Origin: Candidatus Saccharicenans sp.
GTDB lineage: Bacteria > Acidobacteriota > Aminicenantia > Aminicenantales > Saccharicenantaceae
Assembly (NCBI GenBank): GCA_029907135.1
Contig: JARYMJ010000006.1
Coordinates: 1,260 to 65,259 of the forward strand
Length of the DNA: 64,000 nucleotides
Direction: 5' to 3'
A program made the translations under genes and the position numbers. Positions 1 to 64,000 of this stretch are shown here, in pieces (the stretch's first letter is position 1; every line of letters begins with the position of its first letter). The notes beneath the pieces were generated by a model. It had not been told where the DNA came from and searched no databases. It saw only the letters and a list, made by a program, of their open reading frames with translations.

Positions 1-1018
1 AATCAGCCGCTGAATGGACGTCCGGAACCCAGCCGTCTCGCCATGATGCCAGGCCAGGCGTTGTCCTTTCCAGGGATTCAAGAACCAGCCGAAGCCATAA
101 GCCGCGGCTGAACCATCAGCTTCCGTTGGGCTCACCTCTGGCACCTTCACCGGGCTAAAGGCCAGGTCCATTTCTTCTTTTTTCAGCAACCGCTCTTCTT
201 TCCAGGCCTATCCCAGAGGACTAAGTCTTCCACCGAGGAATAGATACAGCCATCCCCCCTGGTGGCCGAGGTGCGACTCTGGTCCTGCACCATCCATTTT
301 CCGTCCTGCCGGCTATGCCCGAAGGCCCGGTTAGTGATTTCAGCTTTGCCTTTTTCATAAAGGACAGTGCTTGCCATTCCCAGGGGCTTAAAAATCTTAT
401 CTTCCAGAAAACGACCGAAAGGCAAGCCGGAGATCTTTTCCACCATCAGGCCCAGAACCACATAGCCGGAATTGCTGTAGCTCCAGCTCGTTCCAGGCCT
501 GAATTTGCCCTGCCTCTCCTCTGGCAAAAGCTCCAGAACTTGGTAATCATCAACCTGCTGGTTCTCAATCGGTATACCCGGATTAGCCGGCGGTAGCAAA
601 TTTTCATAATCCGGCAGTCCCGAGGTGTGGGTCAACAGATGCCATACCTTTATCTCCCGCCCGTACTCCGGAAAATCAGAGAAAATATCAGTCAGGCGCT
701 GTTCCTAATCTAGCTTGGCCTCCCTCACCAGGAGCATAATGGCCGCGGCCGTGAATTGCTTGCTAAGCGAGGCCAGGCGAAAATTGCTGGCGGTATTCAA
801 GCGATGGCCGCTTCCCACTTGAGCCAGACCTTCGGCAGCCATAAAACAATCCGGTCCAGCTTCACCACGGCCACAGCCAGCCCAGGCAGTTGGCCTCTCA
901 CCGTTTGTCTTATTAAAGCCTCAACTTTATCCACGTTGACCTCAGGTCTTGATCGGCAGGCAGAGGCAGCTAACAGCCCAGCTAGAATAATAAGAACGGC
1001 CATCAATCTTGCCTTCAA
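1..1018 (-). pseudogene. Disrupted beta-lactamase-fold (class C / PBP-like) serine hydrolase; the 3' end runs off the window
   Basis: Manual minus-strand translation gives homologous pieces in three frames. 797-1018 encodes a signal peptide plus PGLAVAVVK. From about 845 down, a second frame reads NFRLASLSKQFTAAAIMLL (SxxK motif), is interrupted by an in-frame TAG at 705-707, and continues in the same frame as ORF 183-635 (YSNSGYVVLG, YxN motif). 1-204 is in a third frame (AYGFGWF, WHHGETAGF). Confidence 0.75.
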
Positions 1019-1068
1019 TTCAACTATCCTCTACTTTCTGGCCTATATGGGACACTCATTGGCCCAGG

Positions 1069-1107
1069 AAAAATTTAAAACTCCGCCTCTTAATCCGCTG
1101 CTGGCGG
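1069..1107 (-). terminator. Weak candidate intrinsic terminator downstream of the five-gene array
   Basis: On the minus strand a CCGCC...GGCGG 5-bp stem (1083-1107) is followed by AGTTTTAAATTTTT (1069-1082). The stem is short and the loop is 15 nt. Confidence 0.25.
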
Positions 1108-1261
1108 CCAGGTTCAGACCTCTTAGTTCAGCCCGGAGCAAAGACAAAAAAGGATTGCGATCTGATCGAGGTCCAGTTCACCAGAGCCTTCAGCCCGAAT
1201 TATATTAAATTTTTATCTTTCCTTAAATTCTTACTTACCGTTGGTTCCTATTTACCTATTT

Positions 1262-2965
1262 TTATCTCTCCTGGTAAAGGGCATAGACAAAAGGTTCACT
1301 GGTAGTCTGCCAGCCGGAAGACACCCGGCGCCCGTCTCCCAGCAGCCAGGTCACCTGGTACTGGTAATTCAGGTCATTTTCGGCATGGACGTATTCGTAT
1401 TTTCCGAGCAGCGTTTCTCCCGGCAGCAGCTTGACCTCGCCCGTCTTTTCCCGGTCGGCAAATTTGTTCTTAAAGGTAACTGTGATTAGCTTGATGTTAT
1501 AAGCCCGGACATTTTCTTCATCGGCAATGATGTCAATCTGCCGATAACGGTGAGGCGGGAACAGGTTGATGGCCGCCTCTTCACTCCGGGTCCACTGACC
1601 TTCCACCTTAATTCCGCCGACGAAGCTCCAGATAGTCTTGTATTCATAGCTCAGCCAGGTGGCACCCTCACCCAGCCGCGGATAGACAAAGGACAGCATG
1701 TTGCCGCGTTCGGCAAAAGTCTGGGCGTTAAAAATGACATCCCGAGTAGTCGGCTGGCCCGTTTTGTGCACCTTCTTAAAACTGACCGTGACGAAGTTGA
1801 TGTATTTCTTGAAGGTCTCAAAATCTTCTCCGTCCAGGATGGCATATACCACTCGGTCCTGAAGATCCGGGTCATCCAGGTTGATGATGTCATAGACTTT
1901 CTTGTTATTTTTGAATTTCCTAAGCACATCGCCGATGCTGGCATCCATCGGCCCGGTGTCTCGTTCCTGGCGCAGGCGTTTGGTCATGTTGATGGTCCAA
2001 TCATCCGTCCGGCTAACTTTTTTTCTGGTTGTGCTGACCCCGTAGGGCCGGTCTTGAGATTGCTTATCCTCTCCACCTTCTTTCTCCGACCCTTCCTCAG
2101 GCAACTCCAGCTTGGAGTCAAACATTTCCCGCATGATGGTATCAACCAGAGTCTGCATCAAACCGTCCAGATTCTGGTCTTCTCCGGTGATATCAATTTT
2201 GACCGCGCCCTTGGAAGTTAACTCATCCCTTATTTCGCGCAATTCTCCGGTGCCAGTTCTTACATACCAGGTCCAGATGCCCAGCTTTTTCTTCTTATAG
2301 ATTTTCCACTTGCTGTACTGGTCAAAATATTCCCGAACTTTTGCCCAGTGGATGGTAGCCGTGGCATGGTATTTCGGAGTCAGCCCTTCATAGGTCATCT
2401 CAAACCTGACGCTGACCGGATAGGTCGGCTGACGCAAGGCTTCTTCCAGGAAAGTTGCTCCTTCCGGTGTGACGGCAATTGAAACTGAGACTTCTGAGCC
2501 CGAAATCAAGGGCGCCTTACCTTCGCCTATGATTTTCCTGGTGAAAGCGCCTCCCTCCCCCACCGCCGCCGAAACTACCATAAAGGTGCCCTTTTTAAAG
2601 ACCAGGGGACCTTTGATGGTGGCTTTGGGGTTTATTTTCAGCAGCTCCTGCTTAACCTTGTTTAATTCTTGTTCATCCAGGCCGTACTTAACAAAAAAAT
2701 GTAAAATGCCTCCCTTGGCTTCTTCTTTGCCGGCTTTAGTGTATTTAAGAAAAGTCAGCTTGGGCGTTCCATCCGGCCAGTAGGCCAGGCGCGGCTGGTT
2801 AGGCATATAATAGTAGACATTAGGGTCAGCATGGTCCTTGAACAAAATGGCATTGACCACTTGAAGTGGGGCAGAGTCAAGTTCAACCTCGGCCGCGGCG
2901 TAAGAAGCCAGACCAAATATCCATAAGGCCACCAGCAACAATGCTAATAACTTTTTCTTGTCCAT
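1262..2965 (-). CDS. Secreted protein of unknown function, array paralog E (N-module plus duplicated C-terminal beta-type repeat)
   Basis: 567-aa ORF with ATG start and GGAG about 9 nt upstream. Signal peptide MDKKKLLALLLVALWIFGLASYAAA. Motifs: FKDHADPNVYYYMPNQPRL, GTPKLTFLKYTK, GGILHFF, and C-terminal NYQYQVTWLLGDGRRVSSGW. Clear paralogy to 3041-5806 and 7017-8714. Confidence 0.85.
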   Translation of the reverse strand: MDKKKLLALLLVALWIFGLASYAAAEVELDSAPLQVVNAILFKDHADPNVYYYMPNQPRLAYWPDGTPKLTFLKYTKAGKEEAKGGILHFFVKYGLDEQELNKVKQELLKINPKATIKGPLVFKKGTFMVVSAAVGEGGAFTRKIIGEGKAPLISGSEVSVSIAVTPEGATFLEEALRQPTYPVSVRFEMTYEGLTPKYHATATIHWAKVREYFDQYSKWKIYKKKKLGIWTWYVRTGTGELREIRDELTSKGAVKIDITGEDQNLDGLMQTLVDTIMREMFDSKLELPEEGSEKEGGEDKQSQDRPYGVSTTRKKVSRTDDWTINMTKRLRQERDTGPMDASIGDVLRKFKNNKKVYDIINLDDPDLQDRVVYAILDGEDFETFKKYINFVTVSFKKVHKTGQPTTRDVIFNAQTFAERGNMLSFVYPRLGEGATWLSYEYKTIWSFVGGIKVEGQWTRSEEAAINLFPPHRYRQIDIIADEENVRAYNIKLITVTFKNKFADREKTGEVKLLPGETLLGKYEYVHAENDLNYQYQVTWLLGDGRRVSSGWQTTSEPFVYALYQER

Positions 2966-3040
2966 TTTCTTATTCTCCTTTTGGCACTAACTTTCATATT
3001 TATGTGACTCATCCAGTTTTCTAAATTATTTTTTATTCAC

Positions 3041-5806
3041 CTATTTACTAAACATGGCAAAGATAAAAGGACTTTCCCGGTTAACCCAATTGGTCTCCAC
3101 TTCCTTGCCAGCCATGGTTAGCCAGATCAGGCGATAGCTGTATCCTGGTCTGCCCTCTTCATGCATGTAAGTGTAATTCATCTGCAAAGGGTCACCTTTA
3201 TCATAATCGATGACCAGCTCCTTGGTGATATCCCTGCCAAAAATGCTATGCTTAATCTGAATGGCTACCGCCTTAATCTTGTTCTGCAAAATATTATCCT
3301 CATCCAAGGAAATCTGTACAGTGCGACGACGAACGGGAGGAGTAAGGGTTAAGACTGAATCTGAGGTCTTTACCCAATCGCTTTCCCATTCTACTCCGCC
3401 GTATAAGGTCCATTTGGTCTTATATTCAAAATTTAGCCACTCGGTTGAAGCCTCATTGACCCGGCTGTACTTAAAGCTCAAGCGGTTGCCTCGTTCCGAA
3501 AACTGCTGCTCAAAAAACTTCACCTCGCCAGTCATTACTGGACCATCCATTCTCTGTTTGCGGAATATTACTGAAACGCTGTTCACGTAATTCTTAAAAT
3601 CTTCGGCGTCCTGCCCATCCAGGATAACTTCGACTGTTCTTTCCTGAAAAGCCGGGTCATCCAGGCTGACCACGGTGAAAAACCTCTTGTCTTCACCATG
3701 CTTCTGGTAAATTCCGCTGATGTTGCCGCTCATGACAATTTCCCGGTCTTCCCGCAAGCGTCGCCTCATGTCCACCTCATAGCGGCCAGAGAGCTTGGTG
3801 CGCTTGAAGCTATAGCCAAACTGCACGTTAAAAATTGGTTTAGCCTCAGGTGTAGCCGGAGTGGCGGTCTGAGCCGGCCGGCCGCTCTGTCCCGAAGATG
3901 AGGTCGTTTGGCTGGCGGTTTGGGCGGAAGTCGTTCCGCTTGCAGCCTGACCGCTCGTTGTCTGCTGGGTAGCCGCCGTTTGTCCCGAAGTTGTCTGCTC
4001 AGCCGTCTGCCCAGAAGTTGCCTTTCCGGACGCCTGTCCAGAAGTGCTGGTGGTTTTCTGCTCCTGTGTCGCCTGCCCAGTTCCGGTCTGGGTCCCGGCT
4101 CCTCCGGTGGCCTCGGGTCTAGTTTTCTCATAAGCAGGTAACGATTGTAGTATTCTATTTATTTCAATAATCTTTTCGTTTATAATTTCAAGCCTTTGAG
4201 TCAAATCGTCTCGGGCATCAGGATAACTGGTCAAGAAATCCCAGAGTCTCTTTAACTCTTCCTGAGCTTTCTCCAGGTAGATTCTATCGTTCATCATATT
4301 GCCGATGACGTAATAGCAAAGGGCAATATTATTCATAAATCGTGAATCCTCTACCAGTGCAAGTCCACGGCGGAAAACACTTTCTGCCTCAAGATAGCGC
4401 ATCTGGGCCTGTACTTTCTTACCGGCTTCATCCAGGGCCTGAGCCTCCTGGCGGATGCTGTTGCCTTCGGCCAGGATTTCCTCGGCTTCATTATAGGTTT
4501 TGATACGTTGTTTAGCTCTTTGCCGCAGGTCAGAGTATCGGTTAGACGAGTCGGTAGCTGAAATAAAAGCTTTGTATTTTTCCCTGGCCTTAGTATATGA
4601 CTTTAAATTTTCTTCCCAGATAGAACCCAGCGTATATAAATACCTGGGGTCAGCGCAGGCCGCATAGGCTTTTTCATAATATTCAACGGCCTCCCGATAT
4701 TGACCGGCCGAAAAAAATGATTTGGCTCTATTTTCCAAGAGTTTGGCTTGCTGCCTGGCACTGTCCGGGCAATCTTCTGGTTGACCATATTCCAACATAC
4801 TCCAGCCGGCATTAGGTCCTCCGCGGAAACTGGCGTTTTCGCCCAAGTTGCTTCCATAGTACCATCCGGCTAGGTCTTCGCTCGCACCCAGTCCAGCCGT
4901 ATTAAAAGCCGGCCAAACTCTCATCCCCCTGGCGGGGGCAACACCTGGAATTCTCAATGAAGACACAGCCCTTCCGGCACTTACCGGAACTTTATCGCAC
5001 ATCAATTGCAGGATGTGGTTGTAAGCTGTTTCCAGCAGCTTCTGCATGTTTTCGTTTTCCCCCACGACTTCCAGCTGGATCGCTCCCTTCTGCCTCAGTT
5101 CTTCCAAGGTGGCACCCAGGTCCGCTCGCAGTTTGACCACCTTGACTATCCCTTCTACCGCCGCTTTTATGTCATGTTGAGAATAAACTTTATCCCAGTC
5201 CACCTTAAGCTTGGCCTGAAAAGCCGGCGTTATACCAGAAAACTTCAAAACATATTGTACTGAAACATCGGAGGTCGGATTCTTAAAAGACTCCCAGAGA
5301 AGCGAGGCTCCTTCCTCTGTCAAGGCGATTGATACTGCCGCCTTCTGTCCTGGCAAAACCGGGGCCTTGCCCTCTCCGACGATTCTTCGGTTAAAAATCC
5401 CGTCCTCTCCAGCGGTGGCTGAGATTATCTGGAATGTCCCCTCCTTGAGGGGTACCGGTCCAGCTAATTTGGCCTGTGGGTCTACTGACTTCAAAGCTGA
5501 CTCGGCTGAGCTTAACTCTCTGCTGGTAAAGCCCCAGGTCACCAGAAAATGAATCACTCCACCCTTAGTCGTGCTATCGGTTTTAGTGTACTTGATGAAA
5601 GTAAACTCGGGAGTGCCGTCTCTTTTGGTAGCCAGGCGCGGCTGGTCAGGCACATAGTAATATTTATGGGGGTCAGCATGGTCACGGTAAAAGACAAATC
5701 TTCCGGCCTGAACCACTTCCTCTACCGCCACTTCCGCTACCAGTGGCCACACCGCTAACAGAAAAAGCGCCAGCATACCGATTAAAACTGTGGTTTTCTT
5801 TTTCAC
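3041..5806 (-). CDS. Secreted protein of unknown function, array paralog D (N-module, TPR-like insert, low-complexity linker, C-module)
   Basis: 921-aa ORF with GTG start and GGAGG 9 nt upstream. Signal peptide MKKKTTVLIGMLALFLLAVWPLVA. Motifs: YRDHADPHKYYYVPDQPRL, GGVIHFL, and C-terminal GYSYRLIWLTMAGKEVETNW. The helical-repeat middle resembles TPR (AGQYREAVEYYEKAY...). Confidence 0.85.
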   Translation of the reverse strand: MKKKTTVLIGMLALFLLAVWPLVAEVAVEEVVQAGRFVFYRDHADPHKYYYVPDQPRLATKRDGTPEFTFIKYTKTDSTTKGGVIHFLVTWGFTSRELSSAESALKSVDPQAKLAGPVPLKEGTFQIISATAGEDGIFNRRIVGEGKAPVLPGQKAAVSIALTEEGASLLWESFKNPTSDVSVQYVLKFSGITPAFQAKLKVDWDKVYSQHDIKAAVEGIVKVVKLRADLGATLEELRQKGAIQLEVVGENENMQKLLETAYNHILQLMCDKVPVSAGRAVSSLRIPGVAPARGMRVWPAFNTAGLGASEDLAGWYYGSNLGENASFRGGPNAGWSMLEYGQPEDCPDSARQQAKLLENRAKSFFSAGQYREAVEYYEKAYAACADPRYLYTLGSIWEENLKSYTKAREKYKAFISATDSSNRYSDLRQRAKQRIKTYNEAEEILAEGNSIRQEAQALDEAGKKVQAQMRYLEAESVFRRGLALVEDSRFMNNIALCYYVIGNMMNDRIYLEKAQEELKRLWDFLTSYPDARDDLTQRLEIINEKIIEINRILQSLPAYEKTRPEATGGAGTQTGTGQATQEQKTTSTSGQASGKATSGQTAEQTTSGQTAATQQTTSGQAASGTTSAQTASQTTSSSGQSGRPAQTATPATPEAKPIFNVQFGYSFKRTKLSGRYEVDMRRRLREDREIVMSGNISGIYQKHGEDKRFFTVVSLDDPAFQERTVEVILDGQDAEDFKNYVNSVSVIFRKQRMDGPVMTGEVKFFEQQFSERGNRLSFKYSRVNEASTEWLNFEYKTKWTLYGGVEWESDWVKTSDSVLTLTPPVRRRTVQISLDEDNILQNKIKAVAIQIKHSIFGRDITKELVIDYDKGDPLQMNYTYMHEEGRPGYSYRLIWLTMAGKEVETNWVNRESPFIFAMFSK
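3842..4120 (-). repeat. Thr/Ser/Gly/Gln/Ala-rich low-complexity linker inside paralog D, with degenerate TSGQ-type repeats
   Basis: Residues about 563-655: RPEATGGAGTQTGTGQATQEQKTTSTSGQASGKATSGQTAEQTTSGQTAATQQTTSGQAASGTTSAQTASQTTSSSGQSGRPAQTATPATP. It creates spurious ORFs in the other frames (3766-4131, 3908-4141). Confidence 0.8.
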
Positions 5807-5975
5807 AATTATTTACCTCCTTCCGGGCTGATTAACTCAGGCGACGGGCCTGGTATAAAATTTATAAGTTCTGGCCTTGGTCCTGATTTATGGGTTTTAC
5901 TATTGCCCGCTGATAATAAAGAGCCAAGCATCAGCTTTCTTTTTTTTCCATCTTGTGTTACCTCTCACCTGCCCC

Positions 5976-6995
5976 TTAATCGTTTTTTATAACCAGCTCG
6001 TAACTCGACAGGTCAAGAAAGGCGTTTTCCCCTTCCTGCCAGTCACTTCTGGCCAAACGGCCGTCAGCATAAACCCTGATTATCCGGTAGCGGTATTTTC
6101 CACCTTTAGCCTCCGGAACGTTAAATTCCAGGTTGTACTGCGGCTGGCTGTCCGCCGAAAAAGTAACCATCTTCGTGTCTTTCTGGCCCCGGGCGGTAGT
6201 GCTCTCCACCTCAACCGTCATCTTGACCATGTTTCCGTTCAGGCCGTTTACAAAATCAAAGCAGATAACGCCCAGCTTCCTGTAATTGAACGAGAACTTC
6301 TGGGCCAGGTTAATGACCTGAAACAGGTCTGGATTTTTCTCCATGGAAACAGGCAGGTCAAGGCTAAAACGGCCGCTTCTTTCCCCGGGCTGGAATTTTC
6401 CTTCTTCGTTAATCTCATATCCGCCATAAGAAAAAGAGCATTCAACACTTAAACCGGAAGCTTTTTTCTCTTCGTATATTCCCCAGAGGAAGGAAGCCGA
6501 TTCACGGCTGAGGGGAAAAGTAAAGCTCTTCCCTGTCCATAGGACTTTGTTCGAACCCAGGGATTTCTTATCGGTTGATTCTTCCTGGTCTTGTTTCTTT
6601 TCCAGACCAGTATAACTTAAACTTATCTCCAGCGATTCCACCGGAACCGGTCGATATTCGAATCCCGCCCCTTTTTCTTTTTTTAAAAATTCTGTGTCAT
6701 CTCCAAATTCAACGGCCAGCGTCAGGACACCACCAGCTGTCGTTCGGGGAGTATCTCCCCCCTGGTCGCGAACATAGACATATTTGTAAAAATAAAAATT
6801 CGGCTGGCCGAAAGTCTGACTCAGCCGAAGAGAACTCGGCACATAATAGAATATTTTTGAACTCTGGTGGTCGGGATAAATGATAATCCTGTTGGCTACA
6901 GTCTCGGGCCGGGTCAGGACTGGGTCAGCCACCAGCCCGACCAGGCTCTGCAGCAGAAACAGGACCAGCAGCCCAGCCGCCTTTTTACCAGCCAA
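5976..6995 (-). CDS. Secreted protein of unknown function, array paralog C (short form)
   Basis: 339-aa ORF with a TTG start 21 nt after the stop of paralog B, preceded by AAGGGAAGG. Signal peptide MAGKKAAGLLVLFLLQSLVGLVA. Motifs: YPDHQSSKIFYYVPSSLRL, GQPNFYFYKY, GGVLTLAVEFG, and C-terminal KYRYRIIRVYADGRLARSDW. Confidence 0.75.
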   Translation of the reverse strand: MAGKKAAGLLVLFLLQSLVGLVADPVLTRPETVANRIIIYPDHQSSKIFYYVPSSLRLSQTFGQPNFYFYKYVYVRDQGGDTPRTTAGGVLTLAVEFGDDTEFLKKEKGAGFEYRPVPVESLEISLSYTGLEKKQDQEESTDKKSLGSNKVLWTGKSFTFPLSRESASFLWGIYEEKKASGLSVECSFSYGGYEINEEGKFQPGERSGRFSLDLPVSMEKNPDLFQVINLAQKFSFNYRKLGVICFDFVNGLNGNMVKMTVEVESTTARGQKDTKMVTFSADSQPQYNLEFNVPEAKGGKYRYRIIRVYADGRLARSDWQEGENAFLDLSSYELVIKND

Positions 6996-7016
6996 CAGCC
7001 TTCCCTTTCATCTTCA

Positions 7017-8714
7017 TCAGAGCTTTTCATAATAGGCATAGATAAAGGGGGCGGTCGCTTTCTTCCAGCCAGAAGAAACGCGGGTATTATCCTTGAACAA
7101 CCAGGTGATGTTGTACTCGTATTCAAGATTATTCGGCTCATGGAAATAAACGTAGTTTATGTTCAGCGGCTCGCCCTTTCGCAGGACTATTTCTTTCTGG
7201 AGTTGGCGCCCGAAATTCTTATGCCTGAACTGAACGGCAATCCTGATGATGCCATTCTGGTTTATGTTCTCTTCTTCAGCCAGAACTTCGATGTACCTGT
7301 AGCGGTGGGGCGGAGTCAGGGTGATAACCGGCTGGCTGGTTTTAACCCAGTCGCCAGCCACTTCCAAGCCGCCGACATAACTCCAGATTGGCTTGTACTC
7401 GTATTCCAGCCACTTTTCGGTCTGGTCGCCTTTGCGCCGGTACTTGAGGGACAGCTTGTTGCCGTTCTGCCCGAACTTGGTCCGGTCAAAAATCAGGTCT
7501 TCGGTGACGGATTTCAGGTCAGCGTTTTCGTATTCCTTCTTGAAGGTGATGCCGGCAAAATTCAGATATTGCTGGAATGTCTGTAAATCTTCCCCATCCA
7601 GGATGACGTTTATCGTCCGCTCTTCGAAAGTCGGGTCGTCCAGGTCAACCACGGCGAAAAACTCCGGATTCTGACCGTACTGTTGATGAAGGCCTCCGAT
7701 ATTTCCCGTCAGGGGAATTTCCCGCTGGTCGCGTTTGCGCCTGGTCAGGTCAACGGTATATTTGCCCGAGAGCTTGACCTGCTTTTGATAAAAGCCGAAG
7801 TGAGCCTGGCCATACAGCTTGCCCAGCCAGTTTCGACCGGTTGAAGCCTGGGACTTACCGATGTCTTGTGGCTTGACCGGCTTGGCCTCAAACATCATTT
7901 TAGTGATGGTGTTGTAAGCTGTATCCAGCAGCTCGTCCATCTTGGTATCTTCGCCAATAACCTCCAGCTTGATGGCCCCCTGTTCTCTCAATTCTGAATA
8001 TATTTTTTGAATCTGGGCGCTGACAAAGAAATTACCCACATTGGCCTTAAACTCTTTGTGGTCGTAGACTTTATCCCAGTCCACGGTCAGCAGCGCCTGG
8101 TAGGCCGGGGTCAACCCCTGGTAGGTCATGACAAATTGAACGGAAATATCAGAAGTGGGTTTCTTGAAGGATTCCATCAGCAGGGTTGAACCTTCTTCAG
8201 TCAGAGCCATGGAAACGGCTGCTTCGGAACCGGCCAGCAAGGGAGCCTTGCCCGTACCAACAATCCTCCGGCTGAATATTCCCCCCTCTCCGGCCGAGGC
8301 CGAGATGATATGAAACTCGCCCGAGGTAAACATTACCGGCCCGATTATCTTGCCTTCCTTGTCTATTCTGGTCAGTTCCTGTTCGGCTTTTTTGAGTTCT
8401 TCCTGGGTCAAGCCAAAAGTGCAGAGGAAATGAACGATACCGCCGGTTATTTCCTTGCCGGTCCGGACATACTGGATGAAGCTGAATTTGGGCTTGCCGT
8501 CAGGCCAGGTGGCCAGCCGGGGAGAAAGCGGCATATAGTGATAGGCATGTTCATCAGCATGATCCCGGAAAAGCAGGGCGTTGCTGACTTGAACCGGTTC
8601 CCTATCCAGCAGTACCTCAGCCTGAACACCAGTCGCTGCCCAAAACAGAGCCAGGGCAGCCAGAACCAGTACTCCCCTGAATTTCTTATTTTCCCTGATT
8701 TCATTTACCAGCAT
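7017..8714 (-). CDS. Secreted protein of unknown function, array paralog B
   Basis: 565-aa ORF with ATG start and GGAGG 6 nt upstream. The signal peptide ends ATGVQA. Motifs: FRDHADEHAYHYMPLSPRL, GKPKFSFIQY, GGIVHFL, and C-terminal EYEYNITWLFKDNTRVSSGW. A hand count gives 79/127 identical residues to paralog D over GGIVHF..DWDKVY. Confidence 0.85.
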   Translation of the reverse strand: MLVNEIRENKKFRGVLVLAALALFWAATGVQAEVLLDREPVQVSNALLFRDHADEHAYHYMPLSPRLATWPDGKPKFSFIQYVRTGKEITGGIVHFLCTFGLTQEELKKAEQELTRIDKEGKIIGPVMFTSGEFHIISASAGEGGIFSRRIVGTGKAPLLAGSEAAVSMALTEEGSTLLMESFKKPTSDISVQFVMTYQGLTPAYQALLTVDWDKVYDHKEFKANVGNFFVSAQIQKIYSELREQGAIKLEVIGEDTKMDELLDTAYNTITKMMFEAKPVKPQDIGKSQASTGRNWLGKLYGQAHFGFYQKQVKLSGKYTVDLTRRKRDQREIPLTGNIGGLHQQYGQNPEFFAVVDLDDPTFEERTINVILDGEDLQTFQQYLNFAGITFKKEYENADLKSVTEDLIFDRTKFGQNGNKLSLKYRRKGDQTEKWLEYEYKPIWSYVGGLEVAGDWVKTSQPVITLTPPHRYRYIEVLAEEENINQNGIIRIAVQFRHKNFGRQLQKEIVLRKGEPLNINYVYFHEPNNLEYEYNITWLFKDNTRVSSGWKKATAPFIYAYYEKL

Positions 8715-8763
8715 AATTTCCTCCTCATTGACCCCAAGCTGCGCCCTTGGCTCTAAAGCTCCT

Positions 8764-10959
8764 TCATTTATTAAAAAGGTTTTTGACCTGATAAGGGCCT
8801 ATGGTCAGGTCCAGAGAATCGGTGACAGTTTCCCAGCTGGCTGACTCAGCCACCTGTCCGGATTTCAGGATAACCTTGATTTTGTATTCAAAGTTGAATG
8901 GCTCGCCGCTGGACATCGGCAGATACACTGTCACCAGTTCTTTGAGTTTATTTTTGTTGAAATCTATTCCAGTCACCAGACCGCTCCGGCCCTGAGCACT
9001 GAGATAAGGAGAACGGATCTCAACCCGGACTTTTTCCACTTCCAGGGGTGAATCATAAGCAGCCGGGTCAAAAACGCCGGCCAATACTTCTACCTGAAGT
9101 TTTCTCATCCTCTCGATATAAGAAACTACCTCGATGTTGCTCCAGATCTTATCCAGGCAGGGCTGGCAGCTAAAATCCGGCTCTATTTCCATCCAGAAGC
9201 TGCGGGCATATTGTTTGAAGAAGGCATCTACCTTGGGGCTGGCCGGCTTGGCCACTTCATCCTTGGCCAGCAGGTCCTCGGCTTCTTTGACTTTATCCTT
9301 GTCCAGCTTTTTCTCCAGCTCACCCTTTAGAGCTCCCAGGCCTTTATCCAGTAAGGAACTCTTCTTTTTGGGGGCGGGGGGAGCGGTGGGGAAAGTCTGG
9401 CGGTATTCGGCCAGCAGCAAACCTTTAGGAGCGAACTGGACTTCCAGGTCCAGGGCCTGGCCCGGCTGGATGATAGTTTCTTTCAGGCATTTAAGGTTCT
9501 TGTAGACATCCTCGCCGTTGGGCAGCCGGAAGCGCAGGCTGACCGATGATACCTTAATCGGAAAATCGGACAGGTTCCTGACGCCGTGGAGATAAAGAAC
9601 CGAGTTCTTTTCATCTATGGAATAGCCAAGTTCATCGACCCCCGAATACCAGTGGCCGGTAAAATATTTCAGGCCAACTCTGATGGGAATTTCTCTTTCG
9701 ACCGTTCCGGACTTAATCTTCATCCCGGCCGTCAAGCCTTCCTTTTCCAGCAATGGCTTGAGCTCGGCCAGGGTGTCAGGAGTCATGGCAATGTTGATCG
9801 GCAATTCTGTTTCCAGGGAGCCGAAGCTCGGTATCCTGATGTTCTCAATTTCCCAGTCTTCCCAGCCCTGCATATCTATTATGGAGGCTTCATCATAGGG
9901 GAGAGACTTGAGCACCGCCTGTTGACCACGAGCGGTCTTCAAAGCTTCCTCCATAAGTTTGACATCAGCCGGGTCCACGTTGGCCCTCAGGGTCATGGTG
10001 GTTTTAACTTTCTGGTCGTTGGTCCAGACCGCGCTTATCCGATAGCCGCCAGCAGCCTTATCCCGGATAAGATTGATTTCTCTGGGAAGGTAGTAGTAGG
10101 TGTTCGGTTTCTCGTTATCCTTGAACACCCGGTTCAACAGGGTCAGAGGCTCCTCAATGTTCAGGGGACCGATGTCCTCAATCTTGTGGCGGGCCGGGGC
10201 TATCCCGGCCGGATTTAAGGGGATAGTCTTGATAATAGCCGGTTTGGCCAGTTGGAGGTCAATACCTCCGGCCGGCTTCTGCTGGGGAGTCACAGGAACT
10301 CTGGTCTTGCTGGCCTCCACAGAAGGCGTCACTTTCTGCACCGTCAGGGGAGCATAGATAGCAGCCGAAGCCCAGACCGCCCAATCCTGGACCGAACGGC
10401 CGGCGGCTGATACAGCCAGCCGGAAATCTACAGTTGAACCGGCGTATGGTGATAAATCGACCGAAATCTGGTCGAGCTTCCCATCGTTGGCTGCAGCTAT
10501 CTCTTTCAATAAGACGGCTCCCCCGCCCGAACTGTTCACCAAGGAGACGATAAACTTAACCCCATCGGTTTGAGTAGCCCCTTTAAGAAAGCCAACCGTA
10601 GCATTAAAAGTGGCCCCGGCGGGTATTTTGACCCCGGGAAAGACCCCGATTATAGTGCCGTTATTCTTCCATTCAGGGTGGGTTTGCAGAACCAGGGCAT
10701 AGGTCTGTCCGTCTTCCAGAATGGCATTATTCAAGTGCCGGGCAAAGCCACGGCTATCATTATCTGCCCCGTTCCAGGGAAGCTGGCCAGCAGAAGAGAT
10801 TGCCCGGTACCAACTGGCTTCCGGAGCCTTCTTGACAAAATCATAGTTAACCACATCGGTCGCCCTGAGTCCCGAAATGACAGCCAGCATCATCACCATC
10901 AGGCTCAAGATGGAAAAACAGGAAAATATTCTTTCTCTTTTGGTTGACCTTAAACGCAT
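8764..10959 (-). CDS. Secreted protein of unknown function, array paralog A (extra N-terminal domain, then the family module)
   Basis: 731-aa ORF with ATG start and GGAG 8 nt upstream. Signal peptide/TM segment FSCFSILSLMVMMLAVISGLRA. The family motif is internal (FKDNEKPNTYYYLPREINL, residues 278-297). The C-terminus is NFEYKIKVILKSGQVAESASW. Confidence 0.8.
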   Translation of the reverse strand: MRLRSTKRERIFSCFSILSLMVMMLAVISGLRATDVVNYDFVKKAPEASWYRAISSAGQLPWNGADNDSRGFARHLNNAILEDGQTYALVLQTHPEWKNNGTIIGVFPGVKIPAGATFNATVGFLKGATQTDGVKFIVSLVNSSGGGAVLLKEIAAANDGKLDQISVDLSPYAGSTVDFRLAVSAAGRSVQDWAVWASAAIYAPLTVQKVTPSVEASKTRVPVTPQQKPAGGIDLQLAKPAIIKTIPLNPAGIAPARHKIEDIGPLNIEEPLTLLNRVFKDNEKPNTYYYLPREINLIRDKAAGGYRISAVWTNDQKVKTTMTLRANVDPADVKLMEEALKTARGQQAVLKSLPYDEASIIDMQGWEDWEIENIRIPSFGSLETELPINIAMTPDTLAELKPLLEKEGLTAGMKIKSGTVEREIPIRVGLKYFTGHWYSGVDELGYSIDEKNSVLYLHGVRNLSDFPIKVSSVSLRFRLPNGEDVYKNLKCLKETIIQPGQALDLEVQFAPKGLLLAEYRQTFPTAPPAPKKKSSLLDKGLGALKGELEKKLDKDKVKEAEDLLAKDEVAKPASPKVDAFFKQYARSFWMEIEPDFSCQPCLDKIWSNIEVVSYIERMRKLQVEVLAGVFDPAAYDSPLEVEKVRVEIRSPYLSAQGRSGLVTGIDFNKNKLKELVTVYLPMSSGEPFNFEYKIKVILKSGQVAESASWETVTDSLDLTIGPYQVKNLFNK

Positions 10960-11150
10960 GCTTTTCTCCTTTCGTGACTTTATTATTTGACCAGCTTCTT
11001 CAGGGGTGGCAGGCTAATGCCCATAGGCCTAAGAAGAAAGGATTGACCGGAGCCGGAAAGAACGATTAAAAGATAAAAAACGCCCTCTGTCTTCCGACTC
11101 AAAGGAAGCCCCGCCCAAAAAATCTTTAACTTCCACATGAATGCCATGGG

Positions 11151-11180
11151 ATGTTATCACACCTGGAAAATCCCTGTCAA
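11151..11180 (-). promoter_or_regulatory. Candidate sigma70-type promoter for the five-gene array
   Basis: The minus strand reads TTGACA (11180-11175), an 18-nt spacer, then TAACAT (11156-11151). This would give a 5' UTR of about 185 nt before the ATG at 10959. Sequence match only. Confidence 0.3.
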
Positions 11181-11554
11181 GAAAATCCTACCTGGCCCGA
11201 TTGACAGACAAGAAAAAAAATCTTTCTTGTTGACTATTAAAAACAGCCTTCGCCCCAGCAACAATTTTTGCCAAAGAACTTTTGGAACTATTATGAAAAG
11301 AAGTCGGCAACAGGGCTTTTTTAATTGTTTTTGGACAGCCAGAAAAAAATAAAGAACGGAGACAGTGCTTGGGCGACCTGACCTATTGGGCTGGAGCAAA
11401 AGTTGGTAGAACCTATACAAATAGCCTGGACCTGGTGGATAATTTCAGACAGCAGGATCTTAGACCGATTGGGTAATTGGGCCCAGCTGTGTTTTATTCG
11501 GAGACTTCAGGTCTTATATCCGTTATGACTACCGCCAGCCAGCTGCTATGAACT

Positions 11555-12103
11555 TCAGGCTAGGCCCAGGTCCTGGTCTATCCCCTGCATTGATTCCAAG
11601 CAAATGGACAGGAATTCATCCAGGCTGAGTCCTAGGTTGGCGCATTGCTCTATTTCTTCCCTCCTGGCGCCACGGGCGAAATGCTTTTCCTTGTAGCGGC
11701 GCTTGAGGAATTCTAGGTCAACCGACTTCAACTTCTTGTCCGGGTGCATCAGGGTGGCGGCGATGATCAGGCCGGTGGTCGGGTCGGCCGAGTAGATCGA
11801 CCAATCCATGGCGCTCTGGCAGGGAACCCGTCCGGCATGGGCCTGGATGGCCTGGATAACCTCGGCCGGCAGGTTGTATTTTTCCAGCATCTTGACCGTT
11901 TCGGTAGTATGGAGTTCCGGGCTCTTTTCTGTTAATTCATAATCCAGGTCGTGCAGCAGACCGGCCAGACCCCAGATTTCCTCATTGCCACCCAGGCGGC
12001 GGGCCAGGCCCTTCATGCAGGCTTCCACCGCCAGGCAGTGCTTGACCAAATTTTTGTTATGAAGGTGTTGCTTGACCAGTTCCAAGGCTTCTTCACGGGT
12101 CAC
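11555..12103 (-). CDS. HD/HDIG-domain metal-dependent phosphohydrolase
   Basis: 182 aa with NLVKHCLAVEACMKGLA and LAGLLHDLDYE (the H...HD motif). Confidence 0.75.
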   Translation of the reverse strand: MTREEALELVKQHLHNKNLVKHCLAVEACMKGLARRLGGNEEIWGLAGLLHDLDYELTEKSPELHTTETVKMLEKYNLPAEVIQAIQAHAGRVPCQSAMDWSIYSADPTTGLIIAATLMHPDKKLKSVDLEFLKRRYKEKHFARGARREEIEQCANLGLSLDEFLSICLESMQGIDQDLGLA

Positions 12104-12122
12104 GGCTATCTCCTTTCTGGTT

Positions 12123-14420
12123 TTATTCTCTGACCACGGAATTGATATTATACCTCAACTCAGATTTTTTGCTGAGCTGTCTGCTGGTGGCTACCACTCT
12201 GACCAGGTATTCGCCCGGGGCCAGCGGCAGCCAGGTCCAGGTATTGCTCCTGGAAGCTTGCCTGACTAGCCGGTCGCGGCCGTCCGGAGTCCGGAGATAA
12301 AATTCGTATCTGGGTTTTTCCAGTCCTGGAGCCATGGCCGTAAATACTATCCTCCGCCCGGCCGGCTGAGGCGATTCCCTTGAGGGCCTGAGGATAACCC
12401 GGGGCTCATTTTTCAGGGCATAGACCAGGCTCAGGTCCTGGCGGTAGTCATAAGTTCCCACCAGGAGCAAATCTCCGACCGCGCCCAGGTCAGTTTTTAC
12501 TTCAAAGGTCAGAACGGTTTCCGATGTCTTACGCCCTGTCTTCAGGTCCAGGCCGTACAGCACCCGGCCCGAAGGAACAATCAACTCGTCTTTCAGAATG
12601 GCCGGCCGGTAAAGGATTCTGCCCGGTACCGTTTGCCACCACAGGATATCACCGGCCGCTTGTTTAAGCTTATAAATAATCCCGCCGCCGGTCAGAAGGT
12701 AGAGATGGCGCCCATCAGAAAGCAGATGTTGAACCCGCTGACTACCCAGGTTTATCTCCCAGCGGATTTTATTTCGGGACAGATCATAGCCTTTCACTTT
12801 TCCCGAGGACGTGCCGAAATAAATCTTTTTGCCCTCAGCCGGAAGGATTGCCTCGAATTTATCCTTGAAGTCGTGCTGACCGATTTTTCGGCCGGTCTTC
12901 AGGTCGAACCTGAGGAGCTGTCCCGAAAGGCAGGGAACCAGTACCTCAGAACCGGAAATGATAAGCGGCCGGGAAAATTCAGCCGGAAGCTCCTTGTGCC
13001 AGAGCAACTCACCCGTCTCGGTCGAGCGGGCTTCAAGACCATTCTTAAAAGGCAATAGCAGCCAGTTTTCGGACACTACCGGAGTTCCGGCCAGGGGTTC
13101 AACCAGTTCTACCTGAGGTCCAGCTATTATTCCGGAAAAGCTAAGTCCAAAAAGCTTCTGGCCTGAACTGACCCAGAAACCGGTCTTTCCCGGGACCGGG
13201 TTCTGTTCCAGGTTCATTTCCAGAAGTCCGACGGCTTGCTTTTTTCCAGACCGAACCTCGAGCAATTCATATGCCGGTGGCCTGTTTTCATGAGACCAGA
13301 AAAGATTATCAGAGGATGGGACCAGATACCTGACCCGACCACGAGCAAAGTTGACCCAGGCTCTGGTTAAAGAAAATTTGAAAAGTTCTTCCGGAGCAGG
13401 CCCCACCTCTTCCCCCCTCCTTTCTCGAACCAAGGTCCCGTTCCGGCTTTGCTTCCCGGCTGCTTGAGCCGAGCCGACATTATCAGCTTTCATTCGGGAC
13501 TCTTTTATTGTTCCTTCTGATTTACCGGTAATCTGAACTGGGGCCGGCTGGATAGCTGGCTCTCCTCCAGCCATCTGATTTGCCGCCTTTTTCCCGTTCT
13601 TTTCCAACTCTAAATCGGCGGGAGAAAGAAGCTCATCTATCCTGACCAGGGTATAACCCCGAGCGCTCAGTTCTTCTATGAGCTCCCCCACCCGGAAATA
13701 GAACAAGTCGGTTCTTTCGACCGCCACTCCGAGATGGACCAGGATGATAAAGCCATTGAGCCCGGCCGGACTCTCCTTCTCGTATTCAAGCAGCTGCTCC
13801 AGAATTTCTTCTGAAGAGCGGTAACCGGGCAGGTCTGGACTGATATAGTCGGAGTTGGTCAAAAGGCCGGGCGTGAAATTAACGACCACCGCCTCAGCCT
13901 CTGCCGCCCAGCCGGCAATCTCCCAGTTATACCATTCATATGGCGGCATGAAAAACCGGGCCCGGGCTCTGGTCACCCCGAATTTTTCCAGCTCCTGGTA
14001 ATTCTTATCCAGGTCGGCCAGGAACTCATCCTTTTGGACCAGGGTTTTTTGCCGGTCCTGCCAGTCGCAATAAAGAAGATGGCGGTCAGAATGAGGGCCC
14101 AGGTAATGCCCGGCCTCCACCATTTTTTCTATCCAGGGGCGGAATTCAGGCTGGCGAAGAAAATTACCGGTAAGAAAAAAGGAACCCTTTAGGTGGCGCT
14201 TCCATAATTCGGAAAGAATATATTCTGCCCCCTCTCCGAAGGAATCCGCGGTGAAGACCAGGGCCAGCTTCTTTTGGTCGCGAGGACCCCGGATTATCCC
14301 GCCCTGTTCCAGAGTCAGGTCTTGAGCTGCAATAAATTCAGCCAAGAAAAATAGCAACAGGGCCAGGACGAGCGGGATGGGCAGAACCACTACTCTCTTT
14401 CTAACCTGTTGCCTGGCCAT
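12123..14420 (-). CDS. Fusion protein: polysaccharide deacetylase domain, PQQ/BamB-like beta-propeller repeats and a C-terminal Ig-like (Y_Y_Y-like) domain
   Basis: 765 aa with a signal/TM segment. Deacetylase signatures: LALVFTADSFGEG and GPHSDRH. Repeated x-G-x-L-x-x-x-D-L-K-T-G-R-K type blades: LLRFDLKTGRKIG, VKGYDLSRNKIRW, LYGLDLKTGRKTS. The tail is YEFYLRTPDG...GEYLVRVVA. Confidence 0.75.
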   Translation of the reverse strand: MARQQVRKRVVVLPIPLVLALLLFFLAEFIAAQDLTLEQGGIIRGPRDQKKLALVFTADSFGEGAEYILSELWKRHLKGSFFLTGNFLRQPEFRPWIEKMVEAGHYLGPHSDRHLLYCDWQDRQKTLVQKDEFLADLDKNYQELEKFGVTRARARFFMPPYEWYNWEIAGWAAEAEAVVVNFTPGLLTNSDYISPDLPGYRSSEEILEQLLEYEKESPAGLNGFIILVHLGVAVERTDLFYFRVGELIEELSARGYTLVRIDELLSPADLELEKNGKKAANQMAGGEPAIQPAPVQITGKSEGTIKESRMKADNVGSAQAAGKQSRNGTLVRERRGEEVGPAPEELFKFSLTRAWVNFARGRVRYLVPSSDNLFWSHENRPPAYELLEVRSGKKQAVGLLEMNLEQNPVPGKTGFWVSSGQKLFGLSFSGIIAGPQVELVEPLAGTPVVSENWLLLPFKNGLEARSTETGELLWHKELPAEFSRPLIISGSEVLVPCLSGQLLRFDLKTGRKIGQHDFKDKFEAILPAEGKKIYFGTSSGKVKGYDLSRNKIRWEINLGSQRVQHLLSDGRHLYLLTGGGIIYKLKQAAGDILWWQTVPGRILYRPAILKDELIVPSGRVLYGLDLKTGRKTSETVLTFEVKTDLGAVGDLLLVGTYDYRQDLSLVYALKNEPRVILRPSRESPQPAGRRIVFTAMAPGLEKPRYEFYLRTPDGRDRLVRQASRSNTWTWLPLAPGEYLVRVVATSRQLSKKSELRYNINSVVRE

Positions 14421-14779
14421 TGGTTATTTGAAAATTAATTGTAAATAAACCCGGCCGATTGTGCAAACCAGCAGCTTTACTTATCCTGTCCTTGCTGATA
14501 TCATTTTTTTAATGATTAATTACATTCTTCTCTATAAAATCAGGAAGCTGGTCAAAAAGATCCTGAAAGAAAAAATCGAGGACGGAGAGATCGCCACCAC
14601 TCCCCGTTCCTGCCTGGGCTGCCTGGCCGACGAAATCAGCTGGGAAATTTATTACCTGTTCAAAGAAAGAGAAGACCGAAAAAAGGAGGGCGGCCAGCAG
14701 GCAACCGGGGATGAAAAATCAGAAGACAGCAAATAAATTACCCGGCCTCCTTGGCCGATAAAGGTGAGAGAGGTGCGGG

Positions 14780-16111
14780 TTAATCTTCTTTACCCGACTT
14801 TTCCCGGCGGATTTTCTCCTTGAGGGTTTCCCACCATTCTATGCGCTTTTTGATTTCTTTCTCGAAGCCCAGGTTCCCGGGCTGATAATACTTGCGCCCC
14901 CGCAGCCTCGCCGGGAAAGTCTCCATATCGGTCGTGGACAGCGGGTGGTCATGGGCATACTGGTATTCCTGTCCGTAGCCTATCTCTTTCATCAGGGGAG
15001 TCACCGGGTTGCGGATATGCAGGGGTACCGGTTCGTAAGGACTTTCCTCCACGTCCTTCATGGCCTGACCGAAAGCCACATAAATCCGGTTGCTCTTGGG
15101 AGCCGAAGCCAGGTAGACCACGGCTTCGGCCAGAGCCAGTTCGCCCTCGGGCGAGCCCAGGAAATCGTAGGCTTCCTTGGCTCTCAGGGCCACGGCCAGG
15201 GCCTGAGGGTCGGCCAGCCCAACATCTTCCGAAGCAAACCGCACCAGACGCCGGGCGATGTACAGCGGGTCTTCCCCGGCATAGAGCATCCGGGCCAGCC
15301 AGTAAAGCGATGCATCAACGTCGGAATTACGCAAACTCTTATGCAGAGCGGAAATCAGGTTAAAATGCTCTTCTCCAGCCTTGTCATAGAGCAAAATCCG
15401 CTTCTGTAAGGCCTCTTCCACTTCCCGGGCGGTGATTTCTGGCCCGCGGGTCAGGCTGGCCGCGATTTCCAGGGCATTGAGCACCCGGCGAGCATCACCG
15501 TTGGACTGGTCGAGCAGCAGTCTGACAGCTTCGTCGTTGATTCTGAGCCGGAGCTGGCCCAGGCCGTTAACCTCGTCGGTCAGGGCATCGCCTATGATTT
15601 TTTTCAGGGCTTTCTCATCCAGCGGTTTTAAGACCAGCACCTTGGTTCGGGAGAGCAGGGGGGCAATAACCTCGAAAGAAGGATTCTCGGTGGTCGAGCC
15701 AAAAAGAATGACATCTCCCCTTTCGACATAAGGCAAAAAAGCCGATTGCTGGGCTTTGTTGAAGCGGTGGATTTCGTCAATGAAAATAATGATGGGTTGG
15801 CCGTAGAGCTTTTTCTGTTGCTCGGCTTGAGCCATGACCTCCTTGATTTCTTTTATTCCAGAAAGAACGGCGCTGTAGAACAGACAGGTCAGGTCAAAAT
15901 GGCGGGCCAGCATCATCCCCAGAGTGGTCTTGCCAGAACCCGGCGGTCCCCAGAAGATGATGGACACCAGGTGCCCCGAGTCAATCAGTTCGGTCAGAAT
16001 TTTCCCCGGGCCGAGGAGATGCTCCTGGCCGTAGAAACGGTCGAAGGTCTGGGGGCGCATCCTCTCTGCTAAGGGAATGTGCTGGCCATCCGGCCTGTCT
16101 GCTTTTTTCAT
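14780..16111 (-). CDS. rarA: Replication-associated recombination protein A (AAA+ ATPase, MgsA/RarA)
   Basis: Walker A GPPGSGKTTLG, Walker B IIFIDEIHRFNK, and a MgsA C-terminal region (ALHKSLRNSDVDASLYWLARML). ATG at 16111 is preferred; an alternative TTG lies at 16135. Confidence 0.9.
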   Translation of the reverse strand: MKKADRPDGQHIPLAERMRPQTFDRFYGQEHLLGPGKILTELIDSGHLVSIIFWGPPGSGKTTLGMMLARHFDLTCLFYSAVLSGIKEIKEVMAQAEQQKKLYGQPIIIFIDEIHRFNKAQQSAFLPYVERGDVILFGSTTENPSFEVIAPLLSRTKVLVLKPLDEKALKKIIGDALTDEVNGLGQLRLRINDEAVRLLLDQSNGDARRVLNALEIAASLTRGPEITAREVEEALQKRILLYDKAGEEHFNLISALHKSLRNSDVDASLYWLARMLYAGEDPLYIARRLVRFASEDVGLADPQALAVALRAKEAYDFLGSPEGELALAEAVVYLASAPKSNRIYVAFGQAMKDVEESPYEPVPLHIRNPVTPLMKEIGYGQEYQYAHDHPLSTTDMETFPARLRGRKYYQPGNLGFEKEIKKRIEWWETLKEKIRREKSGKED

Positions 16112-16292
16112 GACCACCCCTGAGAATAATTTCAACCGGCCGCCACCAGGGCGTTTTTATTATATTATCATCGGCCTCGTTTTCATAGCCGCCGCCGTTT
16201 GAAAGATCTGGACCATCAGGCCCGAACCCGCCTTAAATTTTATAACACTTTTTATTAGGGGCTAATTCCATTAAAATAACTTGCAGGAGCAA

Positions 16293-17195
16293 ATGATGAG
16301 CAAGAAACGTTTAATATGGATCTTCAAATATGCGACCTGTGTCATTCTGACCGTTCTTCTGGTCCTGATTCTGGCGGTCAGCACCGCTCTGGCCCAGGGC
16401 CGTCCGCGCGGTTATCTTTTCATCATCGGCGGCGGGACCAGGCCGGAACCGATGATGAAACGTTTCGTGGACATGGCCAGCCGGGTTGGCAGCGGCCGGA
16501 TTGTGGTCCTGCCAATGGCCAGCGCCACTCCGGATGAAACCGGACGCAGCCTGGTAGAAGAATTCAAGCAGCTGGGAGCCAAAGAAGTTGCCTATTACAA
16601 CTTCAGCCGCAAAGAAGCTGAAAACTACTCCAACGCCAGGCTGCTGGCCGAAAGTGGCGGGATTTTTTTCTCCGGCGGAGTCCAGACCAGGATTACCGAG
16701 GCTATCCTGGACACCCCCATCCATAAGATGATTAAAGAACTTTATCAGAAAGGAGCGGTTATTGGCGGGACCAGCGCCGGGGCAGCCGCCATGAGCGAGC
16801 TGATGATTACCGGCGACGAGGTCAGAAAACCGGAAGAAGGTCATGAATTCGAGACGATAGAGGCCGGCAACATCATCGTGGCCCGGGGCCTGGGCCTGAT
16901 CAAATCGGCTATCATCGACCAGCATTTCGCCACCCGCAAGAGGCACAATCGGCTGATCAGCATCATCGCCGGCCATCCGGAACTGGTGGGCGTGGGCATT
17001 GATGAAGCTACGGCCATAATCGTCAACCCCGACGAAACTTTTGAAGTCGTCGGCTACCGGAATGTCATTGTTTATGACTCCGGGCGAGCCCGGGTCGAAG
17101 TTCGCGGCGATAAGGCCCTGTCCATCCGGGGCATGATCATGCACGTCCTGCTGGAAGGCGAGCGCTTTGACCTGAAGAAAAGGCGGCCCCTTTGA
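16293..17195 (+). CDS. Cyanophycinase (peptidase S51) with an N-terminal signal/TM segment
   Basis: LFIIGGG, RIVVLPMAS, FFSGGVQ, and GGTSAGAAAMS (catalytic Ser motif). GGAG lies 3 nt before the ATG at 16293. The hydrophobic N-terminus is ATCVILTVLLVLILAVSTALAQG. Confidence 0.8.
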   Translation: MMSKKRLIWIFKYATCVILTVLLVLILAVSTALAQGRPRGYLFIIGGGTRPEPMMKRFVDMASRVGSGRIVVLPMASATPDETGRSLVEEFKQLGAKEVAYYNFSRKEAENYSNARLLAESGGIFFSGGVQTRITEAILDTPIHKMIKELYQKGAVIGGTSAGAAAMSELMITGDEVRKPEEGHEFETIEAGNIIVARGLGLIKSAIIDQHFATRKRHNRLISIIAGHPELVGVGIDEATAIIVNPDETFEVVGYRNVIVYDSGRARVEVRGDKALSIRGMIMHVLLEGERFDLKKRRPL

Positions 17196-17259
17196 GCAAA
17201 GGCCAGCTTATTCTTGACGTCCTGACGGTTAAGTGTTAATGTTTTGAAGACAGCTGCTC

Positions 17260-17646
17260 ATGACCCAGGAACAGAAAGCCAACAGCCTGAGAGAAGCCAT
17301 AAATAAGAAATTAATTTTTTCCTTGGAGGAAGTCTGCCGTCTGCTGAAAATTAGCCCGGAGACGGTCAAGGAATGGGAAAGGGAATTCCCGCTGTTTTTT
17401 GCCGGCCAGACAGCCCGCGGCCAACAGATTTACCGACAGAAGGATGTACTGATAATCCTGCGATTGAAAGAGCTTCTGGAAGAAAACACCCTGACCAGCG
17501 CCGGCATCAGAAGAAAGATCGAAGAGGAATTCGGGTTCAAGACTGATAAGATTCCCCCGGAAAAACTCTATTCGGCCCTGGCCCAGATCAAGGAAGAGCT
17601 GACCGAAATTCTCCAGGCCCTTGAAAAAAAGGGCAAAAAAGGCTAA
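17260..17646 (+). CDS. MerR-family helix-turn-helix protein
   Basis: 128 aa. FSLEEVCRLLKISPETVKEWEREFPLF...RQKDVLIILRLKELL fits the MerR N-terminal HTH pattern. Confidence 0.65.
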   Translation: MTQEQKANSLREAINKKLIFSLEEVCRLLKISPETVKEWEREFPLFFAGQTARGQQIYRQKDVLIILRLKELLEENTLTSAGIRRKIEEEFGFKTDKIPPEKLYSALAQIKEELTEILQALEKKGKKG

Positions 17647-17669
17647 ATTAATTTACCCTTATCGCCAAT

Positions 17670-17743
17670 CGGGACGTGGCGCAGCCTGGTAGCGCACATG
17701 CTTGGGGTGCATGGGGTCAGCGGTTCAAATCCGCTCGTCCCGA
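17670..17743 (+). tRNA. tRNA-Pro (anticodon GGG)
   Basis: Hand-folded cloverleaf. Acceptor CGGGACG/CGTCCCG, D-stem GCGC/GCGC, anticodon stem CATGC/GCATG with loop TTGGGGT, T-arm AGCGG-TTCAAAT-CCGCT, discriminator A. CCA is not encoded. A T7 run follows. Confidence 0.9.
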
Positions 17744-17852
17744 TTTTTTTATTTAGCCCAGCAGCGATAAGCGGCAACTTCCGCCAATCAAGTCTTGTGC
17801 TTGCCCTCCAAACAACGGTCTGGTTGAACGGATTCCAGCCAGGTCAGGTCTT

Positions 17853-18047
17853 TTACAGGGTGTTGATTTTAAGAATGGTGTACAGACCGCAATAGCGGGT
17901 AACAGCCGTCAAGACCAGGATCACCCCCAGGATGATCAGAATCCAGCGCAACACCTTGCCAGTTTTTACCTTGAGAACCGGGGTCAGGTGGATGAAAACC
18001 CAGCCCACGATCAAGCGAATTATGGCATCGGCCAGCCCGACGTTCAT
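17853..18047 (-). CDS. Small membrane protein, DUF2892 (YgaP-like) family
   Basis: 64 aa with two hydrophobic helices. MNVGLADAIIRLIVG ... LTAVTRYCGLYTIL matches my recollection of DUF2892. Confidence 0.6.
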   Translation of the reverse strand: MNVGLADAIIRLIVGWVFIHLTPVLKVKTGKVLRWILIILGVILVLTAVTRYCGLYTILKINTL

Positions 18048-18268
18048 TTGGCCCTCCTTTTAATGTAGCTTATGGGGCAATTTTATTAAAGAATTAGAAA
18101 TAAAGCAACTGTTCACCAGGGAGAGATATCCGGGCGACTCAACCTCGTCTATTTGGGCGGGAGGCATCCTAATTAACCTGGCCCCGGGTCTTACGGTGTG
18201 GATAATTAAAGACATTTCTTCTATAATATATCGAAATTTTGTCTGACGACTGGAGCCAGCAGGAAAAG

Positions 18269-19090
18269 ATGACCCTGAAAATTAAGAAACAACAACCCCT
18301 ATTTTTGCTGACCAATGATGATGGCTATTTTTCCCCGGGTATCACCGCCCTGGCCGAAGAACTGAGTCAAATCGGGCAGGTTTACATCGTCGCTCCCGAC
18401 CGAGAGAAGAGTTCCATTTCACTGGCTCTGACCCTGCGCCGGCCCCTGCGGGCCGAAAAAATCAACAGGAATACTTATGCCGTCGATGGCACGCCGGCGG
18501 ACTGCGTCTATATTGCTTTGCGGCACATACTTCCCCGGCGACCCGACCTGCTTATTTCTGGCATTAACAGGGGGGCTAATCTCGGCTGCCAGGACGTTTC
18601 TTATTCAGGGACTGTGGCCGCCGCCCTCCAGGGAACTTTCATGGGCATTCCATCCCTGGCCGTCTCCCATTTAGGAAAGCGCACCAGGAACGGCAGTTTA
18701 TACGATTTCAGGGGCGCGGCCTCGCTGCTCAGGCCGATGGTCGAAACCATCTTGAAGAACGCCCTGCCTCACCGGGTCTATCTCAACATAAACATCCCCC
18801 CCTTTCCGGTTAAAGGCATCAAGATCACCCGCCTGGGAGAAAAACGTTACTCACCCGAGCTGATCAGGAAACGAGACCCCCGGGGAAAAACCTATTTCTG
18901 GATCGGCGTGGGCAACCCGAAAGCAGTTGGCCCGAAGGATTCTGACGTCCAGGTAGTGGACCGGGGTTGGGTGTCGGTCACCCCGCTGCAGATAGACCGA
19001 ACGGCCCAGCTGCACCTGGGACACCAGCTCCTGGAAAGCCTGAAAAAATGCTGGCCACCGGAAAAATTCCTAAACCAGAAAAAGAATTGA
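18269..19090 (+). CDS. surE: 5'/3'-nucleotidase SurE
   Basis: LLTNDDGYFSPGITALAEEL, VYIVAPDREKSS, SGINRGANLG. ATG at 18269 with AGGA upstream; the ORF track starts at the TTG at 18239. Confidence 0.9.
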   Translation: MTLKIKKQQPLFLLTNDDGYFSPGITALAEELSQIGQVYIVAPDREKSSISLALTLRRPLRAEKINRNTYAVDGTPADCVYIALRHILPRRPDLLISGINRGANLGCQDVSYSGTVAAALQGTFMGIPSLAVSHLGKRTRNGSLYDFRGAASLLRPMVETILKNALPHRVYLNINIPPFPVKGIKITRLGEKRYSPELIRKRDPRGKTYFWIGVGNPKAVGPKDSDVQVVDRGWVSVTPLQIDRTAQLHLGHQLLESLKKCWPPEKFLNQKKN

Positions 19091-19231
19091 GACTTAGGGT
19101 CGGATTTTTTGGGCCCCAAGATGAGAGCTGAATATTTACGGCACCAATCTTTTCCTGGGAAAAATTCCTGGCCACCCTGTCCTTAAAAGCGAACCTTCTT
19201 CCCCCTCAACCACAGGATGCTGAAGCCTGAA

Positions 19232-19900
19232 TCAGCCGGTCGGACTGTCGCTGCCGGTTTTCTTCTGTCCTTTTTTCCGGAGAACGCTAACGGCTGCCGG
19301 AACCACCGAGATCAAGATTATGGCCACTATTACCAGCGAAAAATTCTTTTTGATCACCGGAATGTTGCCGAAGAAATATCCTCCGAACAGAAAAAGCGAC
19401 ACCCAGAGCAGGCTGCCGGCCAGGCTGTAGACCAGGAATCGGGCATAGGTCATCCGACCTATCCCGGCCACAAAAGGGGCAAAGGTCCGAATAAAAGGCA
19501 TAAACCGAGCCACGATGATGGTCAGGCTGCCATATTTTTCGTAAAAGCGGTGGGTTTTATCCAGGTATTCTTTATTAAAAAAGCGGCCTTTTTCTTTTTT
19601 GAAGACTCCGGGCCCGACCTTGGAGCCAATCCAGTAGTTGGTGATATTGCCCAAAAAGGCAGCCAGGGAAAGAAGCAGGAACAGACCCCAGATATTTAAG
19701 TTTCCGATGGCCGCCAGCGCTCCAACGGCAAACAACAGCGAGTCGCCCGGGAAAAAGGGTGTGACCACGAACCCGGTTTCCGAGAAAATGACCACAAACA
19801 GGATCAGATAGGTCCAGAGGCCATACTGGTTAATTATGTCCACCACATAGCGGTCCAGGTGGATGGCTATGTCAAACAGCTTCTTAATTAGCTCTATCAA
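19232..19900 (-). CDS. DedA-family inner membrane protein
   Basis: 222 aa and multi-TM. FSETGFVVTPFFPGDSLLF is the DedA/SNARE-associated signature. Confidence 0.85.
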   Translation of the reverse strand: MIELIKKLFDIAIHLDRYVVDIINQYGLWTYLILFVVIFSETGFVVTPFFPGDSLLFAVGALAAIGNLNIWGLFLLLSLAAFLGNITNYWIGSKVGPGVFKKEKGRFFNKEYLDKTHRFYEKYGSLTIIVARFMPFIRTFAPFVAGIGRMTYARFLVYSLAGSLLWVSLFLFGGYFFGNIPVIKKNFSLVIVAIILISVVPAAVSVLRKKGQKKTGSDSPTG

Positions 19901-20307
19901 TTAGCGTTCTTCCCCGTTGGCCGAGATCAATTTTTTACGGGTAATTCACTATACTTATTTTTAGCCGGGCTGACAAGTAATTTAGAAGCTAAAGAGACCC
20001 CAGTCAGAGTTTCAGGACATCCAGCCCGGTCGAAGTAAATGGACCACCACGGCCAGCTACCAGTAGCCACCTGGCAGTCAAAGGGAACTTCCAAACGCGG
20101 CCGACTGAACTCAGGCTCTATTAAATAAAACGAATCAAGCACCCGACCAGAAGCCTCCTTGGCCCGAGATTGGAATTATGACTTTCATCAAACCTGTCCC
20201 GAGGGCCCCGGCCCGGCTTTGATTACCATAAAATCCGCTGGCTTCTGCCTGTTTATCAGGCTGCCTATTGGCCTCGGCTCTGCTATAATGAGCCTGGAAA
20301 ATTGACG

Positions 20308-21300
20308 ATGGTCAACAGAGATTTTTTCCTGGAGCGGAAACTGGAATCCGTGGACCGGGCCCTGGCCAGGCTAGCCCCGCTTGAAGCTGACTGTACTCTC
20401 TGCCCGAGGGAATGCCACGTCAACCGTACCAGAGGGCAGACCGGCGTCTGCCAGACCGGCAGCCTGGCCCGGGTGTCAGTCGGCCTGCTCCATTTTGGCG
20501 AGGAACCGGTGCTCAGCGGTCGCGGTCTGCCAGCCGGAGCCCGGGGTTCCGGTACCATCTTTTTCACCGGTTGCAATCTGAAATGCCTGTTCTGCCAGAA
20601 CTTCCAGCTTAGCTGGCTCAATGAGGGACAGCTCCTGACTGACGACCAGCTGGCTTCCCTGATGCTGGAACTCCAAGGCCAGGGCGCTTTGAATGTCAAC
20701 CTGGTCTCCCCCACCCACGTCATCCTGCCGATTCTAAGAGCTTTGCGCCTGGCCTACCAGCAAGGCCTGTCCATCCCCCTGGTATATAATTCCAACGGCT
20801 ACGACTCGCTGGAAGTGGTGGAGCTGTTGCGGGGAATTGTGGACATTTACCTTCCCGACCTGAAATATGTTTCTTCCGAACTTTCTCGCCGCTACTCCTC
20901 AGCTCCTGATTATTTCGATAAGGCCAGACAGGCCCTGCAGGAAATGTACTGTCAGCAACCAGACCTGGTGCTGGACGACCGGGAAATTGCCCGGCAGGGC
21001 TTGATAATCAGGCACCTGGTGCTTCCCGGCGCGGCCGATGATTCCATCCGGGTGCTGGAATGGATTGCCGGGAACCTGTCCACCTCAGTCGGGCTCAGTC
21101 TGATGAGCCAGTACCATCCCTGCTATAAAGCCCCGGCTGAAATTCAGAGAGAAATAACCCGGGAAGAATACCACCGGGTAATGGAGAAAGCCCTGGATTT
21201 GGGTTTTGAGAACCTTTTCCTGCAGCCCGAGCCCTTTGAACCTGACGAACACCTGGTGCCCGACTTCCGAAGAAAGCAGCCCTTCCGCTGGAAAAATTAA
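20308..21300 (+). CDS. Radical SAM protein, PflX-like (pyruvate formate-lyase activase-related)
   Basis: CxxxCxxC cluster motif GCNLKCLFCQN, with an upstream Cys pair CTLCPRECHVNR. An extended -10 (TGCTATAAT) lies at 20281-20289. An alternative TTG start is at 20302. Confidence 0.8.
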   Translation: MVNRDFFLERKLESVDRALARLAPLEADCTLCPRECHVNRTRGQTGVCQTGSLARVSVGLLHFGEEPVLSGRGLPAGARGSGTIFFTGCNLKCLFCQNFQLSWLNEGQLLTDDQLASLMLELQGQGALNVNLVSPTHVILPILRALRLAYQQGLSIPLVYNSNGYDSLEVVELLRGIVDIYLPDLKYVSSELSRRYSSAPDYFDKARQALQEMYCQQPDLVLDDREIARQGLIIRHLVLPGAADDSIRVLEWIAGNLSTSVGLSLMSQYHPCYKAPAEIQREITREEYHRVMEKALDLGFENLFLQPEPFEPDEHLVPDFRRKQPFRWKN

Positions 21301-21586
21301 TCGGCAACAGAGTCGACAATGGTCGGCGGACATCCTTTAGGCCAAAGGTGGAGAAAAGGAACGCCACTTCGCCTCCAAGGTTAAAGTTTAGAAAAGAAGG
21401 CGGAGAAACAAATTTTCCTTCCTGATAAGAACAGCCGGCTAATTTAATTAAATAGATGAGTCTTTCCAGGCAAATTCAGTACGGCCTGGAATTAGAACCG
21501 GCAGAAAGCAGCTCTCTTTTCAGGGGTCTGCGGTTTAATCCAAAGACCCGGGCTCAAACTGAAACCCGAAGAAAGTGGTTGCCTGT

Positions 21587-22219
21587 TTATTCGTAAACCA
21601 GGATTTCCACTCTTCTGTTCTTGGCCCGGCCTTCACGGGTGGTGTTTTCGGCTACGGGCTTGGAGCTACCATAGCTCACGGCCGACATCCGGCGCAGCGG
21701 AATGTGGTGGGTCTTGTAGAGGTACATCATGACCGCTTCGGCTCTTTTCTGCCCCAGGTAGACATTGACCTCTTCCGGCCCGGTGTTATCGGTGTGGCCC
21801 TGGATTTCCAGGTAAACGCCCTTGTTTTCCTCGATTAACCTCTGGACAAAGCGGTCAATGGCCGCCTTGGCTTCGGCACTGAGCTCGGCGCTGTTGAAGG
21901 CGAACTTGGCTTCATCATTGCTCAGGGTGGCAGTCATGATCAGGTTGCCGCGAATCAGGGTCTTGACCTCTTCAATCTTGCCGTCAACCTGCTTGAACTG
22001 GGTATCATGTTTCCCGATGAGCTCGCCGATAGTGGCCAGTTTCTCGTCGTGCTCTTTGATTCTCTTCTGGGCTTCTTCAATTTCGCTGGAAATGCTGGCT
22101 ACTTTCTGATCCACCGCGGCCACCTCGGTGCTAACATATTTCTTGGTGGCACAACTTGAACCGAGCACGGCCAGGCTAATGACCAGAACTATCGCATAAA
22201 AAAGAAAGTTCTTTTTCAT
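21587..22219 (-). CDS. OmpA-family lipoprotein (coiled coil plus OmpA-like peptidoglycan-binding domain)
   Basis: Lipobox LGSSC. The C-terminus reads LEIQGHTDNTGPEEVNVYLGQKRAEAV...NRRVEILVYE. Confidence 0.85.
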   Translation of the reverse strand: MKKNFLFYAIVLVISLAVLGSSCATKKYVSTEVAAVDQKVASISSEIEEAQKRIKEHDEKLATIGELIGKHDTQFKQVDGKIEEVKTLIRGNLIMTATLSNDEAKFAFNSAELSAEAKAAIDRFVQRLIEENKGVYLEIQGHTDNTGPEEVNVYLGQKRAEAVMMYLYKTHHIPLRRMSAVSYGSSKPVAENTTREGRAKNRRVEILVYE

Positions 22220-22366
22220 GCTGACCTCCTTACGATTAGGTCTAAAGATAGGCTTTGATGCCTCAGACTCCCTTTGTTTATAATTATATTGTATTTTTCT
22301 GTCAATGTCACCACTTCAATGTTTAAATTCATCTCCGGGGCGCCAGCTGGCCCGGGCTGACCCCGG

Positions 22367-23335
22367 TCAATACCCCTGCCTGGTCCGAATCCGGTAGTTA
22401 CCCTTAACAGTGGTCACCCGGATGCGCCGGTATTTATCATCATCTTTATAGGAGGTGTAGCCTATCAGGTACTGGTGACTTTGCTCTCGCTTGATTTCAT
22501 AGATGGTCGCCAGCAGGCTTTCCAGGTCGTCCAGGAAAAAGGCTTTCCCCCCGGTGGCTTCGGCAAACATCTTCAAAGTCTCGACAATGCCCATGGCCGT
22601 TAACCCGGTTCGCCTCTTGTGCCTGGCCAGGATTTCCTCGGCCCGGGGAATCTTATAGCCGATGACATAGATCGGCACATCCACCCTCCGGGCGATCTCC
22701 AGGGCTTGCTCGGCACTGGACTGGCTGTCGTTCTCGATTCCGTCGGTGATCAGAATAAGGGCCCGCTTCTCGTTCTTGGCCCGGACGGCGTACTGGGGCG
22801 AAACGGCCACGGCGTCGTTTAAGGCAGTCTTGCCGTAGGCCTGTTCACCTTCCAGAGAGGCCAGGAAAGCCGACCTGTCGGTCGAATGCCGGGCTACCAC
22901 CTCCACCTCGCCATCGGCAAACACCAGCAGGGCTAACTCATCCTGGGGAGCCAGGACTTTTTCCGCCAGGACCTGGAGTGCCCGCCGGCAGTCTTCAAAC
23001 TTGTTTTCCAGGGCCATGCTGCCGCTGACATCCAGCAGGACGGTCAGGCTGAGCGGAGCCGACTGGTCATGCTGGAAATAATTTATGATCTTTTTCTCGT
23101 TGTTCTCGTAAACAACAAAATCTTTTTCCTCCAGGTTATTGATATAACGCCCCTTTTTATCCTGAACGGTCACCGCAATGGTTATGGCATTAACGGTCAC
23201 GTTGTAAGCCGCCTTTTCCTGGGGTACCTTCTGGGTTTTTTCCTGGGCCCGGATGGCTGCCATTACCATAAAGACCAGGACAGTCAGCAGGCTCAGGCCT
23301 CTGGCGGCGATTTTTCTATTGCTTATGTCAATCAT
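22367..23335 (-). CDS. VWA-domain protein (secreted or membrane anchored)
   Basis: LSLTVLLDVSGSM (MIDAS DxSxS), LILITDGIENDS, VPIYVIG. ATG at 23335 is preferred over the TTG at 23374. Confidence 0.75.
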   Translation of the reverse strand: MIDISNRKIAARGLSLLTVLVFMVMAAIRAQEKTQKVPQEKAAYNVTVNAITIAVTVQDKKGRYINNLEEKDFVVYENNEKKIINYFQHDQSAPLSLTVLLDVSGSMALENKFEDCRRALQVLAEKVLAPQDELALLVFADGEVEVVARHSTDRSAFLASLEGEQAYGKTALNDAVAVSPQYAVRAKNEKRALILITDGIENDSQSSAEQALEIARRVDVPIYVIGYKIPRAEEILARHKRRTGLTAMGIVETLKMFAEATGGKAFFLDDLESLLATIYEIKREQSHQYLIGYTSYKDDDKYRRIRVTTVKGNYRIRTRQGY

Positions 23336-23688
23336 GTTCACCTTAAAAATATCACACCCCAACCGGGTCGGCAAACCGTCAGGGCTCTCTTAATTTAGTC
23401 GGGTCAGCGGAACTTGGTCAGGATATAAGACCTGGCCACCAGCTGTTAATCATCATTTGGCCTGAGGTTTTCGGTTGTCGTTCCAGGGTTCAACCCGGGA
23501 ACAGGTCCCCAATCCCGGAGTCGCCACCAGTCCGAGGAAATCCACAAGATTGGGACCAGAAACCATATGGCTCAAATTACCGAAGAGAACGCCAGCCCGA
23601 TACTCAATAAATTATCTAAAAAGCCAACCAGCCTGGTTTTGGATAATCTGGGGAACTATTCCAGGTTTCTTCTTATGACTTCTTTCTT

Positions 23689-24357
23689 TTACTTCAGGCT
23701 TTCCGGGTGGTGGCGGACCTGTTCGGCCTTGACCAGGTAGATTACGTCCTCAGCAATATTGGTGGCGTGGTCGCAGATTCTCTCCAGGTGCCTGGCTACC
23801 AGGAGCAGGGACACCGCCCGGGGAGCGGTGCTCGGGTCCTTGGCCATGTAATCGTTTATCAATTCAGATTGAACCAGGTTGCGCAGCTCATCGGCTTCAT
23901 TATCGCGCAGGATAACCGACCGGGCCAGTTCGGTATCCTTGTTGACAAAGGAATTGATAGCATCCCTGACCATGCCCTGGGCCAGGGTGGCCAGCTTGGG
24001 GATATCTATCAGCGGTTTTAGCAGAGGCTGGTCAGCCATCTCTATCACCCTCTGGCCGATGTCCACCGCCAGGTCGGCTATCCTTTCCAGGTCGGTAGCG
24101 ATTTTCATCGACATGATGATAAAGCGCAGGTCGGCTGCCGCCGGCTGGTAAAGAGCAATCAGGTTCAGACATTTTTCTTCTATGGCCAGGTCGAGGTTAT
24201 CGATACGGTCGTCATCCTTAATCACAGCCTCGGCTTTTTCCCGGCTGAGCTCCCTCAAGGCCTTGATGGAATTGCCGATGGTGGCTTCCACCTCGGCCGA
24301 CATTTCCAGGATTTTCTTATTAAGCTCCAGCAATTCTTCGTCAAAATATCTGGTCAT
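23689..24357 (-). CDS. phoU: Phosphate signalling complex protein PhoU
   Basis: 222 aa with two PhoU repeats (DDRIDNLDLAIE..., DNEADELRNLV..., ERICDHATNIAEDVIY). Confidence 0.9.
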   Translation of the reverse strand: MTRYFDEELLELNKKILEMSAEVEATIGNSIKALRELSREKAEAVIKDDDRIDNLDLAIEEKCLNLIALYQPAAADLRFIIMSMKIATDLERIADLAVDIGQRVIEMADQPLLKPLIDIPKLATLAQGMVRDAINSFVNKDTELARSVILRDNEADELRNLVQSELINDYMAKDPSTAPRAVSLLLVARHLERICDHATNIAEDVIYLVKAEQVRHHPESLK

Positions 24358-24394
24358 AACAGCCTCCTTTTCCAGCTGCTCTGGTCAGTCATCC

Positions 24395-25162
24395 TTAACC
24401 AAAACGGCCGGTGATATAATCTTCAGTCCTTTTATCTCTGGGACTAGTAAAAATCTGGTTGGTCTCGCCAAACTCAATCAGGTCGCCCAGTAGAAAGTAG
24501 CCCGTATAATCAGAAACCCGGGCTGCCTGCTGCATATTATGGGTAACTATAATGATAGTATAGTCTTTTTTCAGTTCGTACATCAAATCTTCTATCCGCG
24601 ACGTGGCCAGGGGGTCAAGGGCTGAACAGGGTTCATCCATCAACACCACTTCAGGCTCAACGGCCAGCAGCCGGGCGATACACAGGCGTTGCTGCTGCTC
24701 TCCTGTCAGTTTAAGCGCATTATCCGACAGCCGGTCCTTAAGCTCCTCCCAGAGGTTGACCGCCTGCAGGCAGCGGAAGAGTTTTTCCTCCAGAAAATTG
24801 GGCTCGGTTCGGCCATGCACCCTGAGGCCGTAGGTGATGTTATCGGCGATACTCAGCGGAAAGGGATTGGGCCGCTGGAAAACCATGCCCACCCTTCGCC
24901 TCAATTCCAACAGGTCGGTCTCCGGGTCGTAGATGTTCCTGCCTTCAAAAAATACCTGGCCCTCGGTCCGGCAACCCTCGATTAAATCATTCATCCGGTT
25001 CAGGGCCCGCAGGAAGGTGGATTTACCGCAGCCGGAAGGCCCGATCAGGGCGGTGATGCGGTTGGCCTGAATTTCCAGGTTGATATTCCTCAAGGCCTGG
25101 AATTTTCCATAATAAACGTCCAGGTTTTTGACCTCGATGATAATTTTCCTGCCCGCAGTCAT
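24395..25162 (-). CDS. pstB: Phosphate ABC transporter ATP-binding protein PstB (copy 1: intact Walker A, Q-loop and H-loop; atypical signature LTGEQ)
   Basis: [32 protein letters not shown] (24695-24709 encodes LTGEQ), [19 protein letters not shown], and the C-terminal DYITGRFG typical of PstB. Confidence 0.9.
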
Positions 25163-25448
25163 TCCGGCCGCCTCACTTTATCTTCTCGTTCCTCAGAGTC
25201 AACAGACAGTCAGAGCTCAGCCCGGAGCCGCTCTGGAGCAGTCCAAGTCCAGGGCCCTCCTGGTCGGATTGCTTCCCGAAATCAGCCAACAATAGGCATC
25301 TTCCTTGCCAGCTTCTGTCCTGTCTCTGGCTGGGCCAGACCTCCTGTCTCATCCTCTTCAGGTTATAGCTTCTCATTGTTAACTTTGATTTATAACTCCA
25401 TTAAAATTGCGCCAACTGCTCTAATCACTTCGCCCTCAACTTTTATAC

Positions 25449-26207
25449 TCAGCCAAACTTGCCCTCAAGGTAAGCTTCGGTCCGCTTATCGGCCGGCCGG
25501 GTGAAGATCACCGGGGTCTCGTCAATCTCCACCAGCTCGCCCATCAGGAAAAAGGCCGTCCGGTCGGCTACCCGGGCTGCCTGTTTGGTATTATTGGTCA
25601 CCAGGATTATGGTGTAATCCTTTTTCAGGCTGCGCAGAGAATCCTCAATCTTCATGGTAGATATCGGGTCCAGGCCGGAGGTCGGCTCATCCAGCATTAT
25701 ATACTTGGGTTTGAGGGCTAGCACCCGGGCAATGCACAGCCGCTGCTGCTGGCCGCCGGACAGTTTCAGGGCGCTGGTGTGCAGCCGGTCCTTGACCTCG
25801 GCCCAAAGGCCGGCCTTTTCCAGGGAATCCTCCACGATCCGGTCGAGCTCGTCCCGGTTGTTGTTTCCGAGAAGCCGGACGCCGAAGATGATGTTTTCGT
25901 AGATACTCAAGGGCAGAGGCACCGGGGTTGCGAAAACCATGCCCAGTTTCCGGCGCAAAGCAACCACGTCCACTTCGGGCCCGTAGATATCCTGATCATC
26001 CACCATGATTTTCCCTTCCACCCGGGAGCCGGGTATCAGGTCGTTAAGCCGGTTGAGACAGGCCAGGAAGGTCGATTTTCCGCTCCTGGCCGGGCCGATT
26101 ATTCCCAGAATTTCATTCCGGTAAACATCCAGGTTGATTTTATTCAAACTGCGCTGGCCGCCATAGTAATGGCTGAAATCCCTGACCAGGATGCCTCTTT
26201 CTTTCAT
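25449..26207 (-). CDS. pstB: PstB paralog (copy 2: canonical signature LSGGQ; Q-loop Gln->Ala, H-loop His->Asn, Walker A GPARSGKST)
   Basis: Real start is MKERGILV at the ATG 26205-26207, 5 nt after the pstA stop. MVFATPVPLP (Ala codon at 25929-25931), [32 protein letters not shown] (Asn codon at 25593-25595). The long 426-aa ORF in the track is an artefact that overlaps pstA. Confidence 0.85.
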   Translation of the reverse strand: MKERGILVRDFSHYYGGQRSLNKINLDVYRNEILGIIGPARSGKSTFLACLNRLNDLIPGSRVEGKIMVDDQDIYGPEVDVVALRRKLGMVFATPVPLPLSIYENIIFGVRLLGNNNRDELDRIVEDSLEKAGLWAEVKDRLHTSALKLSGGQQQRLCIARVLALKPKYIMLDEPTSGLDPISTMKIEDSLRSLKKDYTIILVTNNTKQAARVADRTAFFLMGELVEIDETPVIFTRPADKRTEAYLEGKFG

Positions 26208-26212
26208 GACCT

Positions 26213-27061
26213 TTAAGACTTCCGCTTGATGTATTTTTCCATCAAATAATAGGTGATTATATTTATGACCAGGATGGAAATCACCAGCACCGCGGCCGTT
26301 CCATAAGCCTTGGGCATGGATACGCCCTCCTTGGCCAGAATATAAAAATGGACCGACATCGTCCGCGAAGACGAAAACAGCGAGGTGGGCATCCGCAGAG
26401 CCGAGCCGGCGGTGAAGATGACAGCCGCGGTTTCCCCGATGCTCCGGCCGATGCTCAGGATAACCCCGGTTACTATTCCCGGTATGGCCGAGGGCAAAAC
26501 CACCCTGGTAACTGTCTGCCAGCGAGTGCTGCCCAGGGAAAAACTGACCAGGCGGTAGGCCGCGGGCACAGCCTTGATAGCTTCCTCGCTGGTCCTGATG
26601 ATGGTCGGCAGAACCATGAAGGCTAGGGTCAATCCCCCGCTCAGGATGGACCAGCCGAATTTCAGCTTGTTGACAAAAAGAATAAAGCCAAACAGGCCAA
26701 AAATAATGGAGGGAATGCCGGCCAGGCATTCAGCTCCGAACCTGATGATCCGGGTGATGCGGCCTTCAACCGTGTATTCTGTGAGGTAAATGGCCGTACC
26801 CACACCCAGGGGTGTAGCTACCAGCAGAGCAATGAAGGTCAGGAAAATGGTGGCCACAATGGTGGAAAGAATGCCACCCTCCCGTCCCATATCAGCCGGA
26901 TTCCGGGTAAGAAATTCCAGGCTGAGCTGGGGCAGACCATTCTTTAGAATGACCACTAGGATAAAGACCAGGACCAGGATGGCCACCGCGGTCATAAAAT
27001 ACATTAAGGACTGGGCTATTTGCTGTTCCCTTTTCGGATTGAACCTTAGCTGCTGGCCCAC
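26213..27061 (-). CDS. pstA: Phosphate ABC transporter permease PstA
   Basis: 282 aa and multi-TM. The EAA-type loop is EEAIKAVPAAYRLVSFSLGSTRWQT. Its position in the pst operon is consistent. Confidence 0.9.
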   Translation of the reverse strand: MGQQLRFNPKREQQIAQSLMYFMTAVAILVLVFILVVILKNGLPQLSLEFLTRNPADMGREGGILSTIVATIFLTFIALLVATPLGVGTAIYLTEYTVEGRITRIIRFGAECLAGIPSIIFGLFGFILFVNKLKFGWSILSGGLTLAFMVLPTIIRTSEEAIKAVPAAYRLVSFSLGSTRWQTVTRVVLPSAIPGIVTGVILSIGRSIGETAAVIFTAGSALRMPTSLFSSSRTMSVHFYILAKEGVSMPKAYGTAAVLVISILVINIITYYLMEKYIKRKS

Positions 27062-27071
27062 CCTTAGCTCC

Positions 27072-27932
27072 TTACTTCTTTCTCTGCCTGGTCGAGGTCA
27101 CGTTGGCCATGGTATTCAAGATCATGATGATTATGAACAGGATGATGCCGGTGGCAAAAAGTGCTTCCCGGTGTTCGCCGCTGGCGTAAGCCATCTCCAG
27201 GGCAATGTTGGAAGTCAGGGTTCGAACCGGGGCCAGGATCGAGCCAGGGATATCGGCCGCATTGCCGGCCACCATGATAACGGCCATGGTCTCACCGATG
27301 GCCCGGCCCATGCCCAGAATAATCCCGGCAATGATTCCCGAACGGGCCGCCGGCAGCACTACCAGCCTGACCGTCTGCCACTTGGTCGCTCCCAGAGCAA
27401 TGGAACCCTCGCGGTATGAATCGGGCACCGCCCTGATGGCATCAATAGAAATGCTGATGACAGTCGGCAGGATCATTATGCCCAGGATGATGGAAGCGGC
27501 CAGTACCGAAAGCCCCGGACCCCCGAACCGTTCCCTGATGAACGGCACCAGGAACATCAACCCGATAAAGCCATAGACAACTGAGGGTATGCCGGCCAGG
27601 AGTTCAATCACCGGCTTCAGAATCCGGGAAAGCCGGCGGTGAGAAAATTCGGTCAGGAAGATGGCGCTGGCCAGGCCCAGCGGCACCCCAATCATTAGAG
27701 CCCCGAAGGTTACCAGGAGAGAGCCAACAATCATCGGCAACAGACCAAAACTTTTTTCCGAGGGGTACCAGTCCCGGCCGAGGAGAAAACTCCGGAAGCC
27801 ATACTTGAACATGATGGGCGTGCCCTGCTCGAAAATGAAAATGGTGATGATGGCCAGCACCGAGATGGCCGACAGAGCAATCATCAGCAGGCCGAGCCTG
27901 ACCAGCCGGTCGTTCCTGTCCAGTTTGGTCAT
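27072..27932 (-). CDS. pstC: Phosphate ABC transporter permease PstC
   Basis: 286 aa and multi-TM. IDAIRAVPDSYREGSIALGATKWQT. The start overlaps the pstS stop (ATGA at 27929-27932). Confidence 0.9.
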   Translation of the reverse strand: MTKLDRNDRLVRLGLLMIALSAISVLAIITIFIFEQGTPIMFKYGFRSFLLGRDWYPSEKSFGLLPMIVGSLLVTFGALMIGVPLGLASAIFLTEFSHRRLSRILKPVIELLAGIPSVVYGFIGLMFLVPFIRERFGGPGLSVLAASIILGIMILPTVISISIDAIRAVPDSYREGSIALGATKWQTVRLVVLPAARSGIIAGIILGMGRAIGETMAVIMVAGNAADIPGSILAPVRTLTSNIALEMAYASGEHREALFATGIILFIIIMILNTMANVTSTRQRKK

Positions 27933-28807
27933 ACCCTACTCCCCTGTTCCCTTCTGACCGGGATCAAGCCCTCTTTATGGACCAGTTCCTGAATTTCCGG
28001 TGACAGCACGAAATCGATGAATTCTTTAGCCAGCCCCGTCGGAGCTTCTTTGGTCAGGAATAAAAATGGCCGGACCAGTCTGTATTCTTTGCTGAGGATG
28101 GCTTCTTCGCTGGGAGGCACGCCGTTTAGGGCCAGGGCCTTGACCTGGTCATTAACCAGTCCCAGGGAAATGAAGCCGATGGCATTGGGGTCACGGCTGA
28201 CGATTTCCCTGACGGTGCCGTTGGAATCCTGAACGATGGCTTTCTTGGTGATGCGGGATTTACCCATGACCAATTCCTGGAAGGCCCCACGGGTGCCCGA
28301 ACCTTCTTCTCGAACCACCACCGTTATCAATTTTTTCTGGCCGTTCAGAGTCTCCCAGCTGGTAATCTCTCCAACGAAGATGCTCTTGACCTGTTCAATA
28401 GTGAGGTTATTGAGCGGGTTATCGGGATGAACGATGATGGCCAGGCCGTCGCGGGCCACTTCCACCTGGAACAGGTCCTGCTCGTCCTCTTTGAGTTCGC
28501 GGGAAGACATCCCGATCTGGGCGGCCCCGGTCTTAACTGCCTGGATGCCAGCACTAGAGCCCCCGCCCTGGACATCCACTACCAGGTCGGGCCTTTTCTC
28601 CATGAAAACTTCGGCCCACTTGTCGGCAAAGGGCTGGATGCTGGTGGAACCGGCCACCACCAGGCTATGGCCGCTGCGACCCTGGCGGCAGGCAGGAAAT
28701 AACAGGATAGTAGAAAATAGGATAAAAACCAGAACCGCAGTCATCCTGGTCATATGGGCGGACGGCCTTCTGGCCAGCACAGACTCCCTTATTTTCTCAG
28801 CTTCCAT
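27929..28807 (-). CDS. pstS: Phosphate-binding protein PstS (PBP superfamily)
   Basis: VAGSTSIQPF, GGGSSAGIQAV, EGSGTRGAF. Lipobox-like LLFPAC. The true start may be an internal Met (MTRMTAVL). Confidence 0.85.
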   Translation of the reverse strand: MEAEKIRESVLARRPSAHMTRMTAVLVFILFSTILLFPACRQGRSGHSLVVAGSTSIQPFADKWAEVFMEKRPDLVVDVQGGGSSAGIQAVKTGAAQIGMSSRELKEDEQDLFQVEVARDGLAIIVHPDNPLNNLTIEQVKSIFVGEITSWETLNGQKKLITVVVREEGSGTRGAFQELVMGKSRITKKAIVQDSNGTVREIVSRDPNAIGFISLGLVNDQVKALALNGVPPSEEAILSKEYRLVRPFLFLTKEAPTGLAKEFIDFVLSPEIQELVHKEGLIPVRREQGSRV

Positions 28808-28964
28808 AGTCTCCCTTAGGCTTAAGCAACTTAATCAGCTCCTTCCTCTCAGGCCCCGGTCGGGCACAGTTCAGGGCCGGTTGCAAACAGATGAGGGATT
28901 CATTACAGGTTTTTAATTATACTTAACTTTGGGAAAAAGAAAAGATATCACCCGGGACTCAGAT

Positions 28965-30905
28965 TCAGGATGAGATCTTGTCTATTTCCTGCAGGCGCCG
29001 TTCGAAGCTCTGGCTTTTTTCTTCATATTCCAGGTAGACCTGGGTATATTCTTCGTACAGGGAATCCAGACTCTTGCGGTTGGCATCTAGTTCCCTCGAC
29101 AGGCGCACCACCTCCTGGCCCCGGCCATCGACCGAAGCCTCAATGATCTGCTGCGTCAGTTGGTTGACCTTTTGTTCCAGGGCTTCAATCTGACTCTCCA
29201 GTGAGAGCACCCTCTCTTCTATTGGTTTTAAGACCCGGGATTTCTCAACGATAACTTCCGAGCGCAGCCGGCGCAGTTCCCGGGGTGAAAGCTTGAAACG
29301 GAAGGATTCATCCTGGTTTGCTTGACGGTAGTCGTTTCTGTCGCGCTCGGCTTTTTCTGGGGGTGTGGCCGGCGCCGGCACCCGGGCTTCATCTCTGGAT
29401 TGCCCCTGGCTTTCAGTCTTTTCTTCGCTCCAGCCGACCTTCTTCAGGAAGCTTTCGTAATCGCCCTCAAAGACGGTGAGCCGGTCATTCTGAAAGACAA
29501 TCAGCCGTTCGCCCAGGGCTCTCAGGAACATCTCGTTGTGGGTCACCATGACCACGGCCCCGTCAAAATTGTCCAGGGCCGCCAGCAGGGCATCACAGGA
29601 TTCAAGGTCCAGGTGATTGGTGGGCTCATCAAGGAGCAAAAGATTCACCGGGGTGGCCAGAATCTTTCCCAGCAAAACCCGGCTTTTTTCTCCGCCCGAC
29701 AAGACCGGGATGGGCTTGAGGGCCTCGTCGCCTTCAAACATCAGGGTGCCGGCAATCTGGCGGACCCGGGCCGGCTCCAGTTGAGGATTGGCCAAACCTA
29801 TTTCTTCCAGGACGGTATTGGCGTTGTTCAGGTCTTCAGCAAAACTCTGTTCATAGTAACCGATGGAGACCGATTTCGGATAAGTTATTTCTCCGGTCAA
29901 GGGTTGAAGCACCCCGGCCATCAATTTTAGCAGGGTGGTTTTGCCCCGCCCGTTGGGTCCGATGACCATAACCCGGTCCCGGGCCCCGAGGTGCAAACTG
30001 AAATTCTTGATGAGTGACCTGTCCGGAGTATAAGCGAAATTGACGTTGTCCAGGCTGAGGGCATATTTATGGTGGAACTTTTTCTCCAGGAAAGAAAATT
30101 CCATGTTCTTGATTTTTTCCAGCTTTTCCCGCTTTTCCATCTTTTCCATGTATTTCAAGCGGGACTGGACCAGGCCGGCCAGGCGGGCCTTGGCCCGGAA
30201 GCGATTGATGAAGACTTCGAGCTCCTTCCTTTTGCGCTCGTCATTGAGCCGTGTCTTCTCGTAGACCTCTTCTTCCAGGGCCAGCTGGTTGTAATACTTC
30301 TCGGTATTGCCCTCAATTTTACGCACTTTGCGGCGGTGGATGCCGAGGATGTGGCTGGCCACCCGGTCCATGAAGCTGCGGTCGTGGGTGATGAACATCA
30401 GCTCGCCCCGCCAGGACAGCAGGAATTTCTCCAGCCAGCGAATGGAAGTGATATCCAGGTAGTTATTGGGTTCATCGAGGAGCAACAAGTCATAGTCGGT
30501 GAGAAGCAGGCGGGCCAGGTTCAGCCTGACCTTAAAACCACCGGATAGCTGGTGTGGGTTATTCTGGAAATCAGCGGTTGAAAAACCGAGCCCGGCCAGT
30601 ACTTTCTTCACCCGCCACAGCTGGTCCGAATCATGGGCGGACAGCCCGCGGCTAACTTCTTCCAGGACCGTCGGTTTCTTAAAATCCGGCTCCTGCTCCA
30701 GGTAACCGATGCGGTAATTTTTGGGAATTATTACCCGGCCTTCGTCCGGCTCTTCCAGACCGGCGATGATCCGGAACAAAGTGGATTTGCCATGGCCGTT
30801 CTTCCCGACCAATCCCACCTTTTCGCCCTGGTTGATCTTGAAGCTGATTTTTTCAAAAAGAACCTGCCGGGCAAAACTTTTAGACAATTCTTCCACAGCT
30901 ATCAT
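28965..30905 (-). CDS. ABC-F family ATPase (two ABC domains plus a C-terminal coiled coil; Uup/YheS-like)
   Basis: 646 aa. Two Walker A motifs (GKNGHGKST, GPNGRGKTT), two signatures (LSGGFKVR, LSGGEKSR), no TM domain, and a Glu/Arg-rich coiled-coil tail. Confidence 0.85.
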   Translation of the reverse strand: MIAVEELSKSFARQVLFEKISFKINQGEKVGLVGKNGHGKSTLFRIIAGLEEPDEGRVIIPKNYRIGYLEQEPDFKKPTVLEEVSRGLSAHDSDQLWRVKKVLAGLGFSTADFQNNPHQLSGGFKVRLNLARLLLTDYDLLLLDEPNNYLDITSIRWLEKFLLSWRGELMFITHDRSFMDRVASHILGIHRRKVRKIEGNTEKYYNQLALEEEVYEKTRLNDERKRKELEVFINRFRAKARLAGLVQSRLKYMEKMEKREKLEKIKNMEFSFLEKKFHHKYALSLDNVNFAYTPDRSLIKNFSLHLGARDRVMVIGPNGRGKTTLLKLMAGVLQPLTGEITYPKSVSIGYYEQSFAEDLNNANTVLEEIGLANPQLEPARVRQIAGTLMFEGDEALKPIPVLSGGEKSRVLLGKILATPVNLLLLDEPTNHLDLESCDALLAALDNFDGAVVMVTHNEMFLRALGERLIVFQNDRLTVFEGDYESFLKKVGWSEEKTESQGQSRDEARVPAPATPPEKAERDRNDYRQANQDESFRFKLSPRELRRLRSEVIVEKSRVLKPIEERVLSLESQIEALEQKVNQLTQQIIEASVDGRGQEVVRLSRELDANRKSLDSLYEEYTQVYLEYEEKSQSFERRLQEIDKISS

Positions 30906-31356
30906 TGCTCTTTTTCATCTCCAGCCGGGTAGCCTTACTAAAATCCCATTAAAACAAAGTCTTTAGCTCTTCGCTCTATAAAGCCGGTAAGAAGGCTTTT
31001 TACTCCGTCTCCAGGCCAAAATTCCTGTGCTGACCTGGATTATAATCATAGCACTTTTAAGGGCTGATTTTTAGTCAGGGATGAGGTTGGCCTGAGCAGT
31101 CCGAGCATCACCCGGGAATAGCTCCATTCTTGTGATATAGGCTGGGTTGGGCCGGGGGCAGCTTCCCAGTTAAAATCTCAACGATATTTTCTAAGGGATT
31201 TTTTAAGGGCGGCACTGACCAGAAACCATTACGACTTCTATCTTTTCCCGTGAGGCAACGTATCAATTTTATGTAGACTTAAATTGGGCAATTATAACAG
31301 TTGACTTATGGGCGCCTTCTAATAAATAATACAAAGGAGGAAATGGGAGAGAAGTT

Positions 31357-31851
31357 ATGGGTGTAAACATTGCCATCATCGATGACGACAGGGTTTCATC
31401 TTCCATGCTGGAGAAATTATTCAGCGATAAGGGATTTACCGTGGTCAAGGCCTTTGATGGTGAAAAAGGTTTGAAACTGATTAAAGAAGTCCGACCGCAA
31501 ATAGTAATCTGCGATATGCTGCTGCCCAAGATTCATGGGGCTGACCTGTGCCAAAAAATCAAGGATGACCCGGAATTAAAGGAGACCAAAGTGGTGCTAA
31601 TCACCGCGGTCTATAAGGGAGCCGCCTCCCGCCTCGACGTTAAAAGCTACGGGGCGGATAATTATTTTGAAAAACCCCTCAACACCAAAGAGCTTTTGAG
31701 CTGGGTAGAAAAAAACCTGCCGAAGGAAGAGAAACCGGCTCAAAGCAGCCGGCCGGTTCAAAAAAATATAGATATTGAATCTCTGAACATAGACGAGGTC
31801 ATGAGTGAGCTAAAAACCATGGTGGATGAGGACCTAAAAAAGAAAAAATAA
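31357..31851 (+). CDS. Stand-alone response-regulator receiver protein (CheY-like) with a short charged tail
   Basis: IAIIDDD, VICDMLLP (phospho-acceptor Asp), VVLITA, YFEKP. There is no output domain. Confidence 0.8.
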   Translation: MGVNIAIIDDDRVSSSMLEKLFSDKGFTVVKAFDGEKGLKLIKEVRPQIVICDMLLPKIHGADLCQKIKDDPELKETKVVLITAVYKGAASRLDVKSYGADNYFEKPLNTKELLSWVEKNLPKEEKPAQSSRPVQKNIDIESLNIDEVMSELKTMVDEDLKKKK

Positions 31852-32135
31852 GAAATCGCTTAAGAACGATTTCAAGAGAGGATAATATTAGGTCCGGCGG
31901 GGGCGAGACTTAAACCTGGCCACAGATACAGATTCTGAAAGTGCAGAATACCAGCCGAAGTTGATGCCTGCCTTTTATTAGCCCGGTCGAATAAATCCTT
32001 GGGCCGTGATCACATTATCACAAGCGGTCTTAAAAATCCTGACTCTCTCCCCTTCCAACCCGGTGCCTCGGGGCAATCTGATTCAGTCCTCAGGTTTTAA
32101 GGACAGTCTTCGGAGAAAAAAAACGCTCTTGAAAT

Positions 32136-32183
32136 AGAAAAACCTGGAGCCCACATCTAGCTGCGGGCTCCTGGTTTTTCTTT
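32136..32183. terminator. Bidirectional intrinsic terminator between the convergent receiver gene and the S46 peptidase gene
   Basis: CCTGGAGCCC (32143-32152) pairs with GGGCTCCTGG (32165-32174). This gives 9 of 10 bp with one T-T mismatch and a 12-nt loop. It is flanked by A5 (32138-32142) and T5 (32175-32179). Confidence 0.6.
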
Positions 32184-32252
32184 AACCACAGCTCAGGCCG
32201 AGCTGATTTCCTGGGTTGCGGCGTCTTCTTTCCGGAAGCCTGGACTGGGCCC

Positions 32253-34448
32253 TTATTTATGTTCCATTTCACACTCGCCGCTGCACAGCCCCATTTCTTT
32301 TATCAGGTGGTGAGCTCCGGAGAATTTCTCAGTGATGAATAGCACGTAGCGGATATCCACGCTGATCGAGCGCTGCCATTCGGGAATGATGTAATAATCG
32401 CCGATGACGCTTTCGTAGGTCATGTCGAAGATGATACCAACTTGTTCTCCTTTGGCGTTTAGGGTGGGAGAGCCAGAATTGCCACCGGTGACGTTGGTGG
32501 TATTAAGGAAGCAGGCTGGCACCTCTTTTAAGACCGGGTCTTCAAACCGGCCGAAATCGCGCTTCTGGTAGAGTTCCTTGAGCTTGTCCGGGACGTGGAA
32601 GGGAAACTCGCCGGTTTCTTTTTCCATCACACCTTTGAGCGTGGTGATTGGCTTATAAACCACAGCATCTTTCGGGCTGTAGCCGATGACCGGGCCATAG
32701 GTGAAGCGAATGGTCCCGTTGGCATCTGGAGCTAACTTATCTTCTTTCATCTCCAGCAGAGCGGCTTCGTAAATTTTCTTGAGGTCGGCTCTTTCCTGGG
32801 ACCAGGCCTTGCTTTCCTCGCGTACCACTTTGAGCTCTTTTTCCAGCTCAGCCGCCAGGTTGATAAACGGGTCGTTGAGTTTCATTAGCTCAGCTGGTTT
32901 CATGTCCAAAAGCTCAAGCCGTTTCTTCGGATCACCGAGGATGGTGTTCTTATAGAGATTATCGACATACTCATCAATAGCCTTATCTGACTTCTGGGCC
33001 AGGAGTGCCCGGAAGGTCGACGGTATTCTGTCGGTCGGCAGGTCCATCATTTTCTTGAGCTGGTGCTTGAAGAATTCTCGGTCGGTATTGAAGACATAGC
33101 CGCGCTCGGCCAACTGGATTCTCTGCTTGATGTAAGGCAGGTTGCGGTCCTGGTAAGAAGCCTCACGGTCCTTGTCCGGTTTCTGGCGCTCCAGTACTGT
33201 CCGGTAAATGCTGTAAGCCTGGGAAAGCACGGTTGAACCGAAATAGGGACTGATGACGTTGCTTAGCAGCTCATTTTTGGCAGCATAAGCTTCGTAGCGC
33301 TTCATATAATCAGCCATCTGGTCCATCACTGGCCCGTATTTTTTCTGGCGTTCGGGTGAAGCCTTTATCCAGGCCAGGAGTTCTTTTTCCTGCTCCTTTT
33401 TCTTGGCGATTAAGTCCACTTTCTTCATGCCTTCAACCTTGCCCTGCATGTTCTTGAGCGAGTTGTAAAGACCCTTGATCATGGAGGCGTAGCGGATTTC
33501 GGTTTCTTTGTCACCCTTGCTGGCCCCTTCGATGAAGTTAATGATGTCCTGGAACTCAGCCATCCGCTTGACCATGGCGTTGAAATCATACTCAATTTCC
33601 ACCGCCAGGTTGTTGCGATAGGTGCGGCCGGGATAGCCCATGACAAAGGTAAAGTCGCCTTCCTTGACACCCTCGGTCGAAATTTTCAGCCAGACTTTCG
33701 GCTTGTAGGGAACATTTTCCGGGCTGTAATCGACCCCCACGCCATCCTTCGAGACGTAAGCCCGCAAGAAGGAAAAGTCGCAGGTGTGGCGGGGCCACAT
33801 CCAGTTGTCAATTTCGCCGCCGTAGTTACCGAGGTCCTGAGGTGGAGCATAGACTAACCGGACGTCTTTAATCCTCTTAAACCGATATAAATAGTATTGA
33901 TTGCCGCTGTACATGCCGACCACGTTAGCCCGGATGTCGGGGCCTGCTTTTTCGGCTTCAGCCACGATTTCTTTAACCGCGGCTTCGATGGCCTCGGATT
34001 TCTGGCGTGGAGTCATCTTGGGTTTGACTCTGGCCAGGATCCGGGCCGTGACTTCTTCATAGCCGAGCAAAATGTCAGCGGTATAGCCCTGGGCCGGGAT
34101 TTCCTGTTCCCGGGTCAGGGCCAGGAAACCATCAGTGATGTAATCATGCTCTTTGCTCGAGGCCCGCTGGATGGCGCCGAAAGCAACGTGGTGGTTGGTG
34201 AGGATGAGCCCGTCGGGGCTAACAAACTCGCCAGTGCCCCCGCCCAGGTTGACCACGGCGCTCATCAGGCCAGTGCCGTCCTTCTTGTAAAGGTCGTCCG
34301 GGTTCATCTTGAGCCCGAGCTGCTGCAGGTTGAGTATCCGCATCTGGTGCGGCATCCACATGCCTTCGTCGGCCCGAACGACAAACGGCACCAGGAGCAT
34401 CCCAACCAGCAGTAAAATCCCGATAATTGCTTTAACCTTATACCTCAT
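32253..34448 (-). CDS. S46-family dipeptidyl-peptidase (DPP7/DPP11-like)
   Basis: Signal peptide, then the ADEGMWMP hallmark. His region: GLILTNHHV. Catalytic Ser region: TGGNSGSPTLNAKGEQVG. Confidence 0.9.
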   Translation of the reverse strand: MRYKVKAIIGILLLVGMLLVPFVVRADEGMWMPHQMRILNLQQLGLKMNPDDLYKKDGTGLMSAVVNLGGGTGEFVSPDGLILTNHHVAFGAIQRASSKEHDYITDGFLALTREQEIPAQGYTADILLGYEEVTARILARVKPKMTPRQKSEAIEAAVKEIVAEAEKAGPDIRANVVGMYSGNQYYLYRFKRIKDVRLVYAPPQDLGNYGGEIDNWMWPRHTCDFSFLRAYVSKDGVGVDYSPENVPYKPKVWLKISTEGVKEGDFTFVMGYPGRTYRNNLAVEIEYDFNAMVKRMAEFQDIINFIEGASKGDKETEIRYASMIKGLYNSLKNMQGKVEGMKKVDLIAKKKEQEKELLAWIKASPERQKKYGPVMDQMADYMKRYEAYAAKNELLSNVISPYFGSTVLSQAYSIYRTVLERQKPDKDREASYQDRNLPYIKQRIQLAERGYVFNTDREFFKHQLKKMMDLPTDRIPSTFRALLAQKSDKAIDEYVDNLYKNTILGDPKKRLELLDMKPAELMKLNDPFINLAAELEKELKVVREESKAWSQERADLKKIYEAALLEMKEDKLAPDANGTIRFTYGPVIGYSPKDAVVYKPITTLKGVMEKETGEFPFHVPDKLKELYQKRDFGRFEDPVLKEVPACFLNTTNVTGGNSGSPTLNAKGEQVGIIFDMTYESVIGDYYIIPEWQRSISVDIRYVLFITEKFSGAHHLIKEMGLCSGECEMEHK

Positions 34449-34732
34449 GCCAGCCTCCTGAAATATTTTCTTGAAGGATTAAAAATTTATTAAAAACTAA
34501 TCTTAATTTCCAATCATATAAGATAGACCGGAGATATAAGATAATATTCTATTATATTGTTTAATGCAAACTGGAAAATCAATGAATTCCCGGCGGCTCA
34601 AATGCAACCCGATAGCCGTTAAATTAAGTTTTAAATTAGAAAAAAGATTAAGAAATAGGAAATAATGCCGAGGCCGCTCATATTTTATGGTCCTAGGCTA
34701 ATTAAAGAAACAATCAAAGGAAGGAGGAACCC

Positions 34733-36907
34733 ATGGCCAAAAGTCATAGTTCTAAGCTCGGTCATATGAAGCGTTTAGTTTTATCCTATAAGCGTCTGGT
34801 TACCAATAAATTAATGCTGTTTCTTTTTTTTCTGGTAACCTGTTGGTTGGTCTTTCCGTCCTGGGCATCTCCGACCTCTCCAGCGCTCCAGGCCAAGAAT
34901 AAAGGAAAGGTGAACAAGGAAACTATCAAGTTTCCAGTAACAGCCGCTGCCCAGAGGGCGGAGATGTTCTGGAAGGCGTTTAAGGCAGAAGACCGGGCGG
35001 CGCTGGAGTCATTTTTCCAGCAGGTCCTGCCGGAGGAAAAGCTACGGGAAATGCCGGCCGCCGACCGGGCCCAGCGCCTCCTCGGGCTTAGGCAGCAGCT
35101 GGGTGGTGAACTCCAGGCACTGCGCCTGCTTACCCCTGGTCCGGAAGAGATATCCATTATCGTCTCCAACGAGAAAAACAACCTCTTCCGCCTGACCCTG
35201 GCCTTCGAAAAGCAGGGCCGCGGCGGGCTGCAACTGAAAGGGCTAACGGTGGATGAAGCTGGACCAGAAGACCTGTCCCCTCCCCTACCAGCCATGAGCC
35301 AGGACCAGGCCATGCAAAACATTGAAGAAGAAATAGAAAAGGCAATTCAAGAAGACCGCTTTTCAGGCATTGTGCTGATAGCCAAGAATTTCCAGCCGAT
35401 ATTCTTTAAGGCTTACGGCCTGGCCAGCAAGGAATTTGCCATGCCAAACCATCTTGATACCAGGTTCAACCTGGGCTCTATCAATAAAATTTTTACCAAA
35501 ATCGCTATCGCCCGGCTGGCTCAAGAAGGCCGACTGACCTTAGATGACAAAATTGGCAGGTTCCTTTCCGATTACCCCAACGCTGAAGCCAGGGAAAAAG
35601 TGACCATCCGGCACCTGGTGAACATGACTTCAGGTATCGGTGATTTCTTCGGACCCGAATTTGAAGCTACGCCAAAGGATCTTCTCAGACACAATCGTGA
35701 CTACCTGAAGCTCTTTGCCGCCAAACCGCTGGCTTTTGAGCCAGGCACCAGGCAGATGTATTCCAACGGCGGTTACGTAGTGCTGGGTGAAATAATCAGT
35801 GCAGCCTCCGGGATGGATTATTATGACTACATCAGGAAATTTATATTTGAGCCAGCCGGGATGAAGGATTCTAATTGGTTCGAGGCTGAGGCCGTTGTGC
35901 CCAACGTGGCTGAGGGGTACACAAAAAGGACAGAAGAGTCAGAAGATAAAGCAGGAACAGTAGAAAACAAGCATAAATCTGATAAACCGTCAACCATAGT
36001 TCCAGAAGTAGAAATTAGACCAGGGAATAATATTCAACCAAACGAACCAGGGCCACAGTCTGCACATCAAGTTGGAAAAGCTACTCAGCACAATTATGAA
36101 ACTCATTCATGTAATTTTAATGAGGTGCCAAAAAACCCCCAGACTAAACTAAATAATATATCCGGAGCCGATAACCCGGGTAATAAAAAAACGGAAATTG
36201 GTAATCAGTCTCAAAAATTGGAGCCGCCAGCCTGGCGCAAAAACATTTATACTCGCCCGGCTCGGGGCAGTGCCGCTGGTGGCGGATACGCCACAGCTGA
36301 AGACCTTTTGCGCTTCGCCCGTGCTCTTTACGAATGCCGGTTGCTGAGCGAACCTTGGACCAACTGGGTTTTCACCGGAGTTGAGCCTGAAGTAAGAGCT
36401 CAAGGTGAGAAAGAACCAGGAAGCCCCCCGGATATAAATGAAAATATTTCAGGCCAGCAGAGTATCAGCAGGACGTTGAGAAAAGTCAGCCAAAACATTA
36501 CAGGGGAAAAAGAGGAATTCAATAACTACCAACCGGAGAATCCAAAACAGGTCCAAGAAAACAGTCCAGATTTTTCTATCATGGCCTTAAATAATCTGGC
36601 CCGAAGTAATCGGGAAAGGGAAGGTCCGGGATATTTAAACTCAGAAATTCATCTTGACGGCCGGTCTGCATCCCCGGCCAAACCAGGCTTTCTCCAAAAC
36701 CAAAGCAAGAGTAATTTGCTGAACCCAACATTAGACCGTAGGCGCTGGAATCTGGGCATTGCTGGCGGGGCGCCCGGGATCAATGCTACGCTGGAATTTG
36801 AGGGTCAGGCCGGGTTCACCATCATTGTGCTGTCCAACTACGACCCGCCGGCTGCCGTTCAGATCAGCCGAATGGTCCGCCGGTATCTTGAAGCAGTAAA
36901 AAGATAA
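34733..36907 (+). CDS. Beta-lactamase-fold serine hydrolase with an N-terminal extension and two long low-complexity inserts
   Basis: Strong SD (AAGGAGG). SxxK GSINKIFTK, YxN YSNGGYVVLG, and a C-terminal GIAGGAPG region. Inserts lie at about residues 398-505 and 550-670. Confidence 0.8.
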   Translation: MAKSHSSKLGHMKRLVLSYKRLVTNKLMLFLFFLVTCWLVFPSWASPTSPALQAKNKGKVNKETIKFPVTAAAQRAEMFWKAFKAEDRAALESFFQQVLPEEKLREMPAADRAQRLLGLRQQLGGELQALRLLTPGPEEISIIVSNEKNNLFRLTLAFEKQGRGGLQLKGLTVDEAGPEDLSPPLPAMSQDQAMQNIEEEIEKAIQEDRFSGIVLIAKNFQPIFFKAYGLASKEFAMPNHLDTRFNLGSINKIFTKIAIARLAQEGRLTLDDKIGRFLSDYPNAEAREKVTIRHLVNMTSGIGDFFGPEFEATPKDLLRHNRDYLKLFAAKPLAFEPGTRQMYSNGGYVVLGEIISAASGMDYYDYIRKFIFEPAGMKDSNWFEAEAVVPNVAEGYTKRTEESEDKAGTVENKHKSDKPSTIVPEVEIRPGNNIQPNEPGPQSAHQVGKATQHNYETHSCNFNEVPKNPQTKLNNISGADNPGNKKTEIGNQSQKLEPPAWRKNIYTRPARGSAAGGGYATAEDLLRFARALYECRLLSEPWTNWVFTGVEPEVRAQGEKEPGSPPDINENISGQQSISRTLRKVSQNITGEKEEFNNYQPENPKQVQENSPDFSIMALNNLARSNREREGPGYLNSEIHLDGRSASPAKPGFLQNQSKSNLLNPTLDRRRWNLGIAGGAPGINATLEFEGQAGFTIIVLSNYDPPAAVQISRMVRRYLEAVKR

Positions 36908-36939
36908 AGCCTTTGTGATAAGGCTTATGGGCGCTTTTT
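36907..36939 (+). terminator. Weak candidate terminator after the hydrolase gene
   Basis: AAGCCTT (36907-36913) pairs with AAGGCTT (36920-36926): 7 bp with a 6-nt loop. The T5 run sits 8 nt downstream (36935-36939), so the geometry is non-canonical. Confidence 0.25.
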
Positions 36940-37355
36940 AGAAATAAACGGTTTGCTTGGCAGCGCCCAATCCATAAACTCAGCCTTTAATCCGGGCCGA
37001 GCCATCAACCAATCCGTTTTCCGGGCACGCCCGCGAACAGCGAGCTCTTTCTGAATTACTGCCCTCAGCAATTTTAATTAAGCGGGCTCTGCTTGGTAAA
37101 AGCCTCACTCGTCTCGCTCTCTCTTCGATAGATTTATCTTGGCTGATAATTCGTTTCCATGCGTCTTACTTCATCTATTTCCGCTCCAGCATTGCCAAAA
37201 AGAAGTTATAAGGTGCGGAGATTCTCGCTGAAAATATTAATCCAAATAGCCAGAAATAATTTGGCTTTTGCTGCCAATATGCTAACTCTCCAACAAAATG
37301 CTAAAATATTCCGGTTAAATCTGGAGCTAAATGGAAAAATCAGGAGCTAAATATT

Positions 37356-38342
37356 ATGAACAAAAATAAGAAAATCCTGGTGCTTTTTTGCGGCGGAACC
37401 ATAGTAATGGAAGAAAAAGGCCACGGCTCACTCTCGGTGCCGGATAACAAAGACTCAGCCATAGAAATGCTCCGCAACGTCGAACCCCGCCTTTCGACCA
37501 TCGCCGATTATGACATTGAATTCATCGCCAACATCGACAGCACCAACATCACGCCCGAAGATTGGGACCGGATGCTCCTGAAAATAAAAGAAAAATATCA
37601 ACAATACGATGGCTTCGTCATCACCCACGGCACCGACACCATGGCCTACACCGCCGCTGCTCTCAACCTGGCCATCAGCGGGCTGGGAAAACCTGTCATA
37701 TTAACGGGCAGCCAGATTCCAGCCAGCAAAATCGAGACCGATGCTCGCCTGAACCTGGTCAACGCTTTCCGAGTGGCCACCATGGATATTTCCGGTGTTT
37801 TTATCGTCTTTGACCAGCGCATAATCCTCGGTTCAAAAGCTACTAAGTCTTCAGAATCCAGTCTCGATGCTTTTCAGACGGTAAACGGTGAAGATGCTGG
37901 TGAAATATCTATTGACATAAAAATAAAGCCCTGGGTAAAGAAAAGAATACGCGAGTCTCACCAGATAGAAATCACCCCCGGCTTCGAGCCAGACATCTTT
38001 GTCTACACCATAACGCCTGGCTGTGACCCGAGCGACCTGGAATTTCTTCTCCACAATGAAAAAATCAAGGGCATTATCATCAGAGCTTACGGCACTGGTA
38101 ACATACCTTACGGCTTTGAAAATTTCTTCAAAAAAGCAAAGACGAGAAAGTTGCCGGTAGTGGTTACCTCCCAGTGCCTCCACGGTAAAACGCTCATGCC
38201 GCTTTATGACGTTGGCCGCAAAGCGCTGGAGCTTGGCGCTATCGAGGGTCATGAGCAGAGTTTAGAAAACCTGGCCGTGAAGTTGATGTGGGCCCTGCGC
38301 CACCAGCCGAACCGGATAGCAGAGATAATAAACCGGTATTAG
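37356..38342 (+). CDS. ansA: L-asparaginase, type I (cytoplasmic)
   Basis: ILVLFCGGTIVM (TGGTI-type motif), VITHGTDTMAYTA, IIIRAYGTGN. Confidence 0.9.
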   Translation: MNKNKKILVLFCGGTIVMEEKGHGSLSVPDNKDSAIEMLRNVEPRLSTIADYDIEFIANIDSTNITPEDWDRMLLKIKEKYQQYDGFVITHGTDTMAYTAAALNLAISGLGKPVILTGSQIPASKIETDARLNLVNAFRVATMDISGVFIVFDQRIILGSKATKSSESSLDAFQTVNGEDAGEISIDIKIKPWVKKRIRESHQIEITPGFEPDIFVYTITPGCDPSDLEFLLHNEKIKGIIIRAYGTGNIPYGFENFFKKAKTRKLPVVVTSQCLHGKTLMPLYDVGRKALELGAIEGHEQSLENLAVKLMWALRHQPNRIAEIINRY

Positions 38343-39748
38343 TAAGGGCCCCATTTCATCAGCACCGGGGGAATCAAGGCCAGCAGGCTGAAGACCATCA
38401 GGATGAGCATCAGCGGCAGGAACCATTTGGCCCATTTTTCCCAGCTGATCCTGGCCACACCCAGGACACCCATGGTCACGGCTGAGGTGGGAAGAATCGG
38501 GTTAATGACCTCGCACAGCTGAAAAGCCAGCACCGAGGTTTGACGGGTTATACCCACCAGGTCGCTCAAAGGAGCAATGATGGGCATAGTCAGAGCGGCC
38601 TGGGCTGTGCCCGAATGCACGAAGAAATTAATCACCGCTTGCACCAGAAAAATAATCTGGGCTGTAAGAATAGAAGGCACCGCTGAAATCAAACCAGCTG
38701 CGCCCTGAAGCATAGTGTCCAGGACAGCCGCTTCCTTCAGGATGATGAGCACGGCCCGCCCGCCGGAGATGATCAGCGAGACATTCATCATATCCTTGGC
38801 CCCGTCAACGAAATTTCTGGCCATCTCGGATGGCTTCATCCGGGCCAAAAATCCTGAAATCAGGCCTATGCCCAAGAAAAGCGCGGCTATTTCTTCCATG
38901 TACCAGGCTTTGGCCAGGATGCCGTAAATCAGCAGGCCGACGCCAGCAAAAAGGCAGGCGATGATCAGCTTCTGGGAGGTTCCCCATTCCAGGTTGGCAG
39001 CCGAATTTTCCTGGTGGTGAATCCTTTCTCGGTCCAGCTCATAGACCGGGCTCAGTTGCGGATTTCTCCTAACCTTCTCGGCGTAAATCATGACAAAGGC
39101 TATAGCAATAACGGTCGCTATTATCCACAGTATTAGCCGGTAGCCAAGCCCGGAATAAAGCGGCAGCTCGGCAAATCCCTGGGCAATGCCAACCGTGAAA
39201 GGGTTAAAAAAAGCTGCGGAAAAGCCAACAGCCGAACCAACAAAGGGAATGGCCACTCCGACCACTGAGTCATAGCCCATGGAAATAGCGAAGGGGATGA
39301 AAATCAGCACAAACGGAATCGATTCTTCGGCCATGCCGTAGACGCTTCCGGCCAGGGAAAAGATTATCATCAGCACCGGAATAACCAGAATTCTGAGCCT
39401 GGGGTTGCGCCCGAAAAAAGCCGCCAGCCGGTGAATGCCGGCGTCTATCGCTCCTGATTTGGTCAGAATGCCGAAAGTGCCGCCGAAAATAAAAATAAGG
39501 AAAATGATCAGGGAGGCATCCTGGAAACCACGGATGGGGGCAATCAACAGCCATTCCGGTCCCAGCCACCTTTTTTCCACAAGATGATAGGTGCCCGGGA
39601 CTATAACCAACCTGGTTTTGCCCTGAACCGTTTTCTCGGTCCGGTCAAACTCGCCCGAGGGCAGAGCCAGCGCCAGCAGGTAAACCAGAATCACCAGCAG
39701 GTAAATCAAAACCAGCGTATGCGGCAGCCGGAAACTCTTTTTCTTCAT
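38339..39748 (-). CDS. YfcC/DcuC-family anion or amino-acid carrier (C4-dicarboxylate anaerobic carrier superfamily)
   Basis: 469 aa with about 12 TM segments. The N-terminus MKKKSFRLPHTLVLIYLLVIL...SGEFDR is typical of YfcC-like proteins as I recall them. Confidence 0.75.
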   Translation of the reverse strand: MKKKSFRLPHTLVLIYLLVILVYLLALALPSGEFDRTEKTVQGKTRLVIVPGTYHLVEKRWLGPEWLLIAPIRGFQDASLIIFLIFIFGGTFGILTKSGAIDAGIHRLAAFFGRNPRLRILVIPVLMIIFSLAGSVYGMAEESIPFVLIFIPFAISMGYDSVVGVAIPFVGSAVGFSAAFFNPFTVGIAQGFAELPLYSGLGYRLILWIIATVIAIAFVMIYAEKVRRNPQLSPVYELDRERIHHQENSAANLEWGTSQKLIIACLFAGVGLLIYGILAKAWYMEEIAALFLGIGLISGFLARMKPSEMARNFVDGAKDMMNVSLIISGGRAVLIILKEAAVLDTMLQGAAGLISAVPSILTAQIIFLVQAVINFFVHSGTAQAALTMPIIAPLSDLVGITRQTSVLAFQLCEVINPILPTSAVTMGVLGVARISWEKWAKWFLPLMLILMVFSLLALIPPVLMKWGPY

Positions 39749-39900
39749 TCTTTACTCCGTAGGAAGTTTCAATTTTAACGCAGAAAAGCTAAAGAAACAA
39801 AGCTCGTGCCTGATTTGACTCAGGCTTAAGCTCCTTTAACTTGCCGCCATTAACAAACTAAGTTTTGAACCGAACACGATGCGTTTTTTATCTACTATCA

Positions 39901-39993
39901 TCATTCGGCATAGATCATCTTGATGGTCATTCCGCCGTCAACCAACAGGTTGGTCCCAGTGATGAAGTCACTCCTGGCTGAACACAGAAACAA
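39901..39993 (-). pseudogene. Remnant of a short-chain dehydrogenase/reductase (C-terminal about 30 codons only)
   Basis: Minus-strand translation gives LFLCSARSDFITGTNLLVDGGMTIKMIYAE*, the conserved SDR C-terminus (..ASD.SFITG..L.VDGG). No Rossmann N-terminus is present. AAGGAGG (39999-40005) sits 5 nt upstream of a TTG (39991-39993). Confidence 0.55.
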
Positions 39994-40036
39994 TTAGGCC
40001 TCCTTAAGTTGAGCTTAAAGGGTCAACATCTAAAGG

Positions 40037-40957
40037 TTACCGGTGGAAACTTTCGCCGATGAATTTCAGGGCCTCCAGGATGCCGCTGCGCCAGTAGCTC
40101 CAGGTATGACCGCCGTCTCTTACCCGGAATTCATGGGGAATTTTCCGGTCGCGCATGGCTACATGGAGAGCGGCATTTCCCTTATACAGAAAATCATCGT
40201 CCCCGCAATCGATATAAAACCTCACCGTCTTGATTTTATCCACCGGCAAGGTCTTCACCAGGTCGAGTGGATTATAGCTTCTAAAATGTGCCGTCAGCCG
40301 GTCCTTGCCCTTTAAGCCCGGCCCGAAGAGCGGGGCAAAGATTCTCTCGTAGACCTTTTCGTCCGTGGCCATAACTTCTTCCTCGGTCCAGACGGCCGCG
40401 CTGAACGGGGCCGCGGCCGCAAACATCTCCGGATGTCGCAGGGCATAAATCAACGTCCCCCAACCGCCCATGCTCAGCCCGGCCACGCCCCGGAACTCCT
40501 TTTCTGGGCGTGTTCGATAATTGGCATCTATGTAGGGAATAAATTCCTGGAAGAAAAAGTCCTCGTAGCGAACCTTGTTCTGATAATCATTGATATACCA
40601 GCTCACTCCCCCATCAGGCATTACGATAATCATCGGCGGAATCTGCCGCTCGGCGATGGCTCTATCGGCGGTCAGGTTTACCTCGCCAAATTGAAGCCAG
40701 CCCGTGTCATTATCAGTATAACCGTGGAGCAGGTAGACCACCGGGTAGCGACGGCTGGAAGTTTGATAATCGGGAGGTAAATAAATGGTATAGCGCACTT
40801 CCTTCCCCAGTATCTTGCTCTGGACGGTCAACCCTTCCAGCACCTGTCCGTTAATAATCCCCGTTTCTGCGAAACCAGCTCTTATAAAGGATAAGAGAAT
40901 AATGGACAGAGTGATTAAACTGATTACCTGTCTGTTAATAACCCTTTCTCTTTCCAT
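40037..40957 (-). CDS. Secreted esterase-family alpha/beta hydrolase (esterase D / CE1-like)
   Basis: YPVVYLLHGYTDNDTGW and GLSMGGWG (nucleophile elbow), with a signal peptide. Confidence 0.8.
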   Translation of the reverse strand: MERERVINRQVISLITLSIILLSFIRAGFAETGIINGQVLEGLTVQSKILGKEVRYTIYLPPDYQTSSRRYPVVYLLHGYTDNDTGWLQFGEVNLTADRAIAERQIPPMIIVMPDGGVSWYINDYQNKVRYEDFFFQEFIPYIDANYRTRPEKEFRGVAGLSMGGWGTLIYALRHPEMFAAAAPFSAAVWTEEEVMATDEKVYERIFAPLFGPGLKGKDRLTAHFRSYNPLDLVKTLPVDKIKTVRFYIDCGDDDFLYKGNAALHVAMRDRKIPHEFRVRDGGHTWSYWRSGILEALKFIGESFHR

Positions 40958-41251
40958 TTATCCAGTCTCCTTTCTTCCTAAATTATCAAAAGGGTCGGGG
41001 CACCCCGCCCGACCGGCCTGTCTTGCTGAAGCATTTCAAAAGTTCATTAAACAATTTACAGCCACTTATACAACAGACCGTTCCTTTGAGTCAAAGAGAC
41101 CGATGTCCCCATAAGCCGGGAGAACCTGAAGAATAAAATCTATGTTATAATAGATGAGCAACAATAAAGTTAATATAAACTCATAAGGCCCACAGGCGCA
41201 TAAAGGGGGGTCTCAAGCTAAAGTCTAATGCCAACATAAAGGAAGGAAAAC

Positions 41252-41584
41252 ATGATTGAAAAAACTTATCATTTTACCCGCACCTCAGACAAGCTGATCG
41301 AAAAAATTATTGCCGACGACAACCTGGCCCTCAATCACATGGTACTAAACCAGGGCCAGGCCCTGCCCGAACATTTTTCTAACTCCAACGTCTATATGAT
41401 CGTCATCCGAGGCACCATAACCCTACAGTTGGCAGAACAACCGGCCCGGAGTTATCCGGCCGGCACCATAATCAACATCCCCTACAACATCAAGATGAAC
41501 GTTAGCAACCAGGCAACGGAAACCCTGGAATTTTTCGTGGTCAAAGCTCCCAGCCCGGCTTTTTTTGAGCAGAAAAAAACCTGA
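41252..41584 (+). CDS. Cupin-domain protein
   Basis: 110 aa with a small beta-barrel pattern (GQALPEHFSNSNVYMIVIRGTITL...AGTIINIPYN). SD AAGGAAGG upstream. Confidence 0.6.
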   Translation: MIEKTYHFTRTSDKLIEKIIADDNLALNHMVLNQGQALPEHFSNSNVYMIVIRGTITLQLAEQPARSYPAGTIINIPYNIKMNVSNQATETLEFFVVKAPSPAFFEQKKT

Positions 41585-41866
41585 TGGCCATACCAGCAGC
41601 CAGCGGATGGCCGAAAATAATTAACTGCACCAACCAAGATGCCAGGCATTGAGCAACGCTGCTTCCCCGGATACCAGACACTTGGCCTGACAGCTTCCGT
41701 CCCGGAGGCGACTCCCGCTTGGCTTTAGGAGTGGATAAACAAAAAGCTTCTCATAATCTTCTCTGATGATAAAGGCTCATTCCCCTTAGAAAGCCACAAA
41801 CCGATTTAGAAAAAGCCAGCAGCCTGCTGGACATAATCGGCTGATTAATCTATAATTTCCAACCTG

Positions 41867-41941
41867 CGGGGAGTAGCGCAGCCTGGCCAGCGCACAGCGT
41901 TCGGGACGCTGGGGTCGTGGGTTCAAATCCCACCTCCCCGA
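41867..41941 (+). tRNA. tRNA-Pro (anticodon CGG)
   Basis: Hand-folded. Acceptor CGGGGAG/CTCCCCG, D-stem GCGC/GCGC, anticodon stem CAGCG/CGCTG with loop TTCGGGA, T-arm GTGGG-TTCAAAT-CCCAC, discriminator A. CCA is not encoded. Confidence 0.9.
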
Positions 41942-42195
41942 TTTTCTTTATCACTTCTCCTTAACCTTTAATTCCCCTCGAACCCAGCCAGCAACATCTT
42001 TCTTTTTATCCTCCCCCATCTACTCGAAAGGTCGAACTCTTTAATCAAAACAGAGTTTCCTCCTGTCTCCCATTGAGTGCCGACCAAATCGCTGCCTTTC
42101 GGGGTTCGACCGCTCTCCAAGCTAAAAAATTTTCTGTTGTAATTTTTGCCCGATTAAGTATATTCAAATTGTATCTTAAAGGAGGGCCTGGCCTT

Positions 42196-42735
42196 ATGAT
42201 TAAGGAAATTTCTGGGGTAATTATCGAGTGTCTTCAGGGGAATATCACCGACCAGCCAGATATGACGGCCATCGTCAACGCCGCCAACGCCCAATTGCGC
42301 CCAGGTGGCGGTGTGGCCGGGGCTATCCATCGGGCAGCCGGACCCGGTCTGGAAGAGGAATGCCAGAAGTACGCCCCGATCGAACCGGGGCAGGCCGTCA
42401 TTACCGCAGGCCATAACCTGCCCAACAAATATGTTATCCATACCCTAGGACCGGTTTACGGGGTGGACAAGCCCGAAGACAAGCTGCTGGCCGACTGCTA
42501 CCGCAATTCTCTTCTCCTGGCTGAAGAACACGGCCTTGATTCCATTGCCTTCCCAGCCATATCCACCGGAGTATTCCGCTACCCCCTGGAAAAAGCAACC
42601 GAAGTCGCTCTCAAGACCGTGCTGGAAATAATCCCGCAATTGAAGCAAGTGAAAAAAATCAGGTTTGTTCTCTTCAGTGAGTCCGACCTGTTGGTCTATG
42701 AAGCCGAGCTAACCCGGTTGACGGCTGGAGGTTGA
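42196..42735 (+). CDS. Macro-domain protein (O-acetyl-ADP-ribose deacetylase / ADP-ribose binding, YmdB-like)
   Basis: GNITDQPDMTAIVNAANAQLRPGGGVAGAIHRAAG, plus AFPAISTGVFRYP. ATG at 42196 with AAAGGAGGG upstream. Confidence 0.85.
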   Translation: MIKEISGVIIECLQGNITDQPDMTAIVNAANAQLRPGGGVAGAIHRAAGPGLEEECQKYAPIEPGQAVITAGHNLPNKYVIHTLGPVYGVDKPEDKLLADCYRNSLLLAEEHGLDSIAFPAISTGVFRYPLEKATEVALKTVLEIIPQLKQVKKIRFVLFSESDLLVYEAELTRLTAGG

Positions 42736-43063
42736 AGTTTAAATATCCTCATCATAACCTAATCAGTTGAAACATCCAGTCAACACCCGTGGATCGTTTC
42801 CGGTCGGCTCCGGAAATAGGCTGGGTCGGCAATTTCCCACACAACCTGGACCTACAATTTAATTTAATTCAACCCACTAATTGAACGGACCGATTTTCCA
42901 CCCAGCCAGCAGGAGCGGTCATCCTGTCGCCTTTAACTGATTTTTCTTACCTGTTTTTTTTCTAAGCTGCCGGCAAAACTCCAGTTTAAAAACGGTCAGG
43001 GTTATATCTCTGCTATGGGTTTTTCTCACTACACAGCCCCGGCCTTTTTCCGTTGCTAACTTA

Positions 43064-43103
43064 TTGAAATGGCAAGATTCAGGGCGTATAATAATTGCCA
43101 TTT
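43064..43103 (+). promoter_or_regulatory. Near-consensus sigma70 promoter overlapped by a 9-bp perfect inverted repeat (putative operator) upstream of the MFS gene
   Basis: TTGAAA (43064-43069), a 17-nt spacer, then TATAAT (43087-43092). AAATGGCAA (43067-43075) and TTGCCATTT (43095-43103) are exact reverse complements that bracket the promoter. Confidence 0.5.
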
Positions 43104-43120
43104 TAATCAACTTTAATCAG

Positions 43121-44401
43121 ATGCAGCAAGAAATCAACGGTGCCAGTCAGCAGTTTCTGACTCGCCTTCTGGCCCTTGGCAAAAAATTTTCCTGGAAACA
43201 GACTTTCTACGCCCTAAGGTATCCGAATTACCGTCTCTGGTTCTGGGGCCAGTTAATTTCGGTCTTCGGTTCCTGGATGCAGATGACGGCCCAGGCCTTC
43301 CTGATTTACGAAAGCACCCGCTCCCCAGCTTACCTGGGTTATGCCGGTTTTGCTGCCGGCCTGCCCACCTGGCTGTTCATGCTCTACGGGGGCGTGGTAG
43401 CTGACCGTATCCCCCGCCGCCGGATCCTGATCCTGACCCAGACGGTCATGATGCTCCTGGCTTTTGTCCTAGCTGCCCTGGTCTTCCTGCACCTGGTTAA
43501 GCCCTGGCACATCATCATTCTGGCCTTTTGTTCCGGCATAGTCAACGCCTTTGATGCTCCGGCCCGACAGGCTTTTGTCATGGAAATGATTGAGCCTGAG
43601 GCCTTGACCAATGCCATTGCCCTGAACTCGGCCATGTTCAATTCGGCCCAAGCCCTGGGTCCGGCCGTGGGTGGAATAATCTATGCCTCTCTGGGGCCGG
43701 CCTGGTGTTTTACCATCAATGGCCTTAGCTTTATTGCCGTGATCATGGCCCTGGCCTTGATGAAGTTAAAGCCATTTGAGCCCCGGTTGACAGAAAATTC
43801 GGTGATCGAAGACCTGAAAGAAGGGATGAGATACGTTATCAACCACCGGACGATCAGGCTTCTGGTGCTAACTGTGGCCATGACCACTCTTTTCGGCCGG
43901 GCCTTCATCACCCTGCTTCCGGCCTGGGCGGTGCAGGTGTTACACGGGGATGCCAGGACTAACGGCTTTCTTCAAACCGCAACTGGAGTTGGAGCTCTGG
44001 CCGGAGCCCTGTTCATCGCCTCCTTCAGCCACCACCTGTCCCGGGGAAAGCTCCTGAGCCTGGGCACACTTTTCTACCCAATGGCTATTATTCTCTTTGC
44101 CCTATCGCGTTTCCTTCCGCTGTCCCTGGTTCTACTGCTCATTTCGGGATTTGGGGTCATCATCATCTATAACCTGTGCAACTCCCTGGTTCAAATCGAG
44201 ACGCCGGAAAAGATGCGGGGCCGGGTGATGAGCATCTACAGTTTTGTCTTTTTCGGCCTGATGCCTTTTGCCGCTCTGTGGATCGGGGCAGCGGCCAACC
44301 ACTTCGGCGAAAAGCTGCCGATCCTGGCTTCGGCCTCTATTTTCCTCATCTATTCCGCCGCCATCTTTTTCTTCGGTACCCAGCTCCGGAAATTACGATA
44401 A
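43121..44401 (+). CDS. MFS transporter (EntS/MFS_3-like, 12 TM)
   Basis: YPNYRLWFWGQLISVFGSWMQ and GGVVADRIPRRRILI (the loop 2-3 motif). Start taken at the ATG at 43121. Confidence 0.8.
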   Translation: MQQEINGASQQFLTRLLALGKKFSWKQTFYALRYPNYRLWFWGQLISVFGSWMQMTAQAFLIYESTRSPAYLGYAGFAAGLPTWLFMLYGGVVADRIPRRRILILTQTVMMLLAFVLAALVFLHLVKPWHIIILAFCSGIVNAFDAPARQAFVMEMIEPEALTNAIALNSAMFNSAQALGPAVGGIIYASLGPAWCFTINGLSFIAVIMALALMKLKPFEPRLTENSVIEDLKEGMRYVINHRTIRLLVLTVAMTTLFGRAFITLLPAWAVQVLHGDARTNGFLQTATGVGALAGALFIASFSHHLSRGKLLSLGTLFYPMAIILFALSRFLPLSLVLLLISGFGVIIIYNLCNSLVQIETPEKMRGRVMSIYSFVFFGLMPFAALWIGAAANHFGEKLPILASASIFLIYSAAIFFFGTQLRKLR

Positions 44402-44720
44402 CCCTATCACCTGTCTCGTCGGCAAAATTCCAGTTAGCAAAATTTTTTTGAAGTTTATAAGCTTTTTCCAGCGACTGCGGAACCCAAGTTGCCGAAGGTC
44501 AAAACGGCTGGCCATGGCTTTCCAGCCAACTTTCTATCTATTAAGCTTCCGGCCGGAGTCTTGGGGATGAGCAGGAATTTTTCCGGGCGACACCGAAATT
44601 AAGCCCCAAGACAGGAGGCAGGATACTCCCTTCAGCTGACTCACAATTAAACAACCCGGAAATTGCCACAACCCAGTAGTTCAAGCAGCGCTTAAAATCT
44701 CACTCGGGGACCGGGACCGG

Positions 44721-45797
44721 CTAAAAATCTTTAATTTCCACCAGCTCATATTTCTGGCTGCCCAGGCCGATCTTTTCTCCGTAGGCCAGCTGAACCGACC
44801 AGTCGATGTTATAGCCCTTCTTGAAAGCATCCTGGCCAGCCACTTTGAGCACCAGGTCAATCGAAGCCCGGTCCACCGCCACCGGGTCCAGCGAGCCGAC
44901 CAGGCCCACATCTTCCACTATAGCCGGCTGGTTCTTGGCCATACAATCACAGTCCTTGGTCACCTGAAGGATGAAATTGATAAAGCCGATTTTATGCTGA
45001 AAATGGTTCTTGACCGACAGAGCATATTCGGCCATCTTTTCCTGCAGCCGGCGGGAATCTTCGTCCCACTTCATCTTGATGGCCCCATACTTGCAGACCA
45101 CCAGGCACTCGCCACAACCGATGCATTTCTCATCATCAATCATCACGTAGCTTTCGGCCTGGACCATGGCCTCGGCCGGGCAATACCTGATACAGACGCC
45201 GCAGTTCCGGCACTGCTTGGTGTTCACTCTGGGATGAACTACCGAATGCTGGTCCAGTTTGCCCGCCCGGGAAGCGCAACCCATGCCCAGGTTCTTGATG
45301 GCCGCACCCACCCCGCTCTGGACGTGCCCGGTAACATGAGTAAGGCAGAGCATAACATCCGAGTGCAGGAAGGCGCTGGCAATCCGGGAAGACTGGATTC
45401 TCTGTCCCTCAATCTTGACTTCCGTTTTCTCCCGGCCGACCAGGCCGTCGGCAATGATGACCGGTATCTTGACCACGTCCGGAGTGAAACCGTGCTCCCA
45501 GGCCAGGCGGATGTGGTCCACCGAATTTGACCTGTTGCCCACGTAGAGAGTGTTGCTGTCAGAGAGGAAAGCCCGTTGGCTCTTTTTCAGAACCTCATCT
45601 ATAATCCCGGTCAACCAGCGAGGCTTAATATGCCCGGTGTTGTTTTTTTCTCCGAAATGAATCTTCAAGGCAACAAAATCTTCGGGCTCGATTTTCTCGT
45701 TTAAGCCGAGGGCCAGGTAGATGGCCCTGGCTTTCCGGGCAATGACTGCAGCCTCTTCCTCCCGGCTGGCCTTGATAAAATAAACTTTCTTTCTCAT
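44721..45797 (-). CDS. DUF362-domain protein with two 4Fe-4S ferredoxin-type motifs
   Basis: CRNCGVCIRYCP and CIGCGECLVVC, with a DUF362-like N-terminus (VALKIHFGEKNNTGHIKP). ATG at 45797 is preferred over the GTG at 45812. Confidence 0.75.
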   Translation of the reverse strand: MRKKVYFIKASREEEAAVIARKARAIYLALGLNEKIEPEDFVALKIHFGEKNNTGHIKPRWLTGIIDEVLKKSQRAFLSDSNTLYVGNRSNSVDHIRLAWEHGFTPDVVKIPVIIADGLVGREKTEVKIEGQRIQSSRIASAFLHSDVMLCLTHVTGHVQSGVGAAIKNLGMGCASRAGKLDQHSVVHPRVNTKQCRNCGVCIRYCPAEAMVQAESYVMIDDEKCIGCGECLVVCKYGAIKMKWDEDSRRLQEKMAEYALSVKNHFQHKIGFINFILQVTKDCDCMAKNQPAIVEDVGLVGSLDPVAVDRASIDLVLKVAGQDAFKKGYNIDWSVQLAYGEKIGLGSQKYELVEIKDF

Positions 45798-45883
45798 CAC
45801 GAACCCCGCCACCTAAAAACCATTCAGAACAATAATCAGCCTGATGGACAACCTGGTCGGTTGCCGGCAACCTGCACCGTCCT

Positions 45884-47035
45884 CTATCTTACCAGAAGAG
45901 ACCGGACTGTTTCCACTCCGTCACCCAGGGTGAAAGCATAACCCAGGTGCAGCAGCGATTTTTCGATGGCATCAAAGGCAAAGATTATCTGTTCCCGGGT
46001 GAGATTGCCCATGTGCCCGAAGCGAAACACCTGCCCGGCCGTTGGCCCAAGACCACCGGCTACCACCAGGCCATTCTCATAGAGCTTCCTCCTGAACCTG
46101 AGGTCATCCAGCCCTTCCGGATAGCGGATGACGGACAGGGTTGAGGCCAGGCAGGTCTCATCGGTGTAAACCGAGAAACCGAGTGAGGTCAGACCATTGC
46201 GAATGGCCGAGGCGAAACGTTCATGTCTTTCAAACCTTTTTTCCAGGCCTTCTTCCAGCACGATCCTGGTGGCTTCGTAAAAGGCCCGGATTTCGTTGAC
46301 GCAGGGTGTCGAAAAATAGCGGTTGGGATTTTCCATGACCGGAAGCCAGCGCAGGATATCGGCATAATAAGCTTTGACTCGGGTCAGCTTTTTCCGCTTT
46401 TCCATGGCCCGTCCAGAAAAAACGTCAATCGCCAGTCCCGGTGGCGCCCCCAGGCATTTCTGGGCGGCCGTCAGGATTACATCTATCCCCCAGTCGTCCA
46501 TTCGCTCTTCAATCCCGCCAGTGGCACAGACCCCGTCAACGACTAACAGAGCTTCCGGAACCACCTGGCGAACAACTTCGGCATACTCTTTGACCGGGGC
46601 ACAGGCTCCGGTGGCTGTGTCCACGTGGGTGCAGACGACCAGCTCGTACTTATGTTTCTTCAGCTCGGCTTTAAGTTCCTCCGGCCTGACTACCTTCCCC
46701 CATTGGCTGGCCAGTAGGTAATGTTTGATATCGAAGGCCTGGCAGATCTCGGCCATGCGGCTGCCAAAATAGCCCTGGGATACCACCAGGACCTTATCCG
46801 TTTCAGCCGTGATGTTCAGCAGGGCTATCTCCATGGCCAGAGTGCCGGCGCCGGCGATGATAAAGGGCTGGCCGCCGGCGGTGAAAACAATCTTTTTCAT
46901 ATTCTCCAGGGCCCCGCTCAACTCTTTCTCCATCTGCGGGCTGATATGAGAAACCGTTGGCTGAGCCAGAGCCTCCAGGACCCGGTCCACAACCGGGCTG
47001 GGTCCGGGAATGAGAAGAAGCTTGCTGTCTTTCAT
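45884..47035 (-). CDS. Class V aminotransferase (alanine-glyoxylate / serine-pyruvate aminotransferase family)
   Basis: LLIPGPSPV, VVDGVCATGG, TAAQKCLGAPPG (PLP lysine context). Confidence 0.85.
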   Translation of the reverse strand: MKDSKLLLIPGPSPVVDRVLEALAQPTVSHISPQMEKELSGALENMKKIVFTAGGQPFIIAGAGTLAMEIALLNITAETDKVLVVSQGYFGSRMAEICQAFDIKHYLLASQWGKVVRPEELKAELKKHKYELVVCTHVDTATGACAPVKEYAEVVRQVVPEALLVVDGVCATGGIEERMDDWGIDVILTAAQKCLGAPPGLAIDVFSGRAMEKRKKLTRVKAYYADILRWLPVMENPNRYFSTPCVNEIRAFYEATRIVLEEGLEKRFERHERFASAIRNGLTSLGFSVYTDETCLASTLSVIRYPEGLDDLRFRRKLYENGLVVAGGLGPTAGQVFRFGHMGNLTREQIIFAFDAIEKSLLHLGYAFTLGDGVETVRSLLVR

Positions 47036-47406
47036 GGTCTTTATCCTTAAGTCCTTTCTACCCCTTACTATTACTTATTTTTCTCCAGCCATACCTTAAA
47101 ATCAATCAAAAATTTTTTCTTCCTCTCGGTGCCAAGATTTTTCTGGTGGCTATTATGCCTGAAAAAAGGATTCATTCTCAACCATAAATACTATGCCTGG
47201 GTGCGGCCAGGGAAAACTGTTCTTTTTCCAGGCCAGTTTGTCTCCCGTTTTTGGTTGCGAGAATACTGATGGGCCCGGGTCAAAATCCAGGTTAAAGCAA
47301 AAGAATTTTTTCCCCCCGGCAGCTCTCGGGCTTCAATTAAAATTTATTTTTCAGCCACCGGAGCCCTTATGTTATGATAGCCTGAGATTAAAAACTGGAG
47401 GGAATA

Positions 47407-49101
47407 ATGAAACGGATGAAAATGACCAGAACCGCAACGCTGATAGGTTTCATGCTGGCCCTCCTGGCTGGCCTGTGGCTTTCCGGCTGCCGGGAAAAGA
47501 CGGAGAAAAAGGCAGACCTGGTTTTACTCGGCAAGATTTTTACTGGCAGCCAGGCCCGGCCCTGGGTAGAAGCTCTGGCAGCTGCTGACGGCAAAATCCT
47601 GGCTGCCGGGAGCAATAAGCAAATCAAGAAATACATCGGGCCCGAAACCAGGGCGATTGAGCTCAAAGGAGGAGTGGCCATACCGGGGTTGATAGATGCC
47701 CATACCCATTTTTCCTCGGGTGGCCGGTCGCTCATCGAACTCAGTTTCCGCGGGGTAGATTCCGTCGAAAAAATCCAGCAGATGATCGCCGATAAAATCA
47801 GGGAACTTCCTCCCGGAACCCCGGTCTTTGGCCGGGAATATGACCACACCCTTTTCCCGGGTCAGAAATGGCCGACCCGGGAAGACCTGGATAAAGTCTC
47901 CCCCCAGAATCCAGTGGTCATCCGCCGGGTGGACGGCCATTCTGCCTGGCTCAACAGTTTGGCCCTGAAACTCTCTGGCATTGATAAAAAAACCAGGGAC
48001 CCCTTCGGCGGGGAGATTGTCCGCGACCCCAGGACTGGCCAACCGACCGGAATCCTTAAAGAATCGGCTATGGGCTTGATCAAAGTGAAAGCCGCAGTTC
48101 AATCCACGCCCGAAGAAGATATCCTGAGAGCCCTGGACCACGCCCGGAAGCTGGGCCTGACCGGGGTTCACGCTGACGCTGGCTGGCGTGACCTGGAGAT
48201 CTATAAAAAGCTCAAGGCCGAGGGCAAGTTGACCTTGCGGGTCTATGCCTGGCTGCCAATAGAAGGCATCGACCAGTATCTCCAGCTGGGTCTGCGCCAG
48301 GGGCAGGGAGATGACTACCTGAAAATCGGTTTTCTCAAAGCTTTCATAGACGGGACCCTCGGTTCCGGCACAGCCCTGATGTTTGAACCCTTTGCCGATG
48401 CCCCGGACAAGAGCGGCCTGCCCCAGTATCCCGAAGAAGTTTTTTATCAACTGCTGGAAAAGGCCTATGCCAATGACTTCCAGGTTGGCACCCACGCCAT
48501 CGGCGATAAGGGGGTTAACTGGGTTATAAATGCTGTCGAAAGGGCTCAGAAAAAATACGGTCCGAAGGATCTGCGCTTCAGGATAGAGCATGCCCAGATA
48601 ATCAGGCCGGAAGATTTTCCCAGGTTCAAACAACTGGGGGTGATAGCCTCTATGCAGCCCACCCACTGCACGACCGACATGCGCTTCTGCGAAATAAGAG
48701 TTGGCAAAGAACGTTCCCGGTATGCCTATGCCTGGAGGACTCTGCTGGACAATGGGGCGGTGCTGGCTTTTGGCTCCGACTGGCCGGTCGAACCTCTCGA
48801 CCCGCGTCGCGGGCTGTATTCGGCCATCACCAGGAAAAACATCGAATTCGATTACCCGGAAGGCGGCTGGTTCCCAGAACAGAAACTGACTCTGGCCGAA
48901 GCCATCAAGTATTTTACCTGGGGTGCGGCCTATGCTTCGTTTGAGGAAAATTTGAAAGGCACCCTGGAACCGGGCAAACTGGCTGATATCACCGTTTTCG
49001 GAAGTGATCTTTTTACCATTGAGCCGCGGGAGATTCTGAGGGCCCCGGTGATCTACACTATAGTCGGAGGTAAAGTCGTTTACGAAAAGCTGGCGGAATA
49101 G
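47407..49101 (+). CDS. Amidohydrolase-family metallohydrolase (Amidohydro_3 / YtcJ-like), lipoprotein
   Basis: Lipobox LWLSGC. GLIDAHTHF, VGTHAIGDKG, RIEHAQ, FGSDWPV. Confidence 0.8.
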   Translation: MKRMKMTRTATLIGFMLALLAGLWLSGCREKTEKKADLVLLGKIFTGSQARPWVEALAAADGKILAAGSNKQIKKYIGPETRAIELKGGVAIPGLIDAHTHFSSGGRSLIELSFRGVDSVEKIQQMIADKIRELPPGTPVFGREYDHTLFPGQKWPTREDLDKVSPQNPVVIRRVDGHSAWLNSLALKLSGIDKKTRDPFGGEIVRDPRTGQPTGILKESAMGLIKVKAAVQSTPEEDILRALDHARKLGLTGVHADAGWRDLEIYKKLKAEGKLTLRVYAWLPIEGIDQYLQLGLRQGQGDDYLKIGFLKAFIDGTLGSGTALMFEPFADAPDKSGLPQYPEEVFYQLLEKAYANDFQVGTHAIGDKGVNWVINAVERAQKKYGPKDLRFRIEHAQIIRPEDFPRFKQLGVIASMQPTHCTTDMRFCEIRVGKERSRYAYAWRTLLDNGAVLAFGSDWPVEPLDPRRGLYSAITRKNIEFDYPEGGWFPEQKLTLAEAIKYFTWGAAYASFEENLKGTLEPGKLADITVFGSDLFTIEPREILRAPVIYTIVGGKVVYEKLAE

Positions 49102-49184
49102 GGCCCGAGCTGCCGGCTGAGCCTTCTAATTGATTCGATTGGATTAGTCCTATTAGCTAAGATTGAGACAACTTGGAAACCGGC

Positions 49185-49769
49185 TTAGCCGGAGAACCTT
49201 GCGGTCAGCCTGGTTTTAATGTCAGCGAAAGTTTGAACCAGCTCGGCCCCTTCCAGCCGGTCCGGTGTCATCGAACTCTTCAGAATAAAAACCAGCTCAA
49301 TGCCGGCTTCCTTGGCCGCCAGAAGGTCATAATTGGTGTCGCCTACCACCGCCGTCTCCCCGGCCCTGGCCCCGAAATGTTCCATTACCCTGAGGAAGGG
49401 AGCTCCGGCCGGTTTGTGCAGCCCGCTCTCCCGGGTCAGCACCAGGTCAAATTCCAGTTGAAACCTTCGCAGCAGATGGTCGGTATTCCCCTGGCTGTTG
49501 TTGGTCACTAGAGCTTTTTTTATCCCGGACCAGTACAGCCACTCCAGAAATTCTCTCACGCCCTGCTTCAGCACCGAACTTTCGGTCTGCTCCCTTTCAA
49601 ACTTCCGGAGCAGGGCATACTTCTCCGACCTTTCTGGTTCGGGCAGGCGGTCGAGATAGGCCAGGATGGAACCACCCTGGACACCCAGTTGCTGCCTTAT
49701 GACCGGCCAATCATAACTGTTCTCGACTACCGTACCATCCAGGTCAAAAATCACCAGTTTGAGACTCAT
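49185..49769 (-). CDS. HAD-superfamily hydrolase (phosphoglycolate phosphatase-like)
   Basis: LVIFDLDGTVV (motif I), LVTNNSQ (motif II), VGDTNYD (motif IV). ATG at 49769. Confidence 0.8.
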   Translation of the reverse strand: MSLKLVIFDLDGTVVENSYDWPVIRQQLGVQGGSILAYLDRLPEPERSEKYALLRKFEREQTESSVLKQGVREFLEWLYWSGIKKALVTNNSQGNTDHLLRRFQLEFDLVLTRESGLHKPAGAPFLRVMEHFGARAGETAVVGDTNYDLLAAKEAGIELVFILKSSMTPDRLEGAELVQTFADIKTRLTARFSG

Positions 49770-49944
49770 CTTCAGCCTAATGTTACCCGCGGCCATCGAG
49801 AAATTCAATCCCAACCTGCTGGAGCCTACTGTCCCCTTTCAACCGTTCAAAAAAAATAAGAGAAAATTTCAACTGGGATTTGACTATTCTTGAAAAATTT
49901 TGTAGATAATTACTTGCCATGTGAATTACGAAGGGAGGTACAGA

Positions 49945-50196
49945 ATGGGCAAATACTTAGCCATCTTCCTGGGTATTGTGGCCATGATTGCCGGTATCTA
50001 TTTGGTGATATTCATCTGGTGGAGAGAATTTTACGAACTGGTCTTTGGCTTCATTCCCCCGATCCTGTTCTTCGGCGGGTTGATCGCCATCATTGCCGGT
50101 ATCTCCAGCATTAAAGATTCCATCCGGCAGAAAAAGCTGGAAGCCGAGGCGGCCGCTCTGCAGGAAGAACAGAAAACCGAAGAAAAAAAGGCCTGA
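49945..50196 (+). CDS. Small two-TM membrane protein with a Lys/Glu-rich tail
   Basis: SD GAAGGGAGG lies upstream of the ATG at 49945. Two hydrophobic helices are followed by KKLEAEAAALQEEQKTEEKKA. Confidence 0.55.
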   Translation: MGKYLAIFLGIVAMIAGIYLVIFIWWREFYELVFGFIPPILFFGGLIAIIAGISSIKDSIRQKKLEAEAAALQEEQKTEEKKA

Positions 50197-50273
50197 TTAT
50201 CCCGGTCAGAACCAGGGAAACGAGCCTGTCATATTTCTGGAATTATCCATAGATATTTATTAGAATTGAAGTT

Positions 50274-50711
50274 GTGAATGGTGGTTTAGCTTTATTTTTA
50301 TCTTTTGTCCTGGCCCTGATTAACCAGTTTAATTTCTCCCTGGAGAGTGCCTTCCTGCAGAATGACCCGGCCAGTCTGGCTCAACTGCTACCCTCTGACT
50401 CCCCCGTTCTCCTGACCCTGCCTGAACCCTTTCAGGTGTCTGATTGTTTCTCCCGGGAACAGGCCTTCCAGATCTTGAAACGGCTTTTTCAGCATGGCTC
50501 CACCCTGGAGTTTTTTGTTGACCAGGAAAATCAACCGGTCCTGGACCGGCGGGGAGCCATCATCCAGGCCCGCTGGTCGGCCAGCGATAAGCGGGACGGC
50601 CGCAAGCACTTATTCCGGGTTTATTTTTATATCTTCCCAGAAAGGCCGTCTGACCGGAAGACTGGTGAACCTCTCCTAAAAATCAGGGAAATTAGAGCTG
50701 AAAAACGTTAG
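50274..50711 (+). CDS. Hypothetical small exported protein (resembles DUF4783 from memory)
   Basis: 145 aa with a GTG start and a hydrophobic N-terminus. Its stop TAG (50709-50711) directly abuts the ATG of the kinase gene. Confidence 0.45.
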   Translation: MNGGLALFLSFVLALINQFNFSLESAFLQNDPASLAQLLPSDSPVLLTLPEPFQVSDCFSREQAFQILKRLFQHGSTLEFFVDQENQPVLDRRGAIIQARWSASDKRDGRKHLFRVYFYIFPERPSDRKTGEPLLKIREIRAEKR

Positions 50712-53700
50712 ATGAAAAAATTAAAACAGTTGGCCCACTGGCAGCGCGCGACAAGCCATAAAATCCCGTTGACCGCAGCCTGCCTCTTTCTGCTGGGACT
50801 GCTGCTGCTCGGAGCCTCCAGTCTCCTTTACCGGACCCGCTCCCTTCAATCAGAACCAGACATCCTAGCCGGTCTCAGAAAAAATGCGGCCAGCATCAAG
50901 GACGAGTTTTCCCGCTTGGTCAGTCTTCTAGAAAAAAGACGGAGCTATTTTGAACAGCCTCTTTCAGATTACCAGCCCCAGAAAGTTTTCGATTTTTTTC
51001 GTAAAGCCGCTTTGGAAACCGAAGTGGAAGGCGTGGCCTGGCTGGAACAGGACCTTACCCCCCGCCTGTGGCTGGGCAGCGTCACCAACCTCAAGAACCA
51101 ACTGAGCAACTGGCCAGAAGGCTCGGAAAAGCTGCGGGCGGGCAGTTTTATCATCCAGGACCGAGCTTCTTATTACCTGGTTAAGCTGATAGCCTGGCCG
51201 GGTCATGGCTACCTGGCCCTGTTCGAGCTGCTGGCTTTCCAGCCACAATTCCAATCGGCTTACGTCAGGGAATTCAATCGGTTGAAATCAATTGGCCGCA
51301 GCGGGGCCGATATCAACTTCTGGCCTCACGATCAGGATACTGAAGCCCTGGGTCGATTCTTCTCCCGCACCCAGGATGAATACCTGAGCCAGCAGGCAGA
51401 AGAAACCGAAATCAGGACTCTCTATTTCCCCCTCCGCAATGAGCAGGGCCAGATTCTGGCCACCGTTACCCTGAATTCTCTCCAGCTGCAGCGAGAGCGA
51501 ATAGCCCTGCCCGGGCTGATCAGGATTCTGGCCATCATCCTGGCCATTCTGTCTTTTAGTTTGATAACAACCTGGCTTTACCGGTCCAGGTTCCAGAATT
51601 CCTGGAGCCCCGGAATCACCTGGTTCCTTATCCTGGCTGGCCTGATCATCATCCGGGTTCACCTCGGGCTGCTGGCCAGGAACTACCCGGCTTCGAGCTG
51701 GCCAATTTTCAACCCTCAGACTCTGGGTCTGAACAGCCCGCTCGGACTGGCGGCCTCGCCGGCCGAAATCTTTCTCAGCTGCCTCCTGTTTTTTATCCTG
51801 ATGTATGTCAGCCTAAAGATTTTTGCCCCCGAGAACCTGTGGCCGGAGCAGACGGAACGGGCCGTTATCTCTTCCCCCCGGAAAAGAATGGCCGGACTAA
51901 TACTGCTGGCCTCGGGTTCGGCCCTGGCCATATTGATCCTGACCTGGTTTATCAAGCGGGCAGTGGCTAACTGCAATCTAAACCTGTTGAGCTTCCCCTT
52001 CACTGCCGCCTCCCTTCTGATTTATCTGAGCCTGTTCCTGGCGCTGGCCAGTTTACTTCTTCCGGTAATCTTGTTTTCCAGGCAACTCCTCGCCGACCTC
52101 CCTAAGAACCCAGGGTTGCTGGCCGCCTTTCTTTTGACCGGCCTGGTATTTTATTTCGGGCTCTGGTTCCTCACTGATCTCACCCGGTTTAACATTATGA
52201 TCCAGGTAGGATTCTGGCTACTGCTGGCTGCGGCCTCGGCTTTACCCTGGAGAAGCTGGGCAAAGCTTGGACTCTGTCTGCTAATAATCTCCGTTTTTAC
52301 TTACTCCATGCTGAAGGAATTCACCGAGCAGCGGGCCAGAACCCTGACTGAAAATGTCCTGGTCCACCTCGTCTCTTCCCAGAAAGCCTGGGCCCGGACT
52401 GCTCTTAACCAATCCTTGGCTGAGCTCCAGAAGAGGTCAAGAGAACTTTTACAATATTTTAGAAATCCTTCCGATCCCGAACTGGCCCGGTCTCTCTGGA
52501 ATAAGACCCTCCTGGCCAGGTTCAACTGGAATTCCTGCCTTTATCTCCAATCAACCGACTTCAAGCTGCTGTCTTCTTTCGGCCTTAACCTGCCGGTTTT
52601 CGCCGAGCAGACCAACGACCTTCCATTCTCTCTCAGGCCTGTCTTCGATGAGCAATATCTTGATATCCTCGGCCAGGAAAAGCATTTCCTGGTCGGTTAT
52701 CAGGATTTCAGGGATGAGCAAGGACGGGGTGGTCGCCTGGCCATCTGGGTCAGCCTGGACCCGGAATTATTGCCCTTTTATTACTCTGCCAATCCCTATT
52801 TCGAACTGCTGCGGCTTAATACCCTGCCCTCCCTGCAACACTTCCCGGTCAGCCTGGCTATCTTTAACTCCCGGGGAGAGTCTGTTTTTCAGCAGAACAA
52901 GCCAGGCCTGGCCCTGCCGGTGGCAATCAAGGTGAGCTGGCCTCCGCCGCCGACCGGTCGCTGGCTTGAATTCCGTGACGGCCAAAGCCATTATCGGGGC
53001 TTTTTCCTGGCCCTCGCTGACAATAAGGTTGGCGTATTTTATCAGCCGCTGAAATCCTTACGCCGGCAGTTTACCGAATTTCTCAAGCTTTTCTTTCTTC
53101 TGGCTATTTTCCTGGTAGCCGGCCTGCTGCCCTACCTGGTAAGGCGCAAAGAATGGTGGTTATCCGGTAGGTCTTTTTCCTTCCGCGTTTACCTGTCGTT
53201 CCTGGCCGCCGGCCTGGTGCCAATTTTCTTTTTTATCTTTTTCAGCCAGACGGTGGTGGCCAGAATTTTTGCCGACCGCTTCGTGCAGGAAGCCACCAGC
53301 CGGGCTTATTTTGCTCGCAGCATTCTACATGATTTTATCAGCCTGCAGGAACAGACCGAATCCCCAGCGCCGGGCCGGCCCGAGGACCTGGTCTTCTGGA
53401 TCAGCAGCACTTTCAACAACGACGTCAATCTGTTCAAGAACGGGCAGCTACTGTCTTCCAGCCGGCAAGAATTCTTCGAGACCGGGCTGTTCTCGGAAAT
53501 GATGGATGGCGAAACTTATTTCAGGCTGGCCTGGCTCAAACAGCCGCTGGTGGTCAGCCGCCGGGCTTTCGGCCGCTATTCCTACCAGACCCTGACCATC
53601 CCCTACCACTACCACCAGGATACTTACTTTCTGCACCTGCCCTTTCCTTTCGAAAAACAAGAAATCTCCCGGGCCCGGGCCGAGTTATTTGAATTTTTCC

Positions 53701-54608
53701 TGTTCACCTCGGTCTTTTTTATTTTGCTGATTGCCTTTTTGGTGGCCACCATCAAAAAAATGGTGGTGCTGCCGATAAACCAGCTTATCAGGGCCACTCA
53801 GGAACTCAGCCTGGGCAATCTGGACGTCCGGGTTGAACACCAGGCCCAGGACGAGCTCAGAAGCCTGGTCGACGGCTTCAATACCATGGTCGAAAACCTG
53901 AAGGCCCACCAAAAAGAACTGGCCGAGTTGAGCCAGCGGGTGGCCTGGACCGAAATGGCCAGGAAAGTCGCCCACGAGATTAAAAATCCTCTGACGCCCA
54001 TTCAGCTCTCGGCCGAGCACATCCTCAAGGTTCGGGCCGACAAGCATCCCGATTTCGACCGGGTACTTCAAGAATCAATTTCCTACATCATCTCCGAGGT
54101 CGAGAACTTGAGGCGCATTGCCGGAGAGTTCATGACCATCGCCCGGGAAAGCGGAACCATTAAGACCAGGTTTGACCTGAAAGAACTGGTCCAGGAACTC
54201 CTCCGGCCCTTCCAGCAGACCCTGGCCGACCGGATCAGCTTCAGCCTGCACCAGTCGGGCCATGATTTTGAGCTCCTGGGAGACCGGGGCAAGATGAAGG
54301 TGGCCCTCCGCAATCTCCTGATTAACGCCATTGAAGCCATCAAGGACAGGGGCCGGGTCGAGGTCAAGCTGAAAGAGGCGGGTGAAGAGCTGATGGTGGA
54401 AATCAAAGACAATGGCTGCGGCATCCCGCCAGAAATGGTTGACCGAATTTTTGAACCCTACTTTTCCACCAAGGAAAAGGGCACCGGCCTCGGGCTGGCC
54501 ATCTGCAAGAGGATCGTCGAAGAACACGAGGGGTCGATCCGGCTGGAAAGCCAGCTGGGCCAAGGAACCCGGGTAACCATTACTCTGCCCCGTAAGAAGC
54601 CGGAGTGA
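50712..54608 (+). CDS. Sensor histidine kinase, NtrY-like core with a very large multi-TM N-terminal region
   Basis: 1298 aa. HAMP-like VVLPINQLIRATQELSLGNLDVRV, H-box AHEIKNPLTPIQLSAEHI, N-box LLINAIEA, G-boxes DNGCGIP and GTGLGLAI. At least 8 hydrophobic segments lie between residues about 20 and 1000. Confidence 0.85.
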   Translation: MKKLKQLAHWQRATSHKIPLTAACLFLLGLLLLGASSLLYRTRSLQSEPDILAGLRKNAASIKDEFSRLVSLLEKRRSYFEQPLSDYQPQKVFDFFRKAALETEVEGVAWLEQDLTPRLWLGSVTNLKNQLSNWPEGSEKLRAGSFIIQDRASYYLVKLIAWPGHGYLALFELLAFQPQFQSAYVREFNRLKSIGRSGADINFWPHDQDTEALGRFFSRTQDEYLSQQAEETEIRTLYFPLRNEQGQILATVTLNSLQLQRERIALPGLIRILAIILAILSFSLITTWLYRSRFQNSWSPGITWFLILAGLIIIRVHLGLLARNYPASSWPIFNPQTLGLNSPLGLAASPAEIFLSCLLFFILMYVSLKIFAPENLWPEQTERAVISSPRKRMAGLILLASGSALAILILTWFIKRAVANCNLNLLSFPFTAASLLIYLSLFLALASLLLPVILFSRQLLADLPKNPGLLAAFLLTGLVFYFGLWFLTDLTRFNIMIQVGFWLLLAAASALPWRSWAKLGLCLLIISVFTYSMLKEFTEQRARTLTENVLVHLVSSQKAWARTALNQSLAELQKRSRELLQYFRNPSDPELARSLWNKTLLARFNWNSCLYLQSTDFKLLSSFGLNLPVFAEQTNDLPFSLRPVFDEQYLDILGQEKHFLVGYQDFRDEQGRGGRLAIWVSLDPELLPFYYSANPYFELLRLNTLPSLQHFPVSLAIFNSRGESVFQQNKPGLALPVAIKVSWPPPPTGRWLEFRDGQSHYRGFFLALADNKVGVFYQPLKSLRRQFTEFLKLFFLLAIFLVAGLLPYLVRRKEWWLSGRSFSFRVYLSFLAAGLVPIFFFIFFSQTVVARIFADRFVQEATSRAYFARSILHDFISLQEQTESPAPGRPEDLVFWISSTFNNDVNLFKNGQLLSSSRQEFFETGLFSEMMDGETYFRLAWLKQPLVVSRRAFGRYSYQTLTIPYHYHQDTYFLHLPFPFEKQEISRARAELFEFFLFTSVFFILLIAFLVATIKKMVVLPINQLIRATQELSLGNLDVRVEHQAQDELRSLVDGFNTMVENLKAHQKELAELSQRVAWTEMARKVAHEIKNPLTPIQLSAEHILKVRADKHPDFDRVLQESISYIISEVENLRRIAGEFMTIARESGTIKTRFDLKELVQELLRPFQQTLADRISFSLHQSGHDFELLGDRGKMKVALRNLLINAIEAIKDRGRVEVKLKEAGEELMVEIKDNGCGIPPEMVDRIFEPYFSTKEKGTGLGLAICKRIVEEHEGSIRLESQLGQGTRVTITLPRKKPE

Positions 54609-54680
54609 ACCGCCGAGTTTGGCTAATATCCCAATTTATGGCAAAATAGTTTTCAACTACTCTGAAAAAGAGAGGTTAAG

Positions 54681-55175
54681 ATGAGAAGCCTGGTCACCTA
54701 CTACAGCCTGACCGGAAATACCAGAATGGTGGCAGAAGCCATTTTTGAGGTTTTGCCCGAAACGAAGGACCTGCAACCACTGGCCGAGGCCAACGACCTT
54801 TCAGCTTACGACCTGGTTTTCATCGGTTGCCCGGTGCACAGTCACAGTGTCCCGACCAGGGTTGAAAGTTTCCTGAAGAAATTGCCGGCCGGTCTTAAAA
54901 CCGCTATTTTCATGACTCACGGCTCGATTCCCGGTACCAGGCTCTCCCGGGAGGCCATGGAACAGGCCCTGATTCTGGCTTCAAGGACCAGAATACTCGG
55001 GACCTTCAGCTGCCGGGGTAAGGTCTCAGAACAGGCCATGGAAATCCTCAGCCGGTCGCCCGAACACGAACTGTGGACGGAAATGGCCGTAACCGCCAGG
55101 AACCACCCCGACCAGCATGACCTGGAAGATGCCCGGGCTTTTGCCCGCTGGATTGTCAGCCTGGCCAGGCAGTAA
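54681..55175 (+). CDS. Flavodoxin-family protein
   Basis: VTYYSLTGNTRMVAEAI and DLVFIGCPVHSHS. Confidence 0.7.
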   Translation: MRSLVTYYSLTGNTRMVAEAIFEVLPETKDLQPLAEANDLSAYDLVFIGCPVHSHSVPTRVESFLKKLPAGLKTAIFMTHGSIPGTRLSREAMEQALILASRTRILGTFSCRGKVSEQAMEILSRSPEHELWTEMAVTARNHPDQHDLEDARAFARWIVSLARQ

Positions 55176-55193
55176 AGACCTCAGCCCGTTGGG

Positions 55194-56159
55194 TCACCCG
55201 TGCCTGATTCTTTCAAACCCGGAGACAGTTACCACCTCCAGAGTCTGGCCGGTTTCCCGCTCCAGCTGGTCCAGCAGCAGGTTTAAGCCAAGGGTGTCAC
55301 TGGCAATGTGACCGGCCACGATGACATTCAGGTTGGCTTTCTTGGCCTTTTCCAGGGCTTCCTCGCTGTAATGCATGCCCACCAGGGTGCTGATACCGGC
55401 TGCCGCCTGCTTCTCATAAATATCCCTGGAGCCTTCGGTGCCTCCGGTCATGTCGACATAAATTTTCCCGGCCCGGCTGCTTTCCGAACCGGACAGAATC
55501 TTGGGTGGGACCGAATTCCGGCTGGAAGTCCGGTATTCAGGAATTTCTTTCAGGATGTTCAGAACATCTTTCAACCTTTCCGGCGCTTTCTGCTGGAAGA
55601 GGTCTGTTAAATATCTGGTAACGCAATTATCGGCCGGAGTATGGAGGCAGGCCAGGGGCAGGTTCAACTGCCGCGCCACGTCCACAGTCCGGTTATGGTT
55701 CACTGGGAGAAGCCGTCTTTCAATCTCACCGATCCTCTTTTCCAGGAGCTGCTCGGCCACGCTGGGTGTCACGCCGAAAGCACTCAGCAGGTCAACCTGC
55801 AGGGCCATGACCTCGGACAGGCGGGCCAGGGCCCGTCCCGAAGGATGATGGGCCAGCACCAAGTCAATTTTCTTTTTTTGATCCCGGTTCAGGATGTAAG
55901 CCAGAAGGACTTCAGACCCATCCATATCAATCCCGGCCAATATACGGCTGATTTCGGTTTCCGGGTCACCCACCAGCACCCGGCTGTCAGCAAACGGATT
56001 GAATAGCCGGTCCAGGTCGAAAGTTTCTTTTTCCCCCGCTTCCAGCTTGTCATATTTTTCTTTTTCTTCCTGGAGCAACCGTTCTATTTCTTCCCTGGGC
56101 CTGAGGTCATTTTTAATTCCGATCTCGATCGCCAGGCGGTAGAAATCTTTTAGTTTCAT
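55194..56159 (-). CDS. NIF3-family dinuclear-metal-centre protein (long form)
   Basis: LVLAHHP ... CLHTPADN ... VIVAGHIASD matches the His/Asp metal-ligand pattern of NIF3/YqfO-type proteins as I recall it. Confidence 0.6.
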   Translation of the reverse strand: MKLKDFYRLAIEIGIKNDLRPREEIERLLQEEKEKYDKLEAGEKETFDLDRLFNPFADSRVLVGDPETEISRILAGIDMDGSEVLLAYILNRDQKKKIDLVLAHHPSGRALARLSEVMALQVDLLSAFGVTPSVAEQLLEKRIGEIERRLLPVNHNRTVDVARQLNLPLACLHTPADNCVTRYLTDLFQQKAPERLKDVLNILKEIPEYRTSSRNSVPPKILSGSESSRAGKIYVDMTGGTEGSRDIYEKQAAAGISTLVGMHYSEEALEKAKKANLNVIVAGHIASDTLGLNLLLDQLERETGQTLEVVTVSGFERIRHG

Positions 56160-56173
56160 CGTTCCTCCCCCAT

Positions 56174-57196
56174 CTAAAGATTAATCGTGCTCCCGGCCCG
56201 GTCAAGGTATTTCCAGGCTCTGGAAGCCAAGTGTAAACCTTTAAGGCCCAGTTTTTCAACTTTAACCAGAAAATGAGCCGGCGAGCCGGGTTGGGCCTGG
56301 CTCAGGTGGTAAAGGCCTAACTGTAACCGGCCCAGCTCGGTGGCCAGGAAGCAGATTTCAGCCTCCAGGTTCGCAGGCCATCCCTGAGGCGGTCTGCGAC
56401 TGGCCAAGCTCTGCCAGGCGGACCTTAGCCAGCCGGAAAAACAGGCTAAAAGAAGAAGATAATAGCCGGCCAGCAGAGACTGAAATTGGCCGAGTTGGAG
56501 CTGCAGAACAGGCTGCTTTGTCCAGTTGGAGCCAGAATCCAGACGCAGTTCACACCTGGCCGGTCTTAATGGAAAATATCGCTTGGCTGGGCGGCAGTCG
56601 TAAATCCTGATACTTGGAGACTCAACAAGATAATACGACACTACCGGGTTGGAAAAATCTCTTGACTCACCGGAGGCCGGGAGCAACATTTTTCTTAAAG
56701 GCAGCCCGGTGAAAACGGGCACGGCGGACTCCCAGTTTTCTCCCGGACCGGCCAAAACACCAGCCACTCCCTCCAACATTAACCGGAGAGTTCTTCTGGT
56801 CGGCAACGGCAGAAAGAGATGATTGACCTCGTCCAGGACATAATTTCTTCCGTTTTTTCTTCTGGACGGTTCTTCGGATTTCTTGTCTATCAGCCCGGAA
56901 AGTCTCAGGACGGGAAGAATCAACCCCTGTTGAACGGCCAGTTCCAATCCGGACTCCGGAAAGTGAGCGGCCAGCTCTTCCGTTAACCAGACCAGGCGCT
57001 CAGCTTCCTTCTGTCCCGCCCGGAAAAAATCGCCTTGGCCTAAGGCAGATTTTAGCAGCCGGGACAGCTCCTGGTTCAGGTTTTTCTCCAGAGAAACAGT
57101 TATCCTGTCGGCCGGAGAGTCCTTAATTCCTGAAGTCAGCCGACGTATTTCTTGCCTAAGCTGGCAGAGGCTTTCCGCTAAGAAACAGTCTATCAT
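56174..57196 (-). CDS. Hypothetical protein, 14 nt upstream of the NIF3-family gene
   Basis: 340-aa ORF that fills the interval. No motif recognised. One hydrophobic stretch (LLAGYYLLLLACFSGWL). Confidence 0.5.
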   Translation of the reverse strand: MIDCFLAESLCQLRQEIRRLTSGIKDSPADRITVSLEKNLNQELSRLLKSALGQGDFFRAGQKEAERLVWLTEELAAHFPESGLELAVQQGLILPVLRLSGLIDKKSEEPSRRKNGRNYVLDEVNHLFLPLPTRRTLRLMLEGVAGVLAGPGENWESAVPVFTGLPLRKMLLPASGESRDFSNPVVSYYLVESPSIRIYDCRPAKRYFPLRPARCELRLDSGSNWTKQPVLQLQLGQFQSLLAGYYLLLLACFSGWLRSAWQSLASRRPPQGWPANLEAEICFLATELGRLQLGLYHLSQAQPGSPAHFLVKVEKLGLKGLHLASRAWKYLDRAGSTINL

Positions 57197-57297
57197 CTTC
57201 AGGCCAAATATAACTGTTTGTAGCGGTTAAAGCAAGCCGACGGCCTGCTCCTTCCGGGTATTTGACACCCACCTGGTAATTGAGTAAATTTTAATCC

Positions 57298-57564
57298 GTG
57301 TTAATAAGGTTAATCTTCCTGGCCCTGCTGCTCTATCTCATTTACCTTGTAGTTCGCTTTTTCCAGTCTCTGGGCCAACCACCCCGAACCGGCCGCCGCC
57401 AGCCCGATTCCTTACCCAGAAAAACCATGGTTAAGGATGAAGTCTGCAATACTTATATTTCAGAGGAGGAAGCTCTAAAAGAAAACCATAACGGCCAGGT
57501 CTATTACTTCTGTTCCGAAGACTGCCGAAAAAAGTTTCTGGCCTCGAAAGACAGGACCGGCTGA
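57298..57564 (+). CDS. Membrane-anchored YHS/TRASH-domain protein
   Basis: N-terminal TM helix, then VCNTYISEEEA...YYFCSEDCRKKF (the YHS-type Cys pattern). GTG start. Confidence 0.6.
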   Translation: MLIRLIFLALLLYLIYLVVRFFQSLGQPPRTGRRQPDSLPRKTMVKDEVCNTYISEEEALKENHNGQVYYFCSEDCRKKFLASKDRTG

Positions 57565-57571
57565 GAACCTC

Positions 57572-57856
57572 TCAGAAGCCGGAAAACTTTATGGAAAAAT
57601 CATAAAATTCATCCCTGAAATCTTCCCAGTTGACTTCCACCTCTTCCACTCGGGCCAGCCGTGGGCCCCTTTTGAGCTGAGCCAGGAACTGTTCCAGCCT
57701 ATCTTTCTCGCCTTCGGCCACCACCTCCACCCGCCCGTCATACAAATTTCGTACCCAGCCGGTCACTTCCAGAGTGCTGGCTATCTCCTGGGCAAAGTAA
57801 CGGAAGGCCACACCCTGCACCCGGCCAGAAATGAAAGCATGGAACCTGGCTTTCAC
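57572..57856 (-). CDS. acyP: Acylphosphatase
   Basis: 94 aa with [13 protein letters not shown] and [13 protein letters not shown]. Confidence 0.85.
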
Positions 57857-57940
57857 GAACAGAATTTTACCATAAAGAGAGCATGAGTTAAAAAAGGAAA
57901 CCGGCTAAAAATATTCCAAATTTTAGGTTAGAATTAGCTT

Positions 57941-58711
57941 GTGAGAAAAACACTGCTGACCGTAGCTGGCTTTGACCCCTCCTCTGGCGCCGGAGCCACC
58001 CTGGATTTAAGGGTTTTCCGCCATTTTGGCTTTCATGGCCTGGCCATCCTCACTGCTATTACCATCCAGAATTCCAGCCGGGTTTATGGCTACCGAACTT
58101 TATCCCCAAAACTGGCCCTCGAGCAATACCGCCGACTTAAGTCAGATTTCAACTTGTCCGGGATTAAAATCGGCATGCTGGGCAGCCGGAAGATCATCCC
58201 GGTCATTGCTGAAATTGCCGGAGAAAACCGCTCTCTGCCGCTGGTGGTGGACCCGGTCTTCCGTTCCTCCTCTGGCCGCTGGCTGCTGGAAAAATCGAGC
58301 CTCCGGTCTTATCTTAATGCCATAAGCGGTAAAATCACCCTGATCACGCCCAACCTTAATGAAGCTTCACTAATTCTGGGAGAAAGAATCGACCGGCCGG
58401 AAAAAATGGAGGAAGCGGCCCGCAGCCTCAGCCAACTGACCTCTTCCGCCTGTCTGGTAAAAGGTGGGCACCTGCCGGGAACAGCGGTAGCTGTTGATGT
58501 TCTTTTTGACGGTAGCCGTTTTTACCACTTCCAGAAGAAAAAACTCCCGTTGGAGGTTCATGGCAGTGGCTGTTTTCTGTCATCGGCCATCCTCTGCTTC
58601 TTGGCGGCCGGCTATTCCCTGCCGGAAGCCTGCCGCCGGGCCTCAGCCGCCGTTTACCACCGCCTTCGTTCTCCCCTTAAAATAAGTCGCCGTCCCCTGT
58701 TCGACATTTAG
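57941..58711 (+). CDS. thiD: Hydroxymethylpyrimidine/phosphomethylpyrimidine kinase
   Basis: LTVAGFDPSSGAGATLDLRVF, GIKIGML, VVDPV, LITPNLNEA, HGSGCFLSSAI. GTG start. Confidence 0.85.
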   Translation: MRKTLLTVAGFDPSSGAGATLDLRVFRHFGFHGLAILTAITIQNSSRVYGYRTLSPKLALEQYRRLKSDFNLSGIKIGMLGSRKIIPVIAEIAGENRSLPLVVDPVFRSSSGRWLLEKSSLRSYLNAISGKITLITPNLNEASLILGERIDRPEKMEEAARSLSQLTSSACLVKGGHLPGTAVAVDVLFDGSRFYHFQKKKLPLEVHGSGCFLSSAILCFLAAGYSLPEACRRASAAVYHRLRSPLKISRRPLFDI

Positions 58712-58989
58712 GAGCTGGTGCCAGATTGGGTTTTATTTGGCCCTGTCATCGCGGACCTTAAAATTATTTTTTGCAAGGAAAACCCTTTTTATTAAAACCG
58801 AGCCATTTATCTTATAAAGTTATAAAGTCCGCTACCCAGCTGGGCCTCAGTTCGTTTCCGGCGTTATCCCGAACAAAAAATAATAAACGGACGACCAGCT
58901 CAGACGAATAGAGCCAAAGCTTGCTCTCTTCAATAACTGGTTTCCAGCTGGGAACGAGCTTTATTTTTTTCAGCCACCAAGACCCCGAG

Positions 58990-61311
58990 CTATTTCTGCG
59001 GCACCAGTTTTTCTGTTCTCTCCAGGACCCGACCGACGGCCGCTTCTGAAAAAGCCCAGGGATGGTAAAGGCTGTTTAGGTAGAGTGAAATCTGGTCCTT
59101 ATAGTGAGGGCTCAGGAAGTGACCGCTCTGTCCTGAAGTTATCACCGACAGGGACTTATCCAGGTCAGACAGGTCGACTATCAGACGGCAGGAAGCCCCG
59201 CCAGTGGTCTCCCAGCCGTCGTCGCTAAAACTGGCCCGGACCGTTGTCAAATCACCTATCATCGGGAATTTTCCGCAATTGAAAAACCCCAGGAACCATT
59301 TCTTGCCGAGCACGTGGCTGTAACCCAGGCGGTGAAGCCTGGCCCAGTCCCACTTTTCCTGATTTCTCCCGAACTTGTGGCGCAGGTAATCTCGGGCTTC
59401 GAGCAGAGCTTTCTCGATGATTTCTTCCCGCGTTTCCACCTTCTCAGTTTCCTTAAGATCAAACCAGATGGAATCGGGCTGGTCCAAGATTCTTTCCAGT
59501 CCGGCTTCCTTGGCCCGGAAATACTCAGCAATTTGAGGGTAATATGAACGAAAATCATCGCTGAAAGTCAATTCCTGTAGCCTGTCCCAGAAAACCTCAA
59601 AGAGGGCCGGGGCCAGACCTTCCCGAACCTGGCCCGACCATTGAATCAGGAGTTTCCGGGCTTCTTCGGCTGCCGGGTGGCTCAGCCTGATCTGGTTGAG
59701 GACTTTCTTGACCCGTTCGGCCCGGCGAGAATAAACATCATTTTGAATGGCAATCAGGCTCTCCACTGAATGCCTGGGACGGGCGGCGATAAGTTCTGCA
59801 ATCCTTTCTTTTCTATCAGAAGACAGCCAGTCATAGCCCAGGTAGTGCTGGTAGTCATCCGGAGAAATTCTGTTGTTAGCAGTCACGATGAAGCCGGAAG
59901 CCGGGTTGAACTGATTGGGTTTATCTTCCTCGGCCAGGTAGCCACTCCACTGGCTATCCTCCCTCCAGCCGGGATAGGGATAGACGGCGGTCTCTTTTTT
60001 CCTGACCGGAATTTTGCCCGAAAGGTAGTAGCCGATATTGCCGACCACATCGGCATAGACAAAATTTTGGGAGGGATTTTCAAAAAGCCTGGCCCCCCGG
60101 CAGAATTCCTCCCAGTTCCGGGCCTTGTTAATCAAGTACAGCCCGGCCACGGTGCTATCCCCCTCGTACAGTGTCCAGCGCAGGGTAATGGGCATCTCGC
60201 AACTCAGAAGAAAGGGGTTGATCATCGGGCCTTCTTCGACCCAGCGCACCGACATCAACTGGGGATCCTTCCGGCCCCTGATCTTGACCTCTTCCCGGCG
60301 AAAGGAGAAGGGTTTCCATTGTCCATTCCGAAAATATGATTCTTTTTCCCAGTCGACCTGTTCCACGTAGATATCCTGGACGTCCACGTAAGAATTGGTC
60401 ACGCCCCAGGCCAGGTACTGGTTATGCCCGATTATCACCATCGGGACTCCGGGCACCGTCACTCCGCTCACCTTGTAATCGGGACATTCCAGTCCGATTT
60501 CCATCCAGATGGGTGGCACGGAAATATTCAGGTGGGGGTCATTGGCCAGGAACGGTAGCCCTGTTTCAGTCAGCTGACCGGAAATTACCCAGTTGTTGGA
60601 GCCCATCACCACCGACTGGCCCATCCAGCCCAGGTTGAGGTAATCCAGCCTGACTTCTGGGTCGGGCGGGAAGTCAATGCCCGGTTCCAGGACTTCCAGC
60701 CCCCGCCGCCCGGTCAATTTCATGATGTTCATGCGCGGTATTTCCGAGGTCAGGTCGGCCGCCAGGCTCATGGCCAGCACGTGTTTCACTCCCAGGGTAT
60801 CCTCAATCCGCCAGGGTTCGGGCCTGTACCTGAGGACGATGAACTCTGGCGGCCAGTTCCACTTGAGGCTTTCCATGTAAGTATTCACTCCCCGAGCATA
60901 AGCAGCCAGTAGCTCCTTCATTTCTCCGGACAATTTCTGGTAGTCTCTCTCAATGCCAACCTGGAGGCCCAGGATGCGGCTGCGAACATCAAACTTCACC
61001 CCCGGCTGACCCAGAATCTCAGCCAGGCGACCATGAGCTATCCGCCTGATCAGCTCCATCTGCCACAATCTCTCTCTGGCCTGGATATAGCCGGAAGCCA
61101 AGAAAAGGTCGAGCTCATTATTAGCTTTGAGGTGAGGAATACCCCACTTGTCCCAGTTAATCACAACTTCGGAGCGCAGGCCGGGAATCTGGCTGGTATC
61201 TTTTTTCGGGGGCAATGACGAACGAAAAGTGATGTAGAAAAATAGAAACGCCCCCAGCACCAGAAAAAAAATTGCGACCAGAATGAACCTTAGAAAGCGA
61301 TATTTTTTCAT
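58990..61311 (-). CDS. Penicillin-acylase-family Ntn hydrolase (peptidase S45), N-terminally anchored
   Basis: 773 aa. WDKWGIPHL, RLWQMEL, and the nucleophile motif MGSNNWVISG. The start overlaps the stop of the upstream gene (ATGA, 61308-61311). Confidence 0.9.
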   Translation of the reverse strand: MKKYRFLRFILVAIFFLVLGAFLFFYITFRSSLPPKKDTSQIPGLRSEVVINWDKWGIPHLKANNELDLFLASGYIQARERLWQMELIRRIAHGRLAEILGQPGVKFDVRSRILGLQVGIERDYQKLSGEMKELLAAYARGVNTYMESLKWNWPPEFIVLRYRPEPWRIEDTLGVKHVLAMSLAADLTSEIPRMNIMKLTGRRGLEVLEPGIDFPPDPEVRLDYLNLGWMGQSVVMGSNNWVISGQLTETGLPFLANDPHLNISVPPIWMEIGLECPDYKVSGVTVPGVPMVIIGHNQYLAWGVTNSYVDVQDIYVEQVDWEKESYFRNGQWKPFSFRREEVKIRGRKDPQLMSVRWVEEGPMINPFLLSCEMPITLRWTLYEGDSTVAGLYLINKARNWEEFCRGARLFENPSQNFVYADVVGNIGYYLSGKIPVRKKETAVYPYPGWREDSQWSGYLAEEDKPNQFNPASGFIVTANNRISPDDYQHYLGYDWLSSDRKERIAELIAARPRHSVESLIAIQNDVYSRRAERVKKVLNQIRLSHPAAEEARKLLIQWSGQVREGLAPALFEVFWDRLQELTFSDDFRSYYPQIAEYFRAKEAGLERILDQPDSIWFDLKETEKVETREEIIEKALLEARDYLRHKFGRNQEKWDWARLHRLGYSHVLGKKWFLGFFNCGKFPMIGDLTTVRASFSDDGWETTGGASCRLIVDLSDLDKSLSVITSGQSGHFLSPHYKDQISLYLNSLYHPWAFSEAAVGRVLERTEKLVPQK

Positions 61312-62381
61312 CCTTCGCTCCTTGCGGCCGCAGCCGGCTGTGACTTTTCCCCGTCTTCACCATAAGCCCGAATTACCCTGTCGGCTTTCTTGAGAACCGA
61401 CTCCGGCAAACTGATTCCCTGATTCTGGGCCGCTTCCTGGTTCACAAAAAATCTGACCCGGTCAATATACTGGAAGGGAATCCTGGACGGGCTTTCCCCG
61501 TTCTTGATTCTTATGACCAGTTCAGCGGTTTTGTAGCCGATGTCCTCAAAGCCAAAACCCATGGAAGCGCAGGCTCCGAGTTCGGCTCCGGTGGCAAAAG
61601 CCGCAAAAAGCGGCAACCGGTTTTCAGCCGCCAGCTTGCCGATTACCTGAAAATTGGCGTTGATGGTATTATCAGAAACCGGGAACAGCACCTCTACTCG
61701 GTCTCGCACCAGGGCCTGAACGGCCTGGACAATCTCCCCGGCTCCAGCAATCGGCTGGCTGATTATTTCCAGCCCGAGCTCGGAAGCTGCTTCTCTCATT
61801 AACTCCAGGTAATATTCCGAGTTGATTTCGGAAGGCGTCCAGAGAGTGCCAATTTTTCTGGCTGCCGGCAGCAGCTGGTGAATCAGGGCCAGGACCTGCC
61901 TGATGGGAGCGGTGGAACAGACCCCGGTTACCCTGGGGTCATGGTCTACCGCTGTCCGTCCGGCTCTGACGATGTAGGGATTGGCCACTGAAGAAAAAAC
62001 TACCGGCTGTTCGCTGGAAGCAATCAGGGCTGCCTGGAGGGCGGCCGTGGAAACGGGCACCAGCAGGTCGGCCCTGGCCGCCAGGTCCTGCACCAGCTCC
62101 GGCAGCACCGCCACCTGCCCGCCCGCCTTCCGGACGACGATTTCGAGCTGCTGGCCGCTGCTTTTCTGGTACTCTTCCAGTTTTTCCTGCAGCCCGCGCA
62201 GCACCTGGAGAGAGGTAGGAGAGTTGTAAGCCAGGATTATGCCCACCATATATTGCTTCTTAGCTTTTTCCGCTCTCTCCATTTTTTCTTTACAACCTGT
62301 TAGCATCATAGCCGGACCGATAGCCAGCATCAAAAACCATAATAAGAGACGCTTGGTTGACAAAGTTTTTCTCACTCTCAT
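61308..62381 (-). CDS. ABC-transporter substrate-binding lipoprotein (ABC_sub_bind / COG2984-like); no permease or ATPase adjacent
   Basis: Lipobox MLTGC. The periplasmic-binding fold pattern (VGIILAYNSP..., IGTLWTPSE...NSEYY) matches my recollection of PF04392-type proteins. Confidence 0.7.
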   Translation of the reverse strand: MRVRKTLSTKRLLLWFLMLAIGPAMMLTGCKEKMERAEKAKKQYMVGIILAYNSPTSLQVLRGLQEKLEEYQKSSGQQLEIVVRKAGGQVAVLPELVQDLAARADLLVPVSTAALQAALIASSEQPVVFSSVANPYIVRAGRTAVDHDPRVTGVCSTAPIRQVLALIHQLLPAARKIGTLWTPSEINSEYYLELMREAASELGLEIISQPIAGAGEIVQAVQALVRDRVEVLFPVSDNTINANFQVIGKLAAENRLPLFAAFATGAELGACASMGFGFEDIGYKTAELVIRIKNGESPSRIPFQYIDRVRFFVNQEAAQNQGISLPESVLKKADRVIRAYGEDGEKSQPAAAARSEG

Positions 62382-62396
62382 TGTTAAAATTAAATT

Positions 62397-63374
62397 TTAT
62401 TGTGAAAAGACCAATTTTTCCCAGAGACCATCTTCAATATTACCACCGCTGACGATAGCCACCAGCTTTCTGCATGAAAAAAGCTCGGGATAGGTGCGCA
62501 GCCCGGCCAGTGACAGGGCCCCGGCCCCTTCCACCTGCTGACGGTGATGACGAAAACAGATGATGATAGCTTGAATGATGGCTTCCTCGGTAACGGTCAG
62601 GAGGCGGTCGACATACTTCTGGATGAGTTCGAAGGTGAGGGAATTGTCCTCCAGCCCCCCGGCCACAGCCTCGGCTATGGTGGCTTTCTCAGGAAAAGCA
62701 TTATCTATCCTTCCCAGGGCCAGAGAATGTTTGATAAAGGCTGAGTTTTCTGGTTCGATCCCGGTAATCCTGACGGCCGGATTTTTTTCTTTCAGGTAGC
62801 AGGCTATCCCGGCCACCAGCCCTCCCCCGCCCACCGGCACCACCACCTCATCCACCTCGGACCAATCGTCCCAGATCTCCAGGCCGCAAGTCCCCTGGCC
62901 GGCAATCACTTCCTCATCATTGTAAGGTGAAACGAAGACCCGGCCGCCAGACCGGGCTTCTTCCCGGGCCAGCTTTTCAGCCTGCTCGCAGGGCCCGTCC
63001 ACCTGGTTGAGCTTAACCCCGTATTCCTCCAGATATTCTTTCTTGACCGGAGAAATGGTCCGGGGGACATAGAGTTCCAGGCGGAGTTTTTCCAAGCTAC
63101 AGACATGGGCGGTGGCCAGGCCATGATTACCGGTGGAGGCCGCCACCACGCCGTTCTGTTGGCAGGACGCCAGATTGGCCAGAATCTTGTTGCTGGCCCC
63201 ACGAATCTTAAAGGAACCGGTAGGCTGGGTATTTTCCCACTTCAGATAGACTTTTGAATGAAGCCGGGCCGAAAGTTCCAGCGATTCCGACATTGGTGTT
63301 TTTAGGGCATAGCCCCTGATTCTGGCCTCGGCCTCTTCAATTTTTCGGGCGAGCAGCACCATCATCAGACCCAA
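62397..63374 (-). CDS. Threonine ammonia-lyase / serine-threonine dehydratase, short form (no ACT regulatory domain)
   Basis: TGSFKIRGA (PLP lysine), STGNHG, VPVGGGGL. The ORF track start is a TTG at 63374. ATG alternatives lie at 63365 and 63362. Confidence 0.8.
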   Translation of the reverse strand: MGLMMVLLARKIEEAEARIRGYALKTPMSESLELSARLHSKVYLKWENTQPTGSFKIRGASNKILANLASCQQNGVVAASTGNHGLATAHVCSLEKLRLELYVPRTISPVKKEYLEEYGVKLNQVDGPCEQAEKLAREEARSGGRVFVSPYNDEEVIAGQGTCGLEIWDDWSEVDEVVVPVGGGGLVAGIACYLKEKNPAVRITGIEPENSAFIKHSLALGRIDNAFPEKATIAEAVAGGLEDNSLTFELIQKYVDRLLTVTEEAIIQAIIICFRHHRQQVEGAGALSLAGLRTYPELFSCRKLVAIVSGGNIEDGLWEKLVFSQ

Positions 63375-63410
63375 CAGCCTTTCTGTCTTTATTTTACTTA
63401 TAACATAAAT

Positions 63411-63439
63411 TTGACTTAAGTTTAATCTTAAATTATTGT
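63411..63439 (+). promoter_or_regulatory. Candidate sigma70 promoter for cobO
   Basis: TTGACT (63411-63416), a 17-nt spacer, then TATTGT (63434-63439), 46 nt upstream of the ATG at 63485. Confidence 0.35.
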
Positions 63440-63484
63440 GGTAGCCTGGAAATCACAAAGCACCCGGCAATTTAGCCCTCGACC

Positions 63485-64000
63485 ATGAAAGCCAGACCAG
63501 AAGCCACCAGAACCGGCCGCCAGGCCGAAAGCTGGCGCGGTTATATTCAGGTCTATACCGGCGAGGGCAAGGGAAAAACTACAGCGGCTTTGGGGCTGGC
63601 TCTGCGGGCCGCCGGTCATGGTTTCAGAACCTACATCGGGCAGTTCCTTAAAGGTCAGCCGAGCGGGGAAATCCTGGCCGCCAGGAAGCTCTCCACCCTG
63701 ATTACCGTGGAACAGTTCGGCCGGAAAAAATTCCTGAAGGTAACAGCAGATTTTGAGGAAGAAGATTACCGGCTGGCCGAAGCCGGCCTTAAAAAGTGCC
63801 TGAAAGCCATGCTCAGTGGTCAATATCGGATCGTAGTGCTGGATGAAATCAACGTGGCCCTCAATCTTGGTTTGCTTAAAGAGAAGCAGGTCCTGGAATT
63901 TCTGGACAGGAAGCCAGAAGAGGTCGAGGTTATCTTGACCGGGCGCTACGCTCCCGAGTCCATCCTGGCCCGGGCCGACCTGGTCACCGAAATGGTCTGC
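63485..64000 (+). CDS. cobO: Cob(I)yrinic acid a,c-diamide adenosyltransferase (CobO/BtuR), 3'-truncated by the window end
   Basis: Not in the ORF track because there is no stop in the window. My translation: MKARPEATRTGRQAESWRGYIQVYTGEGKGKTTAALGLALRAAGHG...VVLDEINVAL...ILTGR. The P-loop and the DE motif are typical of CobO. Confidence 0.85.
   Translation, partial: MKARPEATRTGRQAESWRGYIQVYTGEGKGKTTAALGLALRAAGHGFRTYIGQFLKGQPSGEILAARKLSTLITVEQFGRKKFLKVTADFEEEDYRLAEAGLKKCLKAMLSGQYRIVVLDEINVALNLGLLKEKQVLEFLDRKPEEVEVILTGRYAPESILARADLVTEMVC

What the first reader, a model, noticed from the sequence alone, without database searches (positions are those of the whole stretch)
1262..10959. Five-gene tandem array of paralogous secreted proteins with no recognisable family: candidate novel multi-component envelope or exoprotein system
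Five consecutive minus-strand genes (8764-10959, 7017-8714, 5976-6995, 3041-5806, 1262-2965) each have their own Shine-Dalgarno sequence and a Sec-type signal peptide with no lipobox Cys. All five share an N-module. Its opening motif reads FKDHADPNVYYYMPNQPRL, FRDHADEHAYHYMPLSPRL, YRDHADPHKYYYVPDQPRL, YPDHQSSKIFYYVPSSLRL and FKDNEKPNTYYYLPREINL. In B, C, D and E this is followed by G-x-P-x-F-x-F-x-K/Q-Y and GG-h-h-(H/T)-(F/L); A continues differently (GGYRISAVW). All five also end with the same C-terminal motif: NYQYQVTWLLGDGRRVSSGW, EYEYNITWLFKDNTRVSSGW, GYSYRLIWLTMAGKEVETNW, KYRYRIIRVYADGRLARSDW and NFEYKIKVILKSGQVAESASW. B and D are 79/127 identical in an ungapped hand alignment (GGIVHF..DWDKVY against GGVIHF..DWDKVY). 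B, D and E additionally share a GAI(K/Q)LEV(I/V)GE(D/N) helix-like segment. I cannot assign either module to a characterised family. Intergenic gaps are 49, 21, 169 and 75 nt, so the array may be one operon or two sub-operons. It is flanked by a decayed gene (1-1018) and 595 bp of non-coding DNA, which is an accessory-region look. Tandem signal-peptide paralogs in one operon is the layout of multi-component secreted assemblies such as the Hbl/Nhe tripartite and bi-component pore-forming toxins. That comparison is by analogy only.
Basis: partly seen in the sequence, partly recalled or inferred. Interest (0 to 1): 0.85.

Follow-up and report, generated by a model that had tools for sequence, protein, structure and literature searches.

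The report
Unannotated multi-paralog secreted protein system
Five neighbouring genes in a Candidatus Saccharicenans (Aminicenantes) genome encode related exported proteins from a gene cassette found in at least ten bacterial phyla; none of its parts matches a described protein family or solved structure, so its function is an open question.

Summary
Five minus-strand ORFs sit at the stated coordinates, each with a Shine-Dalgarno sequence and a Sec-type signal peptide without a lipobox. B, D and E are clear paralogs (40-50% identity). C is a significant short relative. A is related only at profile level (hhalign 82-84%).

No component matches Pfam, NCBIfam, PADLOC or PDB sequences, apart from TPRs inserted in D. 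AlphaFold models give beta-sandwich modules with no real Foldseek match.

The array is not a local oddity. A profile search found 1,948 representative homologs. About 74 loci from at least ten phyla carry the same cassette: one A-type gene, one short C-type gene, three or four full-length genes, and usually a secreted HExxH protein that this window lacks. The full-length paralogs group by array position, not by phylum, so the duplications are ancient. A leaderless sister clade also exists.

My best reading (0.35) is an exported hetero-oligomer that joins through the two elements all subunits share, with a variable binding head on A. A protease-activated toxin is the main rival. The Hbl/Nhe analogy fails on fold. 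Function remains untested.

The parts
8764..10959 (-). Gene A (731 aa), the A-type subunit. It has a signal peptide, a ~230-aa lineage-variable head, a diverged N-module and the shared last beta-sandwich. It is the first gene of the array.
   Evidence: ORF; Shine-Dalgarno and signal peptide. 100% identical to a 'hypothetical protein' of Candidatus Saccharicenans sp.. It belongs to cluster c1, which is present in 51 of 74 loci.
10165..10860 (-). Variable head of A (residues ~34-265), a beta-rich region with only sub-threshold He_PIG and NPCBM-like matches.
   Evidence: Pfam He_PIG E 0.014 and NPCBM E 0.1, both below cut-off. The same position in other A-type proteins holds DUF7452 x3 (5 of 49), PAN (1) or NPCBM (1).
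9559..10137 (-). Diverged N-module of A (residues ~275-467), including FKDNEKPNTYYYLPREINL.
   Evidence: hhalign of the A-type alignment against the B-type N-module: 81.7% probability, E 1.1e-5, 166 columns.
8803..9051 (-). Shared C-terminal beta-sandwich of A (residues ~637-719), including NFEYKIKVILKSGQVAESASW.
   Evidence: hhalign 74-84% probability, E 7.5e-6 to 2.7e-5.
7017..8714 (-). Gene B (565 aa), a full-length subunit: signal peptide (8619-8714), N-module (7860-8618), short linker (7803-7859) and C-module (7020-7802).
   Evidence: ORF. AlphaFold model with pLDDT 77.7. N-module model with pLDDT 85.3, pTM 0.69. Module borders from BLAST against D and from profile matches.
5976..6995 (-). 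Gene C (339 aa), the short C-type subunit. It keeps only the first ~95 residues of the N-module (6678-6968) and the last beta-sandwich (6015-6293).
   Evidence: hmmsearch of the six-frame window with the B/E-type profile: 9.2e-9 and 6.4e-4. C-type genes of 330-400 aa occur once in nearly every array.
3041..5806 (-). Gene D (921 aa), a full-length subunit with a 367-residue insert between the N-module (4973-5734) and the C-module (3044-3871).
   Evidence: ORF; BLAST against B; profile matches.
3872..4972 (-). Insert of D: TPR repeats (about residues 353-505, window 4292-4750) followed by a T/S/Q/G-rich low-complexity stretch.
   Evidence: TPR_16 E 4.6e-7 plus five other TPR models. D-type homologs are named or scored as TPR proteins. 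In the family this position is a variable linker of 30-736 aa, median 130.
1262..2965 (-). Gene E (567 aa), a full-length subunit and the last gene of the array.
   Evidence: ORF. 41% identical to B over 557 aa. Orthologs sit at the same position in L002 and L003.
10960..11554 (-). 595-nt non-coding spacer upstream of A. It holds the best promoter-like site of the region (TTGACA-18-TAACAT with an upstream TG, 11151-11180).
   Evidence: The number of promoter-like sites is no higher than in shuffled sequence, so this is only a candidate.

Best explanation
Shown. The five genes form one conserved cassette. Its products are exported by Sec and are built from two beta-sandwich modules. All subunit classes (A, C and the full-length B, D, E) retain only two elements: the first ~95 residues of the N-module and the terminal ~90-residue beta-sandwich.

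Inferred. These two elements are the contacts through which the subunits join, so the proteins form a defined hetero-oligomer outside the cytoplasm. I read this as a fibre-like or lattice-like binding scaffold in the periplasm or on the cell surface. A supplies a lineage-variable ligand-binding head. C acts as a minimal adaptor or capping unit. B, D and E are the bulk subunits; their N- and C-modules are separated by a variable, mostly disordered linker, and in D this linker displays a TPR platform. In most other phyla a co-encoded secreted HExxH protein (or an M43 peptidase in the same slot) probably matures the subunits. The Aminicenantes version lacks that gene and carries a lineage-specific triplication of one full-length type.
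For: - Real, co-oriented, tightly spaced genes with Shine-Dalgarno sequences and signal peptides.
- The same A + C + several full-length layout appears in about 74 loci from at least ten phyla with unrelated flanks.
- In five phyla the full-length paralogs fall into four groups by array position, not by phylum. This argues for non-redundant subunits of one complex.
- A-type and C-type proteins match the full-length profile only at the N-terminal core and the last domain, and do so repeatedly in independent genomes.
- Invariant residues are Gly, Pro and aromatics. There is no catalytic-looking set.
- The linker between the modules is variable (30-736 aa), low in complexity, and sometimes holds TPRs.
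- A-type heads are modular binding-type domains: DUF7452 x3, PAN, NPCBM.
- The models are beta-sandwiches whose only structural neighbours are Ig, FN3 and MG-type arrays from adhesins and receptors, and those matches are poor.
- No cytoplasmic, inner-membrane, ATPase or outer-membrane-barrel partner is conserved next to the array.
Against: - Subunit contacts were not modelled or measured. The interface role of the two shared elements is inference from conservation only.
- No route across the outer membrane is encoded, so a surface fibre is not explained.
- A leaderless sister clade with the same multi-paralog logic exists in Alphaproteobacteria, Burkholderiales, Actinomycetota and others. This is unexpected for an envelope fibre.
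- Protease partners recur in both clades. That fits an activation step of a toxin at least as well as maturation of a structure.
- B, D and E of this lineage cluster together rather than with the four ancient groups, so strict subunit specialisation may be relaxed here.
Confidence: 0.35

Rival explanations
1. A protease-activated multi-component membrane-attack or exotoxin system. A acts as the targeting component. The full-length paralogs co-oligomerise on a membrane after cleavage and insert amphipathic beta-hairpins. They are released by general secretion, vesicles or lysis.
For: - Tandem exported paralogs.
- Dedicated proteases sit in the cassette in most lineages: an invariant HExxHTQ protein, M43, papain-like proteins and an S8 fusion.
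- Variable binding heads on A-type proteins.
- Both leaderless and Sec-exported clades exist, as in toxins that act from either side of a membrane or are released by lysis.
- Residues 205-253 of B are modelled as a long beta-hairpin with a shallow alignment and as helices with a deep one.
- Family-wide period-2 hydropathy runs over residues 189-217.
- A weak Foldseek hit to Vip4Da2.
- One homolog carries a GDSL lipase insert.
Against: - No profile or fold match to aerolysin/ETX-MTX2, leukocidin, PA-type, MACPF/CDC, ClyA/Hbl or gasdermin families. The Vip4Da2 hit has TM 0.08.
- The alternating strands are among the most conserved positions and are well packed in the deeper model, as expected for a sandwich core rather than a membrane hairpin.
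- The 305-338 hairpin is highly charged on both faces.
- Long disordered linkers are unusual in pore formers.
- There is no immunity gene, and this window has no protease.
- The carriers are free-living sediment, soil and water bacteria.
Confidence: 0.25
2. A purely periplasmic complex for envelope upkeep, such as a scaffold, tether or trap between the inner and outer membranes. The disordered linkers would span the periplasm and the TPR would recruit partners.
For: - Sec signals only, with no outer-membrane translocation signal, T9SS C-terminal domain or usher.
- Linker lengths are typical of periplasm-spanning proteins.
- Repeated weak Foldseek hits to MG-domain proteins of the alpha-2-macroglobulin family.
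- The carriers are mostly diderm.
Against: - Distribution is patchy and cassette-like, not a core envelope gene set.
- Leaderless relatives occur in Actinomycetota.
- There is no thioester motif, lipid anchor or peptidoglycan-binding domain.
- TM-scores to MG-domain proteins are at most 0.12.
Confidence: 0.15
3. Independent, functionally redundant secreted binding proteins, such as an expanded adhesin or substrate-capture family. They would happen to lie in tandem and would not form one complex.
For: - B, D and E of Aminicenantes are each other's closest relatives, which points to recent lineage-specific duplication.
- Inserts differ between copies.
- The host genus name, Saccharicenans, suggests a saccharolytic lifestyle, and the neighbourhood encodes a polysaccharide deacetylase fusion.
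Against: - In five other phyla four orthogroups are kept in fixed order with fixed sizes.
- A-type and C-type partners are retained once per array across phyla.
- Genes overlap or abut in many arrays.
Confidence: 0.1

Closest known systems
Type V pilus operons of Bacteroidota (fimA-E, mfa1-5)
   Same: About five tandem paralogous beta-sandwich subunits exported by Sec. Distinct roles by position (stalk, anchor, tip or accessory). Assembly depends on a protease. Conserved terminal elements mediate joining of subunits.
   Different: Type V pilins are lipoproteins with a lipobox Cys and match the FimA/Mfa Pfam families. The proteins here have no lipobox and no such match. Their protease is not part of the operon. 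No strand-exchange element was shown here.
Chaperone-usher pili (fim, pap operons)
   Same: Several paralogous Ig-like subunits share N- and C-terminal motifs, and the adhesin subunit carries an extra N-terminal binding domain, as A does.
   Different: They need a periplasmic chaperone and an outer-membrane usher in the operon. Neither is present in the window or in 74 related loci. The subunits here are three to five times larger.
Bi-component and binary beta-barrel pore-forming toxins (leukocidins, PA/Vip1/Vip4-type) and tripartite Hbl/Nhe
   Same: Tandem signal-peptide paralogs that act together. Some are activated by proteolysis. Some have a receptor-binding component.
   Different: There is no sequence or fold relationship. 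Hbl and Nhe are alpha-helical. No convincing membrane hairpin was found. The system here has five to twelve components and ancient orthogroups in free-living bacteria.
Bacterial gasdermin-protease operons
   Same: A non-enzymatic beta-rich effector encoded next to a dedicated protease. Cassette-like, patchy distribution. The leaderless sister clade would be cytoplasmic, like gasdermins.
   Different: Gasdermins are single ~250-300-aa cytoplasmic proteins. There is no Foldseek match to them. The window proteins carry signal peptides, and the window has no protease.
Pfam DUF7452
   Same: It is the only curated model that hits any core component. Three repeats occur in the head of 5 of 49 A-type proteins.
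   Different: It is itself uncharacterised, it lies in the variable head only, and it is absent from gene A of this window.

Membership tests
Hbl/Nhe/ClyA-type tripartite alpha-helical pore-forming toxins | Elongated alpha-helical bundle fold; match to the HBL or ClyA family profiles. | tested here: not met
   The models are mainly beta-strand. No Pfam hit at E<=1. No PDB sequence or fold hit.
Hbl/Nhe/ClyA-type tripartite alpha-helical pore-forming toxins | Tandem paralogs, each with a Sec signal peptide. | tested here: met
   This is layout only.
Beta-barrel pore-forming toxins (aerolysin/ETX-MTX2, leukocidin/alpha-hemolysin, PA-type binary toxins) | Profile or fold similarity to one of these families. 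| tested here: not met
   No Pfam match in 5 window proteins or 78 relatives. The best toxin hit in Foldseek is Vip4Da2: E 5.7e-5, probability 0.35, TM 0.08. Nothing for the N-module.
Beta-barrel pore-forming toxins (aerolysin/ETX-MTX2, leukocidin/alpha-hemolysin, PA-type binary toxins) | An amphipathic hairpin that can leave the fold and span a membrane. | tested here: inconclusive
   Residues 205-253 of B switch between hairpin and helices in the two models. Period-2 hydropathy runs over 189-217, but those positions are highly conserved and well packed.
Beta-barrel pore-forming toxins (aerolysin/ETX-MTX2, leukocidin/alpha-hemolysin, PA-type binary toxins) | Oligomerisation on membranes and pore formation. 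| not testable with these tools
   Needs liposome or cell assays, or multimer modelling.
MACPF/CDC | Bent central beta-sheet with two helical clusters; match to the MACPF or thiol-cytolysin profiles. | tested here: not met
   No Pfam hit. No MACPF or CDC entry among the listed Foldseek matches.
Type V pili (FimA/Mfa) | Lipoprotein signal peptide with a lipobox Cys. | tested here: not met
   None of the five has a lipobox. Lipobox-like strings occur in 24 of 309 family members.
Type V pili (FimA/Mfa) | Match to the FimA/Mfa-type pilin profiles. | tested here: not met
Type V pili (FimA/Mfa) | Proteolytic removal of an N-terminal strand, followed by strand-exchange polymerisation. | not testable with these tools
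   Putative proteases are co-encoded in other phyla but not in this window. No cleavage site or polymer was shown.
Chaperone-usher pili | A periplasmic chaperone and an outer-membrane usher encoded with the subunits. | tested here: not met
   The window neighbours are HD, deacetylase/beta-propeller and MgsA genes. No such cluster is conserved in 74 loci.
Alpha-2-macroglobulin / MG-domain proteins | A chain of MG domains with a thioester (CxEQ) domain; global fold similarity. | tested here: not met
   Foldseek E 5.7e-5 to 3e-3 but TM <= 0.12. No CxEQ motif in the translations. No A2M Pfam hit.
Bacterial gasdermin-protease systems | A cytoplasmic gasdermin-fold protein next to a protease. | tested here: not met
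   Signal peptides are present. No gasdermin fold hit. No PADLOC hit. No protease in the window array.
Tetratricopeptide repeat (insert of D only) | Matches to TPR profiles. | tested here: met
   Six TPR models at E 4.6e-7 to 0.019 over residues 353-419. The best, 30.6 bits, is just under the 32.7-bit cut-off. D-type homologs carry precomputed TPR hits. 7 of 58 insert-bearing relatives carry them too.
Pfam DUF7452 | Match to PF24249. | tested here: not met
   Gene A of the window has no hit. 5 of 49 A-type relatives have three repeats in the head.

The most novel reading that the evidence does not exclude
The cassette is the Aminicenantes form of a previously undescribed, ancient, protease-associated machine made of paralogous beta-sandwich subunits. 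The machine is spread across more than ten phyla, in Sec-exported and leaderless sister versions. Its activity belongs to no known class of secreted assembly; it could be, for example, a new kind of protease-triggered membrane-attack complex or a new extracellular polymer.
Probability: 0.5. Interest if true: 0.85.

Novelty: categorically new. Interest (0 to 1): 0.75.

Why it matters
A self-contained cassette of 5 to 12 genes occurs in at least ten phyla and in about two thousand 50%-identity protein clusters. Four subunit lineages are older than the phyla that carry them. Yet no component matched Pfam-A, NCBIfam, PADLOC, PDB sequences or the Foldseek libraries, apart from TPR inserts and a DUF in some A-type heads. 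Finding its function would annotate thousands of 'hypothetical proteins' at once. It could also reveal a new principle of extracytoplasmic assembly or of protease-controlled attack. The work is tractable because cultured carriers exist. For the exported clade these are Tenacibaculum xiamenense, Emticicia sp. CRIBPO, Dawidia, Parachryseolinea and Agaribacillus. For the leaderless clade they are Pararhizobium qamdonense, Rhizobium sp. Root483D2, Mesorhizobium sp. Root552, Starkeya and Amycolatopsis. The associated HExxHTQ protein is itself a candidate new metallopeptidase family.

Tried and rejected
- **Family scans.** Pfam and NCBIfam scans of the five proteins, 78 diverse relatives, 58 insert-bearing relatives, 49 A-type proteins, 21 HExxH proteins and a whole Tenacibaculum array gave only TPR hits, one GDSL lipase insert, DUF7452/PAN/NPCBM in A-type heads, and M43 in an alternative protease slot.
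- **PADLOC.** Nothing.
- **PDB sequence searches.** Searches with B, with the B/E-type, A-type and HExxH profiles, and with the 588-aa leaderless-clade protein found nothing below E 0.17.
- **Foldseek.** The full-length B model against PDB and BFVD, and the N-module model against PDB, gave only generic Ig/FN3/MG/arrestin-type hits with TM <= 0.26.
- **Rejected leads.** The sub-threshold DUF7352 hit in B (E 0.0078) did not recur in 78 relatives. The helix reading of the GAIKLEV segment was rejected.
- **Locus search.** The search for related loci failed with the diverse alignments A2 and A3 because no conserved stretch was available. It worked with a narrower one.
- **Window search for the protease.** No homolog of the HExxH partner and no sixth family member exist anywhere in the 64-kb window.
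- **Promoters and terminators.** Scans were not above the shuffled background.
- **Rfam.** Only two tRNAs, far from the array.
- **Literature.** Four full-text searches and a term search within Kaur et al. 2020 (PMC7159879) turned up no description of this family.
- **Membrane hairpin.** A hydropathy-periodicity search found only conserved core strands.

Full report
**What is in the window.** They are A 8764-10959 (731 aa), B 7017-8714 (565 aa), C 5976-6995 (339 aa, TTG start), D 3041-5806 (921 aa, GTG start) and E 1262-2965 (567 aa). The gaps are 49, 21, 169 and 75 nt, and a 595-nt spacer lies upstream of A. AGGAG-type Shine-Dalgarno sequences precede A, B, D and E; C has a weaker one. Each product starts with a basic stretch, a hydrophobic core and an AxA-type site, with no lipobox Cys (this is a heuristic, not SignalP). 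Gene A is 100% identical to a 'hypothetical protein' of a Candidatus Saccharicenans sp. MAG. The closest relatives of A and B come from Aminicenantes and Acidobacteriota MAGs.

**Are they paralogs?**
- B, D and E clearly are. B-E is 41% identical over 557 residues (E 1e-159). B-D is 50% and 44% identical over two blocks, separated in D by a 380-residue insert. D-E gives 1e-58 and 4e-52.
- C is a short relative. A profile of B/E-type proteins matches its first ~95 mature residues (9e-9) and its last ~90 residues (6e-4).
- A is only marginal by BLAST. Profile-profile comparison supports both claimed elements: A 275-467 against the N-module (82% probability, E 1e-5) and A 637-719 against the terminal domain (74-84%, E 7.5e-6 to 2.7e-5).
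- A-type proteins from unrelated genomes show the same two weak matches.

One detail is wrong: the GAI(K/Q)LEV segment is predicted as a strand, not a helix.

**Anatomy.** A full-length protein has four parts: a signal peptide, an N-module (about residues 33-285 of B), a linker, and a C-module (305-565).
- A model of B from a 20-sequence alignment has pLDDT 77.7 and pTM 0.46. It is almost all beta, with a hairpin and two sandwich domains in the C-module.
- A model of the N-module from 78 diverse sequences has pLDDT 85.3 and pTM 0.69. It is a beta-sandwich with inserted helices.
- Across 138 representatives the linker is 30-736 residues long (median 130) and enriched in A, S, P, K and E. It carries TPRs in 7 of 58 insert-bearing proteins and a GDSL lipase in one protein.
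- D carries TPRs plus a T/S/Q/G-rich tract.
- Invariant positions are Gly, Pro and aromatic residues. No catalytic-looking set stands out.

**No known family.**
- Pfam-A and NCBIfam give nothing for A, B, C or E, and only TPR for D. Scans of 78, 58, 49 and 21 relatives of the various components, and of a whole Tenacibaculum array, add nothing either.
- The exceptions are in variable parts. DUF7452 x3, PAN or NPCBM occur in some A-type heads, and an M43 peptidase occupies an accessory slot.
- PADLOC has no hit.
- PDB sequence searches with single proteins and three profiles find nothing below E 0.17.
- Foldseek of the full model gives only multi-Ig, FN3 and MG proteins at TM ~0.1 (PDB) and similar generic hits in BFVD. 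For the N-module the best hits are Vps26/arrestin and other Ig-like domains at E >= 5e-3 and TM <= 0.23.
- RefSeq calls the homologs in cultured strains 'hypothetical protein'.
- Four literature searches and one paper check found no description.

**The family is large and the array is the unit.**
- A profile search of 1.84 billion representative proteins returned 1,948 hits at E <= 1e-3, of which 475 were at 1e-30. Nearly all show the N-module, variable insert and C-module plan.
- In Aminicenantes relatives the same A-B-C-D-E order recurs with different flanks.
- A scan of GTDB species genomes returned 70 loci. They come from Bacteroidota (Lewinella, Tenacibaculum xiamenense, Aquimarina, Emticicia, Dawidia, Parachryseolinea, Agaribacillus and others), Acidobacteriota, Eisenbacteria, Gemmatimonadota, Desulfobacterota, Gammaproteobacteria, Planctomycetota, Armatimonadota, Dormiibacterota, Limnocylindrales and Binatia.
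- My ORF calling and clustering on 74 loci found 3-9 family members in most loci, though some, often on short or cut contigs, held only one or two. An A-type cluster was present in 51 loci.
- The canonical order is: A-type (~750 aa), C-type (~380-400 aa), four full-length genes (~607, ~590, ~660, ~667 aa), then a ~470-aa secreted protein present in 34 loci. That last protein has an invariant HExxHTQ...YG.DG.H...E motif and no Pfam or PDB match.
- In seven loci an M43 peptidase cluster occurs instead; in L044 it sits directly after the full-length genes.
- Bacteroidota add an N-module-only gene, a ~235-aa secreted protein with a GHVG...NNCADF motif (papain-like by eye only), and extra A-type copies. 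Some Cytophagia add an ECF sigma factor, an anti-sigma factor and a CHAT protein upstream; these three labels rest on a Pfam hit for CHAT only and on reading the sequences for the other two.
- About 88-100% of members of every component class have hydrophobic N-termini, and lipobox-like strings are rare.

**Ancient subunit classes.** I clustered the full-length proteins by identity over profile columns. They group by position in the array, not by phylum. There are four groups, each containing Gammaproteobacteria, Bacteroidota, Planctomycetota, Eisenbacteria and Gemmatimonadota. Desulfobacterota keep three of them. This pattern is expected for non-interchangeable subunits of one complex. B, D and E of the window and of another Aminicenantes genome form their own cluster. 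The Aminicenantes cassette is therefore a derived form: one A, one C, three copies from a lineage-specific triplication, a changed gene order, and no HExxH gene anywhere in the 64-kb window.

**A leaderless sister clade.**
- tblastn against plasmids found distant homologs in Pararhizobium qamdonense and Paracoccus.
- Their proteins begin 'ML(S/Y)L...' directly at the N-module, with no signal peptide.
- Relatives occur in Rhizobium, Mesorhizobium, Starkeya, Amycolatopsis, Arachnia, cyanobacteria, Anaerolineales and Burkholderiales. All are annotated as hypothetical.
- Their arrays are also conserved: about five paralogs of 760-900 aa, a ~280-aa protein and a ~585-aa protein. The last has GTC...GGHAV motifs (papain-like by eye only) and is fused to Peptidase_S8 in a Burkholderiales contig.
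- In Paracoccus the array lies beside an EAD1/STAND/trypsin conflict system, a PLD-like gene and a tyrosinase. This adjacency may be coincidental.

**Interpretation.** The following points are shown:
- a real, exported, multi-paralog cassette;
- deep conservation as a unit;
- position-specific orthogroups;
- two universally retained elements, the N-terminal core and the terminal sandwich;
- variable linkers and variable A-type heads;
- recurrent putative protease partners;
- no known family or fold.

I infer that the subunits form a hetero-oligomer through the two shared elements. A would be a binding head, C a minimal adaptor or cap, and B, D and E the bulk subunits. I favour a binding scaffold, fibre or lattice outside the cytoplasm (0.35). 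The reasons are the adhesin-like sandwich architecture, the long disordered linkers, the modular heads and the lack of any membrane-insertion signature.

The main rival is a protease-activated membrane-attack or toxin system (0.25). The protease partners, the coexistence of exported and leaderless clades, and the hairpin/helix ambiguity of residues 205-253 all favour it. A purely periplasmic envelope complex (0.15) and independent redundant binders (0.1) remain possible. The Hbl/Nhe analogy holds for layout only.

**Operon structure.** The best promoter-like site (TTGACA-18-TAACAT with TG) lies at 11151-11180, about 190 nt upstream of A. No convincing terminator lies inside the array. Neither scan exceeds shuffled background. 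The 169-nt C-D gap is specific to this genome; in L003 the C and D orthologs overlap by 4 nt. Whether the array is one operon or two was not resolved.

**Verdict.** The array is the Aminicenantes representative of a widespread gene system in which no core component matched any library searched here. Function is unknown and untested; the mechanism offered is an inference from architecture and conservation.

Noticed in passing
window 1-1018 (minus strand): A beta-lactamase/serine-hydrolase-like gene is broken over at least three frames. 797-1018 holds a lipoprotein-type signal (LAASAC). 705-842 holds the SxxK motif (SLSK). 183-635 matches Pfam Beta-lactamase positions 100-231. A further frame runs to the window edge. 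This is either a pseudogene or assembly frameshifts.
   Followed up: partly
window 12123-14420 (minus strand): A 765-aa exported protein fuses a polysaccharide deacetylase domain to a PQQ/BamB-like beta-propeller. It lies two genes upstream of the array, beyond an HD-domain gene (11555-12103). It is not conserved next to the array in other genomes.
   Followed up: partly
L005, L007, L013, L019, L025, L027, L063 and others (for example L027:12924-14405): A ~470-aa secreted protein has an invariant HExxHTQ...YG.DG.H...E motif and no Pfam, NCBIfam or PDB match. It closes the array in 34 of 74 loci. It is a candidate new zinc metallopeptidase family and is absent from this window.
   Followed up: partly
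L077/L078 (Pararhizobium qamdonense plasmid p2), L079 (Paracoccus plasmid), L080 (Amycolatopsis), L081 (Burkholderiales): A leaderless sister clade of the family occurs in its own conserved arrays. These hold about five paralogs of 760-900 aa, a ~280-aa protein, and a ~585-aa protein with papain-like Cys/His motifs that is fused to Peptidase_S8 in L081. All are annotated as hypothetical proteins.
   Followed up: partly
L079:5390-10277 and 19843-30305: In Paracoccus the leaderless array lies directly after a trypsin-like peptidase, an EAD1 protein and an ATP-binding protein (the STAND-type reading is mine, not the annotation's) conflict module. It is interleaved with PLD-like, tyrosinase and trypsin-like genes. 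Whether this link is functional or just a defence island is unknown.
   Followed up: no
L002:16273-20827: In another Aminicenantes genome the five-gene array is followed by an N-module-only gene (308 aa) and four tandem ~250-aa paralogs with no Pfam hit. These are absent from the window.
   Followed up: no
L027:8061-8768, L005:7304-8035 and 20 other Bacteroidota loci: A ~235-aa secreted protein with GHVGIA...NNCADF motifs, suggestive of a permuted papain-like (PPPDE/LRAT-type) enzyme, always follows a ~225-aa N-module-only gene. It has no Pfam hit.
   Followed up: no
window 5807-5975: The 169-nt C-D spacer is specific to this genome; the orthologous genes overlap by 4 nt in L003. No Rfam family or convincing promoter or terminator was found in it.
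   Followed up: partly
window 17670-17743 and 41867-41941: Two tRNA genes on the plus strand are the only Rfam matches in the window.
   Followed up: no
window 1550-2221, 5877-6452, 6867-7586, 9586-10218 (plus strand): Long ORFs of 190-240 aa lie antisense to genes E, C, B and A. They look like by-products of the coding strand. Similar antisense ORFs formed a spurious cluster (c4) in GC-rich loci.
   Followed up: partly

Follow-up and report, generated by a model that had tools for sequence, protein, structure and literature searches.

The pst operon of an uncultured Saccharicenans bacterium likely encodes a Pst phosphate importer (PstS, PstC, PstA) in which two PstB paralogues, as an obligate heterodimer, would take the place of the usual homodimer, and only one ATP site of the resulting phosphate pump is probably fully competent. 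Pst, the textbook example of high-affinity phosphate import, is also the sensor input of the Pho regulon, and drawings of it always show a pair of identical PstB subunits. A PstB homodimer is likewise present in the 2026 structures of PstSCAB from Escherichia coli (PDB 9k3x, 9k3y, and 9k3s), in which ATP lies between Walker A/B of one monomer and the LSGGQ signature of the other (PMC12976172). The operon described here occupies the minus strand of the window, i.e., the whole stretch of 64,000 nucleotides that was analysed, and reads pstS, pstC, pstA, a first pstB gene (pstB(N), specifying the N-type subunit), a 286-bp spacer, a second pstB gene (pstB(E), specifying the E-type subunit), and phoU (Table 1). 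The neighbours pstS, pstC, pstA, and phoU all scored above the cut-offs of their own family models, which places both ATPase genes in the operon context expected of PstB. The start of pstC overlaps the end of pstS, and pstB(N) begins at an ATG (26207) 5 nt past the pstA stop, a start that is kept in relatives; the 426-aa ORF listed for this upstream copy is just an open frame running into pstA. The same genome carries a second, canonical operon with a single pstB on another contig.

Table 1. Features of the pst operon in window coordinates
Feature	Positions	Strand	Remarks
pstS, phosphate-binding protein, 292 aa	27929..28807	(-)	TIGR02136 PstS family, 238.7 bits (cut-off 206.6)
pstC, permease, 286 aa	27072..27932	(-)	TIGR02138 PstC, 306.7 bits (cut-off 196.45)
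pstA, permease, 282 aa	26213..27061	(-)	TIGR00974 PstA, 284.9 bits (cut-off 193.45)
pstB(N), N-type ATPase subunit, 252 aa, P0001	25449..26207	(-)	TIGR00972 full length, 339.5 bits
N-type Walker A, GPARSGKST	26070..26096	(-)	Lys44 and Ser/Thr kept; positions 3-5 differ from GPSGCGKST
N-type Q-loop Ala93 (GCA), replacing conserved Gln	25929..25931	(-)	Alignment to E. coli PstB, recomputed coordinates
N-type signature LSGGQ, canonical	25749..25763	(-)	Invariant in N-type; completes the consensus ATP site
N-type Walker B MLDEP	25683..25697	(-)	Catalytic Glu174 retained; Asp-Glu invariant in N-type
N-type D-loop SGLDP (canonical SALDP)	25665..25679	(-)	Gly178 throughout N-type (100%); canonical and E-type have Ala
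N-type H-loop region N-N-T-K	25584..25595	(-)	Asn205 (AAT, 25593-25595) for catalytic His; Lys208 for Gln
Spacer between pstB(N) and pstB(E), 286 bp	25163..25448	(.)	No Rfam match
pstB(E), E-type ATPase subunit, 255 aa, P0002	24395..25162	(-)	TIGR00972, 393.8 bits (cut-off 343.2)
E-type Walker A, canonical	25016..25042	(-)	ORF translation, recomputed coordinates
E-type Q-loop Gln96, canonical	24875..24877	(-)	ORF translation, recomputed coordinates
E-type signature LTGEQ	24695..24709	(-)	Glu155 (GAG, 24698-24700) where LSGGQ has its second Gly
E-type Walker B LMDEP, canonical	24629..24643	(-)	ORF translation, recomputed coordinates
E-type H-loop His208, canonical	24539..24541	(-)	ORF translation, recomputed coordinates
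phoU, phosphate signalling complex protein, 222 aa	23689..24357	(-)	TIGR02135, 208.4 bits (cut-off 130.25)

Motifs were assigned in gap-free alignments to the solved E. coli PstB (PDB 9k3x/9k3s, E 3e-79) and in full-length matches to the TIGR00972 model. The ORF translations and all motif coordinates on which the original prediction was built were recomputed and every one matched, and the motif assignments themselves, for which a mistake had been considered, held in both types of alignment. The two copies align to each other without gaps at 52% identity. The E-type subunit covers model positions 2-248 of 248 and surpasses the equivalog cut-off, its chief difference from canonical PstB being Glu155, along with three minor positions. 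The N-type subunit covers positions 4-248 of 248 and stays 3.7 bits below the 343.2-bit cut-off, i.e., outside the equivalog. It is clearly of PstB ancestry and forms a divergent sister clade: both its best PDB match and its best fold match are E. coli PstB, with 50% identity to 9k3x and, for the AF2 single-chain model (pLDDT 83.9), a TM score of 0.88 in the top fold match. The protein is thus predicted to be an intact NBD. The residues that set its class apart are concentrated in the elements of its own ATP site (Walker A, Q-loop, D-loop, and H-loop), and it still has the ATP-binding residues, namely the Walker A Lys, the Walker B Asp-Glu, and the A-loop Tyr/Phe.

When the two non-identical NBDs are arranged as a head-to-tail dimer, all deviations come together in a single composite site and leave the second one fully consensus, which bears out the complementary degeneracy that had been claimed for this pair. 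Site I, the consensus and putatively hydrolytic site, would be built from Walker A, Walker B, Gln96, and His208 of the E-type subunit and LSGGQ of the N-type, whereas the degenerate site II would join the N-type Walker A (GPARSGKST), Walker B, Ala93, and Asn205 to the E-type LTGEQ. Judged by sequence, neither subunit could form a consensus site as a homodimer, let alone two of them; either homodimer would have two defective sites and only the heterodimer one complete site, which we counted in favour of the heterodimer. The Walker B catalytic Glu is not replaced in the degenerate site, the N-type subunit keeping L-D-E-P invariantly. Because the Walker A Lys and Ser/Thr, the Walker B Asp-Glu, and the A-loop aromatic residue are all retained, site II is probably an ATP-binding site with slow or no hydrolysis rather than an empty one. 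We infer from these features that the two subunits heterodimerise physically and that site II is occupied by nucleotide that it does not hydrolyse. The switch between inward and outward states would then be driven by site I, with site II in a holding or allosteric role, and about one ATP would be hydrolysed per cycle instead of two. If there is a physiological benefit, it could lie in saving ATP, for anaerobes that are short of energy, or in a change of PhoU signalling.

It could be argued that both sites hydrolyse, with an alternative catalytic arrangement made up of N-type Asn205 and Lys208 together with E-type Glu155, since these replacement residues are invariant instead of drifting and the Walker B Glu is retained. 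However, site II lacks the Q-loop Gln, the residue that coordinates Mg2+ and the attacking water; we are aware of no case in which a Glu in the signature motif supports hydrolysis; and in CFTR, ATP-dependent gating is lost in the G551D mutant, which is altered at this same signature position. We therefore regard hydrolysis at both sites as very improbable, even with the tolerance of ABCC1 for H-loop changes counted in its favour: in the consensus site of that exporter, replacement of the H-loop His by Asn or Gln keeps wild-type-like transport, and Q-loop mutants are mild (PMC7756269). By analogy with ABCC1, some activity may be left at site II of the proposed heterodimer.

The complementary pattern is conserved in orthologues. 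Among 80 species-representative genomes there are 60 N-type genes, each located directly upstream of a second pstB gene and all in the order pstS-pstC-pstA-B(N)-B(E)(-phoU), and 20 canonical PstB genes, none of which has a partner and which carry LSGGQ (ISGGQ in one). The signature of the partners has Glu at position 4 (LxxEQ) in 55 of the 56 that were readable; the exception, LTGGQ in a Saccharicenans genome (L035), means either that Gly at this position is at least viable or that the sequence contains an error. Conversely, neither the Q-loop Q-to-A nor the H-loop H-to-N nor the signature G-to-E change ever appeared in a single-copy PstB of these 80 species genomes, although their being common in homodimeric PstB had been raised as an objection to the original prediction. 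All 20 pairs fetched from relatives within the order, both in the genus and in other families, combine an N-type subunit with an LxxEQ partner, 19 of them intact and the 20th (genome G038) with its N-type gene split by a frameshift, and seven more acidobacterial pairs, found by a DNA pattern, obey the same rule.

At the residue level, the 120 closest N-type homologues, down to 72% identity, all have the Q-loop Ala, the H-loop Asn, and LSGGQ. The Q-loop Ala was also found in 61/61 aligned N-type sequences of the 80-locus sample, and one acidobacterial family of N-type has Ser instead. In the class comparison, the H-loop residues of N-type are Asn (100%) and Lys (98%) where E-type and canonical sequences have His and Gln. 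Walker A follows GP[AS][RKGNA]SGK[ST][ST] across N-type relatives. Glu occupies signature position 4 in all 54 aligned E-type partners, and position 3 is variable (G/L/S/E/D/P/A/V); no covariation of the latter with Walker A position 4 of N-type (R/K/G/N/A) was obvious by eye. The replacement residues Asn205, Lys208, and Gly178 of N-type and Glu155 of E-type are invariant across phyla. Recurrence in every orthologue examined puts these substitutions far beyond chance. Conservation also bears on whether the upstream copy is simply a decaying duplicate, under relaxed selection or already a pseudogene. Several of its catalytic motifs deviate, it misses the TIGR00972 cut-off by the few bits mentioned above, and its counterpart in G038 is frameshifted. 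Against decay, its frame is intact, its predicted fold is intact, it is conserved in several phyla, 108 columns are invariant among 28 homologues, and dN/dS is 0.03-0.11 for both pstB genes, which are under strong purifying selection. Decay is already contradicted by these data, and we give it practically no credence.

In a tree built without Firmicutes PstB1/PstB2 sequences, N-type sequences fall on one side of one branch (SH-aLRT 99) and E-type sequences on one side of another (94), with internal topologies that mirror each other. That each type forms one clade with mirrored topology indicates inheritance as a pair. The pairing thus goes back, in effect, to a single ancient event, after which it was inherited and transferred, and the locus counts given above are not independent replicates. 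The record labels of the carriers name Aminicenantes, other Acidobacteriota, Actinomycetota, Omnitrophota, Elusimicrobiota, and others. All carriers are MAGs, both for the 60 paired loci among species representatives and for four clusters looked up by exact sequence, and a search of these same loci and clusters for a cultured carrier found none. Natural fusions of N-type and E-type genes were not seen at any of the loci, the long open frames being overlaps with pstA or between frames. Comparison of PstC and PstA between paired and canonical operons, the canonical sample being phylogenetically biased, yielded a single trivial S/T difference as class-specific residue, and no class-specific change in their coupling regions was found that would point to the permease docked by each subunit.

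Adjacent pstB paralogues within a pst-phoU operon are also a feature of Firmicutes, where they are known as tandem pstB1/pstB2. The tandem genes that have been studied in Enterococcus have identical canonical motifs, and for Enterococcus faecalis it has been proposed that PstB2 alone can power uptake, with PstB1 as an accessory (PMC12096839); the PstBA/PstBB pair of Bacillus subtilis has been modelled as a heterodimer (PMC11466899). Unlike the E. faecalis pair, neither copy is canonical here and the defects are complementary. The two Saccharicenans subunits might nevertheless form alternative homodimers, or one might be a spare, along the lines of the E. faecalis proposal. Overexpressed pstB2 does replace pstB1 in that species (PMC12096839), and the 286-bp spacer, with its one promoter-like match (25202-25175), makes separate expression of the two genes conceivable. 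The invariance of the complementary pattern across phyla and the fact that N-type never occurs without its partner argue otherwise. So does the spacer, which is peculiar to the genus and not conserved: it ranges from 79 to 335 bp within the genus and is 69% identical where the flanking genes are ~90% identical, whereas outside the genus the two pstB genes lie end to end or overlap (about 0-17 bp), an arrangement to be expected if equal amounts of the two subunits are made. We consider alternative homodimers or a spare copy quite improbable. The spacer was also discarded as a functional RNA (no match in Rfam, a fold z-score of 0.25 that is no better than shuffles, and no conservation of length or sequence) and as a mobile element, for it is unique in the genome and lacks a convincing ORF.

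Another division of labour would make an E-type homodimer, tolerant of its signature Glu, the real motor and the N-type subunit a non-catalytic regulator, e.g., a PhoU partner or a brake on uptake. PstB conformation is known to signal to PhoR via PhoU independently of transport (PMC5775613), phoU follows directly in the operon, and the N-type subunit lies just under the PstB cut-off next to an E-type subunit that is otherwise fully canonical. The main evidence against such a regulator comes from the N-type subunit itself, whose LSGGQ, D-loop region, and permease-contacting Q-loop neighbourhood are perfectly conserved; this conservation matters only if the subunit closes on the ATP site of a partner and docks on the permease. 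Besides, phoU is missing from the fetched flank in about 18 paired loci, and in Pdr5 an acidic signature position 4 belongs to a degenerate site, the degenerate signature, LNVEQ, having Glu at the same position as E-type Glu155 (PMC7756269). A regulatory N-type subunit beside an E-type motor is accordingly improbable in our view.

The proposed heterodimer keeps the gene set and order of canonical E. coli PstSCAB (pstS-pstC-pstA-pstB-phoU) and full-length PstB homologues that are about 50% identical to the E. coli protein and share its predicted fold, but it differs in having two different pstB genes and one site with Q-to-A and H-to-N changes, an altered Walker A, and LTGEQ in place of LSGGQ. 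In this it resembles the exporters TM287/288, TAP1/2, CFTR, ABCC1, BmrCD, and Pdr5, in which the non-consensus residues also all lie in one composite site; replacement of the H-loop His and alteration of the partner signature are further traits shared with degenerate-site exporters. Unlike these exporters, Pst is a type I importer whose NBDs and permeases are separate polypeptides and which works with a periplasmic binding protein. The degenerate sites differ as well: loss of the Walker B catalytic Glu is the most frequent deviation in exporters (PMC7756269), whereas that residue is kept here and the Q-loop Gln is lost instead. Among importers, RbsA and NupO of B. subtilis have fused NBDs with one site predicted to be non-catalytic (PMC11466899). 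They differ from the pair described here in being fused in one polypeptide, in belonging to another importer class, and in losing the Walker A Lys and/or Walker B residues; the Saccharicenans subunits are encoded by two separate genes of the PstB family and keep the Walker A Lys and the Walker B residues.

The original prediction had called the arrangement unusual for a Pst importer, a judgement that stands against the literature searched, in which no prior description of a degenerate PstB pair was found. A probable asymmetric ATP-site design of the kind known from ABC exporters is conserved in several phyla in a family of phosphate importers for which we found no description of it. Annotation treats the pair as two ordinary pstB genes, and the N-type subunit is just under the PstB model cut-off. 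If a conserved Pst with one consensus and one degenerate site is confirmed, the principle of exporters such as TAP, CFTR, TM287/288, and Pdr5 would extend to a type I importer, and the system would offer a natural setting for asking how many ATP molecules a transport cycle needs, with a bearing on how PhoU and PhoR read out PstB conformation. More tentatively, and with doubts on our part, the degenerate pocket may be purpose-built, either as a permanent ATP latch or as a site for another ligand reporting phosphate status; the conformation of the PstB dimer at rest would then be set by this pocket, and with it both the ATP cost per phosphate and the signal to PhoU/PhoR. Should this be so, these operons would represent an old, multi-phylum, and undescribed class of Pst importers, mainly of uncultured, energy-limited anaerobes.

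A single operon-like row of pst genes occupies the minus strand of the window, flanked upstream by an ABC-F ATPase gene on the same strand and downstream by genes for a VWA-domain protein and an OmpA-like lipoprotein. It includes two pstB genes, the upstream one encoding a protein of 252 aa (N-type) and the downstream one a protein of 255 aa (E-type). The source genome (2.47 Mb, 153 contigs, about 90% complete) has Candidatus Saccharicenans MAGs (Aminicenantes, Acidobacteriota) as its closest named relatives.

Coordinates of the pst features in the window and of the loci discussed individually
Feature	Position	Strand	Remark
pstS	28807-27929	-	
pstC	27932-27072	-	
pstA	27061-26213	-	
first pstB (N-type)	26207-25449	-	
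open frame including N-type	25449-26729	-	174 codons further upstream
spacer between both pstB genes	25163-25448		286 bp
sigma-70-like match	25202-25175		TTGACT-16-TAAAGT
second pstB (E-type)	25162-24395	-	
phoU	24357-23689	-	
single pstB (L001)	C51:7119-7916		second pst operon
divergent pstB (L004)	C9:5364-6125		third pst operon
pst locus of a relative (L025)	G038:C4:176300-178500		frameshifted N-type
E-type exception (L035)	L035:4814-5635		LTGGQ

Recomputed translations and motif coordinates of both copies all agree with the original prediction. The two proteins share 52% identity with no gaps, and each aligns gap-free and end to end with the NCBIfam PstB model (TIGR00972) and with solved E. 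coli PstB (9k3x and 9k3s), so the motifs are not mis-assigned. The N-type protein reads GPARSGKST at Walker A, MVFATP at the Q-loop (Gln replaced by Ala93), LSGGQ at the signature, MLDEP at Walker B, SGLDP at the D-loop, and VTNNTKQ at the H-loop (His replaced by Asn205). The residues specific to its class cluster in its own ATP-site elements: Walker A and the stretch ahead of it, the Q-loop with the PVPLP that follows, and the D- and H-loops. It keeps the residues for ATP binding: Lys and Ser/Thr in Walker A, Asp-Glu in Walker B, and Tyr/Phe in the A-loop. A confident AlphaFold model (pLDDT 83.9; pTM 0.82) has E. coli PstB as its best fold match (TM 0.88). The E-type protein departs from canonical PstB at four positions only, and its motifs are canonical except for the signature, LTGEQ, in which Glu155 stands where the second glycine normally is. 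CFTR G551D, a substitution that abolishes ATP-dependent gating, affects the same signature position. The N-type protein scores 3.7 bits below the TIGR00972 cut-off (343.2 bits), and annotation pipelines therefore name it generically and its partner PstB; nothing in the public names flags the pair as special. Its frame also stays open upstream, overlapping pstA in another frame, which yields a spurious 426-aa protein in ORF listings.

In PstB, each ATP site combines Walker A/B, Q-loop, and H-loop elements from one subunit with the partner's signature (PMC12976172), as in ABC proteins generally (PMC7756269). With this architecture, every deviation falls in one composite site (site II; N-type P-loop side and E-type LTGEQ), while the other (site I; E-type P-loop side and N-type LSGGQ) is fully consensus. 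Motif mapping thus bears out the complementary degeneracy originally proposed; the motif observation on both copies is confirmed, and the asymmetric-site interpretation is supported. Judged by these motifs, only an N/E heterodimer would have a complete ATP site, since an E/E dimer would carry Glu in both signatures and, in an N/N dimer, both sites would be missing Gln at the Q-loop and His at the H-loop.

The pairing is conserved well beyond this genome. Among 40 relatives surveyed, an N-type orthologue (79 to 96% identity) adjoins a second pstB in 23 of 24 same-genus genomes, and most other families of the order likewise have both genes. Nineteen of the 20 pairs fetched combine an N-type protein with an LxxEQ partner; the 20th belongs to G038, a genome of the same taxonomic order, in which the N-type frame is lost after the Q-loop and residues 124-252 match in another frame. 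Either an assembly error or a frameshift that has made this gene a pseudogene would account for the break; its E-type partner is intact (LSGEQ). With the N-type protein as query, a scan covering 185,579 species, each represented by one genome, gave 80 loci. An N-type gene occurs in 60 of them, and the arrangement is invariably pstS-pstC-pstA-B(N)-B(E), phoU being present in some and absent from others. Their partners comprise 55 LxxEQ proteins, one LTGGQ, and four cut by contig ends or masked bases. The LTGGQ partner, from a Saccharicenans MAG, is the sole readable exception (1/56) and may reflect reversion, polymorphism, or sequencing error. The remaining 20 loci encode canonical PstB with LSGGQ (one ISGGQ), Gln, and His, and no second pstB lies within 4 kb of them. 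The N-type substitutions were thus confined to paired genes (60/60) in this sample, the 20 single-copy PstB proteins keeping the canonical Gln and His.

The labels that depositors gave to the MAGs with paired loci include Aminicenantes/Saccharicenans, other Acidobacteriota, Actinomycetota (Humimicrobiales), Omnitrophota, Elusimicrobia, Edwardsbacteria, and Planctomycetales, and several read Eubacteriales. The 60 paired species-representative loci and four clusters looked up all derive from MAGs, with no cultured carrier among them. Within the phylum, 18 of 401 evenly drawn genomes contain a match to a nucleotide pattern of the N-type H-loop (control, 0), distributed as 10/17 in the window's order, 0/22 in the rest of the class, and 8/362 elsewhere; seven of the latter eight proved to be N/E pairs once fetched. 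Several more N-like clusters (Q-loop A/S/V/P with H-loop Asn) and several more LxxEQ clusters, at the 50%-identity level, are found among the 150 nearest representatives. One family carries Ser where other N-type Q-loops have Ala, as in loci L106, L111, L112, and L113 of other Acidobacteriota (VFS[VI]P), and the partner has Pro as its third signature residue (L[TA]PEQ). The A-loop aromatic residue is absent in at least L106 (VRAGR), and adenine binding at the degenerate site of this sub-lineage may be atypical.

A maximum-likelihood tree built from 76 PstB sequences separates the N-type proteins from all others by one branch (SH-aLRT 99), and the E-type proteins, nested among canonical PstB, by another (SH-aLRT 94). 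The N and E subtrees have mirrored topologies in their Saccharicenans, Actinomycetota pair, and Omnitrophota/Elusimicrobia groups, which points to a single old duplication, the pair then being inherited and transferred jointly. On such a history, the many paired loci are not independent origins, and the weight of the evidence is long-term conservation rather than repeated invention. Comparison of the window's two pstB genes with those of congeners gives dN/dS of 0.03 to 0.11 for both. The Q-loop Ala, H-loop Asn, and LSGGQ are kept in all 120 closest N-type homologues (down to 72% identity). Ala93, Gly178, and Asn205 are each 100% conserved (Lys208, 98%), as is E-type Glu155, adjoined by a signature position free to vary (G, L, S, E, D, P, A, V). 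Rather than drifting, the replacement residues are fixed.

Outside Saccharicenans, the N and E genes are directly adjacent or share a few bases, an arrangement usual for subunits produced in equal amounts. The inter-pstB spacer is peculiar to this genus (79 to 335 bp) and diverges much faster than the pstB genes. In the window, it yielded no Rfam match, fold signal, or convincing ORF, and no repeats elsewhere in the genome. It resembles filler specific to the lineage and may contain an internal promoter. Its one sigma-70-like match is located shortly before the E-type start.

The asymmetric pump is an additional system in this genome, not the sole one. A second operon, on contig C51 (porin-like gene, pstS, pstC, pstA, single pstB, phoU, OmpR-type response regulator), encodes a canonical PstB with consensus motifs (412 bits, TIGR00972). 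The third, on contig C9 (porin-like gene, pstS, pstC, pstA, pstB), encodes a single divergent PstB that has the signature LSIGQ, a Q-loop LLSQKP, and an H-loop region VTHILRQ. With 325 bits, this protein falls under the TIGR00972 cut-off, and its homodimer would carry a non-canonical signature at both sites. Matches of similar identity occur in most genomes of the genus, and this type forms 50%-identity clusters of its own (P0185 and P0192). In most genomes of this genus, PstB-like matches number four, a count that fits conservation of all three operons, of which the asymmetric pairs alone were fetched.

The complete site of the heterodimer and the abutting genes together argue for a pump that is most likely PstS-PstC-PstA-PstB(N)-PstB(E). 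Site I most likely hydrolyzes ATP, and site II probably still binds ATP with slow or absent turnover, serving as a holding or allosteric site by analogy with heterodimeric exporters. Degenerate exporter sites usually lack the Walker B Glu, whereas the N-type protein keeps it, and a His-to-Asn change in the consensus H-loop of ABCC1 is tolerated (PMC7756269); site II may thus be slow rather than dead. Glu at the Glu155 position has a direct precedent in the degenerate Pdr5 signature, LNVEQ (PMC7756269).

Degenerate ATP sites are well known in ABC exporters (PMC7756269) and in fused-NBD importers such as RbsA and NupO (PMC11466899). The closest known system is canonical PstSCAB, from which the window's pump differs by its predicted heterodimeric, asymmetric motor. 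The tandem pstB genes of E. faecalis are the only pair studied experimentally; unlike the N/E pair, both carry identical canonical motifs, PstB2 alone can suffice, and their authors state that no earlier study had compared tandem pstB paralogues (PMC12096839). A literature search, with subscription journals mostly outside its reach, found no published description of a degenerate PstB pair. PhoU and PhoR read PstB conformation independently of transport (PMC5775613), so an asymmetric dimer could, speculatively, alter signaling too. The asymmetric PstB pair, a probable case of a single degenerate site in the ABC motor of a Pst importer, is real, conserved, and apparently undescribed.
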